A stretch of DNA of 64,000 nucleotides, taken from the NCBI GenBank assembly GCA_964016885.1, contig OZ024742.1, forward strand, positions 356,624,001-356,688,000. Direction: 5' to 3'. This document shows, in pieces, positions 1-64,000 of this stretch. The notes beneath the pieces were generated by a model. That model worked only from the letters and a program-made list of their open reading frames with translations. It was not told the origin of the DNA and did not search any database. Numbering within the stretch: position 1 is the stretch's first letter; each line of letters begins with the position of its first letter. Source of the DNA: Eledone cirrhosa. Its lineage: Eukaryota. The position numbers and the translations under genes are program-made.

Positions 1-153
1 TTCCTGGACAAATTTAAACTTCAAAATCCAAACCCGCTCCGTAGATGAATTTGAACTTCGAAACCCAAATATGTTTCGCAACGATGGTACATGAATTGAA
101 AAATAAAGAGAATCGAAATGGAATTGAAATAAAAAGTGAAATATCCAAATCTT

Positions 154-645
<492 letters not shown>

Positions 646-808
646 CCCAAGGCACTGATACCATCAACACTATAAACACAGAACTGGCATATCTAACAAC
701 TGACTAACTGCCTCAACGAGGTCATAGCCATTCAATGGCTCTCATCGAAGTATATATAGCATTAAATAAAGGATTATAAGTTCATGCAATTGACTTATGT
801 TTCGTCAC
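646..808 (+). mobile_element. PLE terminal (pLTR-like) fragment, HHR family A, with degenerate core
   Basis: Reverse complement matches 26090-26253; core reads ctcaacga instead of ctgatga; TA tracts on both sides. Confidence 0.75.
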
Positions 809-831
809 TATATATATATACATATACATAC

Positions 832-906
<75 letters not shown>

Positions 907-927
907 ATGTATATATATATATATATA

Positions 928-1000
<73 letters not shown>

Positions 1001-1011
1001 CATATATATAA

Positions 1012-1045
<34 letters not shown>

Positions 1046-1094
1046 ATAGATATATATATATAATGTATATATATATATATATGTATATATATAC

Positions 1095-1625
1095 CACGAT
1101 AAATTAACGGAGCCATACACCCTCGCCATTCCCTGTAAATGATGTGTTCAAAGGAGGAGAAATCCTGAGCTCTTTAAAATACAATATGTTGAAAACGTAA
1201 CACACCAGAGAGAGATATACAGTGCGCTATCAATAGAACAGGGAAAAAACCACCAGTGTATGTAGTCTATAACCAATGAAAGGCAGACTATAGACACGAT
1301 AATTAAAAATATAAATTAAAGCGTTAATAAATACCTCTATAACTATATAACACACATATAAATCCAAAGAGATCTGTTTCGCCAGTAATTTGTTGACAGA
1401 AATGGAATAACCTCGGTTCCTCAGTGTGTGTAAGGCTATACATTTCAGACAACACTGAGAGAATTTTAAAAGTGACTGTCCAGATACACGTGGGAGAGAG
1501 AAGTCACAGCGTGTTTAAAGGCAGTGGACACTGAGGGACGAGCTGCTAAAAAGGGCAGCCTCTTTTATTGATAGCGCACTGTATATCTCACTCTGGTGTG
1601 TTACCGTTTCAACATATTGCATTTA
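1095..1625 (-). mobile_element. Non-coding HHR element, family B (539-nt unit), with inverted terminal segment
   Basis: Homologous to 3855-4388 and 59446-60030; 1177-1235 is inverted at 1566-1625; HHR at 1350-1431 (-). Confidence 0.85.
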
Positions 1626-1648
1626 TATATATATATATATATATAAAT

Positions 1649-1711
<63 letters not shown>

Positions 1712-1717
<6 letters not shown>

Positions 1718-1877
1718 AATACCTAATAAATTCCTTTTTTAACAAAAGCACTTTCATTTTATATTCATCCTTTCTACATTTCTCCGGAATATAATTTATA
1801 CTCGTTGAGCAAACCTGCACGTACGCTGTTCATCTCTAACGTAACGATATATTATCACTACATTATTGATAACCTGA

Positions 1878-1885
<8 letters not shown>
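1712..1885 (+). mobile_element. 3' fragment of the Naiad-type PLE at 8327-10160
   Basis: Near-identical to 9989-10160; starts at the HHR stem III/cleavage site (atat-gtc), fused to (TA)n. Confidence 0.85.
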
Positions 1886-1919
<34 letters not shown>

Positions 1920-1923
<4 letters not shown>

Positions 1924-2972
1924 GACGTAAAATAAGAGAATTATGAAAATTGACTTACTTACTAAAATTTCACTCCAAATAATTAGTTTCTGTAAGGGAA
2001 TAAATATGGTTACGCAACATAATCACAGAGAAATCTTACGTCATCAGGGAGTTTATTCTCAGCTAAGTTGCTAGGCAATGCGTGGACACAAGGAACTCAT
2101 ATAAAAATAATTCAATGGATGGAAAAAAGCGAGCGTGGACTAAATTCTAGGACATTGAAAAATTCACTGCCTGCTTGGTCAGTGGCAAATTCGAAAGAAT
2201 CCATCACGTGACACTGAGGTTACTCAGTGAGGAGTGGGATGTTATTAAGACAAGGGCCTGACCACTACCATGAACCATAGTAATAATTTCGGCAAATTTT
2301 TACTCAACAAATAATTTGGAGATAATTATAAAGATTTAGTATATCTACCAACATATGTATACAGATGCATACCTATGCTAGCAAATATATATGTTTAGTC
2401 TTAGTAACTTTGTAGTTCAATGCAAGGGGATGCAGAACAATTATATGAAAGAAGTAAAATAAGAGAATTATGAAAATTGACTTACTTACTAAAATGTTCA
2501 GTCCAACTTATTAGTAGTGGTCAGGCCCTTGTCTTAATAACATACCACTTCTCACTGATTAACCTAGGTGTTACGTGATTGATTCTTTCGAATTTGCCAC
2601 TGACCAAACAGGCAGTGAATTTTTTCAATGTCCTGGAATTTAGTCCCCGCTCGCTTTTTTCCATCCATTGAATTATTTTTATATGAGTTCCATGTGTCCA
2701 CGCATTGCCTAGGAACTTAGCTGAGAATAGACTTCCTGATGACGTAAGTTTTCTCTGTGATACGTTGCGTAACCATATTTATTCCCTTACAGAAACTAAT
2801 TAGTTGGAGTTAAAATTTTAGTAAGTCAATGTTCATAAATCTCTTATTTTACGTCTTTCATATAATTGTTCTGCATCCCCTTGCATTGAACTACAAAGTT
2901 ACTAAGACTAAACATATATATTTGCTAGCATAGGTATGCATCTGTATACATAGGTTGGTAGATATACTAATT

Positions 2973-2977
<5 letters not shown>
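1920..2977. mobile_element. Non-coding HHR element, family C (~527-bp period; more than one unit, then an inverted copy)
   Basis: gaaagacgtaaaataagagaattatg recurs at about 1920 and 2447; inversion near 2512; HHRs at 1972-2052 (-) and 2731-2810 (+). Confidence 0.88.
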
Positions 2978-3047
<70 letters not shown>

Positions 3048-3065
3048 TACATATATATATATATT

Positions 3066-3376
<311 letters not shown>

Positions 3377-3431
3377 TGAGATTCTACAGGACTAGAACTG
3401 TTTCATTCATTAGAAATCATCAGGAATCAGG

Positions 3432-3480
3432 GATTCCTGATGATTTCTAATGAATGAAACAGTTCTAGTCCTGTAGAATC
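3432..3480 (+). ncRNA. Minimal type I hammerhead ribozyme, family E (mirror copy 3380-3428 on -)
   Basis: GAUUC-CUGAUGA-u[uuc uaau gaa]u-GAAAC-AG uucuaguc CU-GUA-GAAUC; stem I covaries with the 39617-39667 copy. Confidence 0.88.
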
Positions 3481-3564
3481 TCATCTATATTAAAACTGTT
3501 ATATTCTGCTATGTATTGAGTACCTTACTTACTGTGGTTACCTCCGATTCAACCCGGAATAACG

Positions 3565-3601
<37 letters not shown>

Positions 3602-3732
3602 GTGTGTGTATATATATATATATAATATATATATATATATATACATATATATAAATATATATATATATATAATGTATATATATATATATAATATATATAT
3701 ATATATAATGTATATATAATGTATATATAATG

Positions 3733-3845
<113 letters not shown>

Positions 3846-3854
3846 ATATATATA

Positions 3855-4382
3855 CCACGATAAATTAACGGAGCCATACACCCTCGCCATTCCCTGTTAA
3901 TAATGTGCTCAAAGAAGGAGAAATCCTGAGCTCTTTAAAATACAATATGTTGAAAAGGTAACACACCAGAGAGAGATATACAGTGCGCTATCAATACAAC
4001 AGGGGAAAAAACCACCAGTGTATGTAATCTATAACCTATGAAAGGCAGACTATAGATACGATAATTAAAAATATAAATTAATGCGAAAAATAAATACCTC
4101 TATAACTATATAACACACATATAAATCGAAAGAGATCTGTTTCGCCAGTAATTTGTTGACAGAAATGGAATAACCTCGGTTCCTCAGTGTGTGTAAGGCT
4201 ATACATTTCAGACAACACTGAGAGAATTTTAAAAGTGACTGTCCAGATACACGTGGGAGAGAGAAGTCACAGCGTGTTTAAGGGCAGTGGACTCTGAGGG
4301 ACGAGCTGCTAGAAAGGGCAGCCTCTTTTATTGATAGCGCACTGTATATCTCACTCTGGTGTGTTACCTTTTCAACATATTG

Positions 4383-4388
<6 letters not shown>
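3855..4388 (-). mobile_element. Second copy of the family B element with the same breakpoints as 1095-1625
   Basis: High identity and same inversion junction; HHR at 4113-4194 (-). Confidence 0.85.
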
Positions 4389-4395
<7 letters not shown>

Positions 4396-4417
<22 letters not shown>

Positions 4418-4735
4418 CGTTTCTGAATTTGTTTAGCAAGATTCTTTATCTGAAAACATGTGTTGAAACTGATATGGTTATTCTTTGGGTGGGTCATGAT
4501 GCCAATAAAAAATACACTCACCAGTTGCTTTAACTCCACTTTATTATAAATTAAATTTATAAATTTAAGAATTTATGAATTTCCGGATGGCTGGTTGGTT
4601 CCATAACAGGACGGTTGTTCATATATTGTCCAAGTTCTTTCGTCACACATTCTGTGAACTCTTTATTGATTCGGGATTATTTTATTTGTCTTGTGACTCT
4701 TCTTTGGTCTGTCCTACGTCATCTTGTTTTTGTGT
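4396..4735 (-). mobile_element. PLE terminal fragment, family D
   Basis: Homologous to 44150-44560; degenerate HHR near 4628-4670 (-). Confidence 0.7.
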
Positions 4736-4745
4736 GTCACCCTAT

Positions 4746-4790
4746 GCTCTGATGAAACCAGACTTCCCTCAGGAAGAAACATTTGTCAGC
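4746..4790 (+). ncRNA. Hammerhead ribozyme candidate, family Q
   Basis: GCU-CUGAUGA-aaccaga cuucc cuca ggaa-GAAAC auuu GUC-AGC; related degenerate copy near 13118-13160. Confidence 0.55.
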
Positions 4791-4985
4791 GAATAAATCT
4801 TCTAAATTAAAATTTGATCGTTTTAACACCTTGTATCTCAGCTCTGTAAAACACTTGAAAATTTGCATTGAGCCTTTTGTCATACCGGTAACCGGCTAGT
4901 ACTTAGTACTACCTTCCATATTTATAGTTGTATTAAACATATATAAATATCCTTATTACATATATATATATATATTTATATATAT

Positions 4986-5843
4986 AGAGAATTAGTATAT
5001 TACCAACATATGTATACAGATGTATGCCCATGCTAGCAAATATATATGTTATGTCTTAGTACCTTTGTGGTTCTATGCAGGGGGATGCAGAACAATTATA
5101 TGAAAGACGTAAAATGAGAAAATTTAAAAAGTTAAAAATTAACTTACTAAAATTTTCACTCCAACTAATTAGTTTCTGTAAGGGAGTAAATATAGTTACG
5201 CAATGCAACTATAGAGAAGTCCTTACGTCATCAGGGAGTCTATTCTCAGCTAAGTTCCCAGGCAATGCGCGGACACTAGGAACCCATATAAAAATAATAA
5301 TTCAGTGGATGGAATAAAGCTAGCGGGGACTACATTCCAGGGCACTGAAAAAATTCACTGCCTACTTGGTTAGTGGCAAATTCTAAAAAATCAATCACGT
5401 GACACTGAGGTTAATCAGTGAGGAGTGGGGTAGTATTATGACAAGAGCCTATCTACTACCATGAACCATAGCAGTAAATTTTGGCAAGTTTCGCTCAACA
5501 AATAATTTGGAGATAAATATAGAGAATTAGTATATCTACCAACATATGTACACAGATGTATCCCCATGCTAGCAAATATATATGTTATGTCTTAGTACCT
5601 TTGTGGTTCTATGCAGGTGGTGCAGATATTCCATCCTCTGAATTATTATTTCTATATGGGTTCCTAGTGTCCGCGCATTGCCTGGGAACTTAGCTGAGAA
5701 TAGACTCTCTGATGACGTAAGGACGTCTCTATAGTTGCATTGCGTAACTATATTTATTCCCTTACAGAAACTAATTAGTAGGAGTGAAAATTTTAGTAAG
5801 TTAATTTTTAATTTTTAAAATTTTCTTATTTTACGTCTTTCAC
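4986..5843. mobile_element. Family C HHR element (~535-bp period plus an inverted segment)
   Basis: agagaattagtatat recurs at 4986 and 5521; inversion near 5625; HHRs at 5158-5239 (-) and 5704-5785 (+). Confidence 0.88.
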
Positions 5844-6680
5844 ATATTTATATATATGTATATATACATACATATATATTTATACATATATATACTATCT
5901 ATATATATATATATTTATATATATATATACTATCTATATATATATATATTATCTATACATATATATTATCCTACTTTATTTGAATCTTCTTTTTATTTTT
6001 CACTTCTCCATATTCATTTTCATTACTTCTTCACCAATTTTTCATTTATTCTTTATTCTTTATTCTCTATTTATTATTTATTTTCTGTTTTCTTCATTTA
6101 TTGCCTTATATTTCTTCATATACATGGAAGAACCCCCCCCCCCCCAACACCACCTCTACTATGATAGATGGATGGCAGGAGGGATGAAGAATAAACACAC
6201 ATAGATACTTCTAAATTGTCAGCAGCAGCAAGACATAAGCTGACCACAACACCAACAACACTACCGAAATAATGGTAGAGGTCAAATGTACTTAACAATA
6301 GCAAACACAAACACTACAGGGAGCCTCACCCCAGAAAGAATTCTATAGACATCTGACTGAGGAATGCTCTCAAAACTGACCAATGGGAAGTTTGACACTT
6401 TTTTTGGTTATTTTGTTCCTTTACCACCTTGTTCCTTCTACCACTTTATCAATTTTTTAAGCTAACTCCAACAATAACAACACTTAGAATGAGGAATGTT
6501 CTAAAAACTGACCAATGAGAGGAGAAGAGGCCCTTTGACACTGAAATTCGTTTGTTTGAATTCATATGATTCCAGTTCCTCGAAGAAATAACAATCTAAC
6601 CAGGAACTGCACATATCAGAGTATTGACAATATTATACACCTCAACAACATATGTACTTGTCTATACCACACTAATTCGG

Positions 6681-6735
6681 ACTGCCTGAAGAGGTCACAG
6701 CCAAAGATGGTTGTCACTGAAATATATATAGCAGT
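6681..6735 (+). ncRNA. Type I hammerhead ribozyme, family A, ending a probable PLE 3' region (about 5970-6780)
   Basis: ACUGC-CUGAAGA-ggucacagcc...gguugucacu-GAAA-UAUAU-AUA-GCAGU; 2-bp stem III with palindromic AUAU loop. Confidence 0.85.
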
Positions 6736-6794
6736 AATAAACGAAGCTAAATTTTAAACATTTGACTTTTTATTTAACTTTATTATATATATAT

Positions 6795-7157
6795 ATATAT
6801 AAAGAAAAAGAGATGAAGTCGAAAATGCAACTGGAGTCTTATTTTTTTAAAAAATATATATATTTATTTGGTTCCTTTACCAGTTTCGCAGTTCTTCTGC
6901 TTTTCAAAAGTAGAGTTGACATGGAGGGTCTGTGGTTTTTCTCACATCCGAGATGTGAGAAAAATCACAGACCCTCCATGTCAACTCTACTTTTGAAAAG
7001 CAGAAGAACTGCGAAACTGGTAAAGGAACCAAATAAATATATATATTTTTTAAAAAAATAAGACTCCAGTTGCATTTTCGATTTCATCACTTTTTCTTTA
7101 TACTTTTACTCGTGTAGGTCACCTCGGTTATTTTTCAATTTGTAAAAAAAACCTCAC

Positions 7158-7165
<8 letters not shown>
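6795..7165. mobile_element. Fold-back element, family F (palindrome centred near 6950) with U3-A8 HHR at 6990-7025
   Basis: About 150-bp arms; homologous to 55215-55565. Confidence 0.85.
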
Positions 7166-7224
<59 letters not shown>

Positions 7225-7243
7225 CATAAATACATACATATTA

Positions 7244-7520
7244 TCATCATCATCTTTTAACATCTGTCTTCCAGGCTAGCATGGGTTTAGAAGGGAATTA
7301 TCCCACTTGAGGCAAGTTTGGTCGTCTCGCTCGTATAGGACTATCTGGCATGTTTTCTACAGCTGTATGCCCTTCCTAACACCAACCACATTTACAGTGT
7401 GGACTGAGAGGTTTTGACCGTGTTACCTACACGGCCTCATTACAGCGTGGACTGTGATTTTTTGGGGTCGTAACACCTACACGACCTCATTTATTTAGGA
7501 CTGGATGTTGTGGTACGGCT
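7244..7520 (-). mobile_element. RTE LINE 3' UTR/tail fragment with (CAT)n
   Basis: Reverse complement of 58780-59050. Confidence 0.85.
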
Positions 7521-7649
7521 CTGTAAAACACTTGATAATTTGCATTGAGCCTTTTGTCATACTGGTAACCGGCTAGTACTCAGTACTACTCTACATATTT
7601 ATAGTTATATCAAACATATATAAATATAAATATAACTATATATATATGT

Positions 7650-7731
<82 letters not shown>

Positions 7732-7744
7732 ATAATGAATATAT

Positions 7745-8185
<441 letters not shown>

Positions 8186-8257
8186 ATACACACACACACA
8201 CACACATATATATACATATATATATATATACACATATATATACACACACATACATAT

Positions 8258-8326
<69 letters not shown>

Positions 8327-8329
<3 letters not shown>

Positions 8330-10155
8330 GATGAATATAAAATGAAAGTGCTTTTGTTAAAAAAGGAATTTATTAGGTATTGACATATGTTTCTGTAACA
8401 GACCGAATACCTATGTATCGCTGCTTGCGTAATCATATAATGTTAGCAAGTATTCGATAGCAAATGTATAATCAGTTGTCACTTCTTCAGAGATTTTGGA
8501 TAAACTGGATAAAATCAGAAAAATTGAAGTATTTATATTAGTAAAAGAGGAAGGAACAGAGGGGATAGAATATGACAGATGGTAAAATAATTTACTGCTA
8601 AACAAGTATATAATGGGTTTTTAATGAGAATACCATGAGTAAATCTAAATAAGAATTTTGGGAGTGCCAATTTTTATCTCTACTTGACCAACTGGACAGT
8701 GGACAGGGCTGGTCATTTGGTGCAGTAGTATTAATTATAAAGTGTCAATTGGGGAAGGGGGAGATTTCGATTGCTACTAAATAACATCAATGCTAGTAGT
8801 CAGCTGGTATTTGCACTAGGGAATTGAATCAAGAAATCAGAAATCTCATTTTATCTATAACAGTTTGTATTAAAAGGTAAATAATAGAAGAGTTGATAGA
8901 ATTAAGACTAATAAAGAATGTTCATATCTATTTTGACAATCAAACGGGGATAGAGACAGGCGTTCAATCCTGGTAGTATTTATAATATGAAAATGTAGAT
9001 TTTAAGCGATGGTTACAGTATAACGATCGCTCTATTCTGTTATTTAATAAAATGTTTTTGGATTTCATAATACAAAATAATTCTACATTACATAATTTAC
9101 AAAATTCCTGTCCATTGGATATGGGGGGGCAGTCACTATTATATCCCATTTTAGGTGAAATTGTTGGTTATTTTCACGCAGCTGCCAAGCCTTGTCTGCG
9201 AGTGTTGTTACATAACGCTGGTTTTCATGTTTTATCGAATAACGATGTCTATAAAGGCGTGATTTGAAGGAGGTGGCTGTAGATCCCACATAGTACCACT
9301 TCTGTCTATCCGATTCGATAGTACATTTGTATACGATGTTGCGTTCAAGACACTGATTGTTCAACGGACACACATCCATGTTATATACGTTTGATGTTTT
9401 GTCTGGTTAGAGCAGACAAAACATCAAACGTATATACCATGGATGTGGACACTTACAATAACTTCATCCGTAAGGAATTGCATAAAAAATACAGGAAAAC
9501 TAATGAAGCCACACTTAAAAACATCAACAACTCGGCATGTGATATTGTTAAAAAACTTTGTATTGACGATAGAACGCAACCCTTAACACCAGCTATTTAG
9601 TAGCAATCGAAATCTCCCCCTTCCCCAATTGACACTTTATAATTAATACTACTGCACCAAATGACCAGCCCTGTCCACTGTCCAGTTGGTCAAGTAGAGA
9701 TAAAAATTGGCACTCCCAAAATTCTTATTTAGATTTACTCATGGTATTCTCATTAAAAACCCATTATATACTTGTTTAGCAGTAAATTATTTTACCATCT
9801 GTCATATTCTATCCCCTCTGTTCCTTCCTCTTTTACTAATATAAATACTTCAATTTTTCTGATTTTATCCAGTTTATCCAAAATCTCTGAAGAAGTGACA
9901 ACTGATTATACATTTGCTATCGAATACTTGCTAACATTATATGATTACGCAAGCAGCGATACATAGGTATTCGGTCTGTTACAGAAACATATGTCAATAC
10001 CTAATAAATTCCTTTTTTAACAAAAGCACTTTCATTTTATATTCATCCTTTCTACATTTCTCCGGAATATAATTTATACTCGTTGAGCAAACCTGCACGT
10101 ACGCTGTTCATCTCTAACGTAACGATATATTATCACTACATTATTGATAACCTGA

Positions 10156-10160
<5 letters not shown>
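8327..10160. mobile_element. Rearranged Naiad-type PLE: GIY-YIG 3' end on - (about 8964-9372), RT N-terminal piece on + (9405-9590), inverted 3' UTRs
   Basis: CPLNNQC..IVYKC..YYVGST..FKSRL on -; VRADKTSNVY on +; 8327-8782 is the inverse of 9595-10050. Confidence 0.88.
9886..10002 (+). ncRNA. Hammerhead-like motif, family J, with a long stem II insert (mirror near 8375-8490)
   Basis: CUGAAGA-a-GUGACA..UGUUAC-a-GAAAC auau GUC; canonical stem I is weak. Confidence 0.55.
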
Positions 10161-10186
<26 letters not shown>

Positions 10187-10544
10187 CATACATATACAAA
10201 CACATATACACATACATATATATACACATATACTTATATATAAATATACACATAAAAATATATCTATCTATCTAGGGCGGGTAAAATTCCCGAGATCCAT
10301 GGACGAGTTCTCTCCAGCATGGGATTTTGTCGTGTAAAAAAGGTTATAACTAGAAGATAAAAATATCAAAAAATTCAAAAGTTCCGCAATAGGGGTAAAC
10401 TTCCGAGGGTCACTCGTCGCGAAAACCACACAAAAGACCACGGCCACTCTGACCATGAGGACAAGCGCCCTCTCTAAGTTTTCCACCCCTCAGGCTACAG
10501 GCGCATAATCATAGCGGCCCCGGTCAAGCGCCGGATATATCCTG

Positions 10545-11050
10545 ATGCGCGGCACCGCTCACAAGGAATATGAAGCAGTGACAGGAGCAAAGTTAAACCA
10601 GGAAAAGTCGATGGGCTTGCAACCGGCACCTGGACTGGCAATTCCATGCCACCCAACAGCATTGTGGTGGCGCTGGACGGAAGGACCGGTTAAATTTCTC
10701 GGGGTCTGGTTCGGTCCAGACCTCCAGATGGAGAAAAACTGGAGCGAGGTGACGAACAGGGTTGCCTCTCTCACCCAGAAATGGGCCGAGAGGAAGCTCT
10801 CCCTGAAAGGTCAGACAGAGGTTGCAAATGCGTTCATCGCATCCGTCATCTGCTACCACCTAAATGTTGTGCCTTGCCCCGGCCCAAATCTGACAAAAAT
10901 GGAGCGCCTCCTCTTCCGCTTTTTATGGAAGGGAGTGCTCCCATAGTCAGACGATCCATCTGGTGTCAACACCCGTGCGTGGAGGGCAGGGCATGCGTGG
11001 CTGATAATGCGCAAACATGCGCAGAGGCTGCGAAATCTCTGCTGCATCCT
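10545..11050 (+). pseudogene. Tx1/L1-clade non-LTR retrotransposon, RT C-terminal fragment
   Basis: YEAVTGAKLNQEKS...VKFLGVWFG...WAERKLSLKG...FRFLW motifs. Confidence 0.8.
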
Positions 11051-11203
11051 TGATGGTGCAAAAATGAGGACACACACACACACAGACAATTACACTTTTA
11101 TATGTATGTATAGATATACATACATATATAAACACATATGCACATATATATATACACATATACATATATAAATATACACATAAAAATATATCTATCTATC
11201 TAT

Positions 11204-11425
11204 CTAGGGCGGGTAAAATTCCCGAGATCCATGAACGAGTTCTCTCCCGCGGTCTCTGTCCCTCATTATCGCTGCCATGTCTTGCGTCTCCAACAGACCT
11301 GTGCCTGTCCTTAGGGAATCAACATATGTTAAATTCGGTCTTCCACTTCCACTGTGTCCATGCAGGGTCTCCCACAGCAGCCCTGAGTCCAGTGTCAAGT
11401 CTGGATATCAGTGAGCATGTCCAGT
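11204..11425 (-). mobile_element. RTE-clade LINE 3' fragment (second RTE family; short duplicate at 10271-10320)
   Basis: GRPNLTYVDSLRTGTGL..MRDRDR; same family as 31560-32020. Confidence 0.8.
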
Positions 11426-11518
11426 TCGTGAGTTTTAACAGGCACTCACAAATAAACGTTTCTCATTGGTGGTGCTATTAACAATCTTCTTACCCATGCA
11501 ACGCCGGGATACACTGCT

Positions 11519-11640
<122 letters not shown>

Positions 11641-11646
11641 TGTATT

Positions 11647-11690
<44 letters not shown>

Positions 11691-11696
11691 TGTATC

Positions 11697-11735
<39 letters not shown>

Positions 11736-11743
11736 TTGTATTT

Positions 11744-11774
<31 letters not shown>

Positions 11775-11849
11775 TTTGTATTTATATATATATATATATA
11801 TATGTTTGTATTTATGTATACATATATAAATATATATTTATATATATAT

Positions 11850-12610
11850 CAAGTGCCCACAGGATACTAGTTCCTTCTATTGCTTACAGGATACTAACTC
11901 CTTCTATTGCCCAGATGGTTCTATAGAAATAGTGGACACCTTCCGTTACCTGGGTGACAAAATCAACAGTGGTGGAGGGAGCTCTGAAAGTACAGTAGCC
12001 AGAGTCAGAACGGGATGGAAAAAGTTCAGAGAGCTTATACCGCTGTTGGCTGCTAAAGGTTTCTCTCTAAAAATGAAAGGCATACTGTATGATGCCTGCA
12101 TACGAACAGCAATGCTACATGGCAGTGAGACATGGGCTTTACGTGCAGAGGACCTGTGCAGACTGGAGAGGAACGAAGCAGGCATGCTCCGTTAGATGTG
12201 TAATAGTAATATACATGAACGGCAAAGCATAAATGAACTAAGTAAGACATTAGGAATAAGCGCGATCAGATACTGTTTACTCGAGAGAAGATTACGTTGG
12301 TATGGTCACGTGATGCGTATGAAAAGCGACAGCTGTATAAAAAAAGTGCGGGGCGATCAAAATTGATTGAAGTTGCGGAGTAGGCAGAACCAGAAAAACC
12401 TGGGACGATTTGAGAAATTCCGACCTTACACACTTAAACTTCTCTTACACCAATGTCACTGGACCGAGATCTTTGGCACTACGCAGTAATACAGAAGACC
12501 CGCCTTGCCTAAGTACAAAGCGAAACCTACAGTCAGTAGGTACCTCTTAATCAAATATACACCCCATCCCACTATATCAACCCCCTACCCCCTATTAACA
12601 CCACCCCTTT
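11850..12610 (+). mobile_element. RTE LINE 3' fragment
   Basis: DTFRYLGD..GWKKFREL..MLHGSETW; homologous to 58025-58740. Confidence 0.92.
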
Positions 12611-13229
12611 CTCTGTACTTTTTATGTAAGGTGTAATGTAAAGCACTAGATAGAGTTCGGTATGTGATTTTCATTTAACTGTTTTACATTACACCTTACA
12701 TAACAACTACTTACATTATCACCAGATGCCTCTCTAACAAATTGCATACTATCTTCTAACAAATATAACATGCTTTAACACCCCACACAAAATATGTTTA
12801 TTTCAACTGCATTATAACCTTTCCTCATACATGCATTATTGACTGTACTGACTCCTGCATTGTACACCAATTTTCCTTGCTTATAACTTCTTTCCCTGTT
12901 TTTTTTTTAATTGTGATTTTTTTGCTTGTGCTTTCTACTTTTTGCTTATACCTATTACACTTCCAACCAGTGCTGCCTGTAATTGTATTCTTTCAAGCGG
13001 AACATCTTATTAAATCCTGACTCTCCACAGGGTGCCTTTGACACTAACAACAATTATGTACCCTAAAAGTTCTAAATGACTAGGATTTTGGTTATACGTT
13101 TTCGACATTCCTTATGTTGCGATGATCGCAGACTTCCCTCTGGAAGGAACAATTGTCAGTTAATAAATGTTCTAAACTAAAATTTGATCGTTTTAACACT
13201 GTGTGTATATATATATATATACATGTATA

Positions 13230-13308
<79 letters not shown>

Positions 13309-13526
13309 TAAAATAACAGATTAAAGTTTAAGCAAAGAATCGCTGCTTTCACCCTTAACGGGATCTTCTGAAACTAACAAAGTCAATCTGTAAACGCAGA
13401 ACTGGATATTTCAAAAAACGTTGCAACCGGAGGAAGACAGGAAGACGATACTTTGGTTCGTGGAAACGTTCGCTGGCAAAGAACGGGAAAAAACGAATAA
13501 TACGTCATTAATAGGAGCGGTGAAAA

Positions 13527-13581
13527 TAAAGTACCAGTAATGTACTGGGTAATTGCTGGCCTTGTGCCTAAAGTAGAAACA
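13527..13581 (+). mobile_element. 5'-truncated Meta-domain SINE insertion with a 20-bp TSD
   Basis: attaataggagcggtgaaaa at 13507-13526 and 13582-13601; empty site in the other arm near 17695-17715. Confidence 0.88.
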
Positions 13582-14792
13582 ATTAATAGGAGCGGTGAAA
13601 AACAATTACGTGCAAAGACAGAACCACGTTTATGGTATAAAAGAGGTCGTAGACTAATGTTCTCTTAGGTGGTGCATAGAGACGTTCTCTGGCAATGAAC
13701 GAAAAAACGAAGATAATAAGTCATATGTGGAGCGTGGAGAACAATAGCGCGCAAGGACAAAACCACGTAAATGGTATAGCAGAAGTCGTAGACTAAAATA
13801 CTAACTAGGAGACCAAATGAATCTCCGCTACAGAGTTAAGAACAAAGTAAATAAATACAATACAGAAGTAATAGAAACAAATAAATACATACACGCAAAC
13901 AGATACGTACATACACAAGCATCCGCAAAACCTTACCATAGGTATACGAAACCACGCACATATAAATATGTGTGTGTGTGTATGCTTGTGTACAAATAAA
14001 TAAATAATTATATAAACGTATATAAGTAAATAAATACGTATATAACAAGCGCACGCACATACCTACAAATAAATACACGAATGTTCGGAGACGTAAGTCA
14101 ACTAAAACAAGAAGTACACATATACACACACCCACCATACGTACGAACCTGCATACTCACGCAGACGCAAAACTCCCGTATACACATAGTCAAACCCTAA
14201 ATACCAGAATATGTAAAAATTATACGCCATAACAGTCAAATATACGTACGAGAAGGTATACATACCTTCACAAAACATACGGGTAATATATACATACCTA
14301 TGCAAATAAGTAAAGGAATAAATAAAACATATACTTAGCTCCCGCATCAAGATGTAAAATATCCACGTATAGATCGTGCTATCCGTTGGGGTATATCGTG
14401 GGGCTGTAATACAGGAAAGTTTTGTGCAATTTATGTTTACAAGCCGAAATTGCCTCGGATTTTTAGTTTAAGATGTGGTCTGTGGCGTAGAGTATTTCCA
14501 GGGCCTCAGCGGCGCAGAGGTCACATGGTCTTTTATTTCCGTAATACAATCTAGCCCTAGCTAGGATCTCCCAGTGTAACTTATATTGTGGTTGGTTGTC
14601 TTTTAGACTCCAGATATAAGCTGAAAGTGACGTCATATTCCTTCTTAGAGGGTAACGAAAAGAATGGGTATGCATGTACAGACGCTGCTTGAAACTATTG
14701 GCGGTTAACCCTATGTAGGCCCTACGGGACGTGGGTGTTACAACCTTACATTTGTAGACAATGTTACTAGAGAGGCATTTCCCGGACTTAGC

Positions 14793-16917
14793 AGAAACAA
14801 CATCTGAATATTTCTACAAAGAACATACCCGTACCAAGCAGGAAAACATACCTAAAACTCCTGATACAGAAAACAGACGCGTTCGTTAAAAGATTGCGTT
14901 GGCGTGCCTTTTATTTCGAAAATCCGCGAAAAGCAGACAACAAACAAGATAAATTTGGATTTAAAACCTATAATAACCCTCCGTGGAACCCAGCATTGCT
15001 ACCCTTCGAAAATGATGTCTTGGAACTCATTCGGAGTATCAAATTTCGGAATAGGAGCAATTCCTTCCAGCAAGACCTGAAGAATAGAATTCGTTCTATT
15101 AAGGATTCTAACGCCGTGCACGTCCATTCCGACAAAACTGGCAACCTATATCAAGTGGAGCGCAGTACTTACCATCAACTACTACATAATGCTGTAACTA
15201 AGGATTACCGTAAAACTAATCGGTGTGCCATCAATGAAATCAACGATGCTGGGTTTAAAATCACATCAGATCTCAACATCATGGACCGGACCGAACCTCT
15301 GGACCCTATCTCTCCCCACTTTACCCTGAAGGATCACAAATCCAATTTTCCGAACAACCCCTCTATTCGGCTTATTAACCCTACGAAGTCCGATTTAGGT
15401 AGACTTAGCAAAACGATTCTTGATAGAATTATACCTGAATTTAGAAGTTTGGCCCCTCTCGCACTGTGGGACAATTCCTTCGCGGTGATTGATTGGTTCT
15501 ACAGCATATGTAACAAGGAACATTGCCGTTTTATCCAATTCGACATCAACAATTACTACTCCTCCATCACTTTACCACTTCTCCTTAGAGCTATCAATTT
15601 CGCTAAAACACTCAGTGGTTAAGGATTTCGAAGTTGATGCCATCCTTAATGCCCGAAAGTCGGTGATTAATTTCGACGACTCTATTTGGATTAAAAAATC
15701 CAATAGCACCCCATTCGACGTGAGTATGGGCGCCAGTGACTCTGCGGAGGTTACTGATCTTATTGGCCTTTTCCTTCTTTTCTCTATCAAGGACGAATTC
15801 CCCAACGCGGACGGTGGTTTGTACCGTGACGATGGTCTTTTGACCATGACTAAGTGCGGATCTCGTGCTTGCGACAGGTTCAGAAAAGAACTCACAGCCT
15901 TCTTTAAAGGCTTCAACCTCTGTATACAGGTTGAGGCCAATCTCTCAGTCGTTAATTATCTCGACGTTACCCTCAATTTATTGAATGGGTTGTATTACCC
16001 GTATAGAAAGCCGAATGATACGCTTAATTACATAAGTAAATATTCCAACCATCCTGCCAGCATAACCAAGAACCTGGTAAAAAAACGTTTCGTTGAGGCT
16101 TTCCCGTCTTTCCAGCAACGAGCGCATTTTCAACGACCATTCCACTTATTACAATGAAGCTCTTGCTCGAAGTGGATTTGTCGATAAAGTAGCTTATACA
16201 GAGTACGAAAATAGACCTAGAAGAAATAGATCCCGTCGCATTTGTTGGTTTAACCCACCATATAATATGGAGGTGGCCACACCATTATCTAAGATCTTTC
16301 TTTCCCTTATTACGAAGCATTTTCCCCCTACACATAAATATAGTAAAATTTTTAATAGAAATACTATTAAAATTTCTTACTCTACGACTCCTAACCTTTC
16401 ACATAACATCACAGCTTCAAATTTAGCTAAACTACCTAGTCGTAGGAACACGTGCAACCCTGTAGTTAGTACAAACTGTAATTGTAGGAATCGGGCTGAT
16501 TGCCCCCTATCCGGGAAATGTCTCTCTAGTAACATTGTCTACAAATGTAAGGTTGTAACACCTACGTCCCGTAGGGCCTACATAGGGTTAACCGCCAATA
16601 GTTTCAAGCAGCGTCTGTACATGCATACCCATTCTTTTCGTTACCCTCTAAGAAGGAATATGACGTCACTTTCAGCTTATATCTGGAGTCTAAAAGACAA
16701 CCACACCCAATATAAGTTACAGTGGGAGATCCTAGTTAGGGCTAGATCGTATTACGGAAATAAAAGACCATGTGACCCCTGCGCCGCTGAGGCCCTGGAA
16801 ATACTCTACGCCACAGACCACATCTTAAACAAAAAATCCGAGGCAATTTCGGCTTGTAAACATAAATTGCACAAAACTTTCCTGTATTACAGCCCCACGA
16901 TATACCTCAACGGATAG
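14793..16917 (+). pseudogene. PLE polyprotein (RT + Cys-rich linker + GIY-YIG endonuclease) with two frameshifts (near 15616 and in an A-run near 16080)
   Basis: STKNIPVPS, SDKTGNLY, TLKDHK..RLINPTKS, FIQFDI..YYSSI, MGA, GLYRDDG, NYLDV, WFNPPY, CNC..CP..C, YIGLT..FKQR. Confidence 0.92.
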
Positions 16918-17835
16918 CACGATCTATACGTGGATATTTTACATCTTGATGCGGGAGCTAAGTATATGTTTTGTTTATTTCTTTACTTATTTGCATAGGT
17001 AAGTATATATTACCCGTATGTTTTGTGAAGGTATGTATACCTTCTCGTACGTATATTTGACTGTTATGGCGTATAATTTTTACATATTCTGGTATTTAGG
17101 GTTTGGCTATGTGTATACGGGAGTTTTGCGTCTGCGTGAGTATGCAGGTTCGTACGTATGGTGGGTGTGTGTATATGTGTACTTCTTGTTTTAGTTGACT
17201 TACGTCTCCGAACATTCGTGTATTTATTTGTAGGTATGTGCGTGCGCTTGTTATATACGTATTTATTTACTTATATACGTTTATATAATTATTTATTTAT
17301 TTGTACACAAGCATACACACACACACATATTTATATGTGCGTGGTTTCGTATACCTATGGTAAGGTTTTGCGGATGCTTGTGTATGTACGTATCTGTTTG
17401 CGTGTATGTATTTATTTGTTTCTATTACCTCAGTATTGTATATATGTACTTTGTTCTTAACTCTGTAGCGGAGATTCATTTGGTCTCCTAGTTAGTATTT
17501 TAGTCTACGACTTCTGCTATACCATTTACGTGGTTTTGTCTTTGCGTTCTATTGTTCTCCACGCTCCACATATAACTTATTATCTTCGTTTTTTCGTTCA
17601 TTGCCAGAGAACGTCTCTATGCACCACCTAAGAGAACATTAGTCTACGACCTCTTTTATACCATAAACGTGGTTTTGTCTTTGCGCGTAATTGTTTTTCA
17701 CCGCTCCTATTAATGACGTATTCGTTTTTTTCCCGTTCTTTGCCAGCGAACGTTTTCACGAACCAAAGTATCGTCTTCCTGTCTTCCTCCGGTTGCAACG
17801 TTTTTTGAAATATCCAGTTCTGCGTTTACAGATTG

Positions 17836-17886
17836 AGTTTCAGAAGATCCCGTTAAGGGTGAAAGCAGCGATTCTTTGCTTAAACT
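17836..17886 (+). ncRNA. Hammerhead-like motif with U4A core (CAGAAGA), family K
   Basis: AGUUU-CAGAAGA-u ccc guuaa ggg u-GAA-AGCA gcgauucuu UGCU-U-AAACU; copies at 3095-3145 (+) and 13325-13375 (-). Confidence 0.6.
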
Positions 17887-18439
17887 TTAATCTGTTATTT
17901 TAATAAATATTTGCTCTACGGTTTTTATATATTTGATATATATTTTCCTTATCGAGCCCTCTTTGGATTTTAGTCTTCAATTTTATTATTATTACTATAT
18001 ATATATATATATACATACATACCCTAAACGGACGGCAGTCCGTTTAGTAATATTGTTGTGGTCGTGTTTTCGTTGGCAATCGTCTGTTTACGACAGTACA
18101 GCGCGGCTTTGCTTTATTTAACTGAGATAAAACTTATATGAGCATGAACAGTAGATCATTACGCATCTTTTGGCTTAAAAATCTAGAAATTTGGTCCAGC
18201 GGGAAAAAGTTTATAATCAAAGTTTGCTGATAAATCTTGTGTTCAACCGAGTGAGTAGTAAGCGTGACGCTAGGGGAGGTAATCCAGAAATGACGTAGCT
18301 TTGTCATTAAGCCAGTTGCCTCAACTAGATTGCAATTATACTCAAAAGAACTTTAAAATGTCAATCACTTGTCAGTATTTCACTATGATCATTTAATTAT
18401 TAGATAGTTGTTGCTTGCATTGCCTTAAAAATTAGTAGA

Positions 18440-19495
18440 CCAGATAGAAAAATGCGTACAGCAAAAAAAAGTAATATTGTTGGAATATAAACCTTTAAAA
18501 ATACAGGACAAGAAACTAAAATAAAACTTTAAAAGAATAGAACAAGAAACTAAGATAAAACTTTAAAAGAATAGGATAAGAAACTAAGATAAAACTTTAA
18601 AGAATTGGACAAGAAAGAAAAAATTTTACAATAATATTAGTGGCAACATTTTTTTATTCGTTTCCTGTGCTATGCCCCAGTATCTTCTTGATTAGTGCAT
18701 AATAATTGTCATGCTCTCATTGTGCGTTGCCCCTGAGCGGTTGATTCAGGTTCGGGTTGGTTGGCTGAGCAGTTCTGCTCCGTCAGAATGACCATTGCAA
18801 GAAGAATTGGCCGATGCATCTGCAGGACTCCTCCAAGAATGCAGTTCTGGTCCCGCAACACCAGACAAAGATGGAGAAGACGACCGGGATAAGATGTCGA
18901 CTCTGACCACCGACTACGGCACCTCCCTCAACCACCGGTCCTTCCTCCCTCTGTCCCGTCATCCCTCCAGTCCTCCTGCTCCCCCTTCCTCTACCAGAAA
19001 GCTGTGGCCCGCATTCATCTGGACTGCCGGACTTGAACTCAAGGACAAGATGCAAGGAGAAGATGGACGGGTTGGTCAAGATCAAGGATGAGCGGGACGA
19101 CAAGACCGTCCGCTGCTGCTCAAGATCTGTGCTCATGGGCCCATGGGTCCATTCACATTATGCATGACACATGAGGCGTGTCGCCGAATGATGAAATAGG
19201 GGTATGGTTATGGCCCAATTGGTGTTCAAACCAGGATCAATTGATCCCCCGGTCTGACGACGACTTCTGAATGGGGAACCCAGAGCCTATGAATGTGGAA
19301 CTCGATTTTTTACCAATAAAAATGTTGCCACTAATATTATTGTAACATTTTTTATTTCTTGTCCAATTCTTTAAAGTTTTATTTTAGTTTCTTGTCCTAT
19401 TCTTTTAAAGTTTTATTTTAGTTTCTTGTCCTGTATTTTTAAAGGTTTATATTCCAACAATATTACTTTTTTTTGCTGTACGCATTTTTCTATCT

Positions 19496-19498
<3 letters not shown>
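18440..19498. mobile_element. Long-TIR (foldback/MITE-like) element with ~33-bp subterminal repeats and a GC-rich interior
   Basis: 18440-18652 is inverted at 19317-19498. Confidence 0.8.
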
Positions 19499-19532
<34 letters not shown>

Positions 19533-19647
19533 ATATATATGTACATGTATATGTATATTTCATCATCATTATCGTTTTACGTCCGCTTTTCCCTGCTTGC
19601 AAGGGTGGGAAGGGAACTGATGATGATAAATATATATACACACATAT

Positions 19648-19738
<91 letters not shown>

Positions 19739-19802
19739 TCAATACATACACATACACATAAATACACAAACACATATATACATATATATACATATATATA
19801 CA

Positions 19803-20850
19803 TATCATCATCATCACCGTTTTCCGTCCGTTCTTCCATGCTAGCAAGGGTTAGACGGGTTGTCCTGTTGTGAGCAGTGTCTGGTCGGCTGACCTTGCCT
19901 CGTTCGTACAGGAACTGATTTTGTCTTTATTTCTACAGCTGGATGCCCTTCCTAAAACGAACCTCATTTACAGTGAGTGCTGGGTGCTTTTTTCCGTGGC
20001 GCCTCCACGTCCACTTTACAGTGTGGGCTGGGTGCTTTTTTGCCGTGGCACCTCCACGACCACTTTGCAGTGGGAGGATGTGGCGGCATATTGTCTATAT
20101 ACTTCAGCTTGTACCCATGGGAGTTCGGGTACTCTGTATTACTGCATGATGCCAGAATTCACGGTCGTGTGTCATCGCCTTTGAGATGTGTAATTGGGTA
20201 AGGTCGGCTTTTATCACCTCATCCCAGGTCTTCTTGGGTCTCCCCATTCCGCGGATTCCATTGACTTCTAGTGCTCTGCACCTTTTAATGCAGCTGTCAT
20301 CCTTCATACGCATCACATGTCGATACCAACGCAACCGCCTCTCCTGCACACATCATTTGATTCCTCATATGCTCAGTCTCTCTCTCTCAATTCTTTTATG
20401 CTTTGCCGTTTGCGTATATTACTATTACACATCCATCGGGGCATGCAAGCTTCGTTTCTTTCTAACCTACGTAAGTCTTCCACCTTCAGCGCCCAGGTCT
20501 CACTACCATGCAACATCGCTATTCGGATACACGCATCATACAGTCTGCCTTTCATTCTGAGGGAGAAGCCTTTTGCAGCTAGCAGTGGTAGTAGTTCCCT
20601 AAACTTCATCCATCCCGTTCTTACCCTAGTTATTGTACTTTCTGAACACCCACCTCCGCTGCTAATTCGGTCACCTAGGTAGCAGAAGCTGTCTACTTTT
20701 TCTACAGAGCCCTCCCACAGATTGCTGGTACTTCTTTCCTGTGGCTGTTTGCTGTTTGCTGTCCCAGCACAGCTGCTACAAGTGAAGCCTACATTCTTAA
20801 TGAAGCTTCCTGAGATCCCGCTACATCTCTTGTGTACCCATTATTTGCAT
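19803..20850 (-). mobile_element. RTE LINE 3' portion
   Basis: KFRELLPLL..MLHGSETW..RRLRW..GRPKKTW and (GAT)n tail on -. Confidence 0.92.
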
Positions 20851-20866
20851 TTGGCAGAGAATGGGG

Positions 20867-20921
<55 letters not shown>

Positions 20922-21129
20922 CACACACATACACATATATATACACACACTTACATACACACTACACACACATACATACACACATATATACACGCATACA
21001 TACACACACACCTACATACGCACACACAATTAATTATAAGAAAAAATAAAAAACAATGAACAAACATATAATGTAATAGGCCGTCACATAAAAATAAAAA
21101 ATATACGACTTAAGAAAATAAATCGTACG

Positions 21130-21564
21130 AGAATAAATCCAGGATGCAGTTGCAGAAAGCCGGATGAATGCCCATTACAGGGCAAATGTAATACCAAATC
21201 CGTTGTATATGAGGCCAAAGTGACACCTTTGATTAACAGGAGTGAACGATATGTTGGCATGACTCATGACAGATTCAAAACCAGGTTTTATGCACCTGTC
21301 GCTTCTTTTAAACACTCTGATAAAAGAACAGCAACGGCTTTCGCAAATAAGGTGTGGGAATTCAAAGATAAAAACATCCAGTACTCTATCGATTGGTCTA
21401 TTTTAGACCATTCGAGGGAATACCAAAGGGCCACAAAGAATTGTTCTTTGTGTACCACTGAAAAATTTAGAATTCTACAAAACTTGAAAGCCACTTCAAC
21501 TTGGCTGAACTCCAAGTCTGAGAACGTCAGATGTTGTCCTCACCTGAAATCACATCTGCTCTGA
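21130..21564 (+). pseudogene. Naiad-type PLE GIY-YIG C-terminal fragment
   Basis: CSCRKPDECPLQGKC..VVYEAKV..YVGMT..FKTRF..CSLCTTEK..LNSKSE..CPH. Confidence 0.88.
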
Positions 21565-21892
21565 AACTGGATTGACATTCCTACGATGACTCAACCATCT
21601 TGAACTTCTTCTCTGCTCTTTACGCCTTACATCCACTACGATTTTTATTACTCTCTGAACTCACTGTCTGTACCCTTATATTATTTTTCTCCCTTATCTC
21701 TCCTTATATTTAAACTTTTTCCTATGTTATTTATTTTTCTTATTCCCCCTACTTTCTACTTCACCCTTTACATACCCAACTTTTATATTTAAAGATATTT
21801 ATTTCTGTATGTATGTATGTGTTGTGTATATGTATATATATATATGTATGTATATATGTGTATATAATTATATATATCTGTATGTGTATGTA

Positions 21893-21961
<69 letters not shown>

Positions 21962-22102
21962 TTATATGTGTGTGTATTTTTATTATGGTGGTGACGTAAC
22001 TTTGTGTATATATCTGTGTGTGTATATTAGTGTGTGTGTGTATATATATATGTATATAATAGCCGTCGAAACGGCTTGAGCTCTGTTGTCGGGATCATAC
22101 AT

Positions 22103-22176
<74 letters not shown>

Positions 22177-22474
22177 GTATATATATATATTTGTATGGTT
22201 GTGTGTGTGTGTGTGTGTGTGTGTATGTATATATGTGTATGTATATGCATAATTACATACAGAGTGATTTAATTTTAATTTCATTCATTATTTGCTCAAG
22301 AAATTTGTTGCGTGCTCTAAATCAGCTGTATACATTTATACCTTTATTTATTTATTTATTATTTATCTTATTCCCAACTTTTTGTTTACCTCTAACACCT
22401 TTTTATTTTTATATATATATAATATTTTTGTATTTTCTTATATATATATATATATATGTATATTTTTGTATTTT

Positions 22475-22552
<78 letters not shown>

Positions 22553-22554
<2 letters not shown>

Positions 22555-23028
22555 AGGAATTAAAAACAACAGAAAGATGCAGTAAAAGAGATTTATTCGG
22601 TTCTTACGTACGTTTCAATAGACATCAATTTGCCTAGATCTCACTACATCTATAATATTATATATCTAGTAGAGCATTCGATATCCAATGCACAATCCAT
22701 CACATATCATCAGAGATGAATATCTCTGATGATATGGGATCGATTGTGCATTGGATATCGAATGCTCTACTAAATATATAATATTATAGATGTAGCGAGA
22801 TCTAGGCAAATTGATGTCTATTGAAACGTACGTAAGAACCGAATAAATCTCTTTTACTGCATCTTTCTGTTCTTTTTAATTCCTTATACACGCCCCGGAA
22901 TATAGCTAAACTGGAATATACACCTTTTTTCTGCATTTCTTTGAGCACCACTCTGTTGTAAGCTGACATTCCACTACACGGTACATAACACTGTGTCCTG
23001 GAAAACATTAATGCACTCGTGCATAACC

Positions 23029-23030
<2 letters not shown>
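22553..23030 (+). mobile_element. Fold-back HHR element, family I (arms 22553-22717 and 22722-22888)
   Basis: Palindrome centred on gaat 22718-22721; HHR 22723-22837: UCU-CUGAUGA..GAAAC guac GUA-AGA. Confidence 0.85.
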
Positions 23031-23114
<84 letters not shown>

Positions 23115-23367
23115 GTATATGTGTGTGTGTATGTATATATTTATATGTATCGATGCATATGTGTAGATGTATGTATTTCTTACCACGTGTGTTTGTTTAT
23201 TTTTATGTGACGGCCTATAGCATTATGTGTTTGTTCATTTTTTTAAATAAAATTAATTGTGTGAGTGCGTATGTAGGTGTGTGTGTATATATATCTATAT
23301 ATGTGTGTGTGCGTATGTATGCGTGTATATATGTGTATGTATGTACGTGTGTGTATGTATATGTGTA

Positions 23368-23471
<104 letters not shown>

Positions 23472-23531
23472 TGTATGTATGTGTATATATGTGTGTGTGT
23501 ATATATATATATATGTATGTATGTGTATATA

Positions 23532-23582
<51 letters not shown>

Positions 23583-23660
23583 AGGAGGTGAGTTTCATTG
23601 TAGTACAATAAAGCAATGCAGATATTGGATAAGAACCACTCTACAGTTTGTAGGACTGGA

Positions 23661-23726
<66 letters not shown>

Positions 23727-23727
23727 A

Positions 23728-23779
<52 letters not shown>

Positions 23780-23783
<4 letters not shown>

Positions 23784-25440
23784 GGAAAAATTTGAACAGG
23801 AACAAAACAGAGAGGCAGTACAACGAATGTTTATTAATTTCACGCTCTGGAGAGTGGGGTGGTGGTGGGGAACGACGTTTCGGGCATAAGCCCTTCCTCA
23901 GGTGAGAAGTGTGTGGGAACAGAGTTCAAAGGGTGTGTAGGGGAGTGGTGGAGAGACATATAGCGAAAGGAAACGGTGCGAATGAAAATAAAAATAAAAA
24001 TAAAGCATGATCAAAATAAAAGGAATGAAATAAAAATAAACATAAAAGCATGTTCAAAATAAACTGAAATTAAAAAGGGGTAAAACAGGTGGTGGGAGGG
24101 TGTGGGATGTGAAGGGGTGGTGGAGTGGGGAGAGGGAGACGGGGTGTCCGAGCGGGGAGGGCTGAAGGTGGTGTGTGTAGGTGTACGTGTGTGTGTGTGT
24201 GTGTGTATGTGAAAGTAAGGGTTGGGGGAAGAACGGGGTTGCATGTTCAGAAAGAGGTGTGTGTGGGGGGGTTGTAGGTCGGAGTGTCTGTGCGTGTGTG
24301 GATAGAGGGTGGGGGGAGAGGAATCAGGAGGCTGAGGGTGTAAATATGTGGTGGAAAGCACGTGTGTGTGGGGGTTTAAGTGTGTTGTGGTTGTAGGTGG
24401 CGTGTGGGAAAAGAAACATTTTTTGGGTGTGTGTGTGTGGGTGAGTTATATAAGTGATTCCGTAAGAGGATGGTTGAAATGTTGGTAAATTCCTATGATG
24501 TTTAGTAGATTCCGTGATGGTCAAGTTCCACATACGAGTATTCCATGAAGAGATGGTCGGAAGAGGAGAGATGTGGGGTGCGCGCGCAACAGGAAGTGGT
24601 CAAGCGGTGGGAGTGCTGTGTGTCTGTTGTGCTGGGAGGTGGTCAGAGGGCATAGCAGCAGTCAGGTGGAATGGTAAAGGGGCGAGGATGGGTAGGTGTG
24701 AAAGTTGGAGTGAGGAGGGTGTGTGTGTGTGTTAGTAGAGGTGTTAGTGGGATGAGTGAGTGTGGAGCGAGGGTCTGGGTGGTGTAGTTCTATGGAGGGA
24801 GTGTGGTGTACTGGTGTGTGTGTAGTTTGATGAAGGGGGTGTTAGTGGGTGTTAGTGTACGGGAGGTAGGGAAAGGGTTGAATGCAGGTGTGAGTGGGGG
24901 TTAGTGGTGGTAGGGTGTGTAGAGTTGGTGGTGTACGAGGGTGTGTGGGTACGTGTGCGTGGGGTTGGGGGTGTTAGTGATGTTAGTTGCGTGTGGGGTG
25001 GGTGGTGTAAGTAGGTGCGTGTGTTCGTGTGCTTGGGGTAAGGGGGTGTTAGTGAGGTTAGTTGCGGGGTGGTGGGATGGAGGTGTGGGGGTGAGGGTTA
25101 GTGGTGGTAGTAGGGTGTGTGTTTAGTGTGAGCGCGTGTATATATGTGCCGGTGGGTGTGTGCGTGTGATAAGGAGGGGGAGGAGAAGAAGGGAGGGATG
25201 TTAGTATGTTAGTTGGGTAAGGGTGGTCGGATGAGAGGTGGAGTGGAGGTGTTAGTATTCTTAGTTGTGGGGTGGGCGGTGAAAAGGAGGGGTGTGTTAG
25301 TGGTGTTAGTGGGGGATAAGTGTGGGGGAGGGGGAGTGGGGGGGTCGAAGGCTAAAGGAATAAGGGTGGGGGGAATGTGGGTCTGTAAGATGAAGATAGT
25401 TCTTTGTTCGACTCTAAGGCGATTGGAAGGTGTTCCGTGG
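23780..25440 (-). mobile_element. 3' end of a non-Naiad PLE: GIY-YIG tail, long C/A-rich 3' UTR and terminal HHR (23872-23903)
   Basis: RLRVEQRTIFILQTHIP on - near 25370-25420; CUGAGGA-a-GGGC uuau GCCC-GAAAC-GUC. Confidence 0.7.
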
Positions 25441-25576
25441 CATGTATATGTGTGTGTGTGTTTATCTACTTTTATATTTATTATTTTTCCTTTCCTTCTT
25501 CCTTTTCCAGCCTCACTTTCGTATAGATTATATTTTTGTTTTTAAAATCCACTGTCAATAAATACACCAGGATTTA

Positions 25577-25635
25577 TTCATTCTGATGACTGAAAGCAAA
25601 TTTTTCTTGCTTTCAAGAAACCACTTGTAAATGAA
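25577..25635 (+). ncRNA. Type I hammerhead ribozyme, family M
   Basis: UUCAUU-CUGAUGA-c[ugaaagcaa..uugcuuuca]a-GAAAC cacuu GUA-AAUGAA. Confidence 0.82.
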
Positions 25636-25678
25636 ATATTTATCTTATTTTGTTTATTACATAACTATATATATATAT

Positions 25679-25785
<107 letters not shown>

Positions 25786-25877
25786 CATGTATATATATAT
25801 ATATACATATATATATACATATATATATATACATACACACAGAGATATATAAATATATATATATACATATATATATG

Positions 25878-25989
<112 letters not shown>

Positions 25990-26050
25990 CACATATGTAT
26001 ATATATATATGTATGTATATATATAGACATGTGTATGTCTATATATATAT

Positions 26051-26093
<43 letters not shown>

Positions 26094-26134
26094 CGAAACA
26101 TAAGTCAATTGCATGAACTCATAATCCTTTATTT

Positions 26135-26190
26135 ACTGCTATATATATTTCGATGATAGCCATTGAAAGGCTATGACCTCATCAGGCAGT
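26135..26190 (-). ncRNA. Type I hammerhead ribozyme, family A
   Basis: ACUGC-CUGAUGA-ggucauagcc uuucaau ggcuaucauc-GAAA-UAUAU-AUA-GCAGU; stem II covaries with the 6681 copy. Confidence 0.87.
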
Positions 26191-26256
26191 TAGTCAGTTC
26201 TTAGATATGCCAGCTATGTTGTTTATGGTGTTGATGGTATCAGAGACTTGGGACAT

Positions 26257-26334
<78 letters not shown>

Positions 26335-26927
26335 TGGCTGCCAACTCGCTTTCGAGTACGGCCAATACTTTATATCCATGTAGGAGAACCCCTACCGATG
26401 CGCTGAACGAGTGTGACTTTTTAGTCCAGCCAGCGACTTGAAAGCTCTGGTACAAACTCTACACATGCGACAATTATTGACACATAGTGCTAGGCCCATG
26501 GTACCCTGTGACGACAAGTGCAGAGAGATCTCCAGATATATAGCAATGCCTGTGCCGTGAAGCTTTTATAGTGAGCAAAGGCACTGCACAAAGCCAGTCC
26601 CACTCTCTTAACCAAGATGATATTTACCAAAAAGAAGAACAAGTCAACATCATTGGATACCATCAGGATTGCAGGTGTTATATCAGAGTTTTCCTTCTCC
26701 TAGAATTATGCCTTGACAAAGACTTAGGGGTCATATCTCCCGGTGATTTTGGATGGCCATTGACTCTTAAGAGCTCCTTTGCCCTTTGACAGGTTTTGTT
26801 TTTAGTCCTGCAAGATGTCCAAAGTCACACTCCTCACCAAGAAACCTTGGTGGGGTTACCAATTTAGTCGCCAACGACCCGACCATGAGACAGGTTGTAT
26901 ACATACATACATACATACATACATACA

Positions 26928-26957
<30 letters not shown>

Positions 26958-26960
<3 letters not shown>

Positions 26961-27155
26961 GAAGGGACACTGAAGAGTTCCTGGATTTAAGGGTGTTATG
27001 AAAGGGTAGAGCTGTTACCTTTACAGAAGAGGTAGAACCGCTGCAATAAGCGTGTGAATCTGCGAGGGAAATATGTTGAATAAAATCATAATTAACTTAT
27101 CTTTCTGTATTTTCTTTTAGCCAAAGCCAGGAACGTTTGAGCAAGCACCCCTCAT
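26958..27155. mobile_element. Degenerate Tc1/mariner non-autonomous remnant
   Basis: TIR-like ends tatgaagggacactgaagagttcctgg / ccaggaacgtttgagcaagcacccctcata; mariner-type gggaaatatgttgaataaa segment. Confidence 0.6.
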
Positions 27156-27274
27156 AATTACATATATATTATACAAATATACTTATATATATTACTAGTA
27201 CAGATTAATGTTTAAGCAAAGAATTTCTACTTTCACCCTATATGGGATCTTTGTATTTATTATTACTATATTTT

Positions 27275-28335
27275 AAAAGTGCAGGGCGATTAAAATAGAT
27301 GGAAGCTACGGAGTAGGTAGACCCAGAAAAACCTGGGATGAATTGATAAATTCTGACCTTACACACTTACACCTCTCCAAGACAATGTCACTGGACCGAG
27401 ATCTTTGGCGCTACGCAGTAATACAGAAGACCTGCCTTGCTTAAGTACAAAGCGAAACCTACAGTCAGTAGGCTCCTCCAAACCAGTAATACCCCCCCCT
27501 CCTACTACCCCCCCCACTACCCCCCCCCAACCCATCTACACCTAAAGTTATGTCGGTGCTACAACATCCAGTCCGAAATAAATGAGGTCGTGTAGGTGTC
27601 ATGACAAAAAAACACACAGTCCACGCTGTAATGTGGCCGTGTAGGTAACACGGTAAAAACCTCCCAGTCCACACTGTAAACGTGGTTGGTGTTAGGAAGG
27701 GCATCCAGCTGTAGAAAACCCGCCAGACAGTCCTGAGCAAGACAACCAATCTTCTGTCACGTGAGACAACTCCCGTCTAAACCGATGCTAGCGTGGAAGA
27801 TAGACGTTAAACGACGATGATGACGATATATCATCATCATTGTCATTTAATGTCTATCTTCCAAGCTAGCATAGGTTAGATAGACATTGTCCCTCTTGAG
27901 GCAAGATTGATCCGGTGACCGTGTCTCACTCATATAGGACTATCTGGCAGGTTTTCTACACCAACCTCATTTACAACCTTGCTGACTGTTTCTTTATACA
28001 TGGCTTGTATAGCTCTCACAAGCCATTCATCTACTCCTTGTTTTCGAAGGGCCCACCAGATAATGGAGTGGGGGACTCTGTCAAAAGCTTTCTCCAAGTC
28101 AGAAAAAGCTAACTAGAGGCGTTTACTTTTAGCTAGGTACTTCTCCTATAGTTGCCATACAAGGAAAAGAGCACCCATAGTACTTTTACCTGGCACAGAC
28201 TCAAACTGCATTTCATCCTGATCAATTCGATCTCTGATTAGTTGCGCTATAACTCTCTCTGTGACCTTCATGACCTGTTCAACTAACTTAATGCCTGCAT
28301 AGTTTCCCCTATCTAGAGCATTCCCTTTTACCCTT
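27275..28335. mobile_element. Cluster of RTE LINE fragments (3' end on +; tail and RT pieces on -)
   Basis: Homology to 57225-57560 and 58495-59050. Confidence 0.85.
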
Positions 28336-28837
28336 GTAGCAAGATATTTTAATACGTATTTTAAACCATAGTATTTAGAAGATTCAAACATTAATGGAAT
28401 GAGCACTCAATACCTGTAAGTAGAATGTAGAAACTTACTATATATATATATAGAGAGAGAGAGAAAGAGATTGTAAGTAGAATGTAGAAACTTACTATAT
28501 ATATAGAGAGAGAGAGATTGGGAGTTGCCCATTAAATGAGGAAGACCATATTCCGCTAAACACTCGATATTTGGGAAAGTAAAATAAACGTATAGTTAAA
28601 AGTTTTAGCTATATATATTTATATACATATATATATAGAGAGAGAGAAAATAAAAGAATTGTGTGATGTGGTTGACTCTTTGAATTACATGTACAACTCA
28701 TTTTTTCCAGCTGTGTCGACTGGAGCACCATGAAATAAAGATTCTTGCTTAAGGACACAACACACTGATAGAAATTGACCTCATGACCTTATGATTGGAA
28801 GCCCAAAACTGTGACCACTAATCCACCCTCTTTTACA

Positions 28838-28874
<37 letters not shown>

Positions 28875-28933
28875 CATACACATGGTGATTGCTTCATCTT
28901 TGCAGATTATTGCTGTCTCTCTATGCACCTCTA

Positions 28934-29440
28934 TCAACCGTCACCAAACGCCTGTCCATGGCCTCTTAGGTGACTTTTAAGTCCAGCATTAGATTTGCAC
29001 AGTCTGCAGCAAATGTGACAGACAAAAGAAGTGCACTCTATTGGATTAATTGGGTTAGTTTGTGGGATGTCATCCTTATATACCCTCATATGCCTTTTGA
29101 GACCAGAGAATGATTTGCAGATCTTTTTGCACACTACACATGTTGTTTCACCTTCACCTAGCATTGGAGGGATAGAGCTGCATACAGTCGGCTTTTTAAG
29201 TGATTTTAAATGAGTAATGTACCTAGATTTAGAGAGCAGTAAAGGACCACACATCTCAAATATCCAGCTCTCTATCTTCTTATTGAGGTTCATACTGTGG
29301 CCTTTTTGAAGGTGACATTTAATATTTTCATGGTCAATACGTTTCTCTTCAAACATTCTGCAGCCTTTCTTCACATGCCTTCTCCATTTACCCCTCTTTA
29401 AAGCAAGCACTTCCCAGTTATGTACTTCAAACTGTAGATC
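28934..29440 (-). pseudogene. RTE/BovB-type LINE C-terminus with three C2H2-type zinc fingers
   Basis: WEVLALKRGKWRRHVKKG..FEEKR followed by CxxC..HxxxH-type repeats (CHICCRLCKSNAGLKSHLRGH). Confidence 0.72.
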
Positions 29441-29639
29441 TTTAATATATGAACACATATATACACATATATAGTTACATGCAAGCATGTATGCATACAT
29501 TCCTACATAAAGACATAGGTGCATACAAATGCATATATACATACACACACATACAAAGATGAATGCATACATATATACATACATACACAAATAGATATAT
29601 ACATATACACTAAATAGCAACACACATATGCAAAGATTG

Positions 29640-30615
29640 AGGAATGTAGTTGTGTAAATTTTGAAATCCCTTATTCTACTGGAAACGTAGAACACCGGCA
29701 GGTCCGAATCGTGAAACATCTGCATACATGTGGAAAATCTGAAGAAAATCACCTGGATACTCTTTAAGCGTACTAAATCTTAGAGTATGATTTTTCTTCC
29801 ATTTGGAGGAAATTGGTTAGGTACTTTTCGAGTTTTATAGATTGGCACCCAGTCATCCGGACAGACATCATCAGTTATTTCTATGGGCGACAAAGGGGGT
29901 CACCGTGGAATTAGCACAACCACTGTTCAGTGTACTTGCACAGGGCGTTCATACTGCGGTGTAGGTGCAACAAAAGGGGTCTTAGGAGAAGTAGCACAGA
30001 CGTGAGTTGTACGGTGTCAATAACAAGGCAACGTACACAGGGCCCGGATTTGCGCGTGATAGAAAGCACGAAGCGTCAATAGGGTGCCGACAAAAATTTT
30101 AGGGTCCTCCTCATTTCCTCAATCACTCGAAAATGGTCCTACTTAAAAGTAAGTAAGTGTTGTATCCTCTGTTAAATAAACCAAATTTTTTACGAAATAT
30201 CATACGCTACTTACGATGTTTAAGTAGCGTTTATATTGAAATGAAAATGGCATGTAATGCCCAATGCTAATTCGTAAATTTCCTAGAAACCATTAATGGA
30301 ATCGGAATTTTTTGTCCACAGCAATGCAAGGGGACTAACTAATGTGTGCTACAAATTTCTAGGAAATTGGCTGGGTTATCTTTAAGGTACGCCTCAAGAA
30401 AGCCTAGAAATGCCTTTAAAATGCGGTTTTTCGCCTAATGCGTGCCCTAGGGAAGAAAAAGTTATAAATGTTTTAGTCCATCACACTTCAAGAAATATAA
30501 GTAACGCATGTGTAAACTTTGAAAATAATCGCTCGGGTACTTCTCGAGTTTTAGGGATTTATACAGACAGATAGACACACACACACAGACATCCTCTGTT
30601 TTATATATAGAGAGA
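29640..30615 (-). mobile_element. Non-autonomous Helitron-like element
   Basis: Minus strand begins tctctatatataaaacagaggatgtctgtgtgtg; 3' end not resolved. Confidence 0.55.
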
Positions 30616-31412
30616 TATGTACATATATACATATACATTCATACATACATCTTACATACATAAATGCATACATACATTCGTACATACATATATATACATT
30701 CATACATATATGCATACATCTCTATATAAGAGGAAAGAGAGATATAACATTAAGTAATTTAACAGCTTGATATACATAGAAAACAAAACTATTGTTTCCT
30801 TCATGTAAATGGTTAAAAGTTAGTTGATCTGCTGAAACTTTACAGTTGAACCCAACTTATTTTACTACATTTTACTACATGATTCCTTTTGTGAACAGAT
30901 AAACAGCATTGAATATTTAATTTGGAGGTAAGTATAACTATATCTAGTAACACTTCTTTCATTTTGGACATATAAGGAATATTATGTCAAATTATGAACG
31001 TTAACTTATGATATAATGTAATTGCATCTAATTAACTAATAATGTTATCAGCTGACAGTCCAGTTGTCTTGAAATGCCATCTTCATAACACATACATCTA
31101 TTGGGAAATAGTTAATAGAGGTGAGGGTAAAAAATATGGAAGAAAAATACAATGTCTACTATGCAGTATTTTCTCTCTATTCACAATCTTCAAGTATTAC
31201 TAACATTCTCATTAATTATTGCCAATTTCTGAGATTGTTTCCTTTGTATTTGTAGCGATTGTGTCACTGATTGTAGTGACAGTGATTAAGTTGTCATGTA
31301 TCCTTTAGAGAATGTTATCCAAGTCATTTTCATAAAAATAGATGAAATTTGGTGTTATGTATCTAGATCATGTGTATGATATGGCTATATTGTAAAAGTA
31401 TGGAATGTAGTT

Positions 31413-31447
<35 letters not shown>

Positions 31448-31554
31448 TAAAAGTGTTGCTGAGAGATGAATAGAAGATTACTGTGTAACCAGTTGTTTGT
31501 GGGTTCAGTCCTGTTGCAAGGCATCTTAGGCAAGTTATCTTCTCTTACATACGA

Positions 31555-32020
31555 AGTCGGACCTTTTGTAAAGACCTGAAGATCCATCTCTTTGTTGCTA
31601 CGCTGGAGTCTGTGCTGTTGTACGGGTCTGAGACTTGGACACTGACCAAGAAACTCACTCAGATGGTGGATTGGTGCTACACGAGAATTCTGAGGATGGC
31701 TCTGAACATTAATCAGTATTCACTGAGGATGAAGAACTCAGAGCTGTACGGGAGCCTCCCAAAAGTCACCTCGAGTTAGCACAGAAGAGAATAAGGTTAG
31801 CTGGACATGCTCACCGACATCCAGAGTTGACACTATACTCAGTGCTCTAATGGGAGCCCCTACATAGACACACTGGAAGAGGAAGACCGAGGTTAACATA
31901 TGTTGATGCCCTAAGGACAGACACTGGTCTGTTGGAGATGCAGGACATGGCAGCAATAATGGGGACAGAGACCGCTGGAGAGAACTCGTCCATGGATCTC
32001 GGGAATTTTACCCACTCTAG
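31555..32020 (+). pseudogene. RTE-clade LINE 3' fragment
   Basis: ESVLLYGSETWTLTK..RLAGHAHRHPE..GRPRLTYVD. Confidence 0.88.
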
Positions 32021-32159
32021 ACATGTGTGTGAAAAGTTATATATGTGCCAGACTTGAAAAAATTCACACTGGGGCTGATATGATGAGTAAATCAAGTTAG
32101 TGTCCCTGCATGACAGCAGTTTTATGACAAAAACGAGTAAAAGAGTAAATTACTAGAAT

Positions 32160-32508
32160 CATCATCATCATTTTTCATCATCATTTTACGTCTGCTTTTT
32201 TCCTGCTTGCAAGGGTGGGACAGGAACTGATTCTGGCTTGATTTCTACAGCTGGATGCCCTTCCTAACACCAACCTCATTTACAGTGAGTGCTGAGTGCT
32301 TTTTTGCCGTGGCACCTCCACGACCACTTTGCTGTGGAATGATAGGGACCCCTGTCCCTATCATCTCATTTCTACAGCTGAGTAAACTGGAGCAATGTGA
32401 AATAAAGTGTCTTGCTCAAGGAAACAACACATCACCCGGTCTGAGAATTGAACTCACAACCTTTCGATTGCAAGGCCAATGCTCTAACCACTAAGCCATG
32501 TGCCTCCT
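32160..32508 (-). mobile_element. tRNA-derived SINE with RTE-derived 3' tail
   Basis: A/B-box-like head ggaggcacatggcttagtggttagagc..gagttcaattc; (GAT)n tail; second copy 59065-59381. Confidence 0.85.
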
Positions 32509-33796
32509 ATATAAATATATATATTTTTTAAAATCAATTTAAACGTCCGTATAGAGCTAGTAAGCCATGATAGACTCGGGGATGTATCGAGTACTCCTTA
32601 CGATTTGTAATCAAAAAGAGCTAGTGAGTCAAGTAATAATAATAATAATATAATGTTAATTACATGATAGAAGACGTTTTGCCAATCACCCTGCAGATAA
32701 AGAACCTCTGCTCTTATAATTGTCATCATGTGATAAATTCTTTAAAAGATCTTCAGGTATAATTGTAGTTCTCAGAGAAAGTGTAAGTTAAAAGTTGTAA
32801 CAAATGATTCACAGAACAACATATCAGACCAATAAAACACATTTCTTCATATAATGAAATAATGTTGTCTCTGATCGAGATGAAGTGAGAGTATTTGAAT
32901 ACTTATAAAAATGAGAAAACTCATTGGTCGAACAGCCATCATAACTATTTATTATTTATTTGTATATCTTTGTAAGTTGTTAACCACATGAGCCTGAAGT
33001 TCACTCAGTTTAATATAACTTATCAAACAGAAATCATATTTTTAAACGATTGATAACGAAAAGATTCATTTCTAAAATATATTATTAAAATAAACTTAAA
33101 ATATAAAATAAACTTGTTTATTTCCATGCATGATATTATGTGGGTTTATTTTGACTTTGTTTATCATTTACAAACTTTCCATTTAATCATTTATTCTTAC
33201 ATTCTAAACCAAATGTTGTTCACATTTTCTTCTACTTATTTCAAAAACATCTTTTAAACTGGCCATATATACAAACAGCAAGAAAACAGAAAATTATTTT
33301 ATGTATGCGACCCTACATACACCCCCACCCCCCAGAAAATAGTAAAATGTTATTATGTGACCCTACATACACATACTCAGAAAACAATAATATTATTCTA
33401 CCTGTATGACCGCCCCCCAGAAAACAGTAATTTTATTCTATCTATATGACTCCCCCGAAAAAAGTAATATTCTATCTAGTGACCCTACATACACCACCAC
33501 CCCAGAAAACAGTAATATTGTTTTACTTATGAATTATACAGCCAAGCTAAGATGGTTATTATATAATTTTTTGCTATAAGCATTTGACATTTTGAATACA
33601 GTTCATTTGTTTACTTAATATCAAAAATAACTTGCTAAAAAAAAACACCCAAATATTTTGAAACTAAAAGAAACAAAAAGCAAACAAAACAGTTGGTTCT
33701 TCTTTATGATCATTAATAAAATATATTTTACTTTCTAAACTCACTTGTTTTTTTATTCTGAATTGGCTAATCTAATAATCAAACAAATACTCTTAG

Positions 33797-34021
33797 TAAA
33801 CATAAAGGCATTAATTTTGTTGGTAGTTGGATATGTTGGACTTCGTGTATGGAACAGTTGGTAAAAGTCAAAAGCAGTTGGTCTAGGAGGAGCCAAGATA
33901 GATATTATATGTGCTGCAGGTTTTGCTATAGCCATAATACACTTGAACTCTGGCCAGAATTCTCTCACCTCTTTCTTTCTGTTCAAACTGGCCATAACTG
34001 GCCCCTCGTACCAATGTCAAG
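33797..34021 (+). CDS. Putative internal exon of an unidentified host gene
   Basis: tactcttag acceptor with upstream ctaat; single open frame KHKGINFVGSWICW..HNWPLVPMS; AG|GT donor; phase 2-2 (alternative acceptor at 33827). Confidence 0.6.
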
Positions 34022-34067
34022 GTATTCTTCTCAAAATAAACAATATCAAAATCTCATAGATTCAATA

Positions 34068-34222
34068 TAATTGTTTCTACTTTTGGCACAAGGCCAGCAA
34101 TTATCCCAATTCAATATAATTGTTTCTACTTTTGGCACAAGGCCAGCAATTATCCCAGTACATTACTGGTACTTTATTTTATCGACCCCGTAAGGATGAA
34201 AGGCAAAGTTAACCTCGGCGGG
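34068..34222 (-). mobile_element. Meta-domain SINE fragment (others at 36960-37048 +, 46943-47105 -, 47915-47960 -)
   Basis: gcctttcatccttacggggtcgataaaataaagtaccag core. Confidence 0.8.
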
Positions 34223-34332
34223 ATATTCAATATAATATGAGATAATTATGTGACATAAAGCCTTTACTCCAAAAATACGATAGTAAATGCTATAGAGTTA
34301 AACACAAAATACAGAATTAATGTTTGATCAGT

Positions 34333-34848
34333 CATCATCATCATCATCATCACCGTTTTACGTCCGTTCTTCCACGCTAGCATGGGTTAGACGGGTTGTC
34401 CTGTTGTGGGCAGTGTCTGGTCGGCTGACCATGCCTTGCTCATACAGGAACTGATCTGGCTTGATTTCTACAGCTGGATGCCCTTCCTAACACCAACCTC
34501 ATTTACAGTGAGTGCTGGGTGCTTTTTCGTGGCGCCTACACGTCCACTTTACAGTGTGGGCTGGGTGCGTTTTTGCCGTGGCACCTCCACGGCCACCTTG
34601 CGGTGGGGGGGGGGGCATATTGTTTATATGCTTCAGCATGTACCCATGGGAGGTCGGGTACCCTGTATTACTGCGTGACGCCAGAAGTCACGGTCGTGTG
34701 TCATTGACTTTGAGAGGTGTAGTTGGGTAAGGTCGGCTTTTATCACCTCATCCCAAGTCATCTTGGGTCTCCCCACTCCGCGGTTTCCATCAACTTCTAG
34801 TGCTCTGCACCTTTTTATGCAGCTGTCATCCTTCATACGCATCATACG
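34333..34848 (-). mobile_element. RTE LINE 3' fragment (intronic)
   Basis: MRMKDDSCIKRC..GRPKMTW and (GAT)n tail. Confidence 0.9.
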
Positions 34849-35275
34849 TCAGAAAACCAATTATGTTGTAGGTGTGCTAAGAATGATTAAATTAAGACCA
34901 GATGTTACTTCTTTTATTAACTTCAGATTTGAAAGGTAAACATGTATCCAAGCATGAATTGAACTTAAAATGTTAAAATACCATATAGTATACTGTGAAG
35001 CATGTAATGTAAAGTCAGTTTTCAGAGTACCACAGTCAGAGTACCATACTTCATGATGAAATAATAACAGAATTAAAACAAAATACTTTTTCTTAGTGAA
35101 AACCCCTTTTGACAAGCTGAAAAGAAAATTAAGTTGAGTGATAAAAGTGTGTGATTTGAAATATTTGTTAATTAACTATTTGATGAATAACATCTATCTT
35201 CATTTGATGAAGAGTTGTATTAACTTGACCTTTACACAAGCAGAAACTTTCTACTTTCTTATTACTCATGCCCAG

Positions 35276-35479
35276 AAGCATATCTAAGAGAATTATGGAC
35301 ACCGTGAAGGTCAGGATAAGTGGCAGCTGTGAAAGAAATCTAAAGGCGAATCGTTTGGCAGCTATTAATATCAATTTCCGTTTGCCTTGTATGTTCTCGA
35401 ATGGTCTTTCATCTTTCATAATAGAGTCACTTTTCAGGCAACAGGGTTGGGAATCTCAAACTTTAGTTCAGATAGAGAA
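35276..35479 (+). CDS. Putative internal exon of the same host gene
   Basis: Pyrimidine-rich ..cccag acceptor; open frame SISKRIMD..LVQIE; AA|GTATGT donor; phase 2-2. Confidence 0.65.
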
Positions 35480-35510
35480 GTATGTATTTGAATATTACAT
35501 TTTTGGATAA

Positions 35511-35571
<61 letters not shown>

Positions 35572-36059
35572 ATATAAATATATGTGTGTGTTAGTGTGTG
35601 TGTGTCAATATACTTGGTTATTTAAATGATTGAAATATCACATTTATCAAATCTAATTAGTACAAGAGCAATTAATTCAGTATAATAATTACCTAAATTA
35701 AAGACCTCTTCTTACTACTGACAGTTGTTACTGGTATAGTATTCTTGTAAGTTTTTACTTTAATTGTTGTTTAGAAGATAATTTGTTGAGAGAGTTATAA
35801 ATCTTAGTGTTATTTTGGAAGAAAAGATCAGTAAATTGAGTTAAATTGTGTTTTAATAAATAAGACATTAATTTGGCAAAGAAAGAAATTTTTCTTACTG
35901 AAATTTCAACTTGAAAATTAATCATTCTTCCTTTTTTTTTTTTTTTCTAAGAACGATTAATAGACTTATAATCAATACAAAAAAGTTAGGAATAATAAAT
36001 CAATCAGATATACAGTTATACACACCATACGTAGTGTGTAGTGTATGTCTGTGTCGGAT

Positions 36060-36090
<31 letters not shown>

Positions 36091-37637
36091 CATGTATATT
36101 GTGTATGACTGTATGTGGTTCTATATGTATACATACATACAGTCATACACTATATATAGTGTGTATGTGGTTCTATATGTATACATACATACATATACAC
36201 TGTGTATAGTGTGTATGTATGTATTCATATATATGTATACATGCATATAGAAATTATCTTTGTCATTTGAGTTTCTATTGATGTCTAATTGTATTTTGAC
36301 ACAACCTCAGTTTAGAGATGGGAATTAATCTCCTGGGATAACGGTGTTGATCGCAATTGTAAACATTCAAACACAATCTGTTGGGAATACATAGGATAGT
36401 AATTTGTTCCCCATAGCAGCAGTCTACAGAGTGTGTGAAGATGCCTAACTAAATGGATGGATGAATTCTAGACAAGACAATGCTAAAGAGATATATTACA
36501 TTGGTTTACTTCAATTGGTATTCTGAGTTTAATCCAGAAGAGGGCTATCAAAGTGATCAGAAAGCCATCATTCTCTGACAACCTCTAAACTGCTGAACTT
36601 GTTGTGTATCAGTCACACATTACCTAACACTACAACAGGTTTCAAGTCATCTAACCTAGTAAATCTACTTTTATTCTAAACCAATATACTTCCCTTCCTC
36701 TCTCTCTTTGTATCTGGATATGTTTGATATACGGGTTTGAGGTTAGAGTGATTGGCTCATCATTGGGAAGATGTGAGTTCAATTCCCAGTAGAGCCTTAT
36801 GTCTTTTGAGCAAGTTACTATACAGGATGTTTTAAAAAAATTTATATTATTTGAGATATAAATATCCCAGAAACTACAAAGTCTAAGTCAACAAGACTGA
36901 GCAAACTTAATGTTCAGCAACCTAAGATTTATTCCTCAAAATGTATCAATATTATATAACTTTGCCTTTCATCCTTACGGGGTCGATAAAATAAAGTACG
37001 AGGTAATGCACTGGGTAATTGCTGGCCTTGTGCCAAAAGTAGAAACAATATATCACTAATTCACAATATATATTGGTAGTTTCTGCGATTTTTACATATC
37101 AAATGATATCTAATTTTTTGAAACACCTTATATTTTACACCTGTCTTGTTACAGACTCTGTCATGCTGAATATTGCTATGTACTCTGATCAGAGAACACA
37201 TGTCTATGGAATGCTGGGACACTTTCGCAACAACTGGAATACCCATCTGATAACAATAAATAACAACAGTATCTCCAACAGTGTCCTGCTGGATTCAGTG
37301 ACAACAACAACAACAATCTGGTTTTTGCCAATGAGCAACCCTTTGAGTGGACATTTGAACTCCTGAAATAGCAGCTAAATATTTGTAAAAGAAATCACAT
37401 GCTACAATTTACAAAACAAAAAAACAAAAATTGAATGATGTGATCCTTGTTTGAGGACTCTGCCCCCATTACCCTCTCAGGAATAAGTAGGAGAAGAAAA
37501 AGATGATGAAGAAAAAGTAATGTGCTCCTACATTCAGTGTCTGAAAATATGGGATCGTCTCTTATATGTAAAGACTACTTGAAAACCGATCAAATATCTA
37601 ATATATCTGATTTTTATCATTCATTCCTTTTCTACAG

Positions 37638-37698
37638 ATATTTTCATGACAAACAAAATTTCTTCTATCCCTTCCAAATTGAAAGATCACATCTCTAA
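37638..37698 (+). CDS. Putative terminal coding exon of the same host gene
   Basis: ttccttttctacag acceptor; phase 2 entry gives (K)YFHDKQNFFYPFQIERSHL*. Confidence 0.6.
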
Positions 37699-38360
37699 TA
37701 CTATTGATATATAGTTAGAATGTCTCAAGAACGAATCACTGGACAGATTTTAAGGGCAAAACCAATCACCAGGAGACCCAGAGGTAACCTCGAGTGATAT
37801 GGTTGGATGACAGCTACGAACTTGGCAGATCTCATTTGAGGAACCAGCCAGATCACTTGGAGACAGTTGCTTCTGACAGGGCCCGCTGGGTGGAGTGTTT
37901 GAGGACTCTGCCCTCAGGAAACCTCAGAGGAAGAAAAAGAAGATTCATTGTCTTATTAGTTTAACTGTTACCTCTTTGATAACAACTGAAGCAAAGTATG
38001 AATACATAAATTGCTAAAGGATATTTACACTTTATATGAAGGTCAAAAGAAATGTGGATTCTATTTTATGAACATGGATCCCCAAAGACTAATAACTTCC
38101 AGAATAATATATATAAGTATAAAGAAAGTACTCAAGTACCGAATTGCGATAAAGATAGCTTATAAAATAGAGTGAAGACTTTAAAATATGTGAGAAAAAA
38201 TTGCCAATATCCACTATGGGGAATCTACCTGGTATCTGGAAGATATGGGGTTTCAATTATTCATAGCAGCCAGTGGCAACTTCTTTTTTCATTTCTTAAG
38301 GGAGGGTCTTCCCCCTATTTTATAAGCTATCTTTATAGCATTTTTGTACTTGAGCACTTT

Positions 38361-38393
<33 letters not shown>

Positions 38394-38396
<3 letters not shown>

Positions 38397-39482
38397 TTGG
38401 GTGCGGATGCATTCATGTATATGTGTGTGTCCGCATGTATCTGTGTGTTTCTAAATATATTGTTAATAACTCCCTCTGGTCGAGCAACCTTTGAAGTGTG
38501 GGGACTGCTGAAAAGCTTCCATTACTCATACTTCTCGCCCCCTTCACCACCTCTTCTACGGCTTCGATATAAATACCCCCTCCGCCTCCGTGGTATTTTC
38601 TTCGGGGTTATAAGAGGCTTAGCTCTGTTTCTCGACCGTTATATCGCGTGACTATCTCCCCCTCCGCCTTTTGGGATTCTTTCTCACGTCGTGTAGAGGC
38701 GTTCTTGAGACTAGTAAAATGAGGTATCCTCTTGATAAGTCGGCAGACCTCGCAAGGACTCTATATCTTTATGATGTATTGTTTTTGTTTATGCCACGAA
38801 ACTACGTAGTCGAGGAATCTAGGAGCAGTTTAGGTATGATACATTTTATTACTAATTATATCTAAATGTTTCTTCTCTCTTCATAATGTATTTTTAACTC
38901 TGATACTGGTTCAGTCTAGTTCAACCGGATTGGTCTGTCCCAGTCATTCATTGAGCAACATCGGTGAAGTTGGCACCCTTAACTCACGGTTGGGTGCGGA
39001 TGCATTCATGTATATGTGTGTGTCCGCATGTATCTGTGTGTTTCTAAATATATTGTTAATAACTCCCTCTGGTCGAGCAACCTTTGAAGTGTGGGGACTG
39101 CTGAAAAGCTTCCATTACTCATACTTCTGGTCCCCTTCACCACCTCTTCTACGACTTCGATATAAATACCCCCTCCGCCTCCGTGGTATTTTCTTCGGGG
39201 TTATAAGAGGCTTAGCTCTGTTTCTCGACCGTTATATCGCGTAACTATCTCCCCCTCCGCCTTTTGGGATTCTTTCTCACGTCGTGTAGACGCGTTCTTG
39301 AGACTAGTAAAATGAGGTATCCTCTTGATAAGTCGGCAGACCTCGCAAGGACTCTATATCTTTATGATGTATTGTTTTTGTTTATGCCACGAAACTACGC
39401 AGTCGAGGAATCTAGGAGCAGTTTAGGTATGATACATTTTATTACTAATTATATCTAAATGTTTCTTCTCTCTTCATAATGT
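38394..39482 (+). mobile_element. Retrozyme-like tandem element, family G (593-bp unit, about 1.8 copies) with U3-A8 HHRs at 38727-38816 and 39320-39409
   Basis: Direct repeat with exact 593-bp period; UCCUC-UUGAUAA..GAAAC uacgua GUC-GAGGA; TA-flanked. Confidence 0.9.
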
Positions 39483-39552
39483 ATATATATATATATAACC
39501 CATGCTAGCGTGGAAGATGGACGTTAAACGATGATGATGATGATGATGACAT

Positions 39553-39748
39553 ATATAGAAAAGCTTCTACAGGACTAGAACTGTTTCATTCATGAGAAAT
39601 CATCAGGAAGCGCATGAGCTTCCTGATGATTTCTCATGAATGAAACAGTTCTAGTCCTGTAGAAGCTTTTCTATAATATGTATACTCTACTTTGTATTGA
39701 GTACCTTACTTAGTGTAGATACCTCCGATTGAACTGGGGATAAACTTA
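39553..39748 (+). mobile_element. Fold-back element, family E, with HHR at 39617-39667 (mirror 39562-39611)
   Basis: AGCUUC-CUGAUGA..GAAAC..GUA-GAAGCU; homologous to 3372-3563; truncated copy near 48163-48210. Confidence 0.88.
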
Positions 39749-39769
39749 TATATATATATATAAATATAT

Positions 39770-42710
39770 ACGAAAAAATGAAACGAAATTCCATTTCTCA
39801 CTCTTAGTACGGCTGTTACTTAAATATAAGTATGTATACGTACATACATATATGTATACAGACGTTCAGTAGTATCTATATTTATATACATATATGCACA
39901 CATATATATATGTACGTATGGATTCACCGAACATTAATTATAATGCTCGGTGTGTTTGTAAACAAACACCCCGAATTAAGCCGTACAGTGTCTAGCAACC
40001 CTCGTTGCTCATTTGTTCAACACTGACAAAGGAACGCTGTACTAGTTTCAAGCTTATTAGCTATCGTCAGCAACGTATACCTTCCTGCCAGATGGTTGAA
40101 CGTCTGAAAGTATATACTTTCCTTATGCATATTAACGGGTGAGCAGCTTAATTTGCATATCGAGTGAGTTAATAGGCCGGGGTACCAAAAACGATAAACG
40201 AAAAAAATGAAACGAAATTTCATTTCTCACTCTTAGTACGGCTGTTACTTAAATATAAGTATGTATACGTACATACATATATGTATACAGCCGTACAGTA
40301 GTATGTATATATATATATACATACATGCACGCATATATATATATGTACGTATGGATACTTATATACAAATATATATATTTAATTTTAATAAATATTTGCT
40401 CTACGGTTCTTATATATCTGATATATATTTATCCTTATCGAGCCCTTTTTTGATTTTAGTCTTCAAATTTATTATTATTACTATATATATATATATATTC
40501 TCTGTGCTCCAGAAGCCAAAAATTCGGTTTCATATATTGTTTCCAGAATAATATCTAATAACTGTAGTAAAGCATATCATACTATTACAAAATTACCCTT
40601 TCCTTATATTATAAGATATATATAATGAAAGAGAGACATATATTTGACTTGACTTTTTTCTTAACTATGCAATTGCTATCTTATTTGGATCAATAGGAGC
40701 CCATCATCTATTTTAACCTGATATGCAATAGGCAGTTTTATCAAGCTTGGTTCATTTTACTTTCTATAACCTTAGAATAGATATCAATATTCTAGTTTTA
40801 ATTATTACTCTGTAATATGAGATTCATATTCTGCCTTCATGCAGTACACACACGCTCACTCACTCACTATATCTCCCCCTCTTTCTCTCTCATGCATACG
40901 TACATAAATACATACATACGTGAAATTACATATGCATTTATATTCATATATATAAATATATTAGTATGTATACGTACATAGATATATGTGTACAGACATA
41001 CAGTAGTATGTATATATATATATACATACATACACACACATAAATATATGTACGTATGGTTTTACCGAACATTCGGTTTGTTTGTAAACAAACAGCCCGA
41101 ATTACGCCGTACTGTGCTCGGCAACCATCGTCGCCCTTTTGTTCAACACTGACACAGGAACGATGTACTAGTTTCAAGCTTATTAGCTATCGTCAGCATC
41201 GTATACCTTTCTGCCAGATGATTCAACGTTTGAAAGTATATACTTTCCTTATGCATATTAACGGCTGAGCAGCCTAATTTGTATATCGAGTGAGTTAGTC
41301 GGCCGGGCAAACCAAAAACGATAAATGGAAAAGAATGAAACGAAATTTCATTTCTCACTCTTAGTACGGCTGATACCTAATATAAGTATGTATACGTACA
41401 TACATATATGTGTACAGACGCACTGTAGTATGTATATATATATACATACATGCACACACATATATATATACGTATGGGTTTACCGAACATTTATTATAAT
41501 GTTCGGTTTGTTTGTAAACAAACGTTCAACCATCTGACAGAAAGGTATATGATGCTGACGATAGCTAATAAGCTTGAAACTAGTACATCGTTCCTGTGTC
41601 AGTGTTGAACAAAAGGGCAACGATGGTATATTTGCACACCGCCACTTAATGATAATTACGAATTACCAATCATGGAGCAACTGATATGATAACCTGTTTT
41701 GTTTATTGCTCTGATTAAAATGCTCATGTACATATCATTTAGAGGGGAGTTCGTTTCCCTAGCTTGGCTGGTAGACATCTCTTCTATTTGTTGTTAGGTG
41801 TAGGTAAACAATTAAGCAAAAATACCATACCTCGAGATTATATGTACATGAGTTATCATATCACTTGCTCCATGATTGGTAATTCGTAATTATCATTAAA
41901 TGGCGGTGTTCAAATATCCCGTGACCGTATGGTGCAATATCACTGTTTCGCCACAGTGAAACGTGTCTGCTCGCATCAACACACAAAGTTGAAAAAAGAG
42001 TGTATTCAGCTACTGACGTCAGAACGTGACGTCAAAATTAAGGGCAGTTATTCGACCCCCTCCAAAGTCAAAGCTAGGTGGCGTGATCTTCTTTATATTT
42101 AGGTATCAGCCGTACTAAGAGTGAGAAATGAAATTTCGTTTCATTCTTTTCCATTTATCGTTTTTGGTTTGCCCGGCCCACTAACTCACTCGATATGCAA
42201 ATTAGGCTGCTCAGCCGTTAATATGCATAAGGAAAGTATATACTTTCAAATGTTCACTCATCTGACAGAAAGGTATACGATGCTGACGATAGTTAATAAG
42301 CTTGAAACTAGTACATCGTTCCTGTGTCAGTGTTGAACAAAAGGGCGACGATGGTTGCCGAGCACTGTACGGCGTAATTCGGGCTGTTTGTTTACAAACA
42401 AATCGAACATTATAATAAATGTTCGGTAAACCCATACGTACATATATATGTGTGTGCATGTATGTATATATATACATACTACAGTGCGTTTGTACACATA
42501 TATGTATGTACGTATACATACTTATATTTAGGTATCAGCCGTACTAAGAGTGAGAAATGAAATTTCGTTTCATTCTTTACCATTATCGTTTTCGGTGCGC
42601 CCGGCCGACTAACTCACTCGATATGCAAATTAGGCTGCTCACCCGTTAATATGCATAAGGAAAGTATATACTTTCAAACGTTCAATCATCTGACAGAAAG
42701 GTATACGATG
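39770..42710. mobile_element. Array of retrozyme-like family H (~428-bp unit) in both orientations, interrupted by other repeats
   Basis: HHRs at 40035-40075 (-), 41161-41201 (-), 41550-41590 (+) and 42278-42318 (+): CGAUG-CUGACGA-u agcu aaua agcu u-GAAAC UA GUA-CAUCG. Confidence 0.88.
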
Positions 42711-43034
42711 CGTGTGTGTGTGTGTATATGGGTGTTATGTGTGTGTGGGTGGGGGGTATGTTAAGATGGAGAGAATATATATATTTTGTGTGTGTGTATA
42801 TGTGTGTATGAAAGTGATTCTATTAGTAGAAATGGGGGAGGGAATTGTGTGGGGGGGGTATGTGTGTGTGTATGGGGGTTATATGTGAGTGGGAGCATGG
42901 TTAGCATGTTAAGATGAAGAGAATATATATTGTGTGTGCGTGTAGGAAAATGATTCCGTTAGTAGGAATATTTTTGAATGAACATATTTTCCTTACTTAT
43001 TCGTATTTATTCTGTTGTATTGTTAGCGCAAACG

Positions 43035-43827
43035 TATCTTAACAGACACAAAGTAAAACTAGGATACTGCTGCGCAAAGAACATGAAGGCCCACATCACC
43101 AGCAACCCTAAGAGAAACACTCCACCAGGGTGCTCTTGCCGTATGTCCGAAGCTTGTCCCCTTCAACAGCAATGTAACACACCCGCTGTAATTTATGAAG
43201 CTGTAGTCACTTCCAACCGACCAAACCAACCGCAGGAGGTCAAATCCTATGAGGGCATGGCGGAGGGCTGATTTAAGGAACGTTTCCTGAACCACCAGAC
43301 GACCTTTAGGTACCCGGACAGACGTTCATCCACGAAACTCGCGAGCCACATATGGTCCCTCAAGGACTCAAGTATAGACTACTCCATTCAATGGAAAGAA
43401 AATCACTAAGTCCAAGCCATACGAAAGGGGAAATCTGTCGTGTGGACTATGTATTGGTGAACGAATAAATATTCTAAAGAGATTATGCAATAATGATTGC
43501 CTAAACACGAGAAATGAATTCTTCACGCGTTGTCTACACGTCTCGAAACACCTCTTGCATAACTACAAAGCTACGGATTGAATCATTACAACAACATCAT
43601 AATGTTCTTATGAACTAAAAACTTTTCGGACTTTCGAAGTTATCTCACTTACACCTCACGCACGCATTTTAGTATTACCTGTATGAAGTGACCGGTTTCT
43701 GCTGCGCATGCGCATTCGTACAGTTGTCCTTCCTGTTCCGTATAACCATGTCCATTATGAGCTGAAGATCTGCTAAGGTGAAACAATTGTTCTCGGCATG
43801 GTTAACTAACTGTTGTGTAAACACTTC

Positions 43828-43830
<3 letters not shown>
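43035..43830 (+). mobile_element. Naiad-type PLE 3' fragment (degenerate GIY-YIG) with terminal HHR at 43743-43804
   Basis: CSCRMSEACPLQQQC..VIYEAVV..YEGM; GAG-CUGAAGA..GAAAC aauu GUU-CUC with extended stem I taaccatgtc/ggcatggtta. Confidence 0.85.
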
Positions 43831-43863
<33 letters not shown>

Positions 43864-43932
43864 ATGGTAGCTAAGATGCTTCCATAGGCGGTATGCCGGT
43901 TGGGCACTCTATTTTCTTACAGAGCAGAGTAT

Positions 43933-44145
43933 GATATAATATAAAACGAAAAATCAGTGATGCATCTGAACTCAATTTATTGTGTGTTACAATTGTTTCG
44001 CCGGAGGTCAGCTCGAACTTGCGGATCCAGAATCAGACAGAACCACACAATGATCGTGTCTCGAGCTGTCCCCCGGCGAAACAATGGTAACACACAATAA
44101 ATTGAGTTCAGATGCATTACTGACTTTTCGTTTTATATTATATAT
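43933..44145. mobile_element. Fold-back fragment carrying only the 3' half of an HHR
   Basis: Arms 43933-44016 and 44061-44145; ccggc-GAAAC aauu GUA. Confidence 0.65.
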
Positions 44146-44149
44146 ATAT

Positions 44150-44560
44150 ATTTCGTTTCTGAATTTGTTTAGCAAGATTCTTTATCTGAAATCGTGTGTT
44201 GAAACCGATATTGTTATACTTAGGGAGGGTCATGTTGCCAATAAGAAACACACGCACCAGGTGCTTTCACTTCAATTTATTATAATAAATATATAATAAA
44301 CTTATAAATGGCGTAGGACAGAACAAAGGAGAGGCACAGAAACAAAGAAAGGAATCCCAGTCACTGAAGAGGTCACAGAGTGTGTGACGAAAGAACTATG
44401 ACAATATATAAACAACTATCTGGTTGTGGAACCAACCAACCAACCAGAAATTTATAAATTTATAAATTTATTATAAATTTATTATAATAAATTGAAGTGA
44501 AAGCAACTGGTGCGTGTGTTTCTTATTGGCAACATGACCCTCCCTAAGTATAACAATATA
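44150..44560. mobile_element. Family D PLE terminal fragment with inversion; HHR at 44360-44402 (+)
   Basis: GUCA-CUGAAGA-g-GUCACA gagug UGUGAC-GAA AGAACU A-UGAC. Confidence 0.72.
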
Positions 44561-44606
44561 TATATATATTTATATATATATTCATATAAATATATATATA
44601 TTCGTA

Positions 44607-44658
<52 letters not shown>

Positions 44659-44979
44659 TATAGCGGCGATGAATTAGTATATATATGTGTTTGTCTATAT
44701 TGTATCTGTATTATTTTTGACCGCCGGTCAGTCAATGGCAACATTGAGGACCGAGTAAGTTAGATCGCAGATATATATATATAAAAGACAGCGAGAAGCG
44801 AAAACCAACCAAACAGTGAGTGTGTTCTGTTATTAATTCTGGCAATATTACGCAAATATGACCCTCCCCAAATATAACAATATAAATATATATATATATA
44901 TATATTCATATATCATCATCATCGTCATTCAACGTCTATCTTCCACGCTTGCATGGGTGTGTATATATGTAAATATATA

Positions 44980-45365
<386 letters not shown>

Positions 45366-45387
45366 TATATATAGATATATATACATA

Positions 45388-45428
<41 letters not shown>

Positions 45429-45430
<2 letters not shown>

Positions 45431-46385
45431 TAGACATGAAAAATGCGCAAGCTCAAAAGTGCCACAGAATGTTATAATAAACCTTCAAAAGTGTGGGACT
45501 AGAGTTGTTGCTAAAAAATATTGTAATCATTATATATCGTACATTCTGTGGCATCCTTTATAAAAATAGCTTAAACCAACGAAGCCTTTATTTTTACGCT
45601 ATTTCACTTAGTTAATTCTTAGAGTGTAACATATAAAAATATCATTTACAACTATAAAATAAATTAATTAATATAATAACAGAGCTGCGGAGCTGAAATT
45701 TAGGAAATAATGGAGTATCGGATCCTGAGTTGGAGCCAGTCAATTTTTGGCCGACTCCGCAGCCCTGTATAATACATTTCATATTAAAGTTATTAATAAA
45801 CCTATTTTACACTTCATGCAAATTACCACGAGATATTGATATTAGATATAAGATACAGCGCAATATCTACAGCTGTAAAAGTACGAAAGCGAAGTAATAA
45901 TAAGTGGCTTAAGGTAATTCCAATATGAAAGTTTGTAGTGATAAAAATTTGATAATGCAATACGATTGTTAATATTATAGTTCTATGAAAATGTAACAAT
46001 AGATAACTAAATTATTTTACTATTAGTATATTTAAGAAATTATCATTATAGATTTGATCGTTCATATAAGCATCATATTAAGTTTCAACACAATTATTTT
46101 GTTACTATGAGTATATGATAATAATATTACGTAATTATTTATAGCTGTTATTACATTAAACATAGATGTATTTATTTTTATATGTTACACTCTAAGAATT
46201 AACTAAGTGAAATAGCGTAAAAATAAAGGCTTCGTTGGTTTAAGCTATTTTTATAAAGGATGCCACAGAATGTACGATATATAATGATTACAATATTTTT
46301 TAGCAACAACTCTAGTCCCACACTTTTGAAGGTTTATTATAACATTCTGTGGCACTTTTGAGCTTGCGCATTTTTCATGTCTAGT
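45429..46385. mobile_element. Long-TIR (foldback/MITE-like) element with a nested hAT-like MITE remnant (45679-45767)
   Basis: 45429-45640 is inverted at 46173-46385; cagagctgcggag..ccgactccgcagccctg inside. Confidence 0.8.
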
Positions 46386-47502
46386 TTAATATTTTTTTAA
46401 GGCAACGCTTGTAATAACTCTAGTTAAACAGGATATATATTAATAATAAATTATCGTTGTAATGTAATTAGATTATGTAATTGTTATTATAAATTATCTT
46501 ATAAATATTAGTGTAAGATGTATAAAAATATTTTCAGACTTTTAATATAAACAACTACAAAAAACAATCAATATTAAATCAATATATTATACATAATAGA
46601 AAACATAAAATATACAATACAAAAACAAAATATTTACATACAATTGCAATTATCAGTGTATATACATTTTCTTTATATTCCCTGAGCAAATTAATAAGAT
46701 TTGTTTTTATTGTACATAATTTGATGACTTGTTGGAGTGTATTAAAAGATAGCAACAATTTGTGATTAAATTGTTATCTTAAGCAACTCACTTTTTAATA
46801 GTTGTTGGCTGAGCGAAATTGTAAAAGCCTATGAGCAAATATAAAAAAAAATACACAAACAACATTTCCTTGTGTTATTACAACATTAGATAAAATAATT
46901 GAGCAATGTCGTTATATTTTGCTCTTATTGCACATTAATAGTGTTTCTATTTTTCGGCACAAATCCATTACGGCAGTCCATTACTGGTACTTTATTTTAT
47001 CGAATTAGTAAGTATGAAAGTCGAAGTTAACCTCGGCAGGATTTGAACTTAGAATGCAAAGGACCATAACAATACTGCAAAGCATGGTGTCTGACGCTCT
47101 ACCAATACTTGTGTTGAGCTGGTCATTAATTTATGGTGGTCGTGCGTGGAGTAGAGCAATCGCTAGTTGAAATATTATGAACAAAACATTTTTATTTGCC
47201 GAAGAACATATTTTCAATACTGTTTGTGAATGTGACGAAGGAAATACATTCTGATATGGAACAGTGTACAAAGTGTGTCTGTGAATAACATAATGTTACC
47301 TCATGTTGTTGTCAAGACATAATGGATTTCGTATATCCAGTTAGAAGATGAAACCTAGCCATCTCGGATTAGTTATATTTCATGCCATGTGTAAACGTGT
47401 TTGAGGATAGCAAAATATGCGCGTTAATTATAATAATTAGTTAATAATATTACAAAATATACCTAATTAAACTCTTTGCTTGAAATTTTATCATTCTTCG
47501 TT

Positions 47503-47541
<39 letters not shown>

Positions 47542-48952
47542 GGAGAGAGATTTATCTAGTCCTTCGCTCAAGATTAATCTATAAGTTTAGATGTTTGCCT
47601 TCGTTTAAGTAAATATTACAGTAAGATTTTTAATATAAACAACTACAAAAAACAATTAATATTAAAACGAAAAAATTATCAATGATAAAAGAAGCGTATG
47701 CAACTTTCTTTTTATAAAGTTATATTCCTGTTTCTTTAAAGAACATTTCATTTTTGTTCTATTGTAGGCGAAATAATGCAATGGTTTAATAGGGAAGATA
47801 TAACTTACGAATTATGTCTCTAACCGTGTAACGCTTTTTAAGTAGATAACTACAATTGAAAATACTAAAGAAATGGAACCAACAATTCAATTTGAAAGTC
47901 GTCTAGTGACAGTGTATTACTGGTACTTTATTTTATCGACCCCGTAACGATGAAAGGCAAAAATGCAAATGCTTAAAATTTAAATTGCCTTAATTCTATC
48001 GTCTGCTGTTTCATTAAAGGGAGATTATCGTCTGTATTTAATTCTATCGTCTACTGTTCCACTAAACAGATATACCTCCACTATCGTCTCTATTTATACA
48101 TTTTAACTTATAACTTATACACATTTGATTTGAAATATTTTATCTAGTCCCCCCTCTCAATATTATGATGATTTCTTTCGAATGAAACAGTTCTAGTCCT
48201 GTAGAAACCATTTATATATATAATTGAACTGAGTTAAAAATTCACAATATTTATAATTAAATAAGCTCATATATATATGTGTGTATTTATCTGTTTATTG
48301 TATTATATATAATGTGTGTATATACAGGATGTCCCCCAAAAATATATACACACTTCAACAGCATTCTAATAACTATTGCCTGTACAGGTAATCAAAGTGT
48401 CAATCGAATGTTAGTTTCGTGTTTTAACAGTACAAATTTACAATACACACATAAAACCAGTGTATATACATACATGAGTGTGTATACACATACATGAATG
48501 TGTATATACAATATATATGTATATATATATAGACACATATATTCACGGTGCAACGGTACATTAAAATATAGATGCGGGAGAGGGGGGGGTGTATATATAG
48601 GGGCGCTGGGGATAAAGGAGTGTAAAGCGTGTGTAATTGATATATTGAAGGAGAGGAGCGTGCAGCGATAGAGTAACAAATATATAGAGAGGGGGAGAGA
48701 TGGTATTGAAGGGGAGGAGTGCAAAGCGAAAGAGTAAGAGATATATATAGAGACGGAACAGATAGAGAGAAACAGGCGTAAGTAACAGTGGAAGAGATAT
48801 AGAGAGAGGTACTCTGATTGGTTGAAAATTAGCCAATGACATACGATCACCACCACCACGGCTATCCCCGAAAAATTTTTTAAGAAGCTACGCATATATG
48901 TTAGAACACGAAAAGTGGACATTCTGTTGTTTCACACTTTTCGTGTTCTAAC

Positions 48953-49009
<57 letters not shown>

Positions 49010-49031
49010 TATTCATATATATATATATATA

Positions 49032-49117
<86 letters not shown>

Positions 49118-49477
49118 TATTCATATATATATATATATATATATATATTCATATTCATATATATATATATATTCATATTCATATATATATATATTCATAT
49201 TTATAAATATATATATTCATATTCATATATATATATATATATATATTCATATTCATATATATATATATATATATATACATATTCATATATATATATATAT
49301 ATATTCATATTCATATATATATATATACATATTCATATATATATATATACATATTCATATATATATATATATATATTCATATTCATATATATATATATAT
49401 ATATACATATTCATATATATATATATATATATTCATATTCATATATATATATATTCATATATATATATATTATAATT

Positions 49478-52400
49478 GGGGAGGGTCATATTTGTGTAAT
49501 ATTGCCAGAATTAATAACAGAACACACTCACTGTCTGGTTGATTTCCGCTTTTCTCTTCTGTGTCTTTTATATCGGTTAATTTAATTTATTCAGTCCTCG
49601 ATGTTGCCATTGACTGACCAACGGTCAAAAATACAGATACAATATAGACACAAACACATATATATAGTCTATCAAAGTTCTTTCGTTGCACATTTGCAAC
49701 ATCGTCAGTGGTGCTATTGTTTCCTCCCGTTGCATTGTATGTCTACGCCATCTTTATTTAGTTTGTTTATATGTTTATTTATTTGTTTATTTTTTTGTCT
49801 TCTTTGCGCATGCGTTTGCGTGTGTGTATAGTGTTTTGTTTGATGTGTGTTCGTGTTTGTGTGATTGTGTATTGGTTAATGTATTCTATCTTTACTAATG
49901 TGGGTTTATATGTGTTTGTTGTTATTGTGCTTGTGTATGTATTTATTTATATATATATTTATTTATTTATTTATACTTCTCTTAGGTCAGTGTTGTTTGT
50001 TTGGGTGTTGCTGTTATTCCATTCATTTTTTCTGTTTAGCCTTGGCCTTCTAAGTTCTATTTATCTGGCCTCTCGGATTTGCCTATCTGCTGGGTTATTT
50101 CTATGTTTAGATATTATTCTAATTTCTGTGTTGTCTATGTTACCGCCGTGTTGTTGTCTGGCATGTTCGTATAGTACTGAACCGTTTTTTCGTCCTTTTA
50201 GTTCCCCTCAGTGTTGGTCTATCCTTTCACCTATGATACGAGCTGTCTCACCTATGTATGTTGTTGTCATGTTTCTGCAAGTACCCTCTGTACATCTTAT
50301 GCTATAGACTACGTTTCTAGTTTTACAGTTTATCCGGGGGTTTACTTTACATATGATACATTTCCTATTAGTACAGTGGGTTTTCTTAAAAGGGAAGGTT
50401 TTGCTGATCAGCGATTTTATGGTGGTCCCTGGCATTTCCTCCACCTTAATATTTAAGTGGATCTTTCTCGGGGCCTTTCTACACTGGTTTGCTAATTTCC
50501 CTCCAGGGGTAGCGTCCACAAACATGACACTATGGTGTCTCTGGTTGTCGTACCATGAGGTGGCCTTCCCTATCTTATGTCTAGCCCTATCTAAGCTATT
50601 CCATGATTTGCTCCTGTATAATGGGCAAATTCCTTTCATATCCAGTTCTATGAGGGTCTTATACTTCTCTGTGGCTCCTTCGTATACTCTGATTCTGTCT
50701 CTTTGGTTGTAGCCAGAGAACTGCATGCGGTTGGTGAAGTGTTGGATGCGTCTTTCCATTTCTGTACCAAGTCTGCGATCAGAATATTAAACTTAGCACT
50801 ACTGGACATTGCTGAGTTTTTGAGTATCAGGTATTTGGAGGCCATGGGTTTAGCATAGTGTGAGTGGAGAATGTGGGCTCTCTCGTCTATAGTGTTAATC
50901 CAGAGTTCCGTGTCTAATACAGGTAGTCTATTGTTAGGGTGTTTGGAAGGGTAGTGGATAGTTACAGTTATACTCTGGTGTATGGAATTAGCTATCTGCT
51001 GGATGCTTTCCATTGTGCTACGTTCTAAATCAAACTTGTTAGTGCTCTCTTGTGGGGATGTTCTTATTACTATATTGATATCGTTTACGTAACGAGAGTA
51101 CAATGATGTGGTCTATGGAGCCCTCATCAAGGAGATCTTTAAGTCTCCTTTCCCACCATGCCATAAAAAGGTTGGCAACGTCACCAGCTATGCTGACGCC
51201 AATGGCTGCTCCCTCATTTTGGGTGTAGATCTTCTCGTTGAACTTGAATATGTGGTCCTTTAGGGTAGTTTTGATACTAGCCCCTATTGCATGTGCGACC
51301 ATTTTTCTTACCTGATCCTTGTTTTGGGGGGTCCGTATAGCTTTGGTCCACCCAATTCACCTTCCCATGGGGGTCTTTTTAGACTTAAGTTTATGGTGGG
51401 TGGTCTACCACTTATGGGTCTACTGGGCCAGAAACGTCTATGGCCATGGCTGTCTAGGTAGTCAGTGTCGTAAGTAAGTCTAAGTAGGAGGCCCAGTTCG
51501 TCTGTGTCGACGTCGCAGAACTCCACCTCACTCTCAATGATCATCTCCACACATTTTTCCACAGCAAAATCAATGTTAATGGATAGGTACAGTGACACCA
51601 AATCCATGCTGAATATTATGCAGTTGGATAGGTTCCTGTTTTTGTTGCACTCACTGATTCTGCTGAGGAGGTCCTCTGTACTATCACATACATCTGGGGA
51701 CATCTTGATTATGGGGCGTATAACCATTGAGAGGAAGTAGGAGATCCTGGAGTTGCTAGCTATATTTGCTCCGCATACGGGTCTTGTTGGTGGTCCTGTT
51801 GTCGGGTCGTCGACTGTCTTGTAGTCTTTGCGGAGCCCATACAAGGGTGGTATGCCATTGTTAGACGCCTGGAACTTGTTGGCAGTGCGTCTGCTTGGCT
51901 TTAGGATGTCGGTCCACATCATCATGTGAGCGTTGAGGATTTTCTCTCTCCCATCATGTATTTGCTGTGCAATTTCGCTCGTGTTGGTGATGTGGGGTTG
52001 CATAGCCTTGATGTAGTTCGGCATGCTATCTATTGACATCCTACCAGACTTAACCGTGGGTAGACATAGTACCTCACCATCCCGTGTGCGCTGCTTGAGG
52101 CTAACCAAGCCTTCTACAGGTTTCCTGCCAAGTTGTTGGGCCTCTGGTCTGCTCTGTCTCTTAGTATACCTGTCTACTACTTGTCTAATCTTATTTCTAT
52201 CTATGGTGAAATGTGCCTCTGTCTTGTCATCTATTTGTTGTGGTATGCAAACTACTTTTATTAAAGGGTAACCTCGTAGGATATATATTAACCATCTTAT
52301 ATGTTTTGTGAGCTGGGTTGAAGAATAGTTTCTCTAAGGGGTTATCATTATATCTATCGTCATAGTTGTGTGTGTTGCTATTATTGTTATTATGGTGGTT

Positions 52401-53150
52401 GTTGTTGTTCCTATCATTAGCATTATAATTATTGTTATGATTGCTAGATGTATTGTTGTTTACTTCACCGTTATTGTTGTTGTTACTGTTATTTCTACCA
52501 TTGTGGTTGTTACTTTTATTATGTTTCTTGTTTTTGTTGTGTCTATCATTGATGTTGCTACATGTATTACTTCCATTATTACCACTGTGGTTATGTTGTT
52601 GTTGTTCGTATTGTTACCGTTAATACTACTGTGGTCGCTCCTGCTGTGTCTGTGGTTAAGTTTCTATTATTATTATTATTATTGTGGTTGTTGTTATTCT
52701 GTCTATCGTTAGTATTATTACCATTATTACTATTTCTCACTTTCCTGCTATTGTTATTGTTATGGCTGTTATTTCTATACTCAGAGTTATTGTTTATATT
52801 ACTACTACCGTTATTATTGTTGTTGTTGGCTGAATAAAAATGGCGTAGACATACAATAGAACAGGAGGAAACGATAACACCACTGACGATGTTGCAGATG
52901 TGCAACGAAAGATTTATGATAAACTATATATATGTGTTAGTGTCTATATTGTATCTGTATTATTTTTGACCGTCGGTCAGTCGATGGCAACATTGAGGAC
53001 CGAGTAAGTTAGATTACCGATATAAAAGACACAGAAGCGAGAAGCGAAAACCAACCAAACAGTGAGTGTGTTCTGTTATTAATTCTGGCAATATTACACA
53101 AATATGACCCTCCCCAAGTATAACAATATTTGTTTCGACACACGATTTCA
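49478..53150 (-). mobile_element. Non-Naiad Penelope-like element with an inverted terminal repeat; HHRs at 49672-49711 (-) and 52880-52919 (+)
   Basis: 49478-49761 is inverted at 52830-53118; a further terminal fragment at 44680-44880. Confidence 0.88.
49972..52270 (-). pseudogene. PLE polyprotein (RT + GIY-YIG), multiply disrupted
   Basis: SMDLVSLY, GAAIG..ANLFM, RYVND, LPVLD, HYAKPM, VVYSIRC..YIGETAR..ER..QH, RQIREA..LNRKNEW. Confidence 0.88.
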
Positions 53151-53207
53151 TATAAATAACCTCGCAAAACTATATATATATTCATATTCATATATATATA
53201 TATATTC

Positions 53208-53294
<87 letters not shown>

Positions 53295-53358
53295 TATTCA
53301 TATATATATATTCATATTCATATATTGTTATATATTCATATATTCATATATATATATG

Positions 53359-53404
<46 letters not shown>

Positions 53405-53448
53405 TATTCATATATATATATATTAATATTCATATATATATATTCATA

Positions 53449-53511
<63 letters not shown>

Positions 53512-53535
53512 TCATATATATATATATATATATTC

Positions 53536-53572
<37 letters not shown>

Positions 53573-53895
53573 AAAAAATGGGGAGAAGAATACTGCATGG
53601 TTGCACATGGATAACATGTTATAAAATGAGTCCCTCATCAGTGATTTACCAACGGTCATAGGTATTTCATTGCATTAAAAATCATATACCTCAAGTTGGC
53701 GCAATAATAACTAAAATAAGTTATTACGACAATTAAAACACGAAAAGCGAGTGAGACAAGTAAACAACACAGAGGAACGCTAACCAAAGATAGGAAAGAC
53801 ACAAGCTACATAATTATTCTATCAGTATAAGCTGGGTGAATATATGAGCGAGTAGAAAATAGACCTTTCGAGATGAATATATATATATATTCATA

Positions 53896-53961
<66 letters not shown>

Positions 53962-53966
<5 letters not shown>

Positions 53967-54795
53967 CTAAAACCAGGGCCTCGTCTTTCCGGAAACACAT
54001 AGACAAAGACGGAAGGCCCATTGTCACAATTCTAGCGACTGAAAGAAACGTCGGCACGTTACGTATCAAGGAAGCGCTTTTTATCAAACGACTGCAACCG
54101 CAAATAAACAACCAATCAGAGAGAAGCGAAAGGAAATGGCAGGTTTAAGTTAACAAGCGATGCAACAACACACAACACACGCACACACACACACACGCAA
54201 ACGAGACAACTACACACACACACGCACACACACACAGTAGCATTCCACCATACGAACATACTACACTGCCAATACAGATGAACAAGGCAACAACACACAC
54301 ACACACACACTCAAGCGAGACAACAACACACGCACACACACACACAGTAACATTTAACAAACAGGCAGAGAATGGACTGACAGCTAGCGCCATCCCACTC
54401 CCTCATTCGGCTGCTGACCTCTGTACGACCGACCCCGTTTCACGCGCACGCGCGCTCTGCCGAATACCTCAGATATTCAAAACAACAAACAGCGAAAGAC
54501 GCGTTCCGGACTTGTCCGACAGACAACCTTTTCCCCCACAACGGAAAAAGACCCCTGTTGATGTATGTGAATCCGAAATATATAGGGATTATGAAATCTC
54601 TCCCAAGGTAACTCTCTCTTGTGTTGTTATTTTTATTTTTATCCTTTATACTCTTCCCTTCATTCTACATATCTCACACATCTTATACACACCACGCATC
54701 TCAACGTACACCCACTTACATCTCTCTCTCCACCACCGGACCTTGTTACCCGGAGATTTACCCATTTGCATTGTCGAGGCTTCCAAACGACTTAA
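53962..54795 (+). mobile_element. PLE 3' fragment (GIY-YIG tail) with degenerate HHR at 54552-54587
   Basis: TILATERN..LRIKEALFIKRLQPQINNQ; ccc-cuguuga..GAAAUAUAUA-ggg. Confidence 0.72.
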
Positions 54796-54847
54796 AGATA
54801 TATATATTCATATATATATATATTCATGTTCACATATATATATATTC

Positions 54848-54882
<35 letters not shown>

Positions 54883-54971
54883 TATTCATATATATATATA
54901 TATATATGAATATGAATATATATATATATATATTCATATTCATATATATATATATATATATATTCATATTC

Positions 54972-55015
<44 letters not shown>

Positions 55016-55034
55016 TCATATTCATATATATATA

Positions 55035-55076
<42 letters not shown>

Positions 55077-55092
55077 TATTCATATATATATA

Positions 55093-55166
<74 letters not shown>

Positions 55167-55210
55167 TATTCATATATATATATTCATATTCATATATATA
55201 TATATATATA

Positions 55211-55565
55211 TATATAAAGAAAAAGGGATGAAATCGAAAATGCAACTGAAGTCTTATTTTTTTTTAAATATATATATTTATTTGGTTCCTTTACCGGTTT
55301 CGCAGTTCTTCTGCTTTTCAAAAGGTGAGTTGAGATGGAGGGTCTGTGGTTTTTCTGTGAGAAAAACCACAGACCCTCCATCTCAACTCACCTTTTGAAA
55401 AGCAGAAGAACTGCGAAACCGGTAAAGGAACCAAATAAATATATATATTTTTTAAAAAATAAGACTTCAGTTGCATTTTCGATTTCATCCCTTTTTCTTT
55501 ATACTTCCACTCGTGTAGGACACCTCGGTTATTTTTCATTTTGTAAAAAAAACCTCACTTTCTAA
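55211..55565. mobile_element. Fold-back element, family F, with U3-A8 HHR at 55391-55428 (mirror 55288-55325)
   Basis: CCUU-UUGAAAA-GCAG aagaa CUGC-GAA ACCGGU A-AAGG. Confidence 0.87.
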
Positions 55566-55599
55566 TATATATATCTTTATATATATATATATATTAATG

Positions 55600-55655
<56 letters not shown>

Positions 55656-55691
55656 TATTCATATATATAATATATATATATACATATACAT

Positions 55692-58600
55692 AACGAGGTT
55701 TAGAAATGCTTGAACGTAAGGAGGTTGATGTTTGCTGTATCCAAGAGACCAGGTGGAGGGGCGGGTCTGCTGGATTCATTGTGGGTAAAAAACGATGCTA
55801 TAAGCTTTTCTGGGTGGGAAATATCAATGGGCTGGGTGGGGTATGAATCATGTTAGCAGAAAAATGGGTGGATATGATAATAGACGTAAAGAGAGTGAAT
55901 GACAGAATAATTAAAATATGACTTGTTCTAAATAGAAATACTGTGACAGTAATATATGCGTACGCACTCCAATCCGGACTGCCTGGCACTATAAAAGACA
56001 GATTCTATGAGACACTTTTGCTCACTACCTCCCAAATAACCGACACTGACTATATAATTATTGCTGGAGACCTAAATGGTCACGTTGGACAACATTGTGA
56101 CGGCTACGACGGAATCTATAGAGGCTATGGGTTTGGTACTAGAAATTAGGAAGGCTCCAGAATCCTGCAATTCTGTGACGCAAATAACCTAAGTATCTGT
56201 AACACTAACTTTAAAAAACGAGACAATCACTTGATCACCTACAGATCAGGGGAATATACCAGCCAGGTAGATTATATCCTTAACAGAAGACGTGACAGAG
56301 TGTCTGTTGTAAACACTAAATCCCTCCCCCACGAAGAATGCACCTCCCAACATATACTCATAATTAGCGACCTCAGAGTCAGGACAAGACGTACTCGACA
56401 ACAGAAGAGGATTATCCTCAGGAGAAAAATATGGAAGCTAAAGGACCCCACAGCCAATAATAAATTTAAAAGCATATTACCTGATGCTTTCGACAGTAAG
56501 GAAGAGCAATTAGAGTCGTACAATATAGAGGAACAGTGGGAATTCCTGAAAGCAAACCTGCTGATGGCGGCAGATGAAGTCTGTGGCTGGACCAGGCCTA
56601 TAGGCAGGAGCAGAGTAACGTCGTGGTGGAACAGTAAGGTGGAGGAGTCAATTAAGGCCAAAAAGCAGGCTTCGAAAGTATGGCGGGATGGGGGAAGTAG
56701 AGAAGACTATCAAGTGGCCAGGAGGGAAGCTAGGAGACAAGTGTACTTCGCAAGAAGAGAAGCAGAGGAAAGAAAGTTCAAGCATGTTCTACAACGCGAG
56801 GACCAAAAACATGAAGTGTTCAGGATTGCTAGGCAATGTGTCAAGGAAAATCGTGATATTGTCGGGGAGAAGTGTGTCCTTAATGATGATGGTGTACTTG
56901 ACATCACTGACGCTGATAAGAAGGTAGCTTGGAAGTGTCACTATGAAAGGCTACTAAATGAGGAGAATAAATGGGAGAAAGACAGTCTCCCCCACATCGA
57001 TCCAATAGAGGGACCAGCAGTGTTAGTAGAAGGTAGTATAATAAGTAAGGCAATCAAAGATATGAAGACGGGTAAGGCGGCTGGGCCTTCGGAAATAGTT
57101 GCTGAAATTCTGAAAGCATCTGGAACGGTGGGAAACACTATGGTCACACGGATAGTAAACCAAGTCATACAGAATGGAGTCATTCCGAAGGACAGGCGTA
57201 GCAGCATCATCTTTAACTGCTACAAGGGTAAAGGAGATGCCCTAGATAGGGGTAACTATAGAGGCATTAAATTAATCGACCAGGTCATGAAGGTCACAGA
57301 AAAAGTAATAGCGCAACTAATCAGTGAGCGAATTGATCTAGATGAAATGCAGTTCGGGTTTGTGTCAGGTAAAAGTACCACAGACGTTCTTTTCATTGTA
57401 CGAACACTACAGGACAAGTACCTAGCTAAAATTAGACCCCTATACTTAGCTTTTGTTGACCTGGAGAAAGCCTTTGACAGAGTCCCCCGCTCCATTATCT
57501 GGTGGGCTCTTAGAAAACTAGGTGTTGATGAATGGCTTGTGAGAGCTATACAAGCCATGTATAAAGAAACAGTCAGCAAGGTTAGAATTAACAACGAATA
57601 TAGGGAAGAGTTTAGCGTAAAAGTTGGTGTTCATCAGGGCTCTGTTCTTAGCCCCCTACTATTTATTATTGCCCTTCAAGACCGGCTGCCCATGGGAACT
57701 CCTATACGCAGATGATCTAACACTCATAGCTGAATCAATAGCTGAATTAGAGAAGAAATTCCAAACATGGAAGCATGGCCTAGAATCAAAAGGCCTTAAA
57801 ATTAACCTGTCTAAGACTAAAGTTCTAGTTTGTAGGAAGGAAAATAGGGCACCGGTCCCATCCGGGAAATGACCATGCACAGTGTGTAGGAAAGGAGTAG
57901 GCAGAAACTCCATTTTATGTCCCAAATGCAAAGTATGGGTGCATAAAAGATGTAGTGGGATCACAGGTAAGCTAACTAAGAACAGATTTTATATGTGGCC
58001 GGTGCTCTGGTGCAATAAGTAGTAGCAAGTGCCCACAGAATACTAGCTCATTCCATTGCACAGATGGTTCTATAGAAATAGTGGACACCTTCCGTTACTT
58101 GGGTGACAAAATCAGCAGTGGGGGAGGGTGCTCTGAAAGTACAGTAGCTAGAGTCAGAACTGGATGGAAAAAGTTCAGAGAGCTTATACCACTATTAGCC
58201 GCTAAAGGGTTCTCTCTAAAAATGAAAGGCAGGCTGTATGATGCCTGCATACGAAGAGCAATGTTACATGGCAGTGAGACCTGGGCATTGTATGAAGAGG
58301 ATATACGCAGACTGGAGAGGAACGAAGCTTGCATGCTCCGCTGGATGTGTAATAGTAATATACGTGAACGACAAAGTATAAACGAACTAAGGGAAAAGTT
58401 GGAAATAAGAGGGATCAGATGTTGTTTACTCGAGAGAAGACTACGTTGGTATGGTCACGTGATGCGCATGAAAGAAGACAGCTGTATAAAAATGTGCAGG
58501 GCAATAAAAATAGACGGTAGCCACGGAGTAGGCAGACCCAGAAAAACCTGGGACGACTTGATAAATTCCGACCTCATACACTTACAGCTCTCCAAGACAA

Positions 58601-59050
58601 TGTCACTGGACCGAGACCTTTGGCGGTACTCAGTAATAGAGAAGACCCGCCTTACCTAAATACAAAGTCAAACCTACTACAGTCGGTAGGCATCTCTAAC
58701 AAAATACACCCTGTCCCACCACCCCCACCCCATCCACACCGCCCCGTCCAATGTAAAGCTATGTTGGTGCCACAACATCCAGTCCGAAACAAATGAGGTC
58801 GTGTAGGTGTCACGTCAAAAAAACACACAGTCCACTCTGTAATGTGGCCGTGTAGGTAACACGGTAAAAACCTCCCAGCCCCACACTGTAAATGTGGTTG
58901 GTGTTAGGAAGGGCATCCAGCTGTAGAAAACCCGCCAGACAGTCCTATTCGAGCAAGACAATCACTCTTGCCTCAAGTGGGAAAACTCCCGTCCAAACCC
59001 ACTCAAGCGTGTAACACGGACGTTAAACGATGATGATGATGATGATGATG
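55692..59050 (+). mobile_element. Near-full-length RTE LINE (APE endonuclease, RT, Cys-rich insert, 3' UTR, (GAT)n tail), disrupted
   Basis: CCIQETRW, AGDLNGHVG, QVDYIL, NYRGIKL, FVDLEKAFD, GVHQGSVLSP, LYADD, RYLG; several stops and frameshifts. Confidence 0.95.
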
Positions 59051-59064
59051 ATATATATATATAT

Positions 59065-59381
59065 CATCATTCATCATTTCATTTTACGTCCGCTTTGCCC
59101 TGCTTGTAAGGGTGGGACGGGAACTGATTCTGGCTTGATTTCTACAGCTGGATGCCCTTCCTAACACCAACCTCATTTACAGTGAGTGCTGGGTGCTTTT
59201 TTTGCTGTGGCACCTCCACGACCACTTTGCATTTTAATGATATGGACCCCAGTCCCTATCATCTCATTTCTACAGCTGAGTAAACTGGAGCAAGGAAACA
59301 ACACACCACCCGGTCTGAGAATTGAAATCACAACCTTTCGATTGCAAGGCCAATGTTCTAACCACTAAGCCATGTGCCTCC
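59065..59381 (-). mobile_element. tRNA-derived SINE with RTE tail
   Basis: Same family as 32160-32508. Confidence 0.85.
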
Positions 59382-59445
59382 ATATATGTATTTATATATA
59401 TATATAATTATATATATATAATTATATATATATAATTATATACAT

Positions 59446-60030
59446 AATTATCGTGTCTATAGTCTGACTTTCATAGGTCATAGATTCCATACACTGTTGG
59501 TTTTTTCCCTGTATTATTGATAACGCACTATATATCTCTCTCTGGTGTGTTACCTTCTCAACATATTATATTTTAAAGGGCTCAGGATCTCTTCTCCTTT
59601 GAGCACATTATTTATAGGGAATAACGACGGCCTATGCCTCCGTTAATTTATCGTGATATTTCGCTCCTAATAACAGTCTTTCCTATCTGTTTGGTTGAGC
59701 ACACTTATCTGAGTAGATTTGGGCTGCCCTTTCTAGCAGTTCGTCTCTCAGAGGCCACTGGTTCACTGCCCCTAAATGCGCTGTGACTTCTCTCTCCCAC
59801 GTGTAGCTGGACAATCAATTGTAAAATTCTCTTAGTATTGTCTGAAATGTATGGCCTTACACACGCTGATGAACCGAGACTAGACCATTTCTTTCAACAC
59901 ATTTTTTGGTGAAACATATCTTTGGATTTGTACGTGTGTTATATAGTTATAAAGGTATTTATTTACGCTTTAATTTATATTTTTAATTATCGTGTCTATA
60001 GTCTGCCTTTCATAGGTTATAGATTCCATA
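59446..60030 (+). mobile_element. Retrozyme-like family B: one full 539-nt unit plus 45-nt terminal redundancy; HHR at 59859-59939
   Basis: aattatcgtgtctatagtctg at 59446 and 59985; ACACACG-CUGAUGA-acc..ggu-GAAAC auauc uuug gauuu GUA-CGUGUGU. Confidence 0.88.
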
Positions 60031-60672
60031 CTTTGCATTTGGGACATAAAATGGAGTTTCTACCTACGCCTTTCCTACACACTGAGCATGGCCATTTCCC
60101 GGAAGGGACCGTCGCCTTATTTTCTTTCCTACAAACTAGAACTTTAGTCTTAGCCAGGTTAATTTTAAGGCCTTTTGATTCTAGGTCGTGCTTCCATGTT
60201 TGGAATTTCTTCTCTAGCTCAGCCATTGATTCAGCTATGAGCGTTAGATCATCTGCGTATAGGAGTTCCCATGGGCAGCCGGTCTTGAACTCCACTGTTA
60301 TAGCCTGAAGGGCAATAATAAATAGTAGGGGGCTAAGAACAGTGCCCTGATGAACACCAACTTTTACACTAAACTCTTCACTATATTCGTTGTTAATTTT
60401 AACCTTGCTGACTATTTCTTTATACATGGCTTGTATAGCTCTCACAAGCCATTCGTCAACACCTAGTTTTCTAAGAGCCCACCAGATAATGGAACGGGGG
60501 ACTCTGTCGAAGGCTTTCTCCAAGTCAACAAAAGCTAAGTATAGGGGTTTACTTTTAGCTAGGTACTTCTCCTGTTGTTGTCGTCGTACAATGAAAAAAG
60601 CGTCTGTGGTACTTTTGAACTCACAACCTTTCGATTGCAAGCCCAATGCTCTAGCCACTAAGCCATGCGCCT
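60025..60672 (-). mobile_element. RTE RT fragment fused to a tRNA-SINE head
   Basis: FVDLEKAFD..LYADD on -; 60612-60672 matches the SINE head. Confidence 0.88.
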
Positions 60673-61093
60673 TCATATATATATTCATATATATATATAT
60701 ATTCATATATATATATATTCATATATATATATATATATAAGCCAAAGGGATATTCAATTTGTTGGTAATTCAACAAATATAAATGCTTATAACTGATTCA
60801 AAGCACTCTACAAGTTTTCTGGAGTATAATATTCAATGATAACCCATGCTAGCGTGGAAAGTGGACGTTAAATGAGGATGATGATGATGCTGATGATTAA
60901 ATAAATGGAAACTATATTTATAAAACCATATTTATTCTATTATATATATTTCAAGTGTACCAAAACTTTGCTACGCTCTCATCAGATAAAATACAAAGTT
61001 TGTTATATAAATATTGACATAACCAGAAAAAAAACCTTAACGGTCCAAGTTCTTCTGGATAGTCATATATATATATATATATATATTCACATA

Positions 61094-61131
<38 letters not shown>

Positions 61132-62029
61132 CATATATATATTCACATCATCATCATCATCATTTTACGTCCGCTTTTTCCTGTTTGCAAGGGTGGGACT
61201 GGTCCTATTCAGCACAGCATCTCTCCACTTGTCATGGTCCTTTTTCATCTCCCCTGTGAGCTTCAACGATATATATATATACCCTTATCGAGCACTCTTT
61301 GGATTTTAGTCTTCACATTTATTATTATTACTATATATATATTCACTTAGCAATGATGGTCACATGAAGGAGTACTCAATACCACAGTAGAGATTAATAT
61401 ATTCTTTATTAACGCCAGTCTTCCTTGACAAATCTGTGAGTACACATGAGAAACACTTGAGTAAAAATACAAGCTTGTCTTTAACAATATATATATGTGG
61501 AGAGAGAGGGGGAGAGAGATCAGATAAATATACATGCAATATATGATCCATGTCCCATCAGCTGCTGGTCATTTTCCCTTTCTTCAAGAATATCTCCTTG
61601 CCTCAGACACCTGCTCTCACTCTATCACTTTTCATCCCTTTCATCCTTGACAATCAACCTGAAACTGAGGTTGCTTTACTCCCTGACAGGTGCCACTTTT
61701 GTTCAGCTGCCATATATACTCCTTCACCACCCACTTCCATCACTGCCTCTCCTTACCTCTTTCAAGACACAATACATCTAGTTTTATTCTTCTTCTTCAT
61801 CTTCTTCACCCACTTATTCCTGGGTTGGTCATGGAGGCAGAGTCCTGAAACCAGAGACCAGCCGAGCTCATGAACCTTATCCAAACATCTTGCTTGGGGT
61901 CAACTCCTGGGTCTCCTGCCAGCTGGCTTTTCCCATAAAATCTGTCTGTTGATTCTTTCATATTTTTGTCATCTCCACTAAATTGGTAATGCTGGTGTCA
62001 TGATGATAATAATAATAATAATAATGGAA

Positions 62030-62495
62030 TTACTGCGTACAGTGATCAGGTGCACTACAACTTATCAAAGGTGCATGTATAGTACATAGAATAATGTACA
62101 CATTTCAGGAAAGTGAACAGTCTATGAGTCATGATATACATGTGTACTTGTGTATGGAGGGGGAATATCAGGTGTAGTGTTGGTGAATTTCAGAAAGCAT
62201 GGAGGTTTCAAAGGATACAGTGTCTCAACAGCTAACAACTGATGCAGGTAGTTTGTTCCATGCTTCAGCAATTCTGAGCGAGAAAAAAAGGTTTCTGAAA
62301 GTCATGGGAGCTGTGCTGTTTTCTCACTTTGTAGGCATGCCCACGTGTGTTAGACACATGGAATTCAAAATGGTACTCAGGGTTGTTGTTACAAGATGGT
62401 TAATAATTTTGTGGGTGTTTAACAAGTCAGATGCCAGACGTCGGAGCTTCAATGTATTGATGCCCAGAGAAGCAAGGCATTCAGAGTGTGATAAA
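62030..62495 (-). mobile_element. CR1/L2-type LINE 3' end
   Basis: LASLGINTLKLRRLASDL..KII motif and (TTA)n tail. Confidence 0.7.
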
Positions 62496-62529
62496 ATATA
62501 CCTAGTATATGCTGTAAAGTAGTTGGCAT

Positions 62530-63317
62530 TCAGGAAGGTAATCAAGCATATAAACACGGAATAGGCAGACCTAGAAAAACCTGGGACGAGCTGATAAACT
62601 CCGACATCACACACTTACACCTCTCCAAGACAATGTCACTGGACCGAGACCTTTGGCGGTACTCAGTAACAGAGAAGACCCGCCTTACCTAAATATATAG
62701 TAAAACCTACTCCAGCCAGTAGGCATCTCTAACAAAATACACCCCGTCCCACCACCACCACCCCCACCCCATCCACACCACCCCGTTCTATGTAAAGTTA
62801 TGTTTGTGCCGCGCCATCCAGGCCGAAACAAATGAGATCGTGTAGGTGTCACGACAAAAAAAACACACAGTCCACGCTGTAATGTGGCCGTGTAGGCAAC
62901 ACGGTAAAAACCTCCCAGACCCACACTGTAAATGTGGTTGGTGTTAGGAAGGGCATCCAGCTGTAGAAAACCTGCCAGACAGTCCACGCTGTAATGTGGC
63001 CGTGTAGGCAACACGGTAAAAACCTCCCAGACCCACACTGTAAATGTGGTTGGTGTTAGGAAGGGCATCCAGCTGTAGAAAACCTGCCAGACAGTCCACG
63101 CTGTAATGTGGCCGTGTAGGCAACACGGTAAAAACCTCCCAGCCCCACACTGTAAATGTGGTTGGTGTTAGGAAGGGCATCCAACTGTAGAAAACCTGCC
63201 AGACAGTCCTATGCAAGCAAGACAATCACTCTTGCCTCAAGTGGGACTACCTCCGTCGAAACCCATGCAAGCGTGGAACACGGACGTTAAACGTTGATGA
63301 TGATGATGATGATGATA
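62530..63317 (+). mobile_element. RTE 3' end with tandem amplification of a ~110-bp 3' UTR unit
   Basis: acagtccacgctgtaatgtggccg..gtagaaaacctgccag occurs three times. Confidence 0.88.
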
Positions 63318-64000
63318 AACAACGCGAAATATAAAGGCATGAACAAGATCTGGTTAACTTCCCGGTCAAATCTCAGAAGTTTACAATCCGTCCAACCCAT
63401 ACCAGCATGGATATAAAATGGTGATGATTGTGATGATGATGATATTGAATAAAATACTGGCTGAATAAATAAGTATAAAAGATTATCATTACAATCGTAT
63501 AGATTCGGAAACAATATATGACTCGGCAATAAAGTACATATTAAAACAGATATTTTGCTGGGAAAATAATTTATCTATATAACAACCAAATAATAAAGGG
63601 AGGAAGGCGGGGGGAAATTTCATCTAAAAATACAACATTTTTGATAATAGTTATTCAGCAATATCATTTTCAAATTGATAATAGTAATGTAGAAAAGTTG
63701 ACAAAATTTAGTTTTTCAAATGGATGTTCTCCTTTCTGCTTCTTCTGATATCAATACACTTAAATTTTCTTTAGATCTAAGTCCATGTATATATATATAT
63801 ATATATACACATATATATATATATAATGTGTTCATGTATTTGTGTGTGTATATATGTGTGTGTGTATATATATATGTGTGTGTATGTGTGTTTGTGCATA
63901 TATATATATATGTATGTGTGTTTGTGTATATATATATATATGTGTGTGTGTGGAGGGGTGTATATATGCATGAGGTTTGTGTGTGTGTGTATATATATAT

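Follow-up and report, generated by a model that had tools for sequence, protein, structure and literature searches.

A 593-nt protein-free tandem repeat with a U3-A8 hammerhead motif and Penelope-like insertion ends in Eledone cirrhosa

The stretch of 64,000 nt that was analysed as a whole (hereafter, the window) includes a short tandem repeat that lies between TA tracts and carries a variant hammerhead motif in each of its copies. How does a sequence of this kind, which encodes no protein, come to be copied and inserted? The explanation that we favour, and hold to be probable to a modest degree, is that the 593-nt repeat is a non-autonomous passenger of Penelope-like elements (PLEs), that is, a non-LTR retrozyme, whose self-cut monomers would circularise and be copied by a PLE RT-EN from two sites.

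The repeat in the window and its hammerhead motif

The insert begins at 38395 and ends somewhere between 39481 and 39484, where the boundary is ambiguous. In agreement with the initial annotation, which described about 1.8 near-identical copies of a 593-nt unit between TA tracts, we found 1.84 head-to-tail units: a first copy of 593 nt (38395–38987, + strand), whose 5′ end is unit position 1, followed by 497 nt of the next one (38988–39484, + strand; unit positions 1–497), with 6 differences over the 497 shared nt. The (TA)n target tracts, to which no strand is assigned, occupy 38364–38394 on the left and 39482–39497 on the right. No meaningful ORF was found inside the element, where the longest frame is 134 aa from stop to stop and 78 aa from Met; a 161-aa frame that overlaps its 5′ part had no Pfam match. 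The unit is thus devoid of RT or EN coding, as had been noted.

Both copies contain a type I hammerhead motif on the + strand, at 38727–38816 (U3 at 38732, A8 at 38737, predicted cut after 38811) and at 39320–39409 (U3 at 39325, A8 at 39330, predicted cut after 39404), which confirms the U3-A8 hammerhead previously proposed for each copy and places the predicted cuts 593 nt apart. The parts present in the two copies are stem I (UCCUC/GAGGA), the core UUGAUAA, a stem II region of 59 nt, GAAAC, a 3-bp stem III and GUC. Stem III had been described as palindromic in every copy; the palindrome, ACUACGUAGU, is present in copy 1 only, and a C at 39400 breaks it in copy 2 (UACGCA). The predicted hammerhead fold lies ~1 kcal/mol above the local minimum (−25.7 vs. 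−26.8 and −26.5). U3-A8 cores are known from a PLE family of Schistosoma (PMC4209133), and natural U3-A8 hammerhead variants have been reported to be active (PMC3088659), so this core has already been published and is no novelty in itself.

A relaxed hammerhead scan gave 7 matches in the window, against 0–1 in each of 20 random 64-kb sequences generated with a dinucleotide model. Among these matches are others of type I hammerhead-like form that have the canonical C3-G8 core, located at 6681–6735, 26135–26190 (− strand), 59859–59939 and 60933–60993 (− strand). Immediately to the right of the repeat, a small head-to-head element (39553–39743), with a relative at 3379–3562, displays by eye a CTGATGA...GAAAC hammerhead-like motif. 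The Rfam search of positions 36000–42000 (E ≤ 1) returned no hammerhead and TA-repeat miRNA noise alone; the warning that searches requiring CUGANGA would miss the motif is therefore true for one tool, Rfam.

In the hammerhead alignment, nearly all the changes in stem II preserved pairing (99% of cells paired), yet they were one-sided. No two-sided changes were detected in the hammerhead helices using an alignment of 19 rows (one of them with a single wrong base), and 318 of 500 shuffles scored as high. The 240 nt located 3′ of the cut contain conserved hairpins, with two-sided changes in 4 of 57 pairs. The cut-to-cut monomer of 593 nt (38812–39404, + strand), a possible circle whose existence as RNA is predicted only, has a predicted fold of −176.6 kcal/mol (z = −6.15).

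Genomic copies and their insertion ends

A hammerhead pattern in which position 3 could be C or U and position 8 could be G or A was found at least 6,208 times in the genome (3.0 Gb, 1,796 contigs), and its reversed control gave no match. Among the first 100 matches listed, 99 have a U3-A8 core and 1 has U3-G8; C3 versions number 9 genome-wide, all of them with A8. Relatives with a canonical core gave 0 matches to the pattern CTGANGA combined with the same stem III (spacer 8–38). Since no C3-G8 form was found, the U3-A8 covariation is not demonstrable inside the family. The family is dispersed and multicopy, and ranges from dimers to multimers, with arrays of 8 units and more; single arms comprise up to 2,932 nt of pure unit, and up to 5 units in the sample of 148 loci described below. 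The dominant unit lengths are 591, 593 and 595 nt. A sister family, ~75–80% identical over the unit (79–80% in one comparison), keeps both of the fixed ends defined below as well as 46 of the 47 nt of the hammerhead blocks. The conservation of these blocks, compared with the overall identity, suggests that selection acted on the motif as the family spread, although cleavage would not necessarily be the target of this selection.

A TATA-like box, TATAAATA, is present at 38568–38575 (+ strand), where the initial annotation had reported one (near 38568), and also at 39161–39168. Its presence was verified, but not its conservation across subfamilies, since the sequence is TATGAAT at 157 of the 158 sites counted in arrays of the 591-nt type and CATAAATA at 16 of the 17 counted in the sister family, which makes an essential promoter role unlikely. 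A suspected pile-up of 5′ ends 25–30 nt past the box vanished with more loci (12/230 vs. 8.1 expected).

The ends of the insertions were examined in 148 loci chosen solely for the hammerhead, corresponding to 53 stretches from the first 100 matches listed (contig C1) and to 95 loci from two subfamily patterns, a set that left out the loci already sampled. These yielded 230 arms in 147 loci, with a duplicated insertion in two loci counted twice. In L075 and L290, one and the same insertion is found at two places separated by a few kb, through either a later duplication of the DNA or the assembly. We observed that 216 of the 230 arms terminate at two sites: 101 at site A (unit 58–76) and 115 at site B (unit 486–503), while the 14 other ends correspond mostly to small internal pieces. 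Both ends run into (TA)n, and each is found shortly 3′ of a conserved hairpin on the + strand, which for B is located at 39415–39468 (also at 38822–38875) and for A is the long, G-U-rich hairpin at 38981–39042. Site B lies 80 nt and site A ~242 nt 3′ of the predicted cut, which gives an offset of ~163 nt. The copy in the window is a lone B-ended arm of 1,090 nt, in which site A (39045–39063, + strand) is internal. Other TATAT-like sites inside the unit are not used as ends, indicating that TA microhomology does not suffice to determine the ends.

Arms are also found joined in inverted orientation. From the 73 inverted junctions observed, 62 were A+B, none was A+A or B+B, and 11 included a small internal piece. 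Hence, in 62 of 62 complete inverted pairs one arm ends at A and the other at B, whereas random pairing would give about half A+B.

In contrast to the 3′ ends, the 5′ ends of the 230 arms are variable. They are not enriched at the predicted cut (8/230 vs. 8.1 expected; within 2 nt, 3/230 vs. 1.9, not significant), and are enriched at unit 586–8 (21/230 vs. 6.2 expected; 10/89 vs. 2.4 for long arms), an interval that was picked after seeing the data. This hot spot coincides with the base of the hairpin preceding site A. The copies with permuted ends that the initial annotation expected were thus not observed as such, given that the 3′ ends occupy two fixed sites and just the 5′ ends vary. By the same token, identical ends in all copies, which had been put forward as an argument against the proposal, occur by half: the 3′ ends are fixed and the 5′ ends are not.

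Insertions of EN+ PLEs are described as partial tandems with an inverted, 5′-truncated copy and a tail of 30–40 bp at one end only (PMC8557442, PMC3846280). In the case of one PLE studied in vitro, both strands of AT-rich DNA are cut and extended by the protein, and the genomic tail is delimited by two internal positions of the RNA at which RT begins (PMC11167929). The geometry of PLE insertions is present in the 593-nt family, which shows fixed 3′ ends, a tail, 5′ truncation and an inverted copy. By analogy with these elements, we interpret its two-ended footprint as the PLE ‘tail’ footprint; A and B would be two RT start sites, 163 nt apart, and the inverted insertions would originate from priming on both nicked strands.

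Candidate partners, templates and alternative explanations

The window harbours a near-complete, frameshifted copy of an autonomous PLE (13305–17996; coding pieces at 14792–16917, + strand), which we take to be Hydra-like. It has an inverted copy of 1,205 nt, and its two 3′ ends, separated by ~90 nt, lie in (TA)n. A broken copy of a second element, PLE family C, is located on the − strand at 49476–53150 and displays by eye a minimal hammerhead-like motif near 49710–49670. The 3′ ends of family C follow the same two-end pattern in (TA)n, with an offset of ~55–60 nt. The designation Neptune-like was assigned to family C from its C-terminal GIY-YIG-type region and CX4CXXC linker, compared by eye with the description in PMC8557442; in sequence searches against Pfam and PDB, the PLE proteins were not recognised. 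A first look at its abundance gave 14,160 candidates, of which 118 were scored. In the 9 copies examined, all 9 had open frames of 1,002–1,099 aa, with long Asn-rich inserts, and ended in (TA)n. From its sequence, family C appears to be a co-existing, potentially active PLE with the same (TA)n target.

Other repeated or coding pieces were observed in the window: a PLE endonuclease-like fragment (21040–21564); repeats spaced by ~420–430 nt, in tandem and inverted pieces (39773–42711); a segment (40382–40498) that matches the PLE 3′ tail at 17897–18012; a perfect 464-nt inverted repeat with 810 nt between its arms (8320–10057); a short inverted TA-flanked family (6802–7163 and 55217–55564) that is common in the examined loci; and LINE-like EN/RT frames at 56150–58659, presumably RTE-like. 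Elsewhere, L092 contains an end fragment of PLE C, inverted and present in four tandem copies at a spacing of ~270–300 nt (6493–7563).

The unit shows no sequence similarity to the PLEs of the window, and its best match to PLE C was 12 nt long (E 0.32). In none of the 148 loci (0/148; first-set flanks of ~3–4 kb, second-set flanks of 1.5 kb) was the unit a terminal repeat of an RT-EN ORF, which agrees with the earlier view that it is not a plain pLTR always attached to a PLE ORF. Nevertheless, some arms among all the loci examined are joined to PLE fragments without a TA linker. The arms of L017, L150 and L298 are joined directly to family C, that of L235 to another PLE type, and that of L080 to a small non-coding family; the latter piece (L080:4520–4656) is a fragment of the short inverted TA-flanked family. 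The piece in L017 is an internal coding segment of family C without its own 3′ end; it shares 98–99% identity with a young C subfamily whose open frames span 1,000–1,100 aa. The junctions in L311 and L315 are ambiguous as chimeras, and the apparent chimeras in L262, L275, L286, L319, L232, L228 and L255 were explained by a TA linker or a nested insertion. Given that family C accounts for 3.75% of the flanking DNA in the second set (family A, 2.5%), three clean C junctions are suggestive only. Neptune-like family C may be the best candidate for the partner, which is not established in view of the lack of similarity of the unit to PLE C and of the junctions with other families (L235, L080).

Regarding the template, we compared the units within and between loci. 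Divergence within versus between loci was 0.2 vs. 1.3% for the 591 subfamily, 0.7 vs. 1.8% for 595, and 1.1 vs. 2.6% for 593; in other words, units of one array are 2–6 times more alike than units of different arrays. Array-wide variants were found in 29 of 29 long 591-type arrays, and private ones in 10 of them. At least one unit is contained in 101 of the 230 arms, and the arrays pass seamlessly through the predicted cut site, with exact junctions in 470 of 485 cases (a count sensitive to substitutions only). The homogeneity and the array-wide and private variants suggest that each array passed through a bottleneck of one unit, which was then copied repeatedly, as would happen if RT ran round a circle. 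Accordingly, of the earlier idea that the more-than-unit-length insert reflects RT reading round a circle, the repeated copying is favoured, while length alone is no proof of a circle. A test of tail versus monomer, which asked whether the segment past the final cut is distinct from the laps before it, gave a weak signal of 22/46 (p = 0.03), driven by 4 of 49 arms, and the control leaned the same way (27/65); a previous tally was discarded because it was inflated by gap-placement artefacts. One contig of 621 nt (depth 7.8), from one of four runs of unrecorded kind, spans the whole unit, and either a tandem or a circle could give it. Taken together, we consider a circular template for RT slightly more probable than a linear one.

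According to the explanation that we favour, tandem copies would be transcribed and then self-cut by the hammerhead into 593-nt monomers, which would likely circularise. A Penelope RT-endonuclease would nick the DNA of a (TA)n tract and begin synthesis at two fixed positions within the unit; priming would occur from both nicked strands, at A on one and at B on the other, and the arms would be joined by microhomology. The RT would run round the monomer several times.

The same passenger and the same start sites could be combined with a different template, namely an uncleaved linear multimer that starts near unit 590–5 and forms no circle, the hammerhead fold being a protein-binding or late-processing element. 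We regard this alternative as possible, albeit rather unlikely. The 586–8 hot spot, inside which the copy in the window also starts, could be a transcription start and would then point to uncleaved linear templates, as would the behaviour in vitro of the PAc PLE, for which unprocessed RNA is the main substrate, hammerhead mutants have no effect on insertion, and the hammerhead needs protein to cut (PMC11167929). For Xenopus, in vitro cleavage failed in 8 of 9 retrozyme dimers (10.64898/2026.07.22.740005). The single-lap variants that both arms of one insertion share in L003, L125 and L141 would also be expected from a heterogeneous multimer template. However, the hot spot is spread over ~16–20 nt and not confined to one base, the variants that are polymorphic within an array recur in at most 2 loci, and copying from a linear template cannot by itself make arrays longer or carry a private variant into every lap, as is found in 10 of the 29 arrays. 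It is also conceivable that short PLE-type insertions later grew and were homogenised at the DNA level, through slippage, unequal exchange or gene conversion, in which case the homogeneity of the arrays would be uninformative on the RNA template. The two-unit periodic pattern of the variants in L121 fits this idea, and local tandem amplification of PLE termini has been proposed (10.64898/2026.07.22.740005), but A or B ends and A+B inversions are kept even in arrays of 5–8 units, the arrays are dispersed and short, and the homogeneity extends across inverted arms; we therefore judge DNA-level growth to be improbable.

The least credible alternative, in our opinion, is that an autonomous PLE has so far escaped detection, that the unit is only its pseudo-LTR, and that the copies are truncation debris. 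In its favour, the insertions end in the way PLE insertions do, PLE coding fragments are attached to a few arms, and the copies inspected were the best-scoring or the first among the matches listed. Against it, the 5′ side of the arms in the 148 hammerhead-selected loci consists of TA, an inverted arm or varied unrelated DNA, and never of a constant ORF; moreover, the junctions with PLE fragments differ in breakpoint and in family, and arms reach up to 5 units in this sample.

Within the passenger explanation that we favour, we tentatively propose a more specific version, to which we give less than even credence: a dimeric Neptune-like PLE enzyme could capture the ribozyme-made RNA circle and copy both nicked strands of the TA tract at once, always from A on one and from B on the other, these two sites being separated by 163 nt and each located immediately downstream of a conserved hairpin. 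If this were true, the inverted PLE footprint would represent an obligatory asymmetric twin initiation and not a fold-back, and the genome would hold a minimal protein-free substrate together with intact candidate enzymes for the in vitro mobilisation of a retrozyme.

Comparison with known systems

Animal non-LTR retrozymes have been described together with their circular RNAs and with PLEs as candidate mobilisers (Cervera and de la Pena 2020, PMC7229834). The 593-nt family resembles them in being a protein-free tandem with a type I hammerhead per unit, a GC content below 50%, thousands of copies and a strongly folded monomer, and in that PLEs are proposed as mobilisers. It differs in its unit of 593 nt, as compared with the RNAs of 170–400 nt tested there, in the U3-A8 core and in its long stem II. 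For those retrozymes, expression, cleavage and circles were demonstrated, while for the 593-nt unit they are proposed; conversely, the two fixed ends and inverted arms are a feature of the 593-nt family that is not described in the part of PMC7229834 consulted. The family has every retrozyme feature that can be tested on DNA, and it works like a miniature protein-free PLE unit. The same conclusion is reached in a recent preprint, which argues that animal retrozymes are non-autonomous PLE derivatives of 51–972 bp, a range that includes the 593-nt unit (Li, Clavereau, Pollet 2026, bioRxiv 10.64898/2026.07.22.740005). The link to PLEs was drawn there from co-occurrence and pLTR similarity, and the searches used canonical and minimal type I models; for the 593-nt family, the link comes from the insertion geometry and the chimeric junctions, and no pLTR similarity was found among the PLEs of the window and PLE C.

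The EN+ PLEs Neptune, Poseidon (PAc) and Naiad (PMC8557442, PMC11167929, PMC3846280) share with the family the partial tandems, 5′ truncation, inverted 5′ copy, tail at one end, AT-rich or (TA)n targets and ends located 3′ of the hammerhead. In contrast, the 593-nt unit has no ORF, and its ends are offset by ~163 nt vs. the 30–40 bp described for those elements. To those descriptions, the 593-nt family adds a counted rule of one A and one B arm per pair. The core covariation and the PLE context are the same as in the hammerheads of the Schistosoma Cercyon PLE (PMC4209133) and in the natural U3-A8 motifs (PMC3088659). Those motifs are minimal, heterogeneous and mostly single (~1,300 matches), unlike the ones of the 593-nt family, which are nearly uniform, combine a stem III of 3 bp with a long stem II, and occur in tandem non-coding units. 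Chlamys PLEs such as MRC1 (PMC8557442) are likewise non-autonomous and form multicopy head-to-tail insertions, but their 3′ end generally resembles an autonomous family and, as far as that source describes them, they mostly lack canonical hammerheads; for the 593-nt unit, no 3′ resemblance to an autonomous PLE was found among the PLEs of the window and PLE C. Plant LTR retrozymes carry type III hammerheads in LTRs, PBS/PPT and a 4-bp target duplication. The type I topology and the head-to-tail units set the 593-nt family apart from them; target duplications are unreadable in (TA)n.

Among the papers listed by our literature search, none describes a cephalopod retrozyme; the family may figure in the supplements to PMC7229834, PMC8557442 and the preprint of 2026. 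The ingredients, i.e. retrozymes, U3-A8 cores and PLE tails, are already published, so what is gained is sharper evidence and not a new system. Whereas the movement of animal retrozymes is still hypothetical and based on co-occurrence and pLTR similarity, the 593-nt family provides countable genomic evidence for insertion by a PLE mechanism, in the form of two internal starts, strict A+B pairing and PLE chimeras, and its small RNA, together with the candidate enzymes, would allow circular and linear templates to be compared.

Follow-up and report, generated by a model that had tools for sequence, protein, structure and literature searches.

What is the hammerhead-bearing repeat at positions 39,770 to 42,710 of a 64,000-nt stretch of the Eledone cirrhosa genome (contig OZ024742.1; this whole stretch is the window hereafter), and how did it come to lie there? 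A preliminary description read it as a single tandem array of a unit of about 428 nt, the ribozymes of which would cleave only when two tandem copies pair. In total, the observations outlined below are consistent with a different reading, which we regard as probable: the repeat is a high-copy non-LTR retrozyme, likely copied into (TA)n by a Penelope reverse transcriptase-endonuclease, with a ribozyme predicted to cut mainly as a tandem pair.

How large is the family, and what kind of element is it? In the 3.0-Gb assembly, a pattern combining the hammerhead core and its palindrome has 14,038 + 13,207 = 27,245 exact matches, against 0 for the control, and 27,876 matches when the four inner palindrome bases are left free. 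Judged by its sequence, the family is a non-LTR retrozyme: its 429-nt tandem unit is non-coding, carries a single type I hammerhead and is dispersed in many copies. The measured period (42099 to 42528) shows the earlier figure of ~428 nt to be nearly correct; sister subfamilies have units of ~420 to 500 nt, and open reading frames of 90 aa in the unit are low-complexity frames only. Numbered from window position 42099, the unit has its core start at 185, its palindrome at 209-214 and its predicted cut after 215. Arms were mapped in 130 non-overlapping loci, the window included, chosen by best hammerhead-region match, by core pattern or by a 3'-end pattern outside the ribozyme. Left out of the counts were 19 loci, for overlap with another locus or with the window, and 4 arms truncated by the border of their locus, which leaves 259 arms. 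No arm holds more than one core in 44 of 48 hammerhead-selected loci, at least two cores per arm occur in 8 of 81 end-selected loci, and arrays at a young locus reach 9 cores.

The four hammerhead cores claimed in the window are real, as are their two orientations. Two lie on the minus strand (copy A, with an extended helix I, 40024-40089, core 40070, predicted cut after 40040; copy B, 41150-41215, core 41196, predicted cut after 41166), and two lie on the plus strand (copy C, 41536-41601, core 41555, predicted cut after 41585; copy D, 42264-42329, core 42283, palindrome 42307-42312, predicted cut after 42313). All are of type I, with a CUGANGA...GAAA...UH core, three helices and an open helix I, and behind each stands ACUAGU-A, the hexamer of which is self-complementary, as had been said. 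A loose core pattern matches 20 times in the 64-kb window, versus 2.0 expected. Rfam returned no hammerhead family at gathering score, nor any among 99 matches with E up to 5; its sub-threshold microRNA matches were rejected, being the TA/GT-rich hairpin described below.

The finer points of the ribozyme as first described need revision. The motif ascribed to all four copies is exact in copy B, but copy C has UGAUG, a U.G wobble in helix I, and copy D has AGUU in stem II, also a U.G wobble. The stem I called compensated in one copy is indeed CGUUG/CAGCG at 40070, but it belongs to a whole subfamily and the pair is a U.G wobble; across 95 copies, this pair is A-U in 61, U.G in 18 and G.U in 12. 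Helix I is longer than 5 bp, with 6 bp, an internal loop and a further 3 + 4 bp (7 pairs), and helix II has 4 bp upon a U.U mismatch, found at its base in 92 of 102 copies in place of a G10.1-C11.1 pair. An intramolecular stem III was thought to require a 2-nt loop; the alternative is one A-U pair capped by the palindromic tetraloop CUAG, which is the amphibian-type fold (PMC7229834). With a helix III of 1-2 bp and a palindromic loop, the ribozyme has the helix III anatomy of dimer-type hammerheads.

Is the window one array? Based on arm anatomy, it holds two insertions, one of them split by an LTR fragment, and same-strand cores are 1126 nt (A to B) and 728 nt (C to D) apart, never one unit. 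Arm A (39766-40354, minus strand, 1.35 units) is a separate insertion of the CGUUG/CAGCG subfamily; its 3' end lies before (TA)n at site 2, the "tail" end of two family end sites defined below, its 5' truncation is at unit position 334, and it diverges from arms B and D by ~10%, with 19-22 diagnostic differences. Arm B (40953-41523, minus strand, 1.33 units) has its 3' end at site 1 before (TA)n and its 5' end at unit position 288, where it stands back-to-back, with a 4-5-nt overlap, with arm C (41519-41627, plus strand, unit positions 149-257). Arm D (42093-42712, plus strand, 1.45 units) continues the plus arm: C and D are best read as one arm split by the rearranged 3' part of a Gypsy-type LTR (41625-42092, plus strand), which replaces unit positions 258-423. 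Arms B and C+D, inverted repeats that are 94-95% identical, are a single back-to-back insertion. The LTR insert consists of 356 bp plus an inverted internal piece, lacks the last 3 bases of the LTR and occupies the place of 166 nt of retrozyme arm. It may have arisen by a template switch at insertion or by later rearrangement. A fold-back at 41625-41920, considered as a MITE with 69-bp terminal repeats, was rejected as such and is part of the rearranged LTR fragment.

The array had also been said to end at 42710, right at the start of a core. The repeat does stop at 42711-42712, on the first base of a fifth core (unit position 185), but this is not a family end: the end of arm D is non-canonical, with (GT)n-rich DNA beyond it, and at other loci 0 of 91 arm ends in one set and 2 of 164 in another come within 5 nt of this position; these two look like internal breaks. 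An array end at the core or cut site as a signature of processing is rejected by the arm-end statistics. The window contains old, damaged insertion products, and it is an unlikely source locus because no arm has two cores one unit apart. Conserved within the unit is ATGCAAAT (42195-42202 and 42623 on the plus strand, 40151 on the minus strand), which we take to be octamer-like; snRNA-type promoters use the octamer that it resembles, and it is a possible internal promoter element. For newt satellite 2, an snRNA-type promoter is on record (as cited in PMC2220036).

Where, then, do the arms of this family end? Of the 259 arm ends, 101 are at site 1, which is the boundary of the unit (immediately before 42099 or 42528 in the window), 99 are at site 2, ~60 nt further (42158), and 59 are elsewhere. 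The two site windows make up 32 of 429 unit positions, yet they hold 200 of the 259 ends, and TA repeats follow 172 of these 200 arms; loci selected by hammerhead only have 71 of 91 arm ends at the two sites. Between the sites lies a 60-nt "tail" (42099-42158, plus strand), and directly before site 1, at the 3' end of the unit, is a long TA/GT-rich hairpin (42430-42527, plus strand). Paired arms are oriented back-to-back in 77 cases versus tail-to-tail in 2, and back-to-back pairs with both ends canonical have mixed sites in 37 cases versus the same site in 6 (binomial p 1.6e-6). The 5' ends are spread across the whole unit, without a promoter-like boundary. The predicted cut site is passed by 70 of the 71 arms that reach it, with 1 stopping within 5 nt and ~2 stops expected from the mean truncation rate; thus, a cut linear monomer was not the template.

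Does any known element insert in this manner? Penelope-like elements are described as having partial tandems, an inverted 5'-truncated neighbor, a tail at one end and microsatellite targets (PMC8557442), and in an anole element the tail corresponds to what lies between two internal start sites of reverse transcription, with cutting and extension of both DNA strands (PMC11167929). The retrozyme has the features of a non-autonomous element of this kind: two fixed 3' ends internal to the unit, a tail at one arm only, 5' truncation, an inverted adjacent copy, partial tandems and AT-rich targets, in all of which it resembles the insertions of PMC8557442 and PMC11167929. A Penelope-like insertion footprint on this non-LTR retrozyme is well supported. 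By analogy with the anole element (PMC11167929), we infer that sites 1 and 2 would be reverse transcription start sites and that the enzyme inserting the retrozyme would be of Penelope-like type. There are also differences: the tail is 60 nt here versus 30-40 nt in Penelope-like elements, the element is non-coding, and the ribozyme cut precedes the end sites by 214 and 274 nt, a greater distance than in the anole element (PMC11167929).

Which Penelope element might be the partner? A search of the sequence flanking the sampled loci, and of 25 loci from one candidate family, yielded no autonomous Penelope-like element that shares the unit and no pLTR homology of the unit. Penelope ORF fragments adjoin many copies, and those inspected are separated from them by (TA)n, as expected because both share a target. 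At one locus (L063, G000:C1:18487967-18490993), a retrozyme arm abuts a 5'-truncated Penelope-type endonuclease fragment back-to-back with no TA between them, a junction that occurs twice, in inverted form; this endonuclease family, which bears a hammerhead of its own and does not resemble the unit, was rejected as the partner. In the window, Pfam recognizes 1 of 8 Penelope-type fragments as GIY-YIG, below its cut-off, and these fragments are so named from their motifs and their mutual likeness. A Penelope-type endonuclease fragment at 42978-43600 is followed at 43762 by a different hammerhead with a longer palindrome, ACAAUUGU (region to 43830), and was not linked to the unit. The window also holds a two-armed Penelope-type element at 13300-18000 with reverse transcriptase and GIY-YIG-like frames at 14792-16917; its plus arm extends ~95 nt beyond the end of its minus arm, and its tail stands alone at 40382-40498 and near many sampled loci.

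How might the ribozyme act? For the isolated 65-nt ribozyme, the computed energies are -7.0 kcal/mol for a monomer with a 1-bp helix III, -13.8 kcal/mol for an inactive fold in which the core CUG is paired with UAG, and -30.8 kcal/mol for a double hammerhead. For a natural tandem from a young array, they are -183.7 kcal/mol for two active monomers, -193.5 kcal/mol for the double hammerhead and -197.3 kcal/mol for the free, inactive structure. The double hammerhead, which requires a swap of the long helix I, thus falls between the two other structures, 3.8 kcal/mol less stable than the inactive ground state but ~10 kcal/mol more stable than the pair of active monomers, so that pairing is the better route to the active fold. 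Based on these modeled folds, cleavage is likely dimer-favored.

We therefore posit the following sequence of events for a retrozyme inserted by a Penelope enzyme. A locus with two or more same-strand units would be transcribed; two copies would swap helix I and pair their ACUAGU palindromes, and the resulting double hammerhead would free unit-length RNA. A monomer or circle would be spared because a lone copy prefers the inactive CUG-UAG fold, and a host ligase would close the circle. The Penelope protein would then cut both strands of a (TA)n tract, and reverse transcription would begin at site 1 on one strand and, on the opposite strand, at site 2. It would continue round the circle, or along a multimer left uncut, and joining of the two truncated cDNA ends would complete the insertion. 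Counting against this scheme, the anole Penelope protein is reported to insert without need of ribozyme activity (PMC11167929).

Is a circle needed at all? The family could instead be a non-autonomous Penelope-like element whose templates are linear multimers, read through and left uncut, with the hammerhead as a retained pLTR feature, weak or protein-assisted, and no circle. An uncut template would account just as well for arms that pass the cut site, ABAB arrays would represent multi-unit templates or local duplication, and in the anole element the main substrate was uncut RNA and the ribozyme needed protein (PMC11167929). However, 5' ends without a promoter-like boundary are simpler to obtain from a circle, and so are arms of up to 7 near-identical units, alike between arms. 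In a young two-armed insertion of 7 + 2 units, there are 0-3 differences per 300 nt across both arms (unit comparisons within an arm are not mutually independent), and the nearest other sampled locus is 1.5-2.5% away among the comparisons listed; such near-identical units in both arms are simply explained by a circle. Folded as a circle, the unit is 67% paired at -135.5 kcal/mol (z -8.3 versus 60 shuffles, partly from the TA-rich hairpin), and retrozymes of coral, mussel and axolotl are known to form circles (PMC7229834). A circle-free origin from uncut multimers seems unlikely to us, though it is the best of the alternatives.

Do all tandems derive from a monomer circle? Two ABAB arrays and the long array at locus L218, which looks locally amplified, indicate that they do not. 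At L217 (G000:C1:19313500-19318500), alternate units of an ABAB array are identical, and neighbors are 15/300 nt apart. L219 (G000:C1:319891500-319898000) is a canonical two-armed insertion with an ABABA minus arm in which ACAUGU alternates with ACUAGU, two palindromes that are mutually mismatched; in core context, ACAUGU has 4 matches genome-wide, all at L219. We speculate, and only tentatively, that one RNA circle is reverse transcribed from two start sites, one per DNA strand, by a Penelope protein pair opening (TA)n, and that palindrome-selective pairing gave the two-unit circle behind the ABABA arm. Like copies would pair across the unlike one in an alternating ACUAGU/ACAUGU transcript, and a rolling copy of the two-unit circle would produce the two-armed insertion. 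The second arm has ACAUGU without the stem II change common to the three A units of the first arm, so that a later local duplication is as plausible as a dimer circle. L219 is a natural test of palindrome-selective pairing.

Does cleavage strictly require two tandem copies, as the preliminary description proposed? Anatomy and folding favor the dimer, and for type I hammerheads with a palindromic helix III, a double hammerhead that cleaves multimers and spares monomeric circles is already a published model (PMC4209133, citing Forster 1988), so that the notion of processing multimers only has precedent. A strictly obligate dimer devoid of monomer activity, with the window array as its functional substrate, would accord with the three energies of the isolated ribozyme and with the Schistosoma minimal hammerheads, which have no monomer activity (PMC4209133). 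Against it, the nearest tested architecture, axolotl HHR_Amex1 (1 bp plus a palindromic tetraloop), cleaves 6% as a monomer in an hour, the HHR_Amex2 monomer cleaves 22% in an hour, and dimers of these similarly designed ribozymes cut much more than monomers (PMC7229834). Since monomers of the same architecture still cut 6-22% per hour, "obligate" is too strong and is not supported. The window also lacks two cores one unit apart, and its inverted arms B and C/D would form dsRNA in a spanning transcript. We consider the strictly obligate version very improbable. Against the pairing step of our own reading, 8 of 9 Xenopus dimer retrozymes were without cleavage in vitro (Li 2026, 10.64898/2026.07.22.740005).

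Does variation among copies bear the mark of a working ribozyme? Core bases are off the majority in 27 of 1151 cases (2.3%), versus 6.1% outside the ribozyme, and all 7 of 7 shared variants in unit positions 166-230 are structure-neutral, falling at N7, in loop 2, in a bulge or in pairs that stay paired. Helix I pairs are kept in 83-91 of 94-95 copies per pair, and shared variants keep the pairing; the L013 tandem opens with a core that carries a deletion in stem II. Shared variants also differ between strands: A>G affects 13 of 100 columns and T>C affects 3 of 97 (p 0.017), whereas private changes are symmetric (124/15,804 for A>G versus 114/15,221 for T>C). This asymmetry points to an RNA stage, by either A-to-I editing or tolerance of G.U pairs.

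What of the palindrome itself? Of 107 copies in loci chosen without regard to the palindrome, 90 keep ACUAGU intact, and no subfamily with another palindrome was found among the 27,876 genome matches, so that selection for self-complementarity is not evident in this family. Double palindrome changes number 30 among these matches, 10 of them palindromic: 5 of 16 outer double changes and 5 of 14 inner ones, a single locus accounting for 4 of the last 5. Variable columns number 42 of 334, and against that background the lack of variation in the four palindrome bases outside the core is not significant. Could the family be a satellite that grew by duplication of DNA, its hammerhead dead or a chance look-alike? 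Such an origin would suit the silence of Rfam (at gathering score or E up to 5) and the local duplication in some arrays. DNA duplication would not be expected, however, to give two fixed 3' ends and scattered 5' ends, one end site for each arm, ribozyme variants that are neutral to the structure, or shared changes with a strand bias, and this explanation, largely refuted by the end statistics, is the least credible of all.

Other hammerhead repeats were noticed as well. A different back-to-back repeat, common in other loci, occurs in the window at 39549-39770 (cores 39606- and 39623+) and 3361-3588 (cores 3423- and 3437+); it is probably monomer-competent because it has a 4-bp intramolecular stem III. 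Hammerhead-like cores of other families are found at 6686, 26185, 44364, 49708, 52883 and 60985, some with AUAUAU palindromes, and Rfam detected none of these six. At L220, a different, two-armed 310-nt tandem hammerhead family with the palindrome ACGCGU (5446 and 5756 on the plus strand, 698 on the minus strand) adjoins an array of the 429-nt family. Left of arm A, a direct repeat of ~594 nt (38500 and 39094, within 38490-39480) was seen by eye.

How does this family compare with known systems? It is closest to the axolotl retrozymes Rtz_331/HHR_Amex1 and Rtz_353/HHR_Amex2 (PMC7229834), sharing with them a non-coding, low-G+C tandem unit of a few hundred nucleotides, a single type I hammerhead in each unit, copies in the tens of thousands and a highly paired predicted circle. 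Like HHR_Amex1, its ribozyme has a one-pair helix III with a palindromic tetraloop, and like the active HHR_Amex2, it has a U.U mismatch at the base of helix II (PMC7229834); unlike either, it combines both weakening features in one ribozyme. Its units of ~420-500 nt are at the long end for metazoan non-LTR retrozymes. RNA and cleavage are known for the axolotl retrozymes, whereas the Eledone cirrhosa family is known here from its DNA. The main text of PMC7229834, which names Penelope elements as candidate retrozyme partners, contains neither "inverted" nor "truncat"; the back-to-back arms, two fixed ends and TA targets are described here. The dimer hammerheads of Penelope elements (PMC4209133) likewise have a short palindromic helix III and are proposed to act as a double hammerhead between tandem copies, but the present ribozyme has a "canonical" 6-bp helix I and 4-bp helix II, unlike their minimal form, and it lacks their G10.1-C11.1 pair and attached ORF.

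What, finally, does the locus add? Li, Clavereau and Pollet (2026, 10.64898/2026.07.22.740005) reached the same conclusion on the mobilizing partner from co-occurrence and pLTR homology, mainly in vertebrates, whereas our basis is insertion structure. Our literature search found no description of this repeat family or of two-site ends in retrozymes, and the papers that it returned on octopus and hammerhead ribozymes, judging by their titles and the opening of their abstracts, include none on this family. The dimer hammerhead itself is already known for this class; the insertion footprint is the added part. In the accounts available to us, published retrozyme work proposes Penelope-like mobilization from circles without mapping where copying starts. 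With exact putative start sites at two positions, one site for each arm, and arms that run on past the cut site, that copying step becomes testable.

What the first reader, a model, noticed from the sequence alone, without database searches (positions are those of the whole stretch)
55211..55565. 38-nt U3-A8 hammerhead with an ACCGGU stem III (family F)
Seen: CCUU-UUGAAAA-GCAG-aagaa-CUGC-GAA-ACCGGU-A-AAGG at 55391-55428. The 6990-7025 copy has ACUGGU, still self-pairing through G-U. The family is otherwise dissimilar to family G, so the U3-A8 swap appears twice. It combines a rare core with a dimer-only stem III in a very small motif.
Basis: partly seen in the sequence, partly recalled or inferred. 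Interest (0 to 1): 0.75.

Follow-up and report, generated by a model that had tools for sequence, protein, structure and literature searches.

The report
Penelope transposon's swapped-core hammerhead ribozyme
This is the cut-off end of a jumping gene present thousands of times in this animal genome; it carries a small, likely self-cutting RNA motif whose swapped base pair is already known from the same kind of element, and the only unusual detail is a cut-site base predicted to partly jam the motif.

Summary
The motif is real (55391-55428) and also sits on the minus strand (55288-55325): the feature is a 144-bp inverted repeat plus tail in (TA)n. It is the 3' end of a young Penelope-like retrotransposon: 13,661 exact 20-mer hits; long copies carry RT plus GIY-YIG upstream in the same sense, unit 4,689 bp. 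U3-A8 is the family consensus (11,012 of 11,504; C3-G8 with this stem II 0). But U3-A8 hammerheads with palindromic helix III in Penelope elements are published (Cervera 2014, same UUGAAAA core), and 38 nt is ordinary there. ACUGGU is no evidence of selection: pairing-breaking ACCAGU is as common (273 vs 253). A transcript across both arms here folds as one hairpin that hides the motif. One unusual detail: U3 is fixed with A17, so a U3-A17 pair analogous to the known C3-G17 trap is predicted (P 0.62). Cleavage is untested. This scan already noted U3-A8 hammerheads in other Penelope and retrozyme families of this genome. Verdict: new member of a known kind.

The parts
55391..55428 (+). Type I hammerhead motif, right arm: stem I 55391-55394/55425-55428, core U3-A9 55395-55401, stem II 55402-55405/55411-55414, GAA 55415-55417, palindrome ACCGGU 55418-55423, A17 55424; predicted cut after 55424
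   Evidence: sequence, descriptor scans, folding
55288..55325 (-). Identical hammerhead motif on the inverted left arm (core starts at 55321)
55360..55503 (+). Right arm: 3' terminal repeat (pLTR) of the Penelope-like element, 5'-truncated; young subfamily (ACCUU before the core)
   Evidence: matches the 3' end of full-length units
55213..55356 (-). Left arm: inverted copy of the same pLTR stretch, ending at the inner fixed end (E2, after ...UUUUCUU, at a TATA)
   Evidence: 51 of 140 arms end at this place
55504..55565 (+). Unpaired tail on one arm only, ending at the outer fixed end (E1, ...CACTTTCTAA)
   Evidence: 60 of 140 arms end at this place; loose ends at both places in an independent run
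54796..55212 (.). (TA)n-rich microsatellite, left flank (target)
   Evidence: sequence
55566..55682 (.). (TA)n microsatellite, right flank (target)
   Evidence: sequence
6798..7164 (+). Second two-armed insertion of the family, older subfamily (UACUU before the core); hammerhead cores at 6993 (+) and 6907 (-), both with ACUGGU

Best explanation
The feature is a 5'-truncated, two-armed insertion of a high-copy Penelope-like retrotransposon in a TA microsatellite, and the 38-nt motif is that element's terminal-repeat hammerhead, which would likely cut slowly and only as a dimer. Shown: the full unit (4,689 bp) carries ORF1, an RT plus GIY-YIG ORF, a 3' UTR and the hammerhead in the same sense; insertions stop at two fixed ends 75 and 141 nt past the predicted cut site, each at a TATA stretch of the element; U3-A8, ACCGGU and A17 are the family consensus. 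Inferred: tandem copies are transcribed, the element's protein nicks (TA)n and starts reverse transcription inside the RNA at those two sites, giving one long and one short arm. Because the copied sequence runs straight across the cut site, the template is uncut (or re-ligated) RNA. Two motifs, from one tandem transcript or two RNAs, would pair through ACCGGU to rebuild helix III. Weak stem I (3-4 bp), no evident tertiary contact and a competing U3-A17 pair predict low intrinsic activity, probably needing protein help as shown for the anole element. The copy in this window is likely inert: a transcript across both arms folds into a 144-bp hairpin.
For: 13,661 exact hits, control 0. Fixed 3' ends, variable 5' truncation, inverted arms in the 30 loci read; ends at E2 51 and E1 60 of 140 arms, 5 read through into a tandem unit; 31 of 39 locus-level arm pairs are E1/E2 (overlapping loci counted twice). 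Pfam GIY-YIG above cut-off (E 2e-6), RVT_1 E 1e-6 but 0.9 bit under cut-off (likewise). A 775-aa frame in 13 of the 15 long loci that the script processed (20 fetched; it stopped at the 16th), hammerhead about 1 kb after the ORF in 14 of 15. Core 11,012 of 11,504; U3, A8, A17 each 96 of 96 aligned arms. Dimer MFE is a double hammerhead with 6-bp intermolecular helix III, -20.3 kcal/mol; monomer helix III is unfavourable. Same architecture in print: PMC4209133 (parts 1-2 of 4 and supplement parts 1-2 of 3 read), PMC8557442 (passages), PMC11167929 (parts 1-2 of 4), PMC3088659 (section 8).
Against: No cleavage data. Selection on the core inside the family is weak: 5 substitutions vs 10.7 expected (Poisson p 0.045), 0 of 36 vs 19 of 389 polymorphic columns (p 0.18), and the both-arm test is underpowered (0 vs 0.48 expected). 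No compensatory change in any stem was found between subfamilies. Stem I probability is only 0.14-0.15 in the native context. In vitro the anole element's hammerhead is not needed for insertion (PMC11167929). Clade placement was by motifs only.
Confidence: 0.72

Rival explanations
1. The motif is a vestigial, inactive hammerhead that the element carries along; the family amplified without any cleavage, and the uniform core reflects young age.
For: Copies are only 1.2% and 3.0% from their subfamily majority, so uniformity is expected without selection. U3-A17 is predicted to close the cut site. Pairing-breaking and pairing-keeping stem III variants are equally common. Hammerhead mutants do not affect insertion in vitro, and Naiad elements spread without canonical hammerheads.
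Against: All 11 core positions, G10.1-C11.1, a perfect palindrome and stem I are present together. An older relative whose pLTR is 72-77% identical keeps UUGAAAA, GAAACCGGU and A17 in one arm, and GAAACCGGUA in 4 of 4 arms (2 of them picked by that motif). The young subfamily lengthened contiguous stem I from 3 to 4 bp. U3-A8 cores are reported active in vitro (citing earlier work).
Confidence: 0.18
2. U3-A17 is a selected safety catch: the motif rests with its cut site paired, and the element's protein or dimer formation flips U3 from A17 to A8 at a set step of the cycle.
For: Predicted U3-A17 pairing P 0.62 in the dimer, 0.00 for family G with C17. Only 69 genome copies have another base at 17 (denominator not counted, about 11,000-12,000). 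The C3-G17 trap is described and a G3-C8 core relieves it (PMC3884650, part 1 of 5 and passages). The anole hammerhead cleaves only with protein.
Against: The gain is only 1.4 kcal/mol for two pairs and P is 0.08 for the older-subfamily ACUGGU copy. A17 is the usual base in most C3-G8 families here and in the shrimp example, so it may simply predate the swap. Fixation is expected in a young family.
Confidence: 0.15
3. The 290-bp palindrome is a foldback DNA transposon (MITE) or a hairpin-RNA/miRNA gene, and the hammerhead look is incidental.
For: Near-perfect inverted repeat in TA context; Rfam miRNA models score on the hairpin.
Against: All of the 150 listed Rfam matches (of 208) are below gathering score. 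Arm length varies freely between copies, ends are unequal, and long copies continue into RT and GIY-YIG frames.
Confidence: 0.02

Closest known systems
U3-A8 minimal hammerheads of Cercyon Penelope-like elements in Schistosoma mansoni (Cervera and de la Pena 2014, PMC4209133)
   Same: Type I, U3-A8 core, one listed example with the identical UUGAAAA, palindromic helix III, location in pLTRs, pairs on opposite strands 100-700 bp apart, proposed dimer action.
   Different: Here helix III is a 6-nt palindrome, stem II is 4 bp, there is no extra base between 9 and 10.1, and position 17 is A. The three U3 rows among the 56 in its Fig. S3 read U17, U17 and G17 (machine-read PDF).
Hammerhead of the shrimp Marsupenaeus japonicus PLE (same paper, Fig. 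S3; called Neptune-like in PMC8557442)
   Same: 38 nt, 4-bp stem II, no extra base, 6-nt palindrome (AGCGCU), A17.
   Different: Canonical C3-G8 core and a 5-bp stem I.
Neptune/Nematis-type EN+ Penelope-like elements (Craig et al. 2021, PMC8557442)
   Same: RT then CX2-5CxxC linker then GIY-YIG, GLKF and DKG motifs, (TA)n targets, partial tandems, inverted 5'-truncated copy, one-sided tail, separate ORF1 in another frame.
   Different: Tail is about 62-66 nt rather than 30-40; clade not placed by a tree.
PAc Poseidon element of the green anole (Frangieh et al. 2024, PMC11167929)
   Same: Two internal start sites downstream of the hammerhead that define the tail; template spans the cut site.
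   Different: There the sites lie inside the ORF and lack homology to the target; here both ends precede ORF1 and fall on TATA stretches that match the (TA)n target. Its core is C3-G8.
C3-G17 trapped hammerheads (Kalweit and Hammann 2013, PMC3884650)
   Same: Position 3 can pair with position 17 and extend helix I over the cut site.
   Different: Engineered G17 variants with a C-G pair; here a natural, weaker U-A pair, predicted only.

Membership tests
Penelope-type small hammerhead (Cervera 2014) | Core N3-UGAN-N8-A ... GAAA ... UH with a Watson-Crick 3-8 pair | tested here: met
   UUGAAAA/GAAA/UA; 11,012 of 11,504, 96 of 96 arms at 3, 8, 17
Penelope-type small hammerhead (Cervera 2014) | Short palindromic helix III that needs a second motif | tested here: met
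   ACCGGU; duplex -10.3 kcal/mol, monomer form unfavourable; dimer P 1.00; prediction only
Penelope-type small hammerhead (Cervera 2014) | G10.1-C11.1 and stems I and II | tested here: met
   GCAG/CUGC, CCUU/AAGG; stem II P 0.87, stem I P 0.15 in context
Penelope-type small hammerhead (Cervera 2014) | Extra base between 9 and 10.1 (consensus trait of the strict minimal subtype; absent in the paper's shrimp and one acorn-worm variant) | tested here: not met
   A9 is followed directly by G10.1; hence filed with the small-palindrome variants, not the strict minimal subtype
Penelope-type small hammerhead (Cervera 2014) | Lies in the pLTR of a PLE | tested here: met
Penelope-type small hammerhead (Cervera 2014) | Self-cleavage, as dimer | not testable with these tools
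   needs an in vitro assay
EN+ Penelope-like element | RT with C-terminal GIY-YIG endonuclease | tested here: met
   Pfam GIY-YIG above cut-off, RVT_1 E 1e-6 just under cut-off; 775-aa frame
EN+ Penelope-like element | 5' truncation, partial tandems, inverted 5' copy, one-sided tail | tested here: met
Neptune/Nematis type | [quoted passage not shown] | tested here: met
   CGRSNCGTC and IYAIKCKGCNEDYIG read in the translation; flanks; definition
Neptune/Nematis type | RT phylogeny inside the Neptune or Nematis clade | not tested
   no reference set on hand
Non-LTR retrozyme | Non-coding tandem unit of a few hundred bases | tested here: not met
   unit is 4,689 bp and coding
MITE / foldback DNA transposon | Equal fixed terminal inverted repeats, no RT-coding parent | tested here: not met
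   unequal ends, variable arm length, RT parent

The most novel reading that the evidence does not exclude
A natural self-jamming hammerhead: the U3-A8 swap on an A17 background lets U3 pair with the cut-site base, so about 12,000 copies carry a ribozyme that rests shut and is opened by dimerisation or by the element's own protein. It would be the natural counterpart of the C3-G17 trap and a direct handle on why Penelope elements keep a ribozyme yet copy uncut RNA.
Probability: 0.15. Interest if true: 0.6.

Novelty: new member of a known kind. Interest (0 to 1): 0.27.

Why it matters
As it stands it adds one more family to a published class. It is a convenient test system: a young family with many intact 775-aa frames, two sharply fixed insertion ends and a hammerhead with a predicted U3-A17 block. 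What Penelope hammerheads do in vivo is open (PMC11167929, PMC8557442); three point variants of a 38-nt RNA would show whether slow cleavage is built in. The 273 vs 253 count is also a caution against reading G-U variants at CpG sites as structural support.

Tried and rejected
Rfam scan: no hammerhead model among the 150 listed of 208 matches; miRNA matches all below gathering score. DNA search of the genome with the 208-bp arm gave nothing because common words are skipped; patterns were used instead. No RNA holder listed; contigs of two runs of unknown kind showed no splice-like joint worth reporting and cannot show RNA ends. A C3-G8 ancestor: one search gave 15 hits (control 4); two, L139 and one arm of L140, are older homologues with CUGANGA. 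Rejected as proof of covariation: they were picked by that pattern, neither forms stem I, the other arm of L140 has UUGAAAA, and a third old copy has the core deleted. 600 kb beside the window held no further old copy, so the old subfamily's core stays unresolved, leaning U3-A8. L143 is a chance junction. Both-arm mutation test underpowered. Sister Neptune families: only one 43%-identical fragment, no hammerhead found for it. A loop II contact with a downstream UUCUU was considered by eye and dropped as likely chance in AT-rich sequence. Lunse et al. (about PLE hammerhead dimers), Przybilski and Hammann 2007 and Nelson and Uhlenbeck 2008 are not held, so they were not read; Lunse is cited only through the review PMC6765202 (passages) and may already contain U3 with A17. 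bioRxiv 10.64898/2026.07.22.740005 (part 1 of 5), PMC7229834 and PMC12602865 (passages) added nothing on the core.

Full report
Observation. The 38-nt motif is at 55391-55428 exactly as written. The copy with core at 6993 has ACUGGU and a 3-bp stem I. Both features are near-perfect inverted repeats: arms 55213-55356 and 55360-55503 (141 of 144 identical) and 6798-6948 and 6952-7102, so each holds the motif on both strands, and each has a tail on one arm only and (TA)n on both sides. A strict descriptor finds 4 hits in the window and 1 in 200 shuffles.

What it belongs to. A 20-mer of the motif occurs 13,661 times in the 3.0-Gb genome, control 0. The 30 loci read show a fixed 3' end, free 5' truncation and often an inverted copy. 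L031 continues upstream into an RT and GIY-YIG frame in the same sense. A protein search scored 150 of 22,524 candidates, all at 92% identity or more. Of 20 long loci fetched the script processed 15: 13 have a 775-aa frame and 14 have the hammerhead about 1 kb after the ORF. In the tandem L111 the unit is 4,689 bp: hammerhead, two fixed ends, ORF1 (400 aa from its ATG, no Pfam match), an overlapping 775-aa RT/GIY-YIG frame, and a 3' UTR. [quoted passage not shown] No tree was built.

Insertion anatomy. Of 140 distinct arms, 51 end at the inner site and 60 at the outer site, 5 run on into a tandem unit; 31 of 39 locus-level pairs combine one of each (overlapping loci counted twice). An independent run has loose TA ends at the same two places. 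In the tandem both sites fall on TATA stretches of the element itself, so priming by short pairing to a nicked (TA)n target is a reasonable inference. Both ends lie downstream of the predicted cut (75 and 141 nt), so the template spans the cut site. This matches the anole element, where reverse transcription starts at two internal sites that define the tail and uncut RNA is the main substrate (PMC11167929, parts 1-2 of 4).

Core and stem III across copies. With anchors outside the core, 11,012 of 11,504 copies read UUGANAA, and CUGANGA with this stem II occurs 0 times. In 96 arms from loci chosen by an upstream anchor or by the protein, U3, A8 and A17 are invariant. Stem III variants: ACUGGU 273 and ACCAGU 253 of 12,407 (p 0.41). 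The first keeps pairing (-5.2 kcal/mol), the second loses it (-0.2), so their equality points to CpG decay, not selection. In the 6798 insertion both arms carry ACUGGU, so that variant was probably on the template. Two subfamilies exist, 1.2% (62 arms) and 3.0% (33 arms) from their majority; the younger has a 4-bp contiguous stem I. Tests for selection on the core are weak: 5 vs 10.7 expected substitutions (p 0.045), 0 of 36 vs 19 of 389 polymorphic columns (p 0.18), both-arm test 0 vs 0.48. An older relative was found; its two CUGANGA arms were picked by pattern, lack stem I, and the unpicked partner arm reads UUGAAAA, so within-lineage covariation is not shown.

Folding. The monomer cannot close helix III; the dimer minimum is a double hammerhead with 6 intermolecular pairs. 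In the native context stem II is likely (0.87) and stem I weak (0.15). The whole window insertion folds to one hairpin of -245 kcal/mol with both stems at probability 0, so this copy is likely inert. In monomer and dimer minima U3 pairs with A17 and extends helix I over the cut site: P 0.62, worth 1.4 kcal/mol for two pairs; 0.00 in family G with C17; 0.08 for the ACUGGU copy, whose dimer is weak. This parallels the C3-G17 trap behind the NUH rule (PMC3884650, part 1 of 5 and passages). Only 69 copies have another base at 17.

Comparison. Cervera and de la Pena 2014 (PMC4209133; parts 1-2 of 4, supplement parts 1-2 of 3) report about 1,300 U3-A8 minimal hammerheads in Schistosoma Penelope elements, opposite-strand pairs, palindromic helix III and low, dimer-dependent activity; their alignment has an identical UUGAAAA core, a U3-G8 intermediate, and a 38-nt shrimp motif with a 6-nt palindrome and A17. 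Perreault 2011 reports natural U3-A8 and cites in vitro activity. So core, dimer stem and size are all known. U3 with A17 was not found in the 56 listed examples or in three paper searches, but Lunse et al. and the mutational papers are not held and may cover it. Earlier notes of this scan describe U3-A8 in other families of this genome; none matched this sequence or place.

Verdict. Real, correctly read, and ordinary in kind: a new member of the Penelope hammerheads. Element identity is near certain; slow dimer cleavage is likely but untested (0.72). The U3-A17 block is the one testable twist. Interest 0.27.

Noticed in passing
L111 4353-7819 (G000:C2, about 151609850-151613320): ORF1 overlaps the RT/EN frame in the -1 frame with a U UUU UUA slippery heptamer and a predicted 5-bp hairpin 7 nt downstream; the heptamer is intact in 16 of 19 copies spanning it. 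A frameshifted ORF1 is noted for PLEs in the Fig. 1 legend of PMC8557442. Pseudoknot not tested.
   Followed up: partly
window 38395-39484: Family G: 593-bp tandem with U3-A8 hammerheads (38732, 39325), 10-nt palindrome, C17; retrozyme-like by earlier notes.
   Followed up: partly
window 40070(-), 41196(-), 41555(+), 42283(+): C3-G8 hammerheads (CUGACGA, ACUAGU, A17) in a nested inverted repeat family at 39766-42711.
   Followed up: no
window 6686(+), 26185(-), 60985(-), 59866(+), 44364(+), 52883(+): Further C3-G8 type I hammerhead motifs from other repeat families, three with an AUAUAUAU palindrome.
   Followed up: no
window 22551-22888: 338-bp palindrome with GAA-ACGUACGU-A on both arms and CUGAUGA near the centre: by eye a hammerhead with a long stem II; its 3' end resembles family F.
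   Followed up: no
L032 (G000:C1:10044000-10053000): A 483-bp tandem repeat with a C3-G8 hammerhead, stem I CCUU/AAGG, ACCGAUCGGU palindrome and an inverted arm; retrozyme-like, next to a family F insertion.
   Followed up: partly
L139/L146, L140/L147, L048: Older relative of family F (pLTR 72-77%, EN region 82% identical) with the same two ends; core state unresolved.
   Followed up: partly
L112 (G000:C4:28494800-28504700): Two adjacent insertions with intact 775-aa frames in tandem; several other loci also hold intact frames, so the family may still be active.
   Followed up: no
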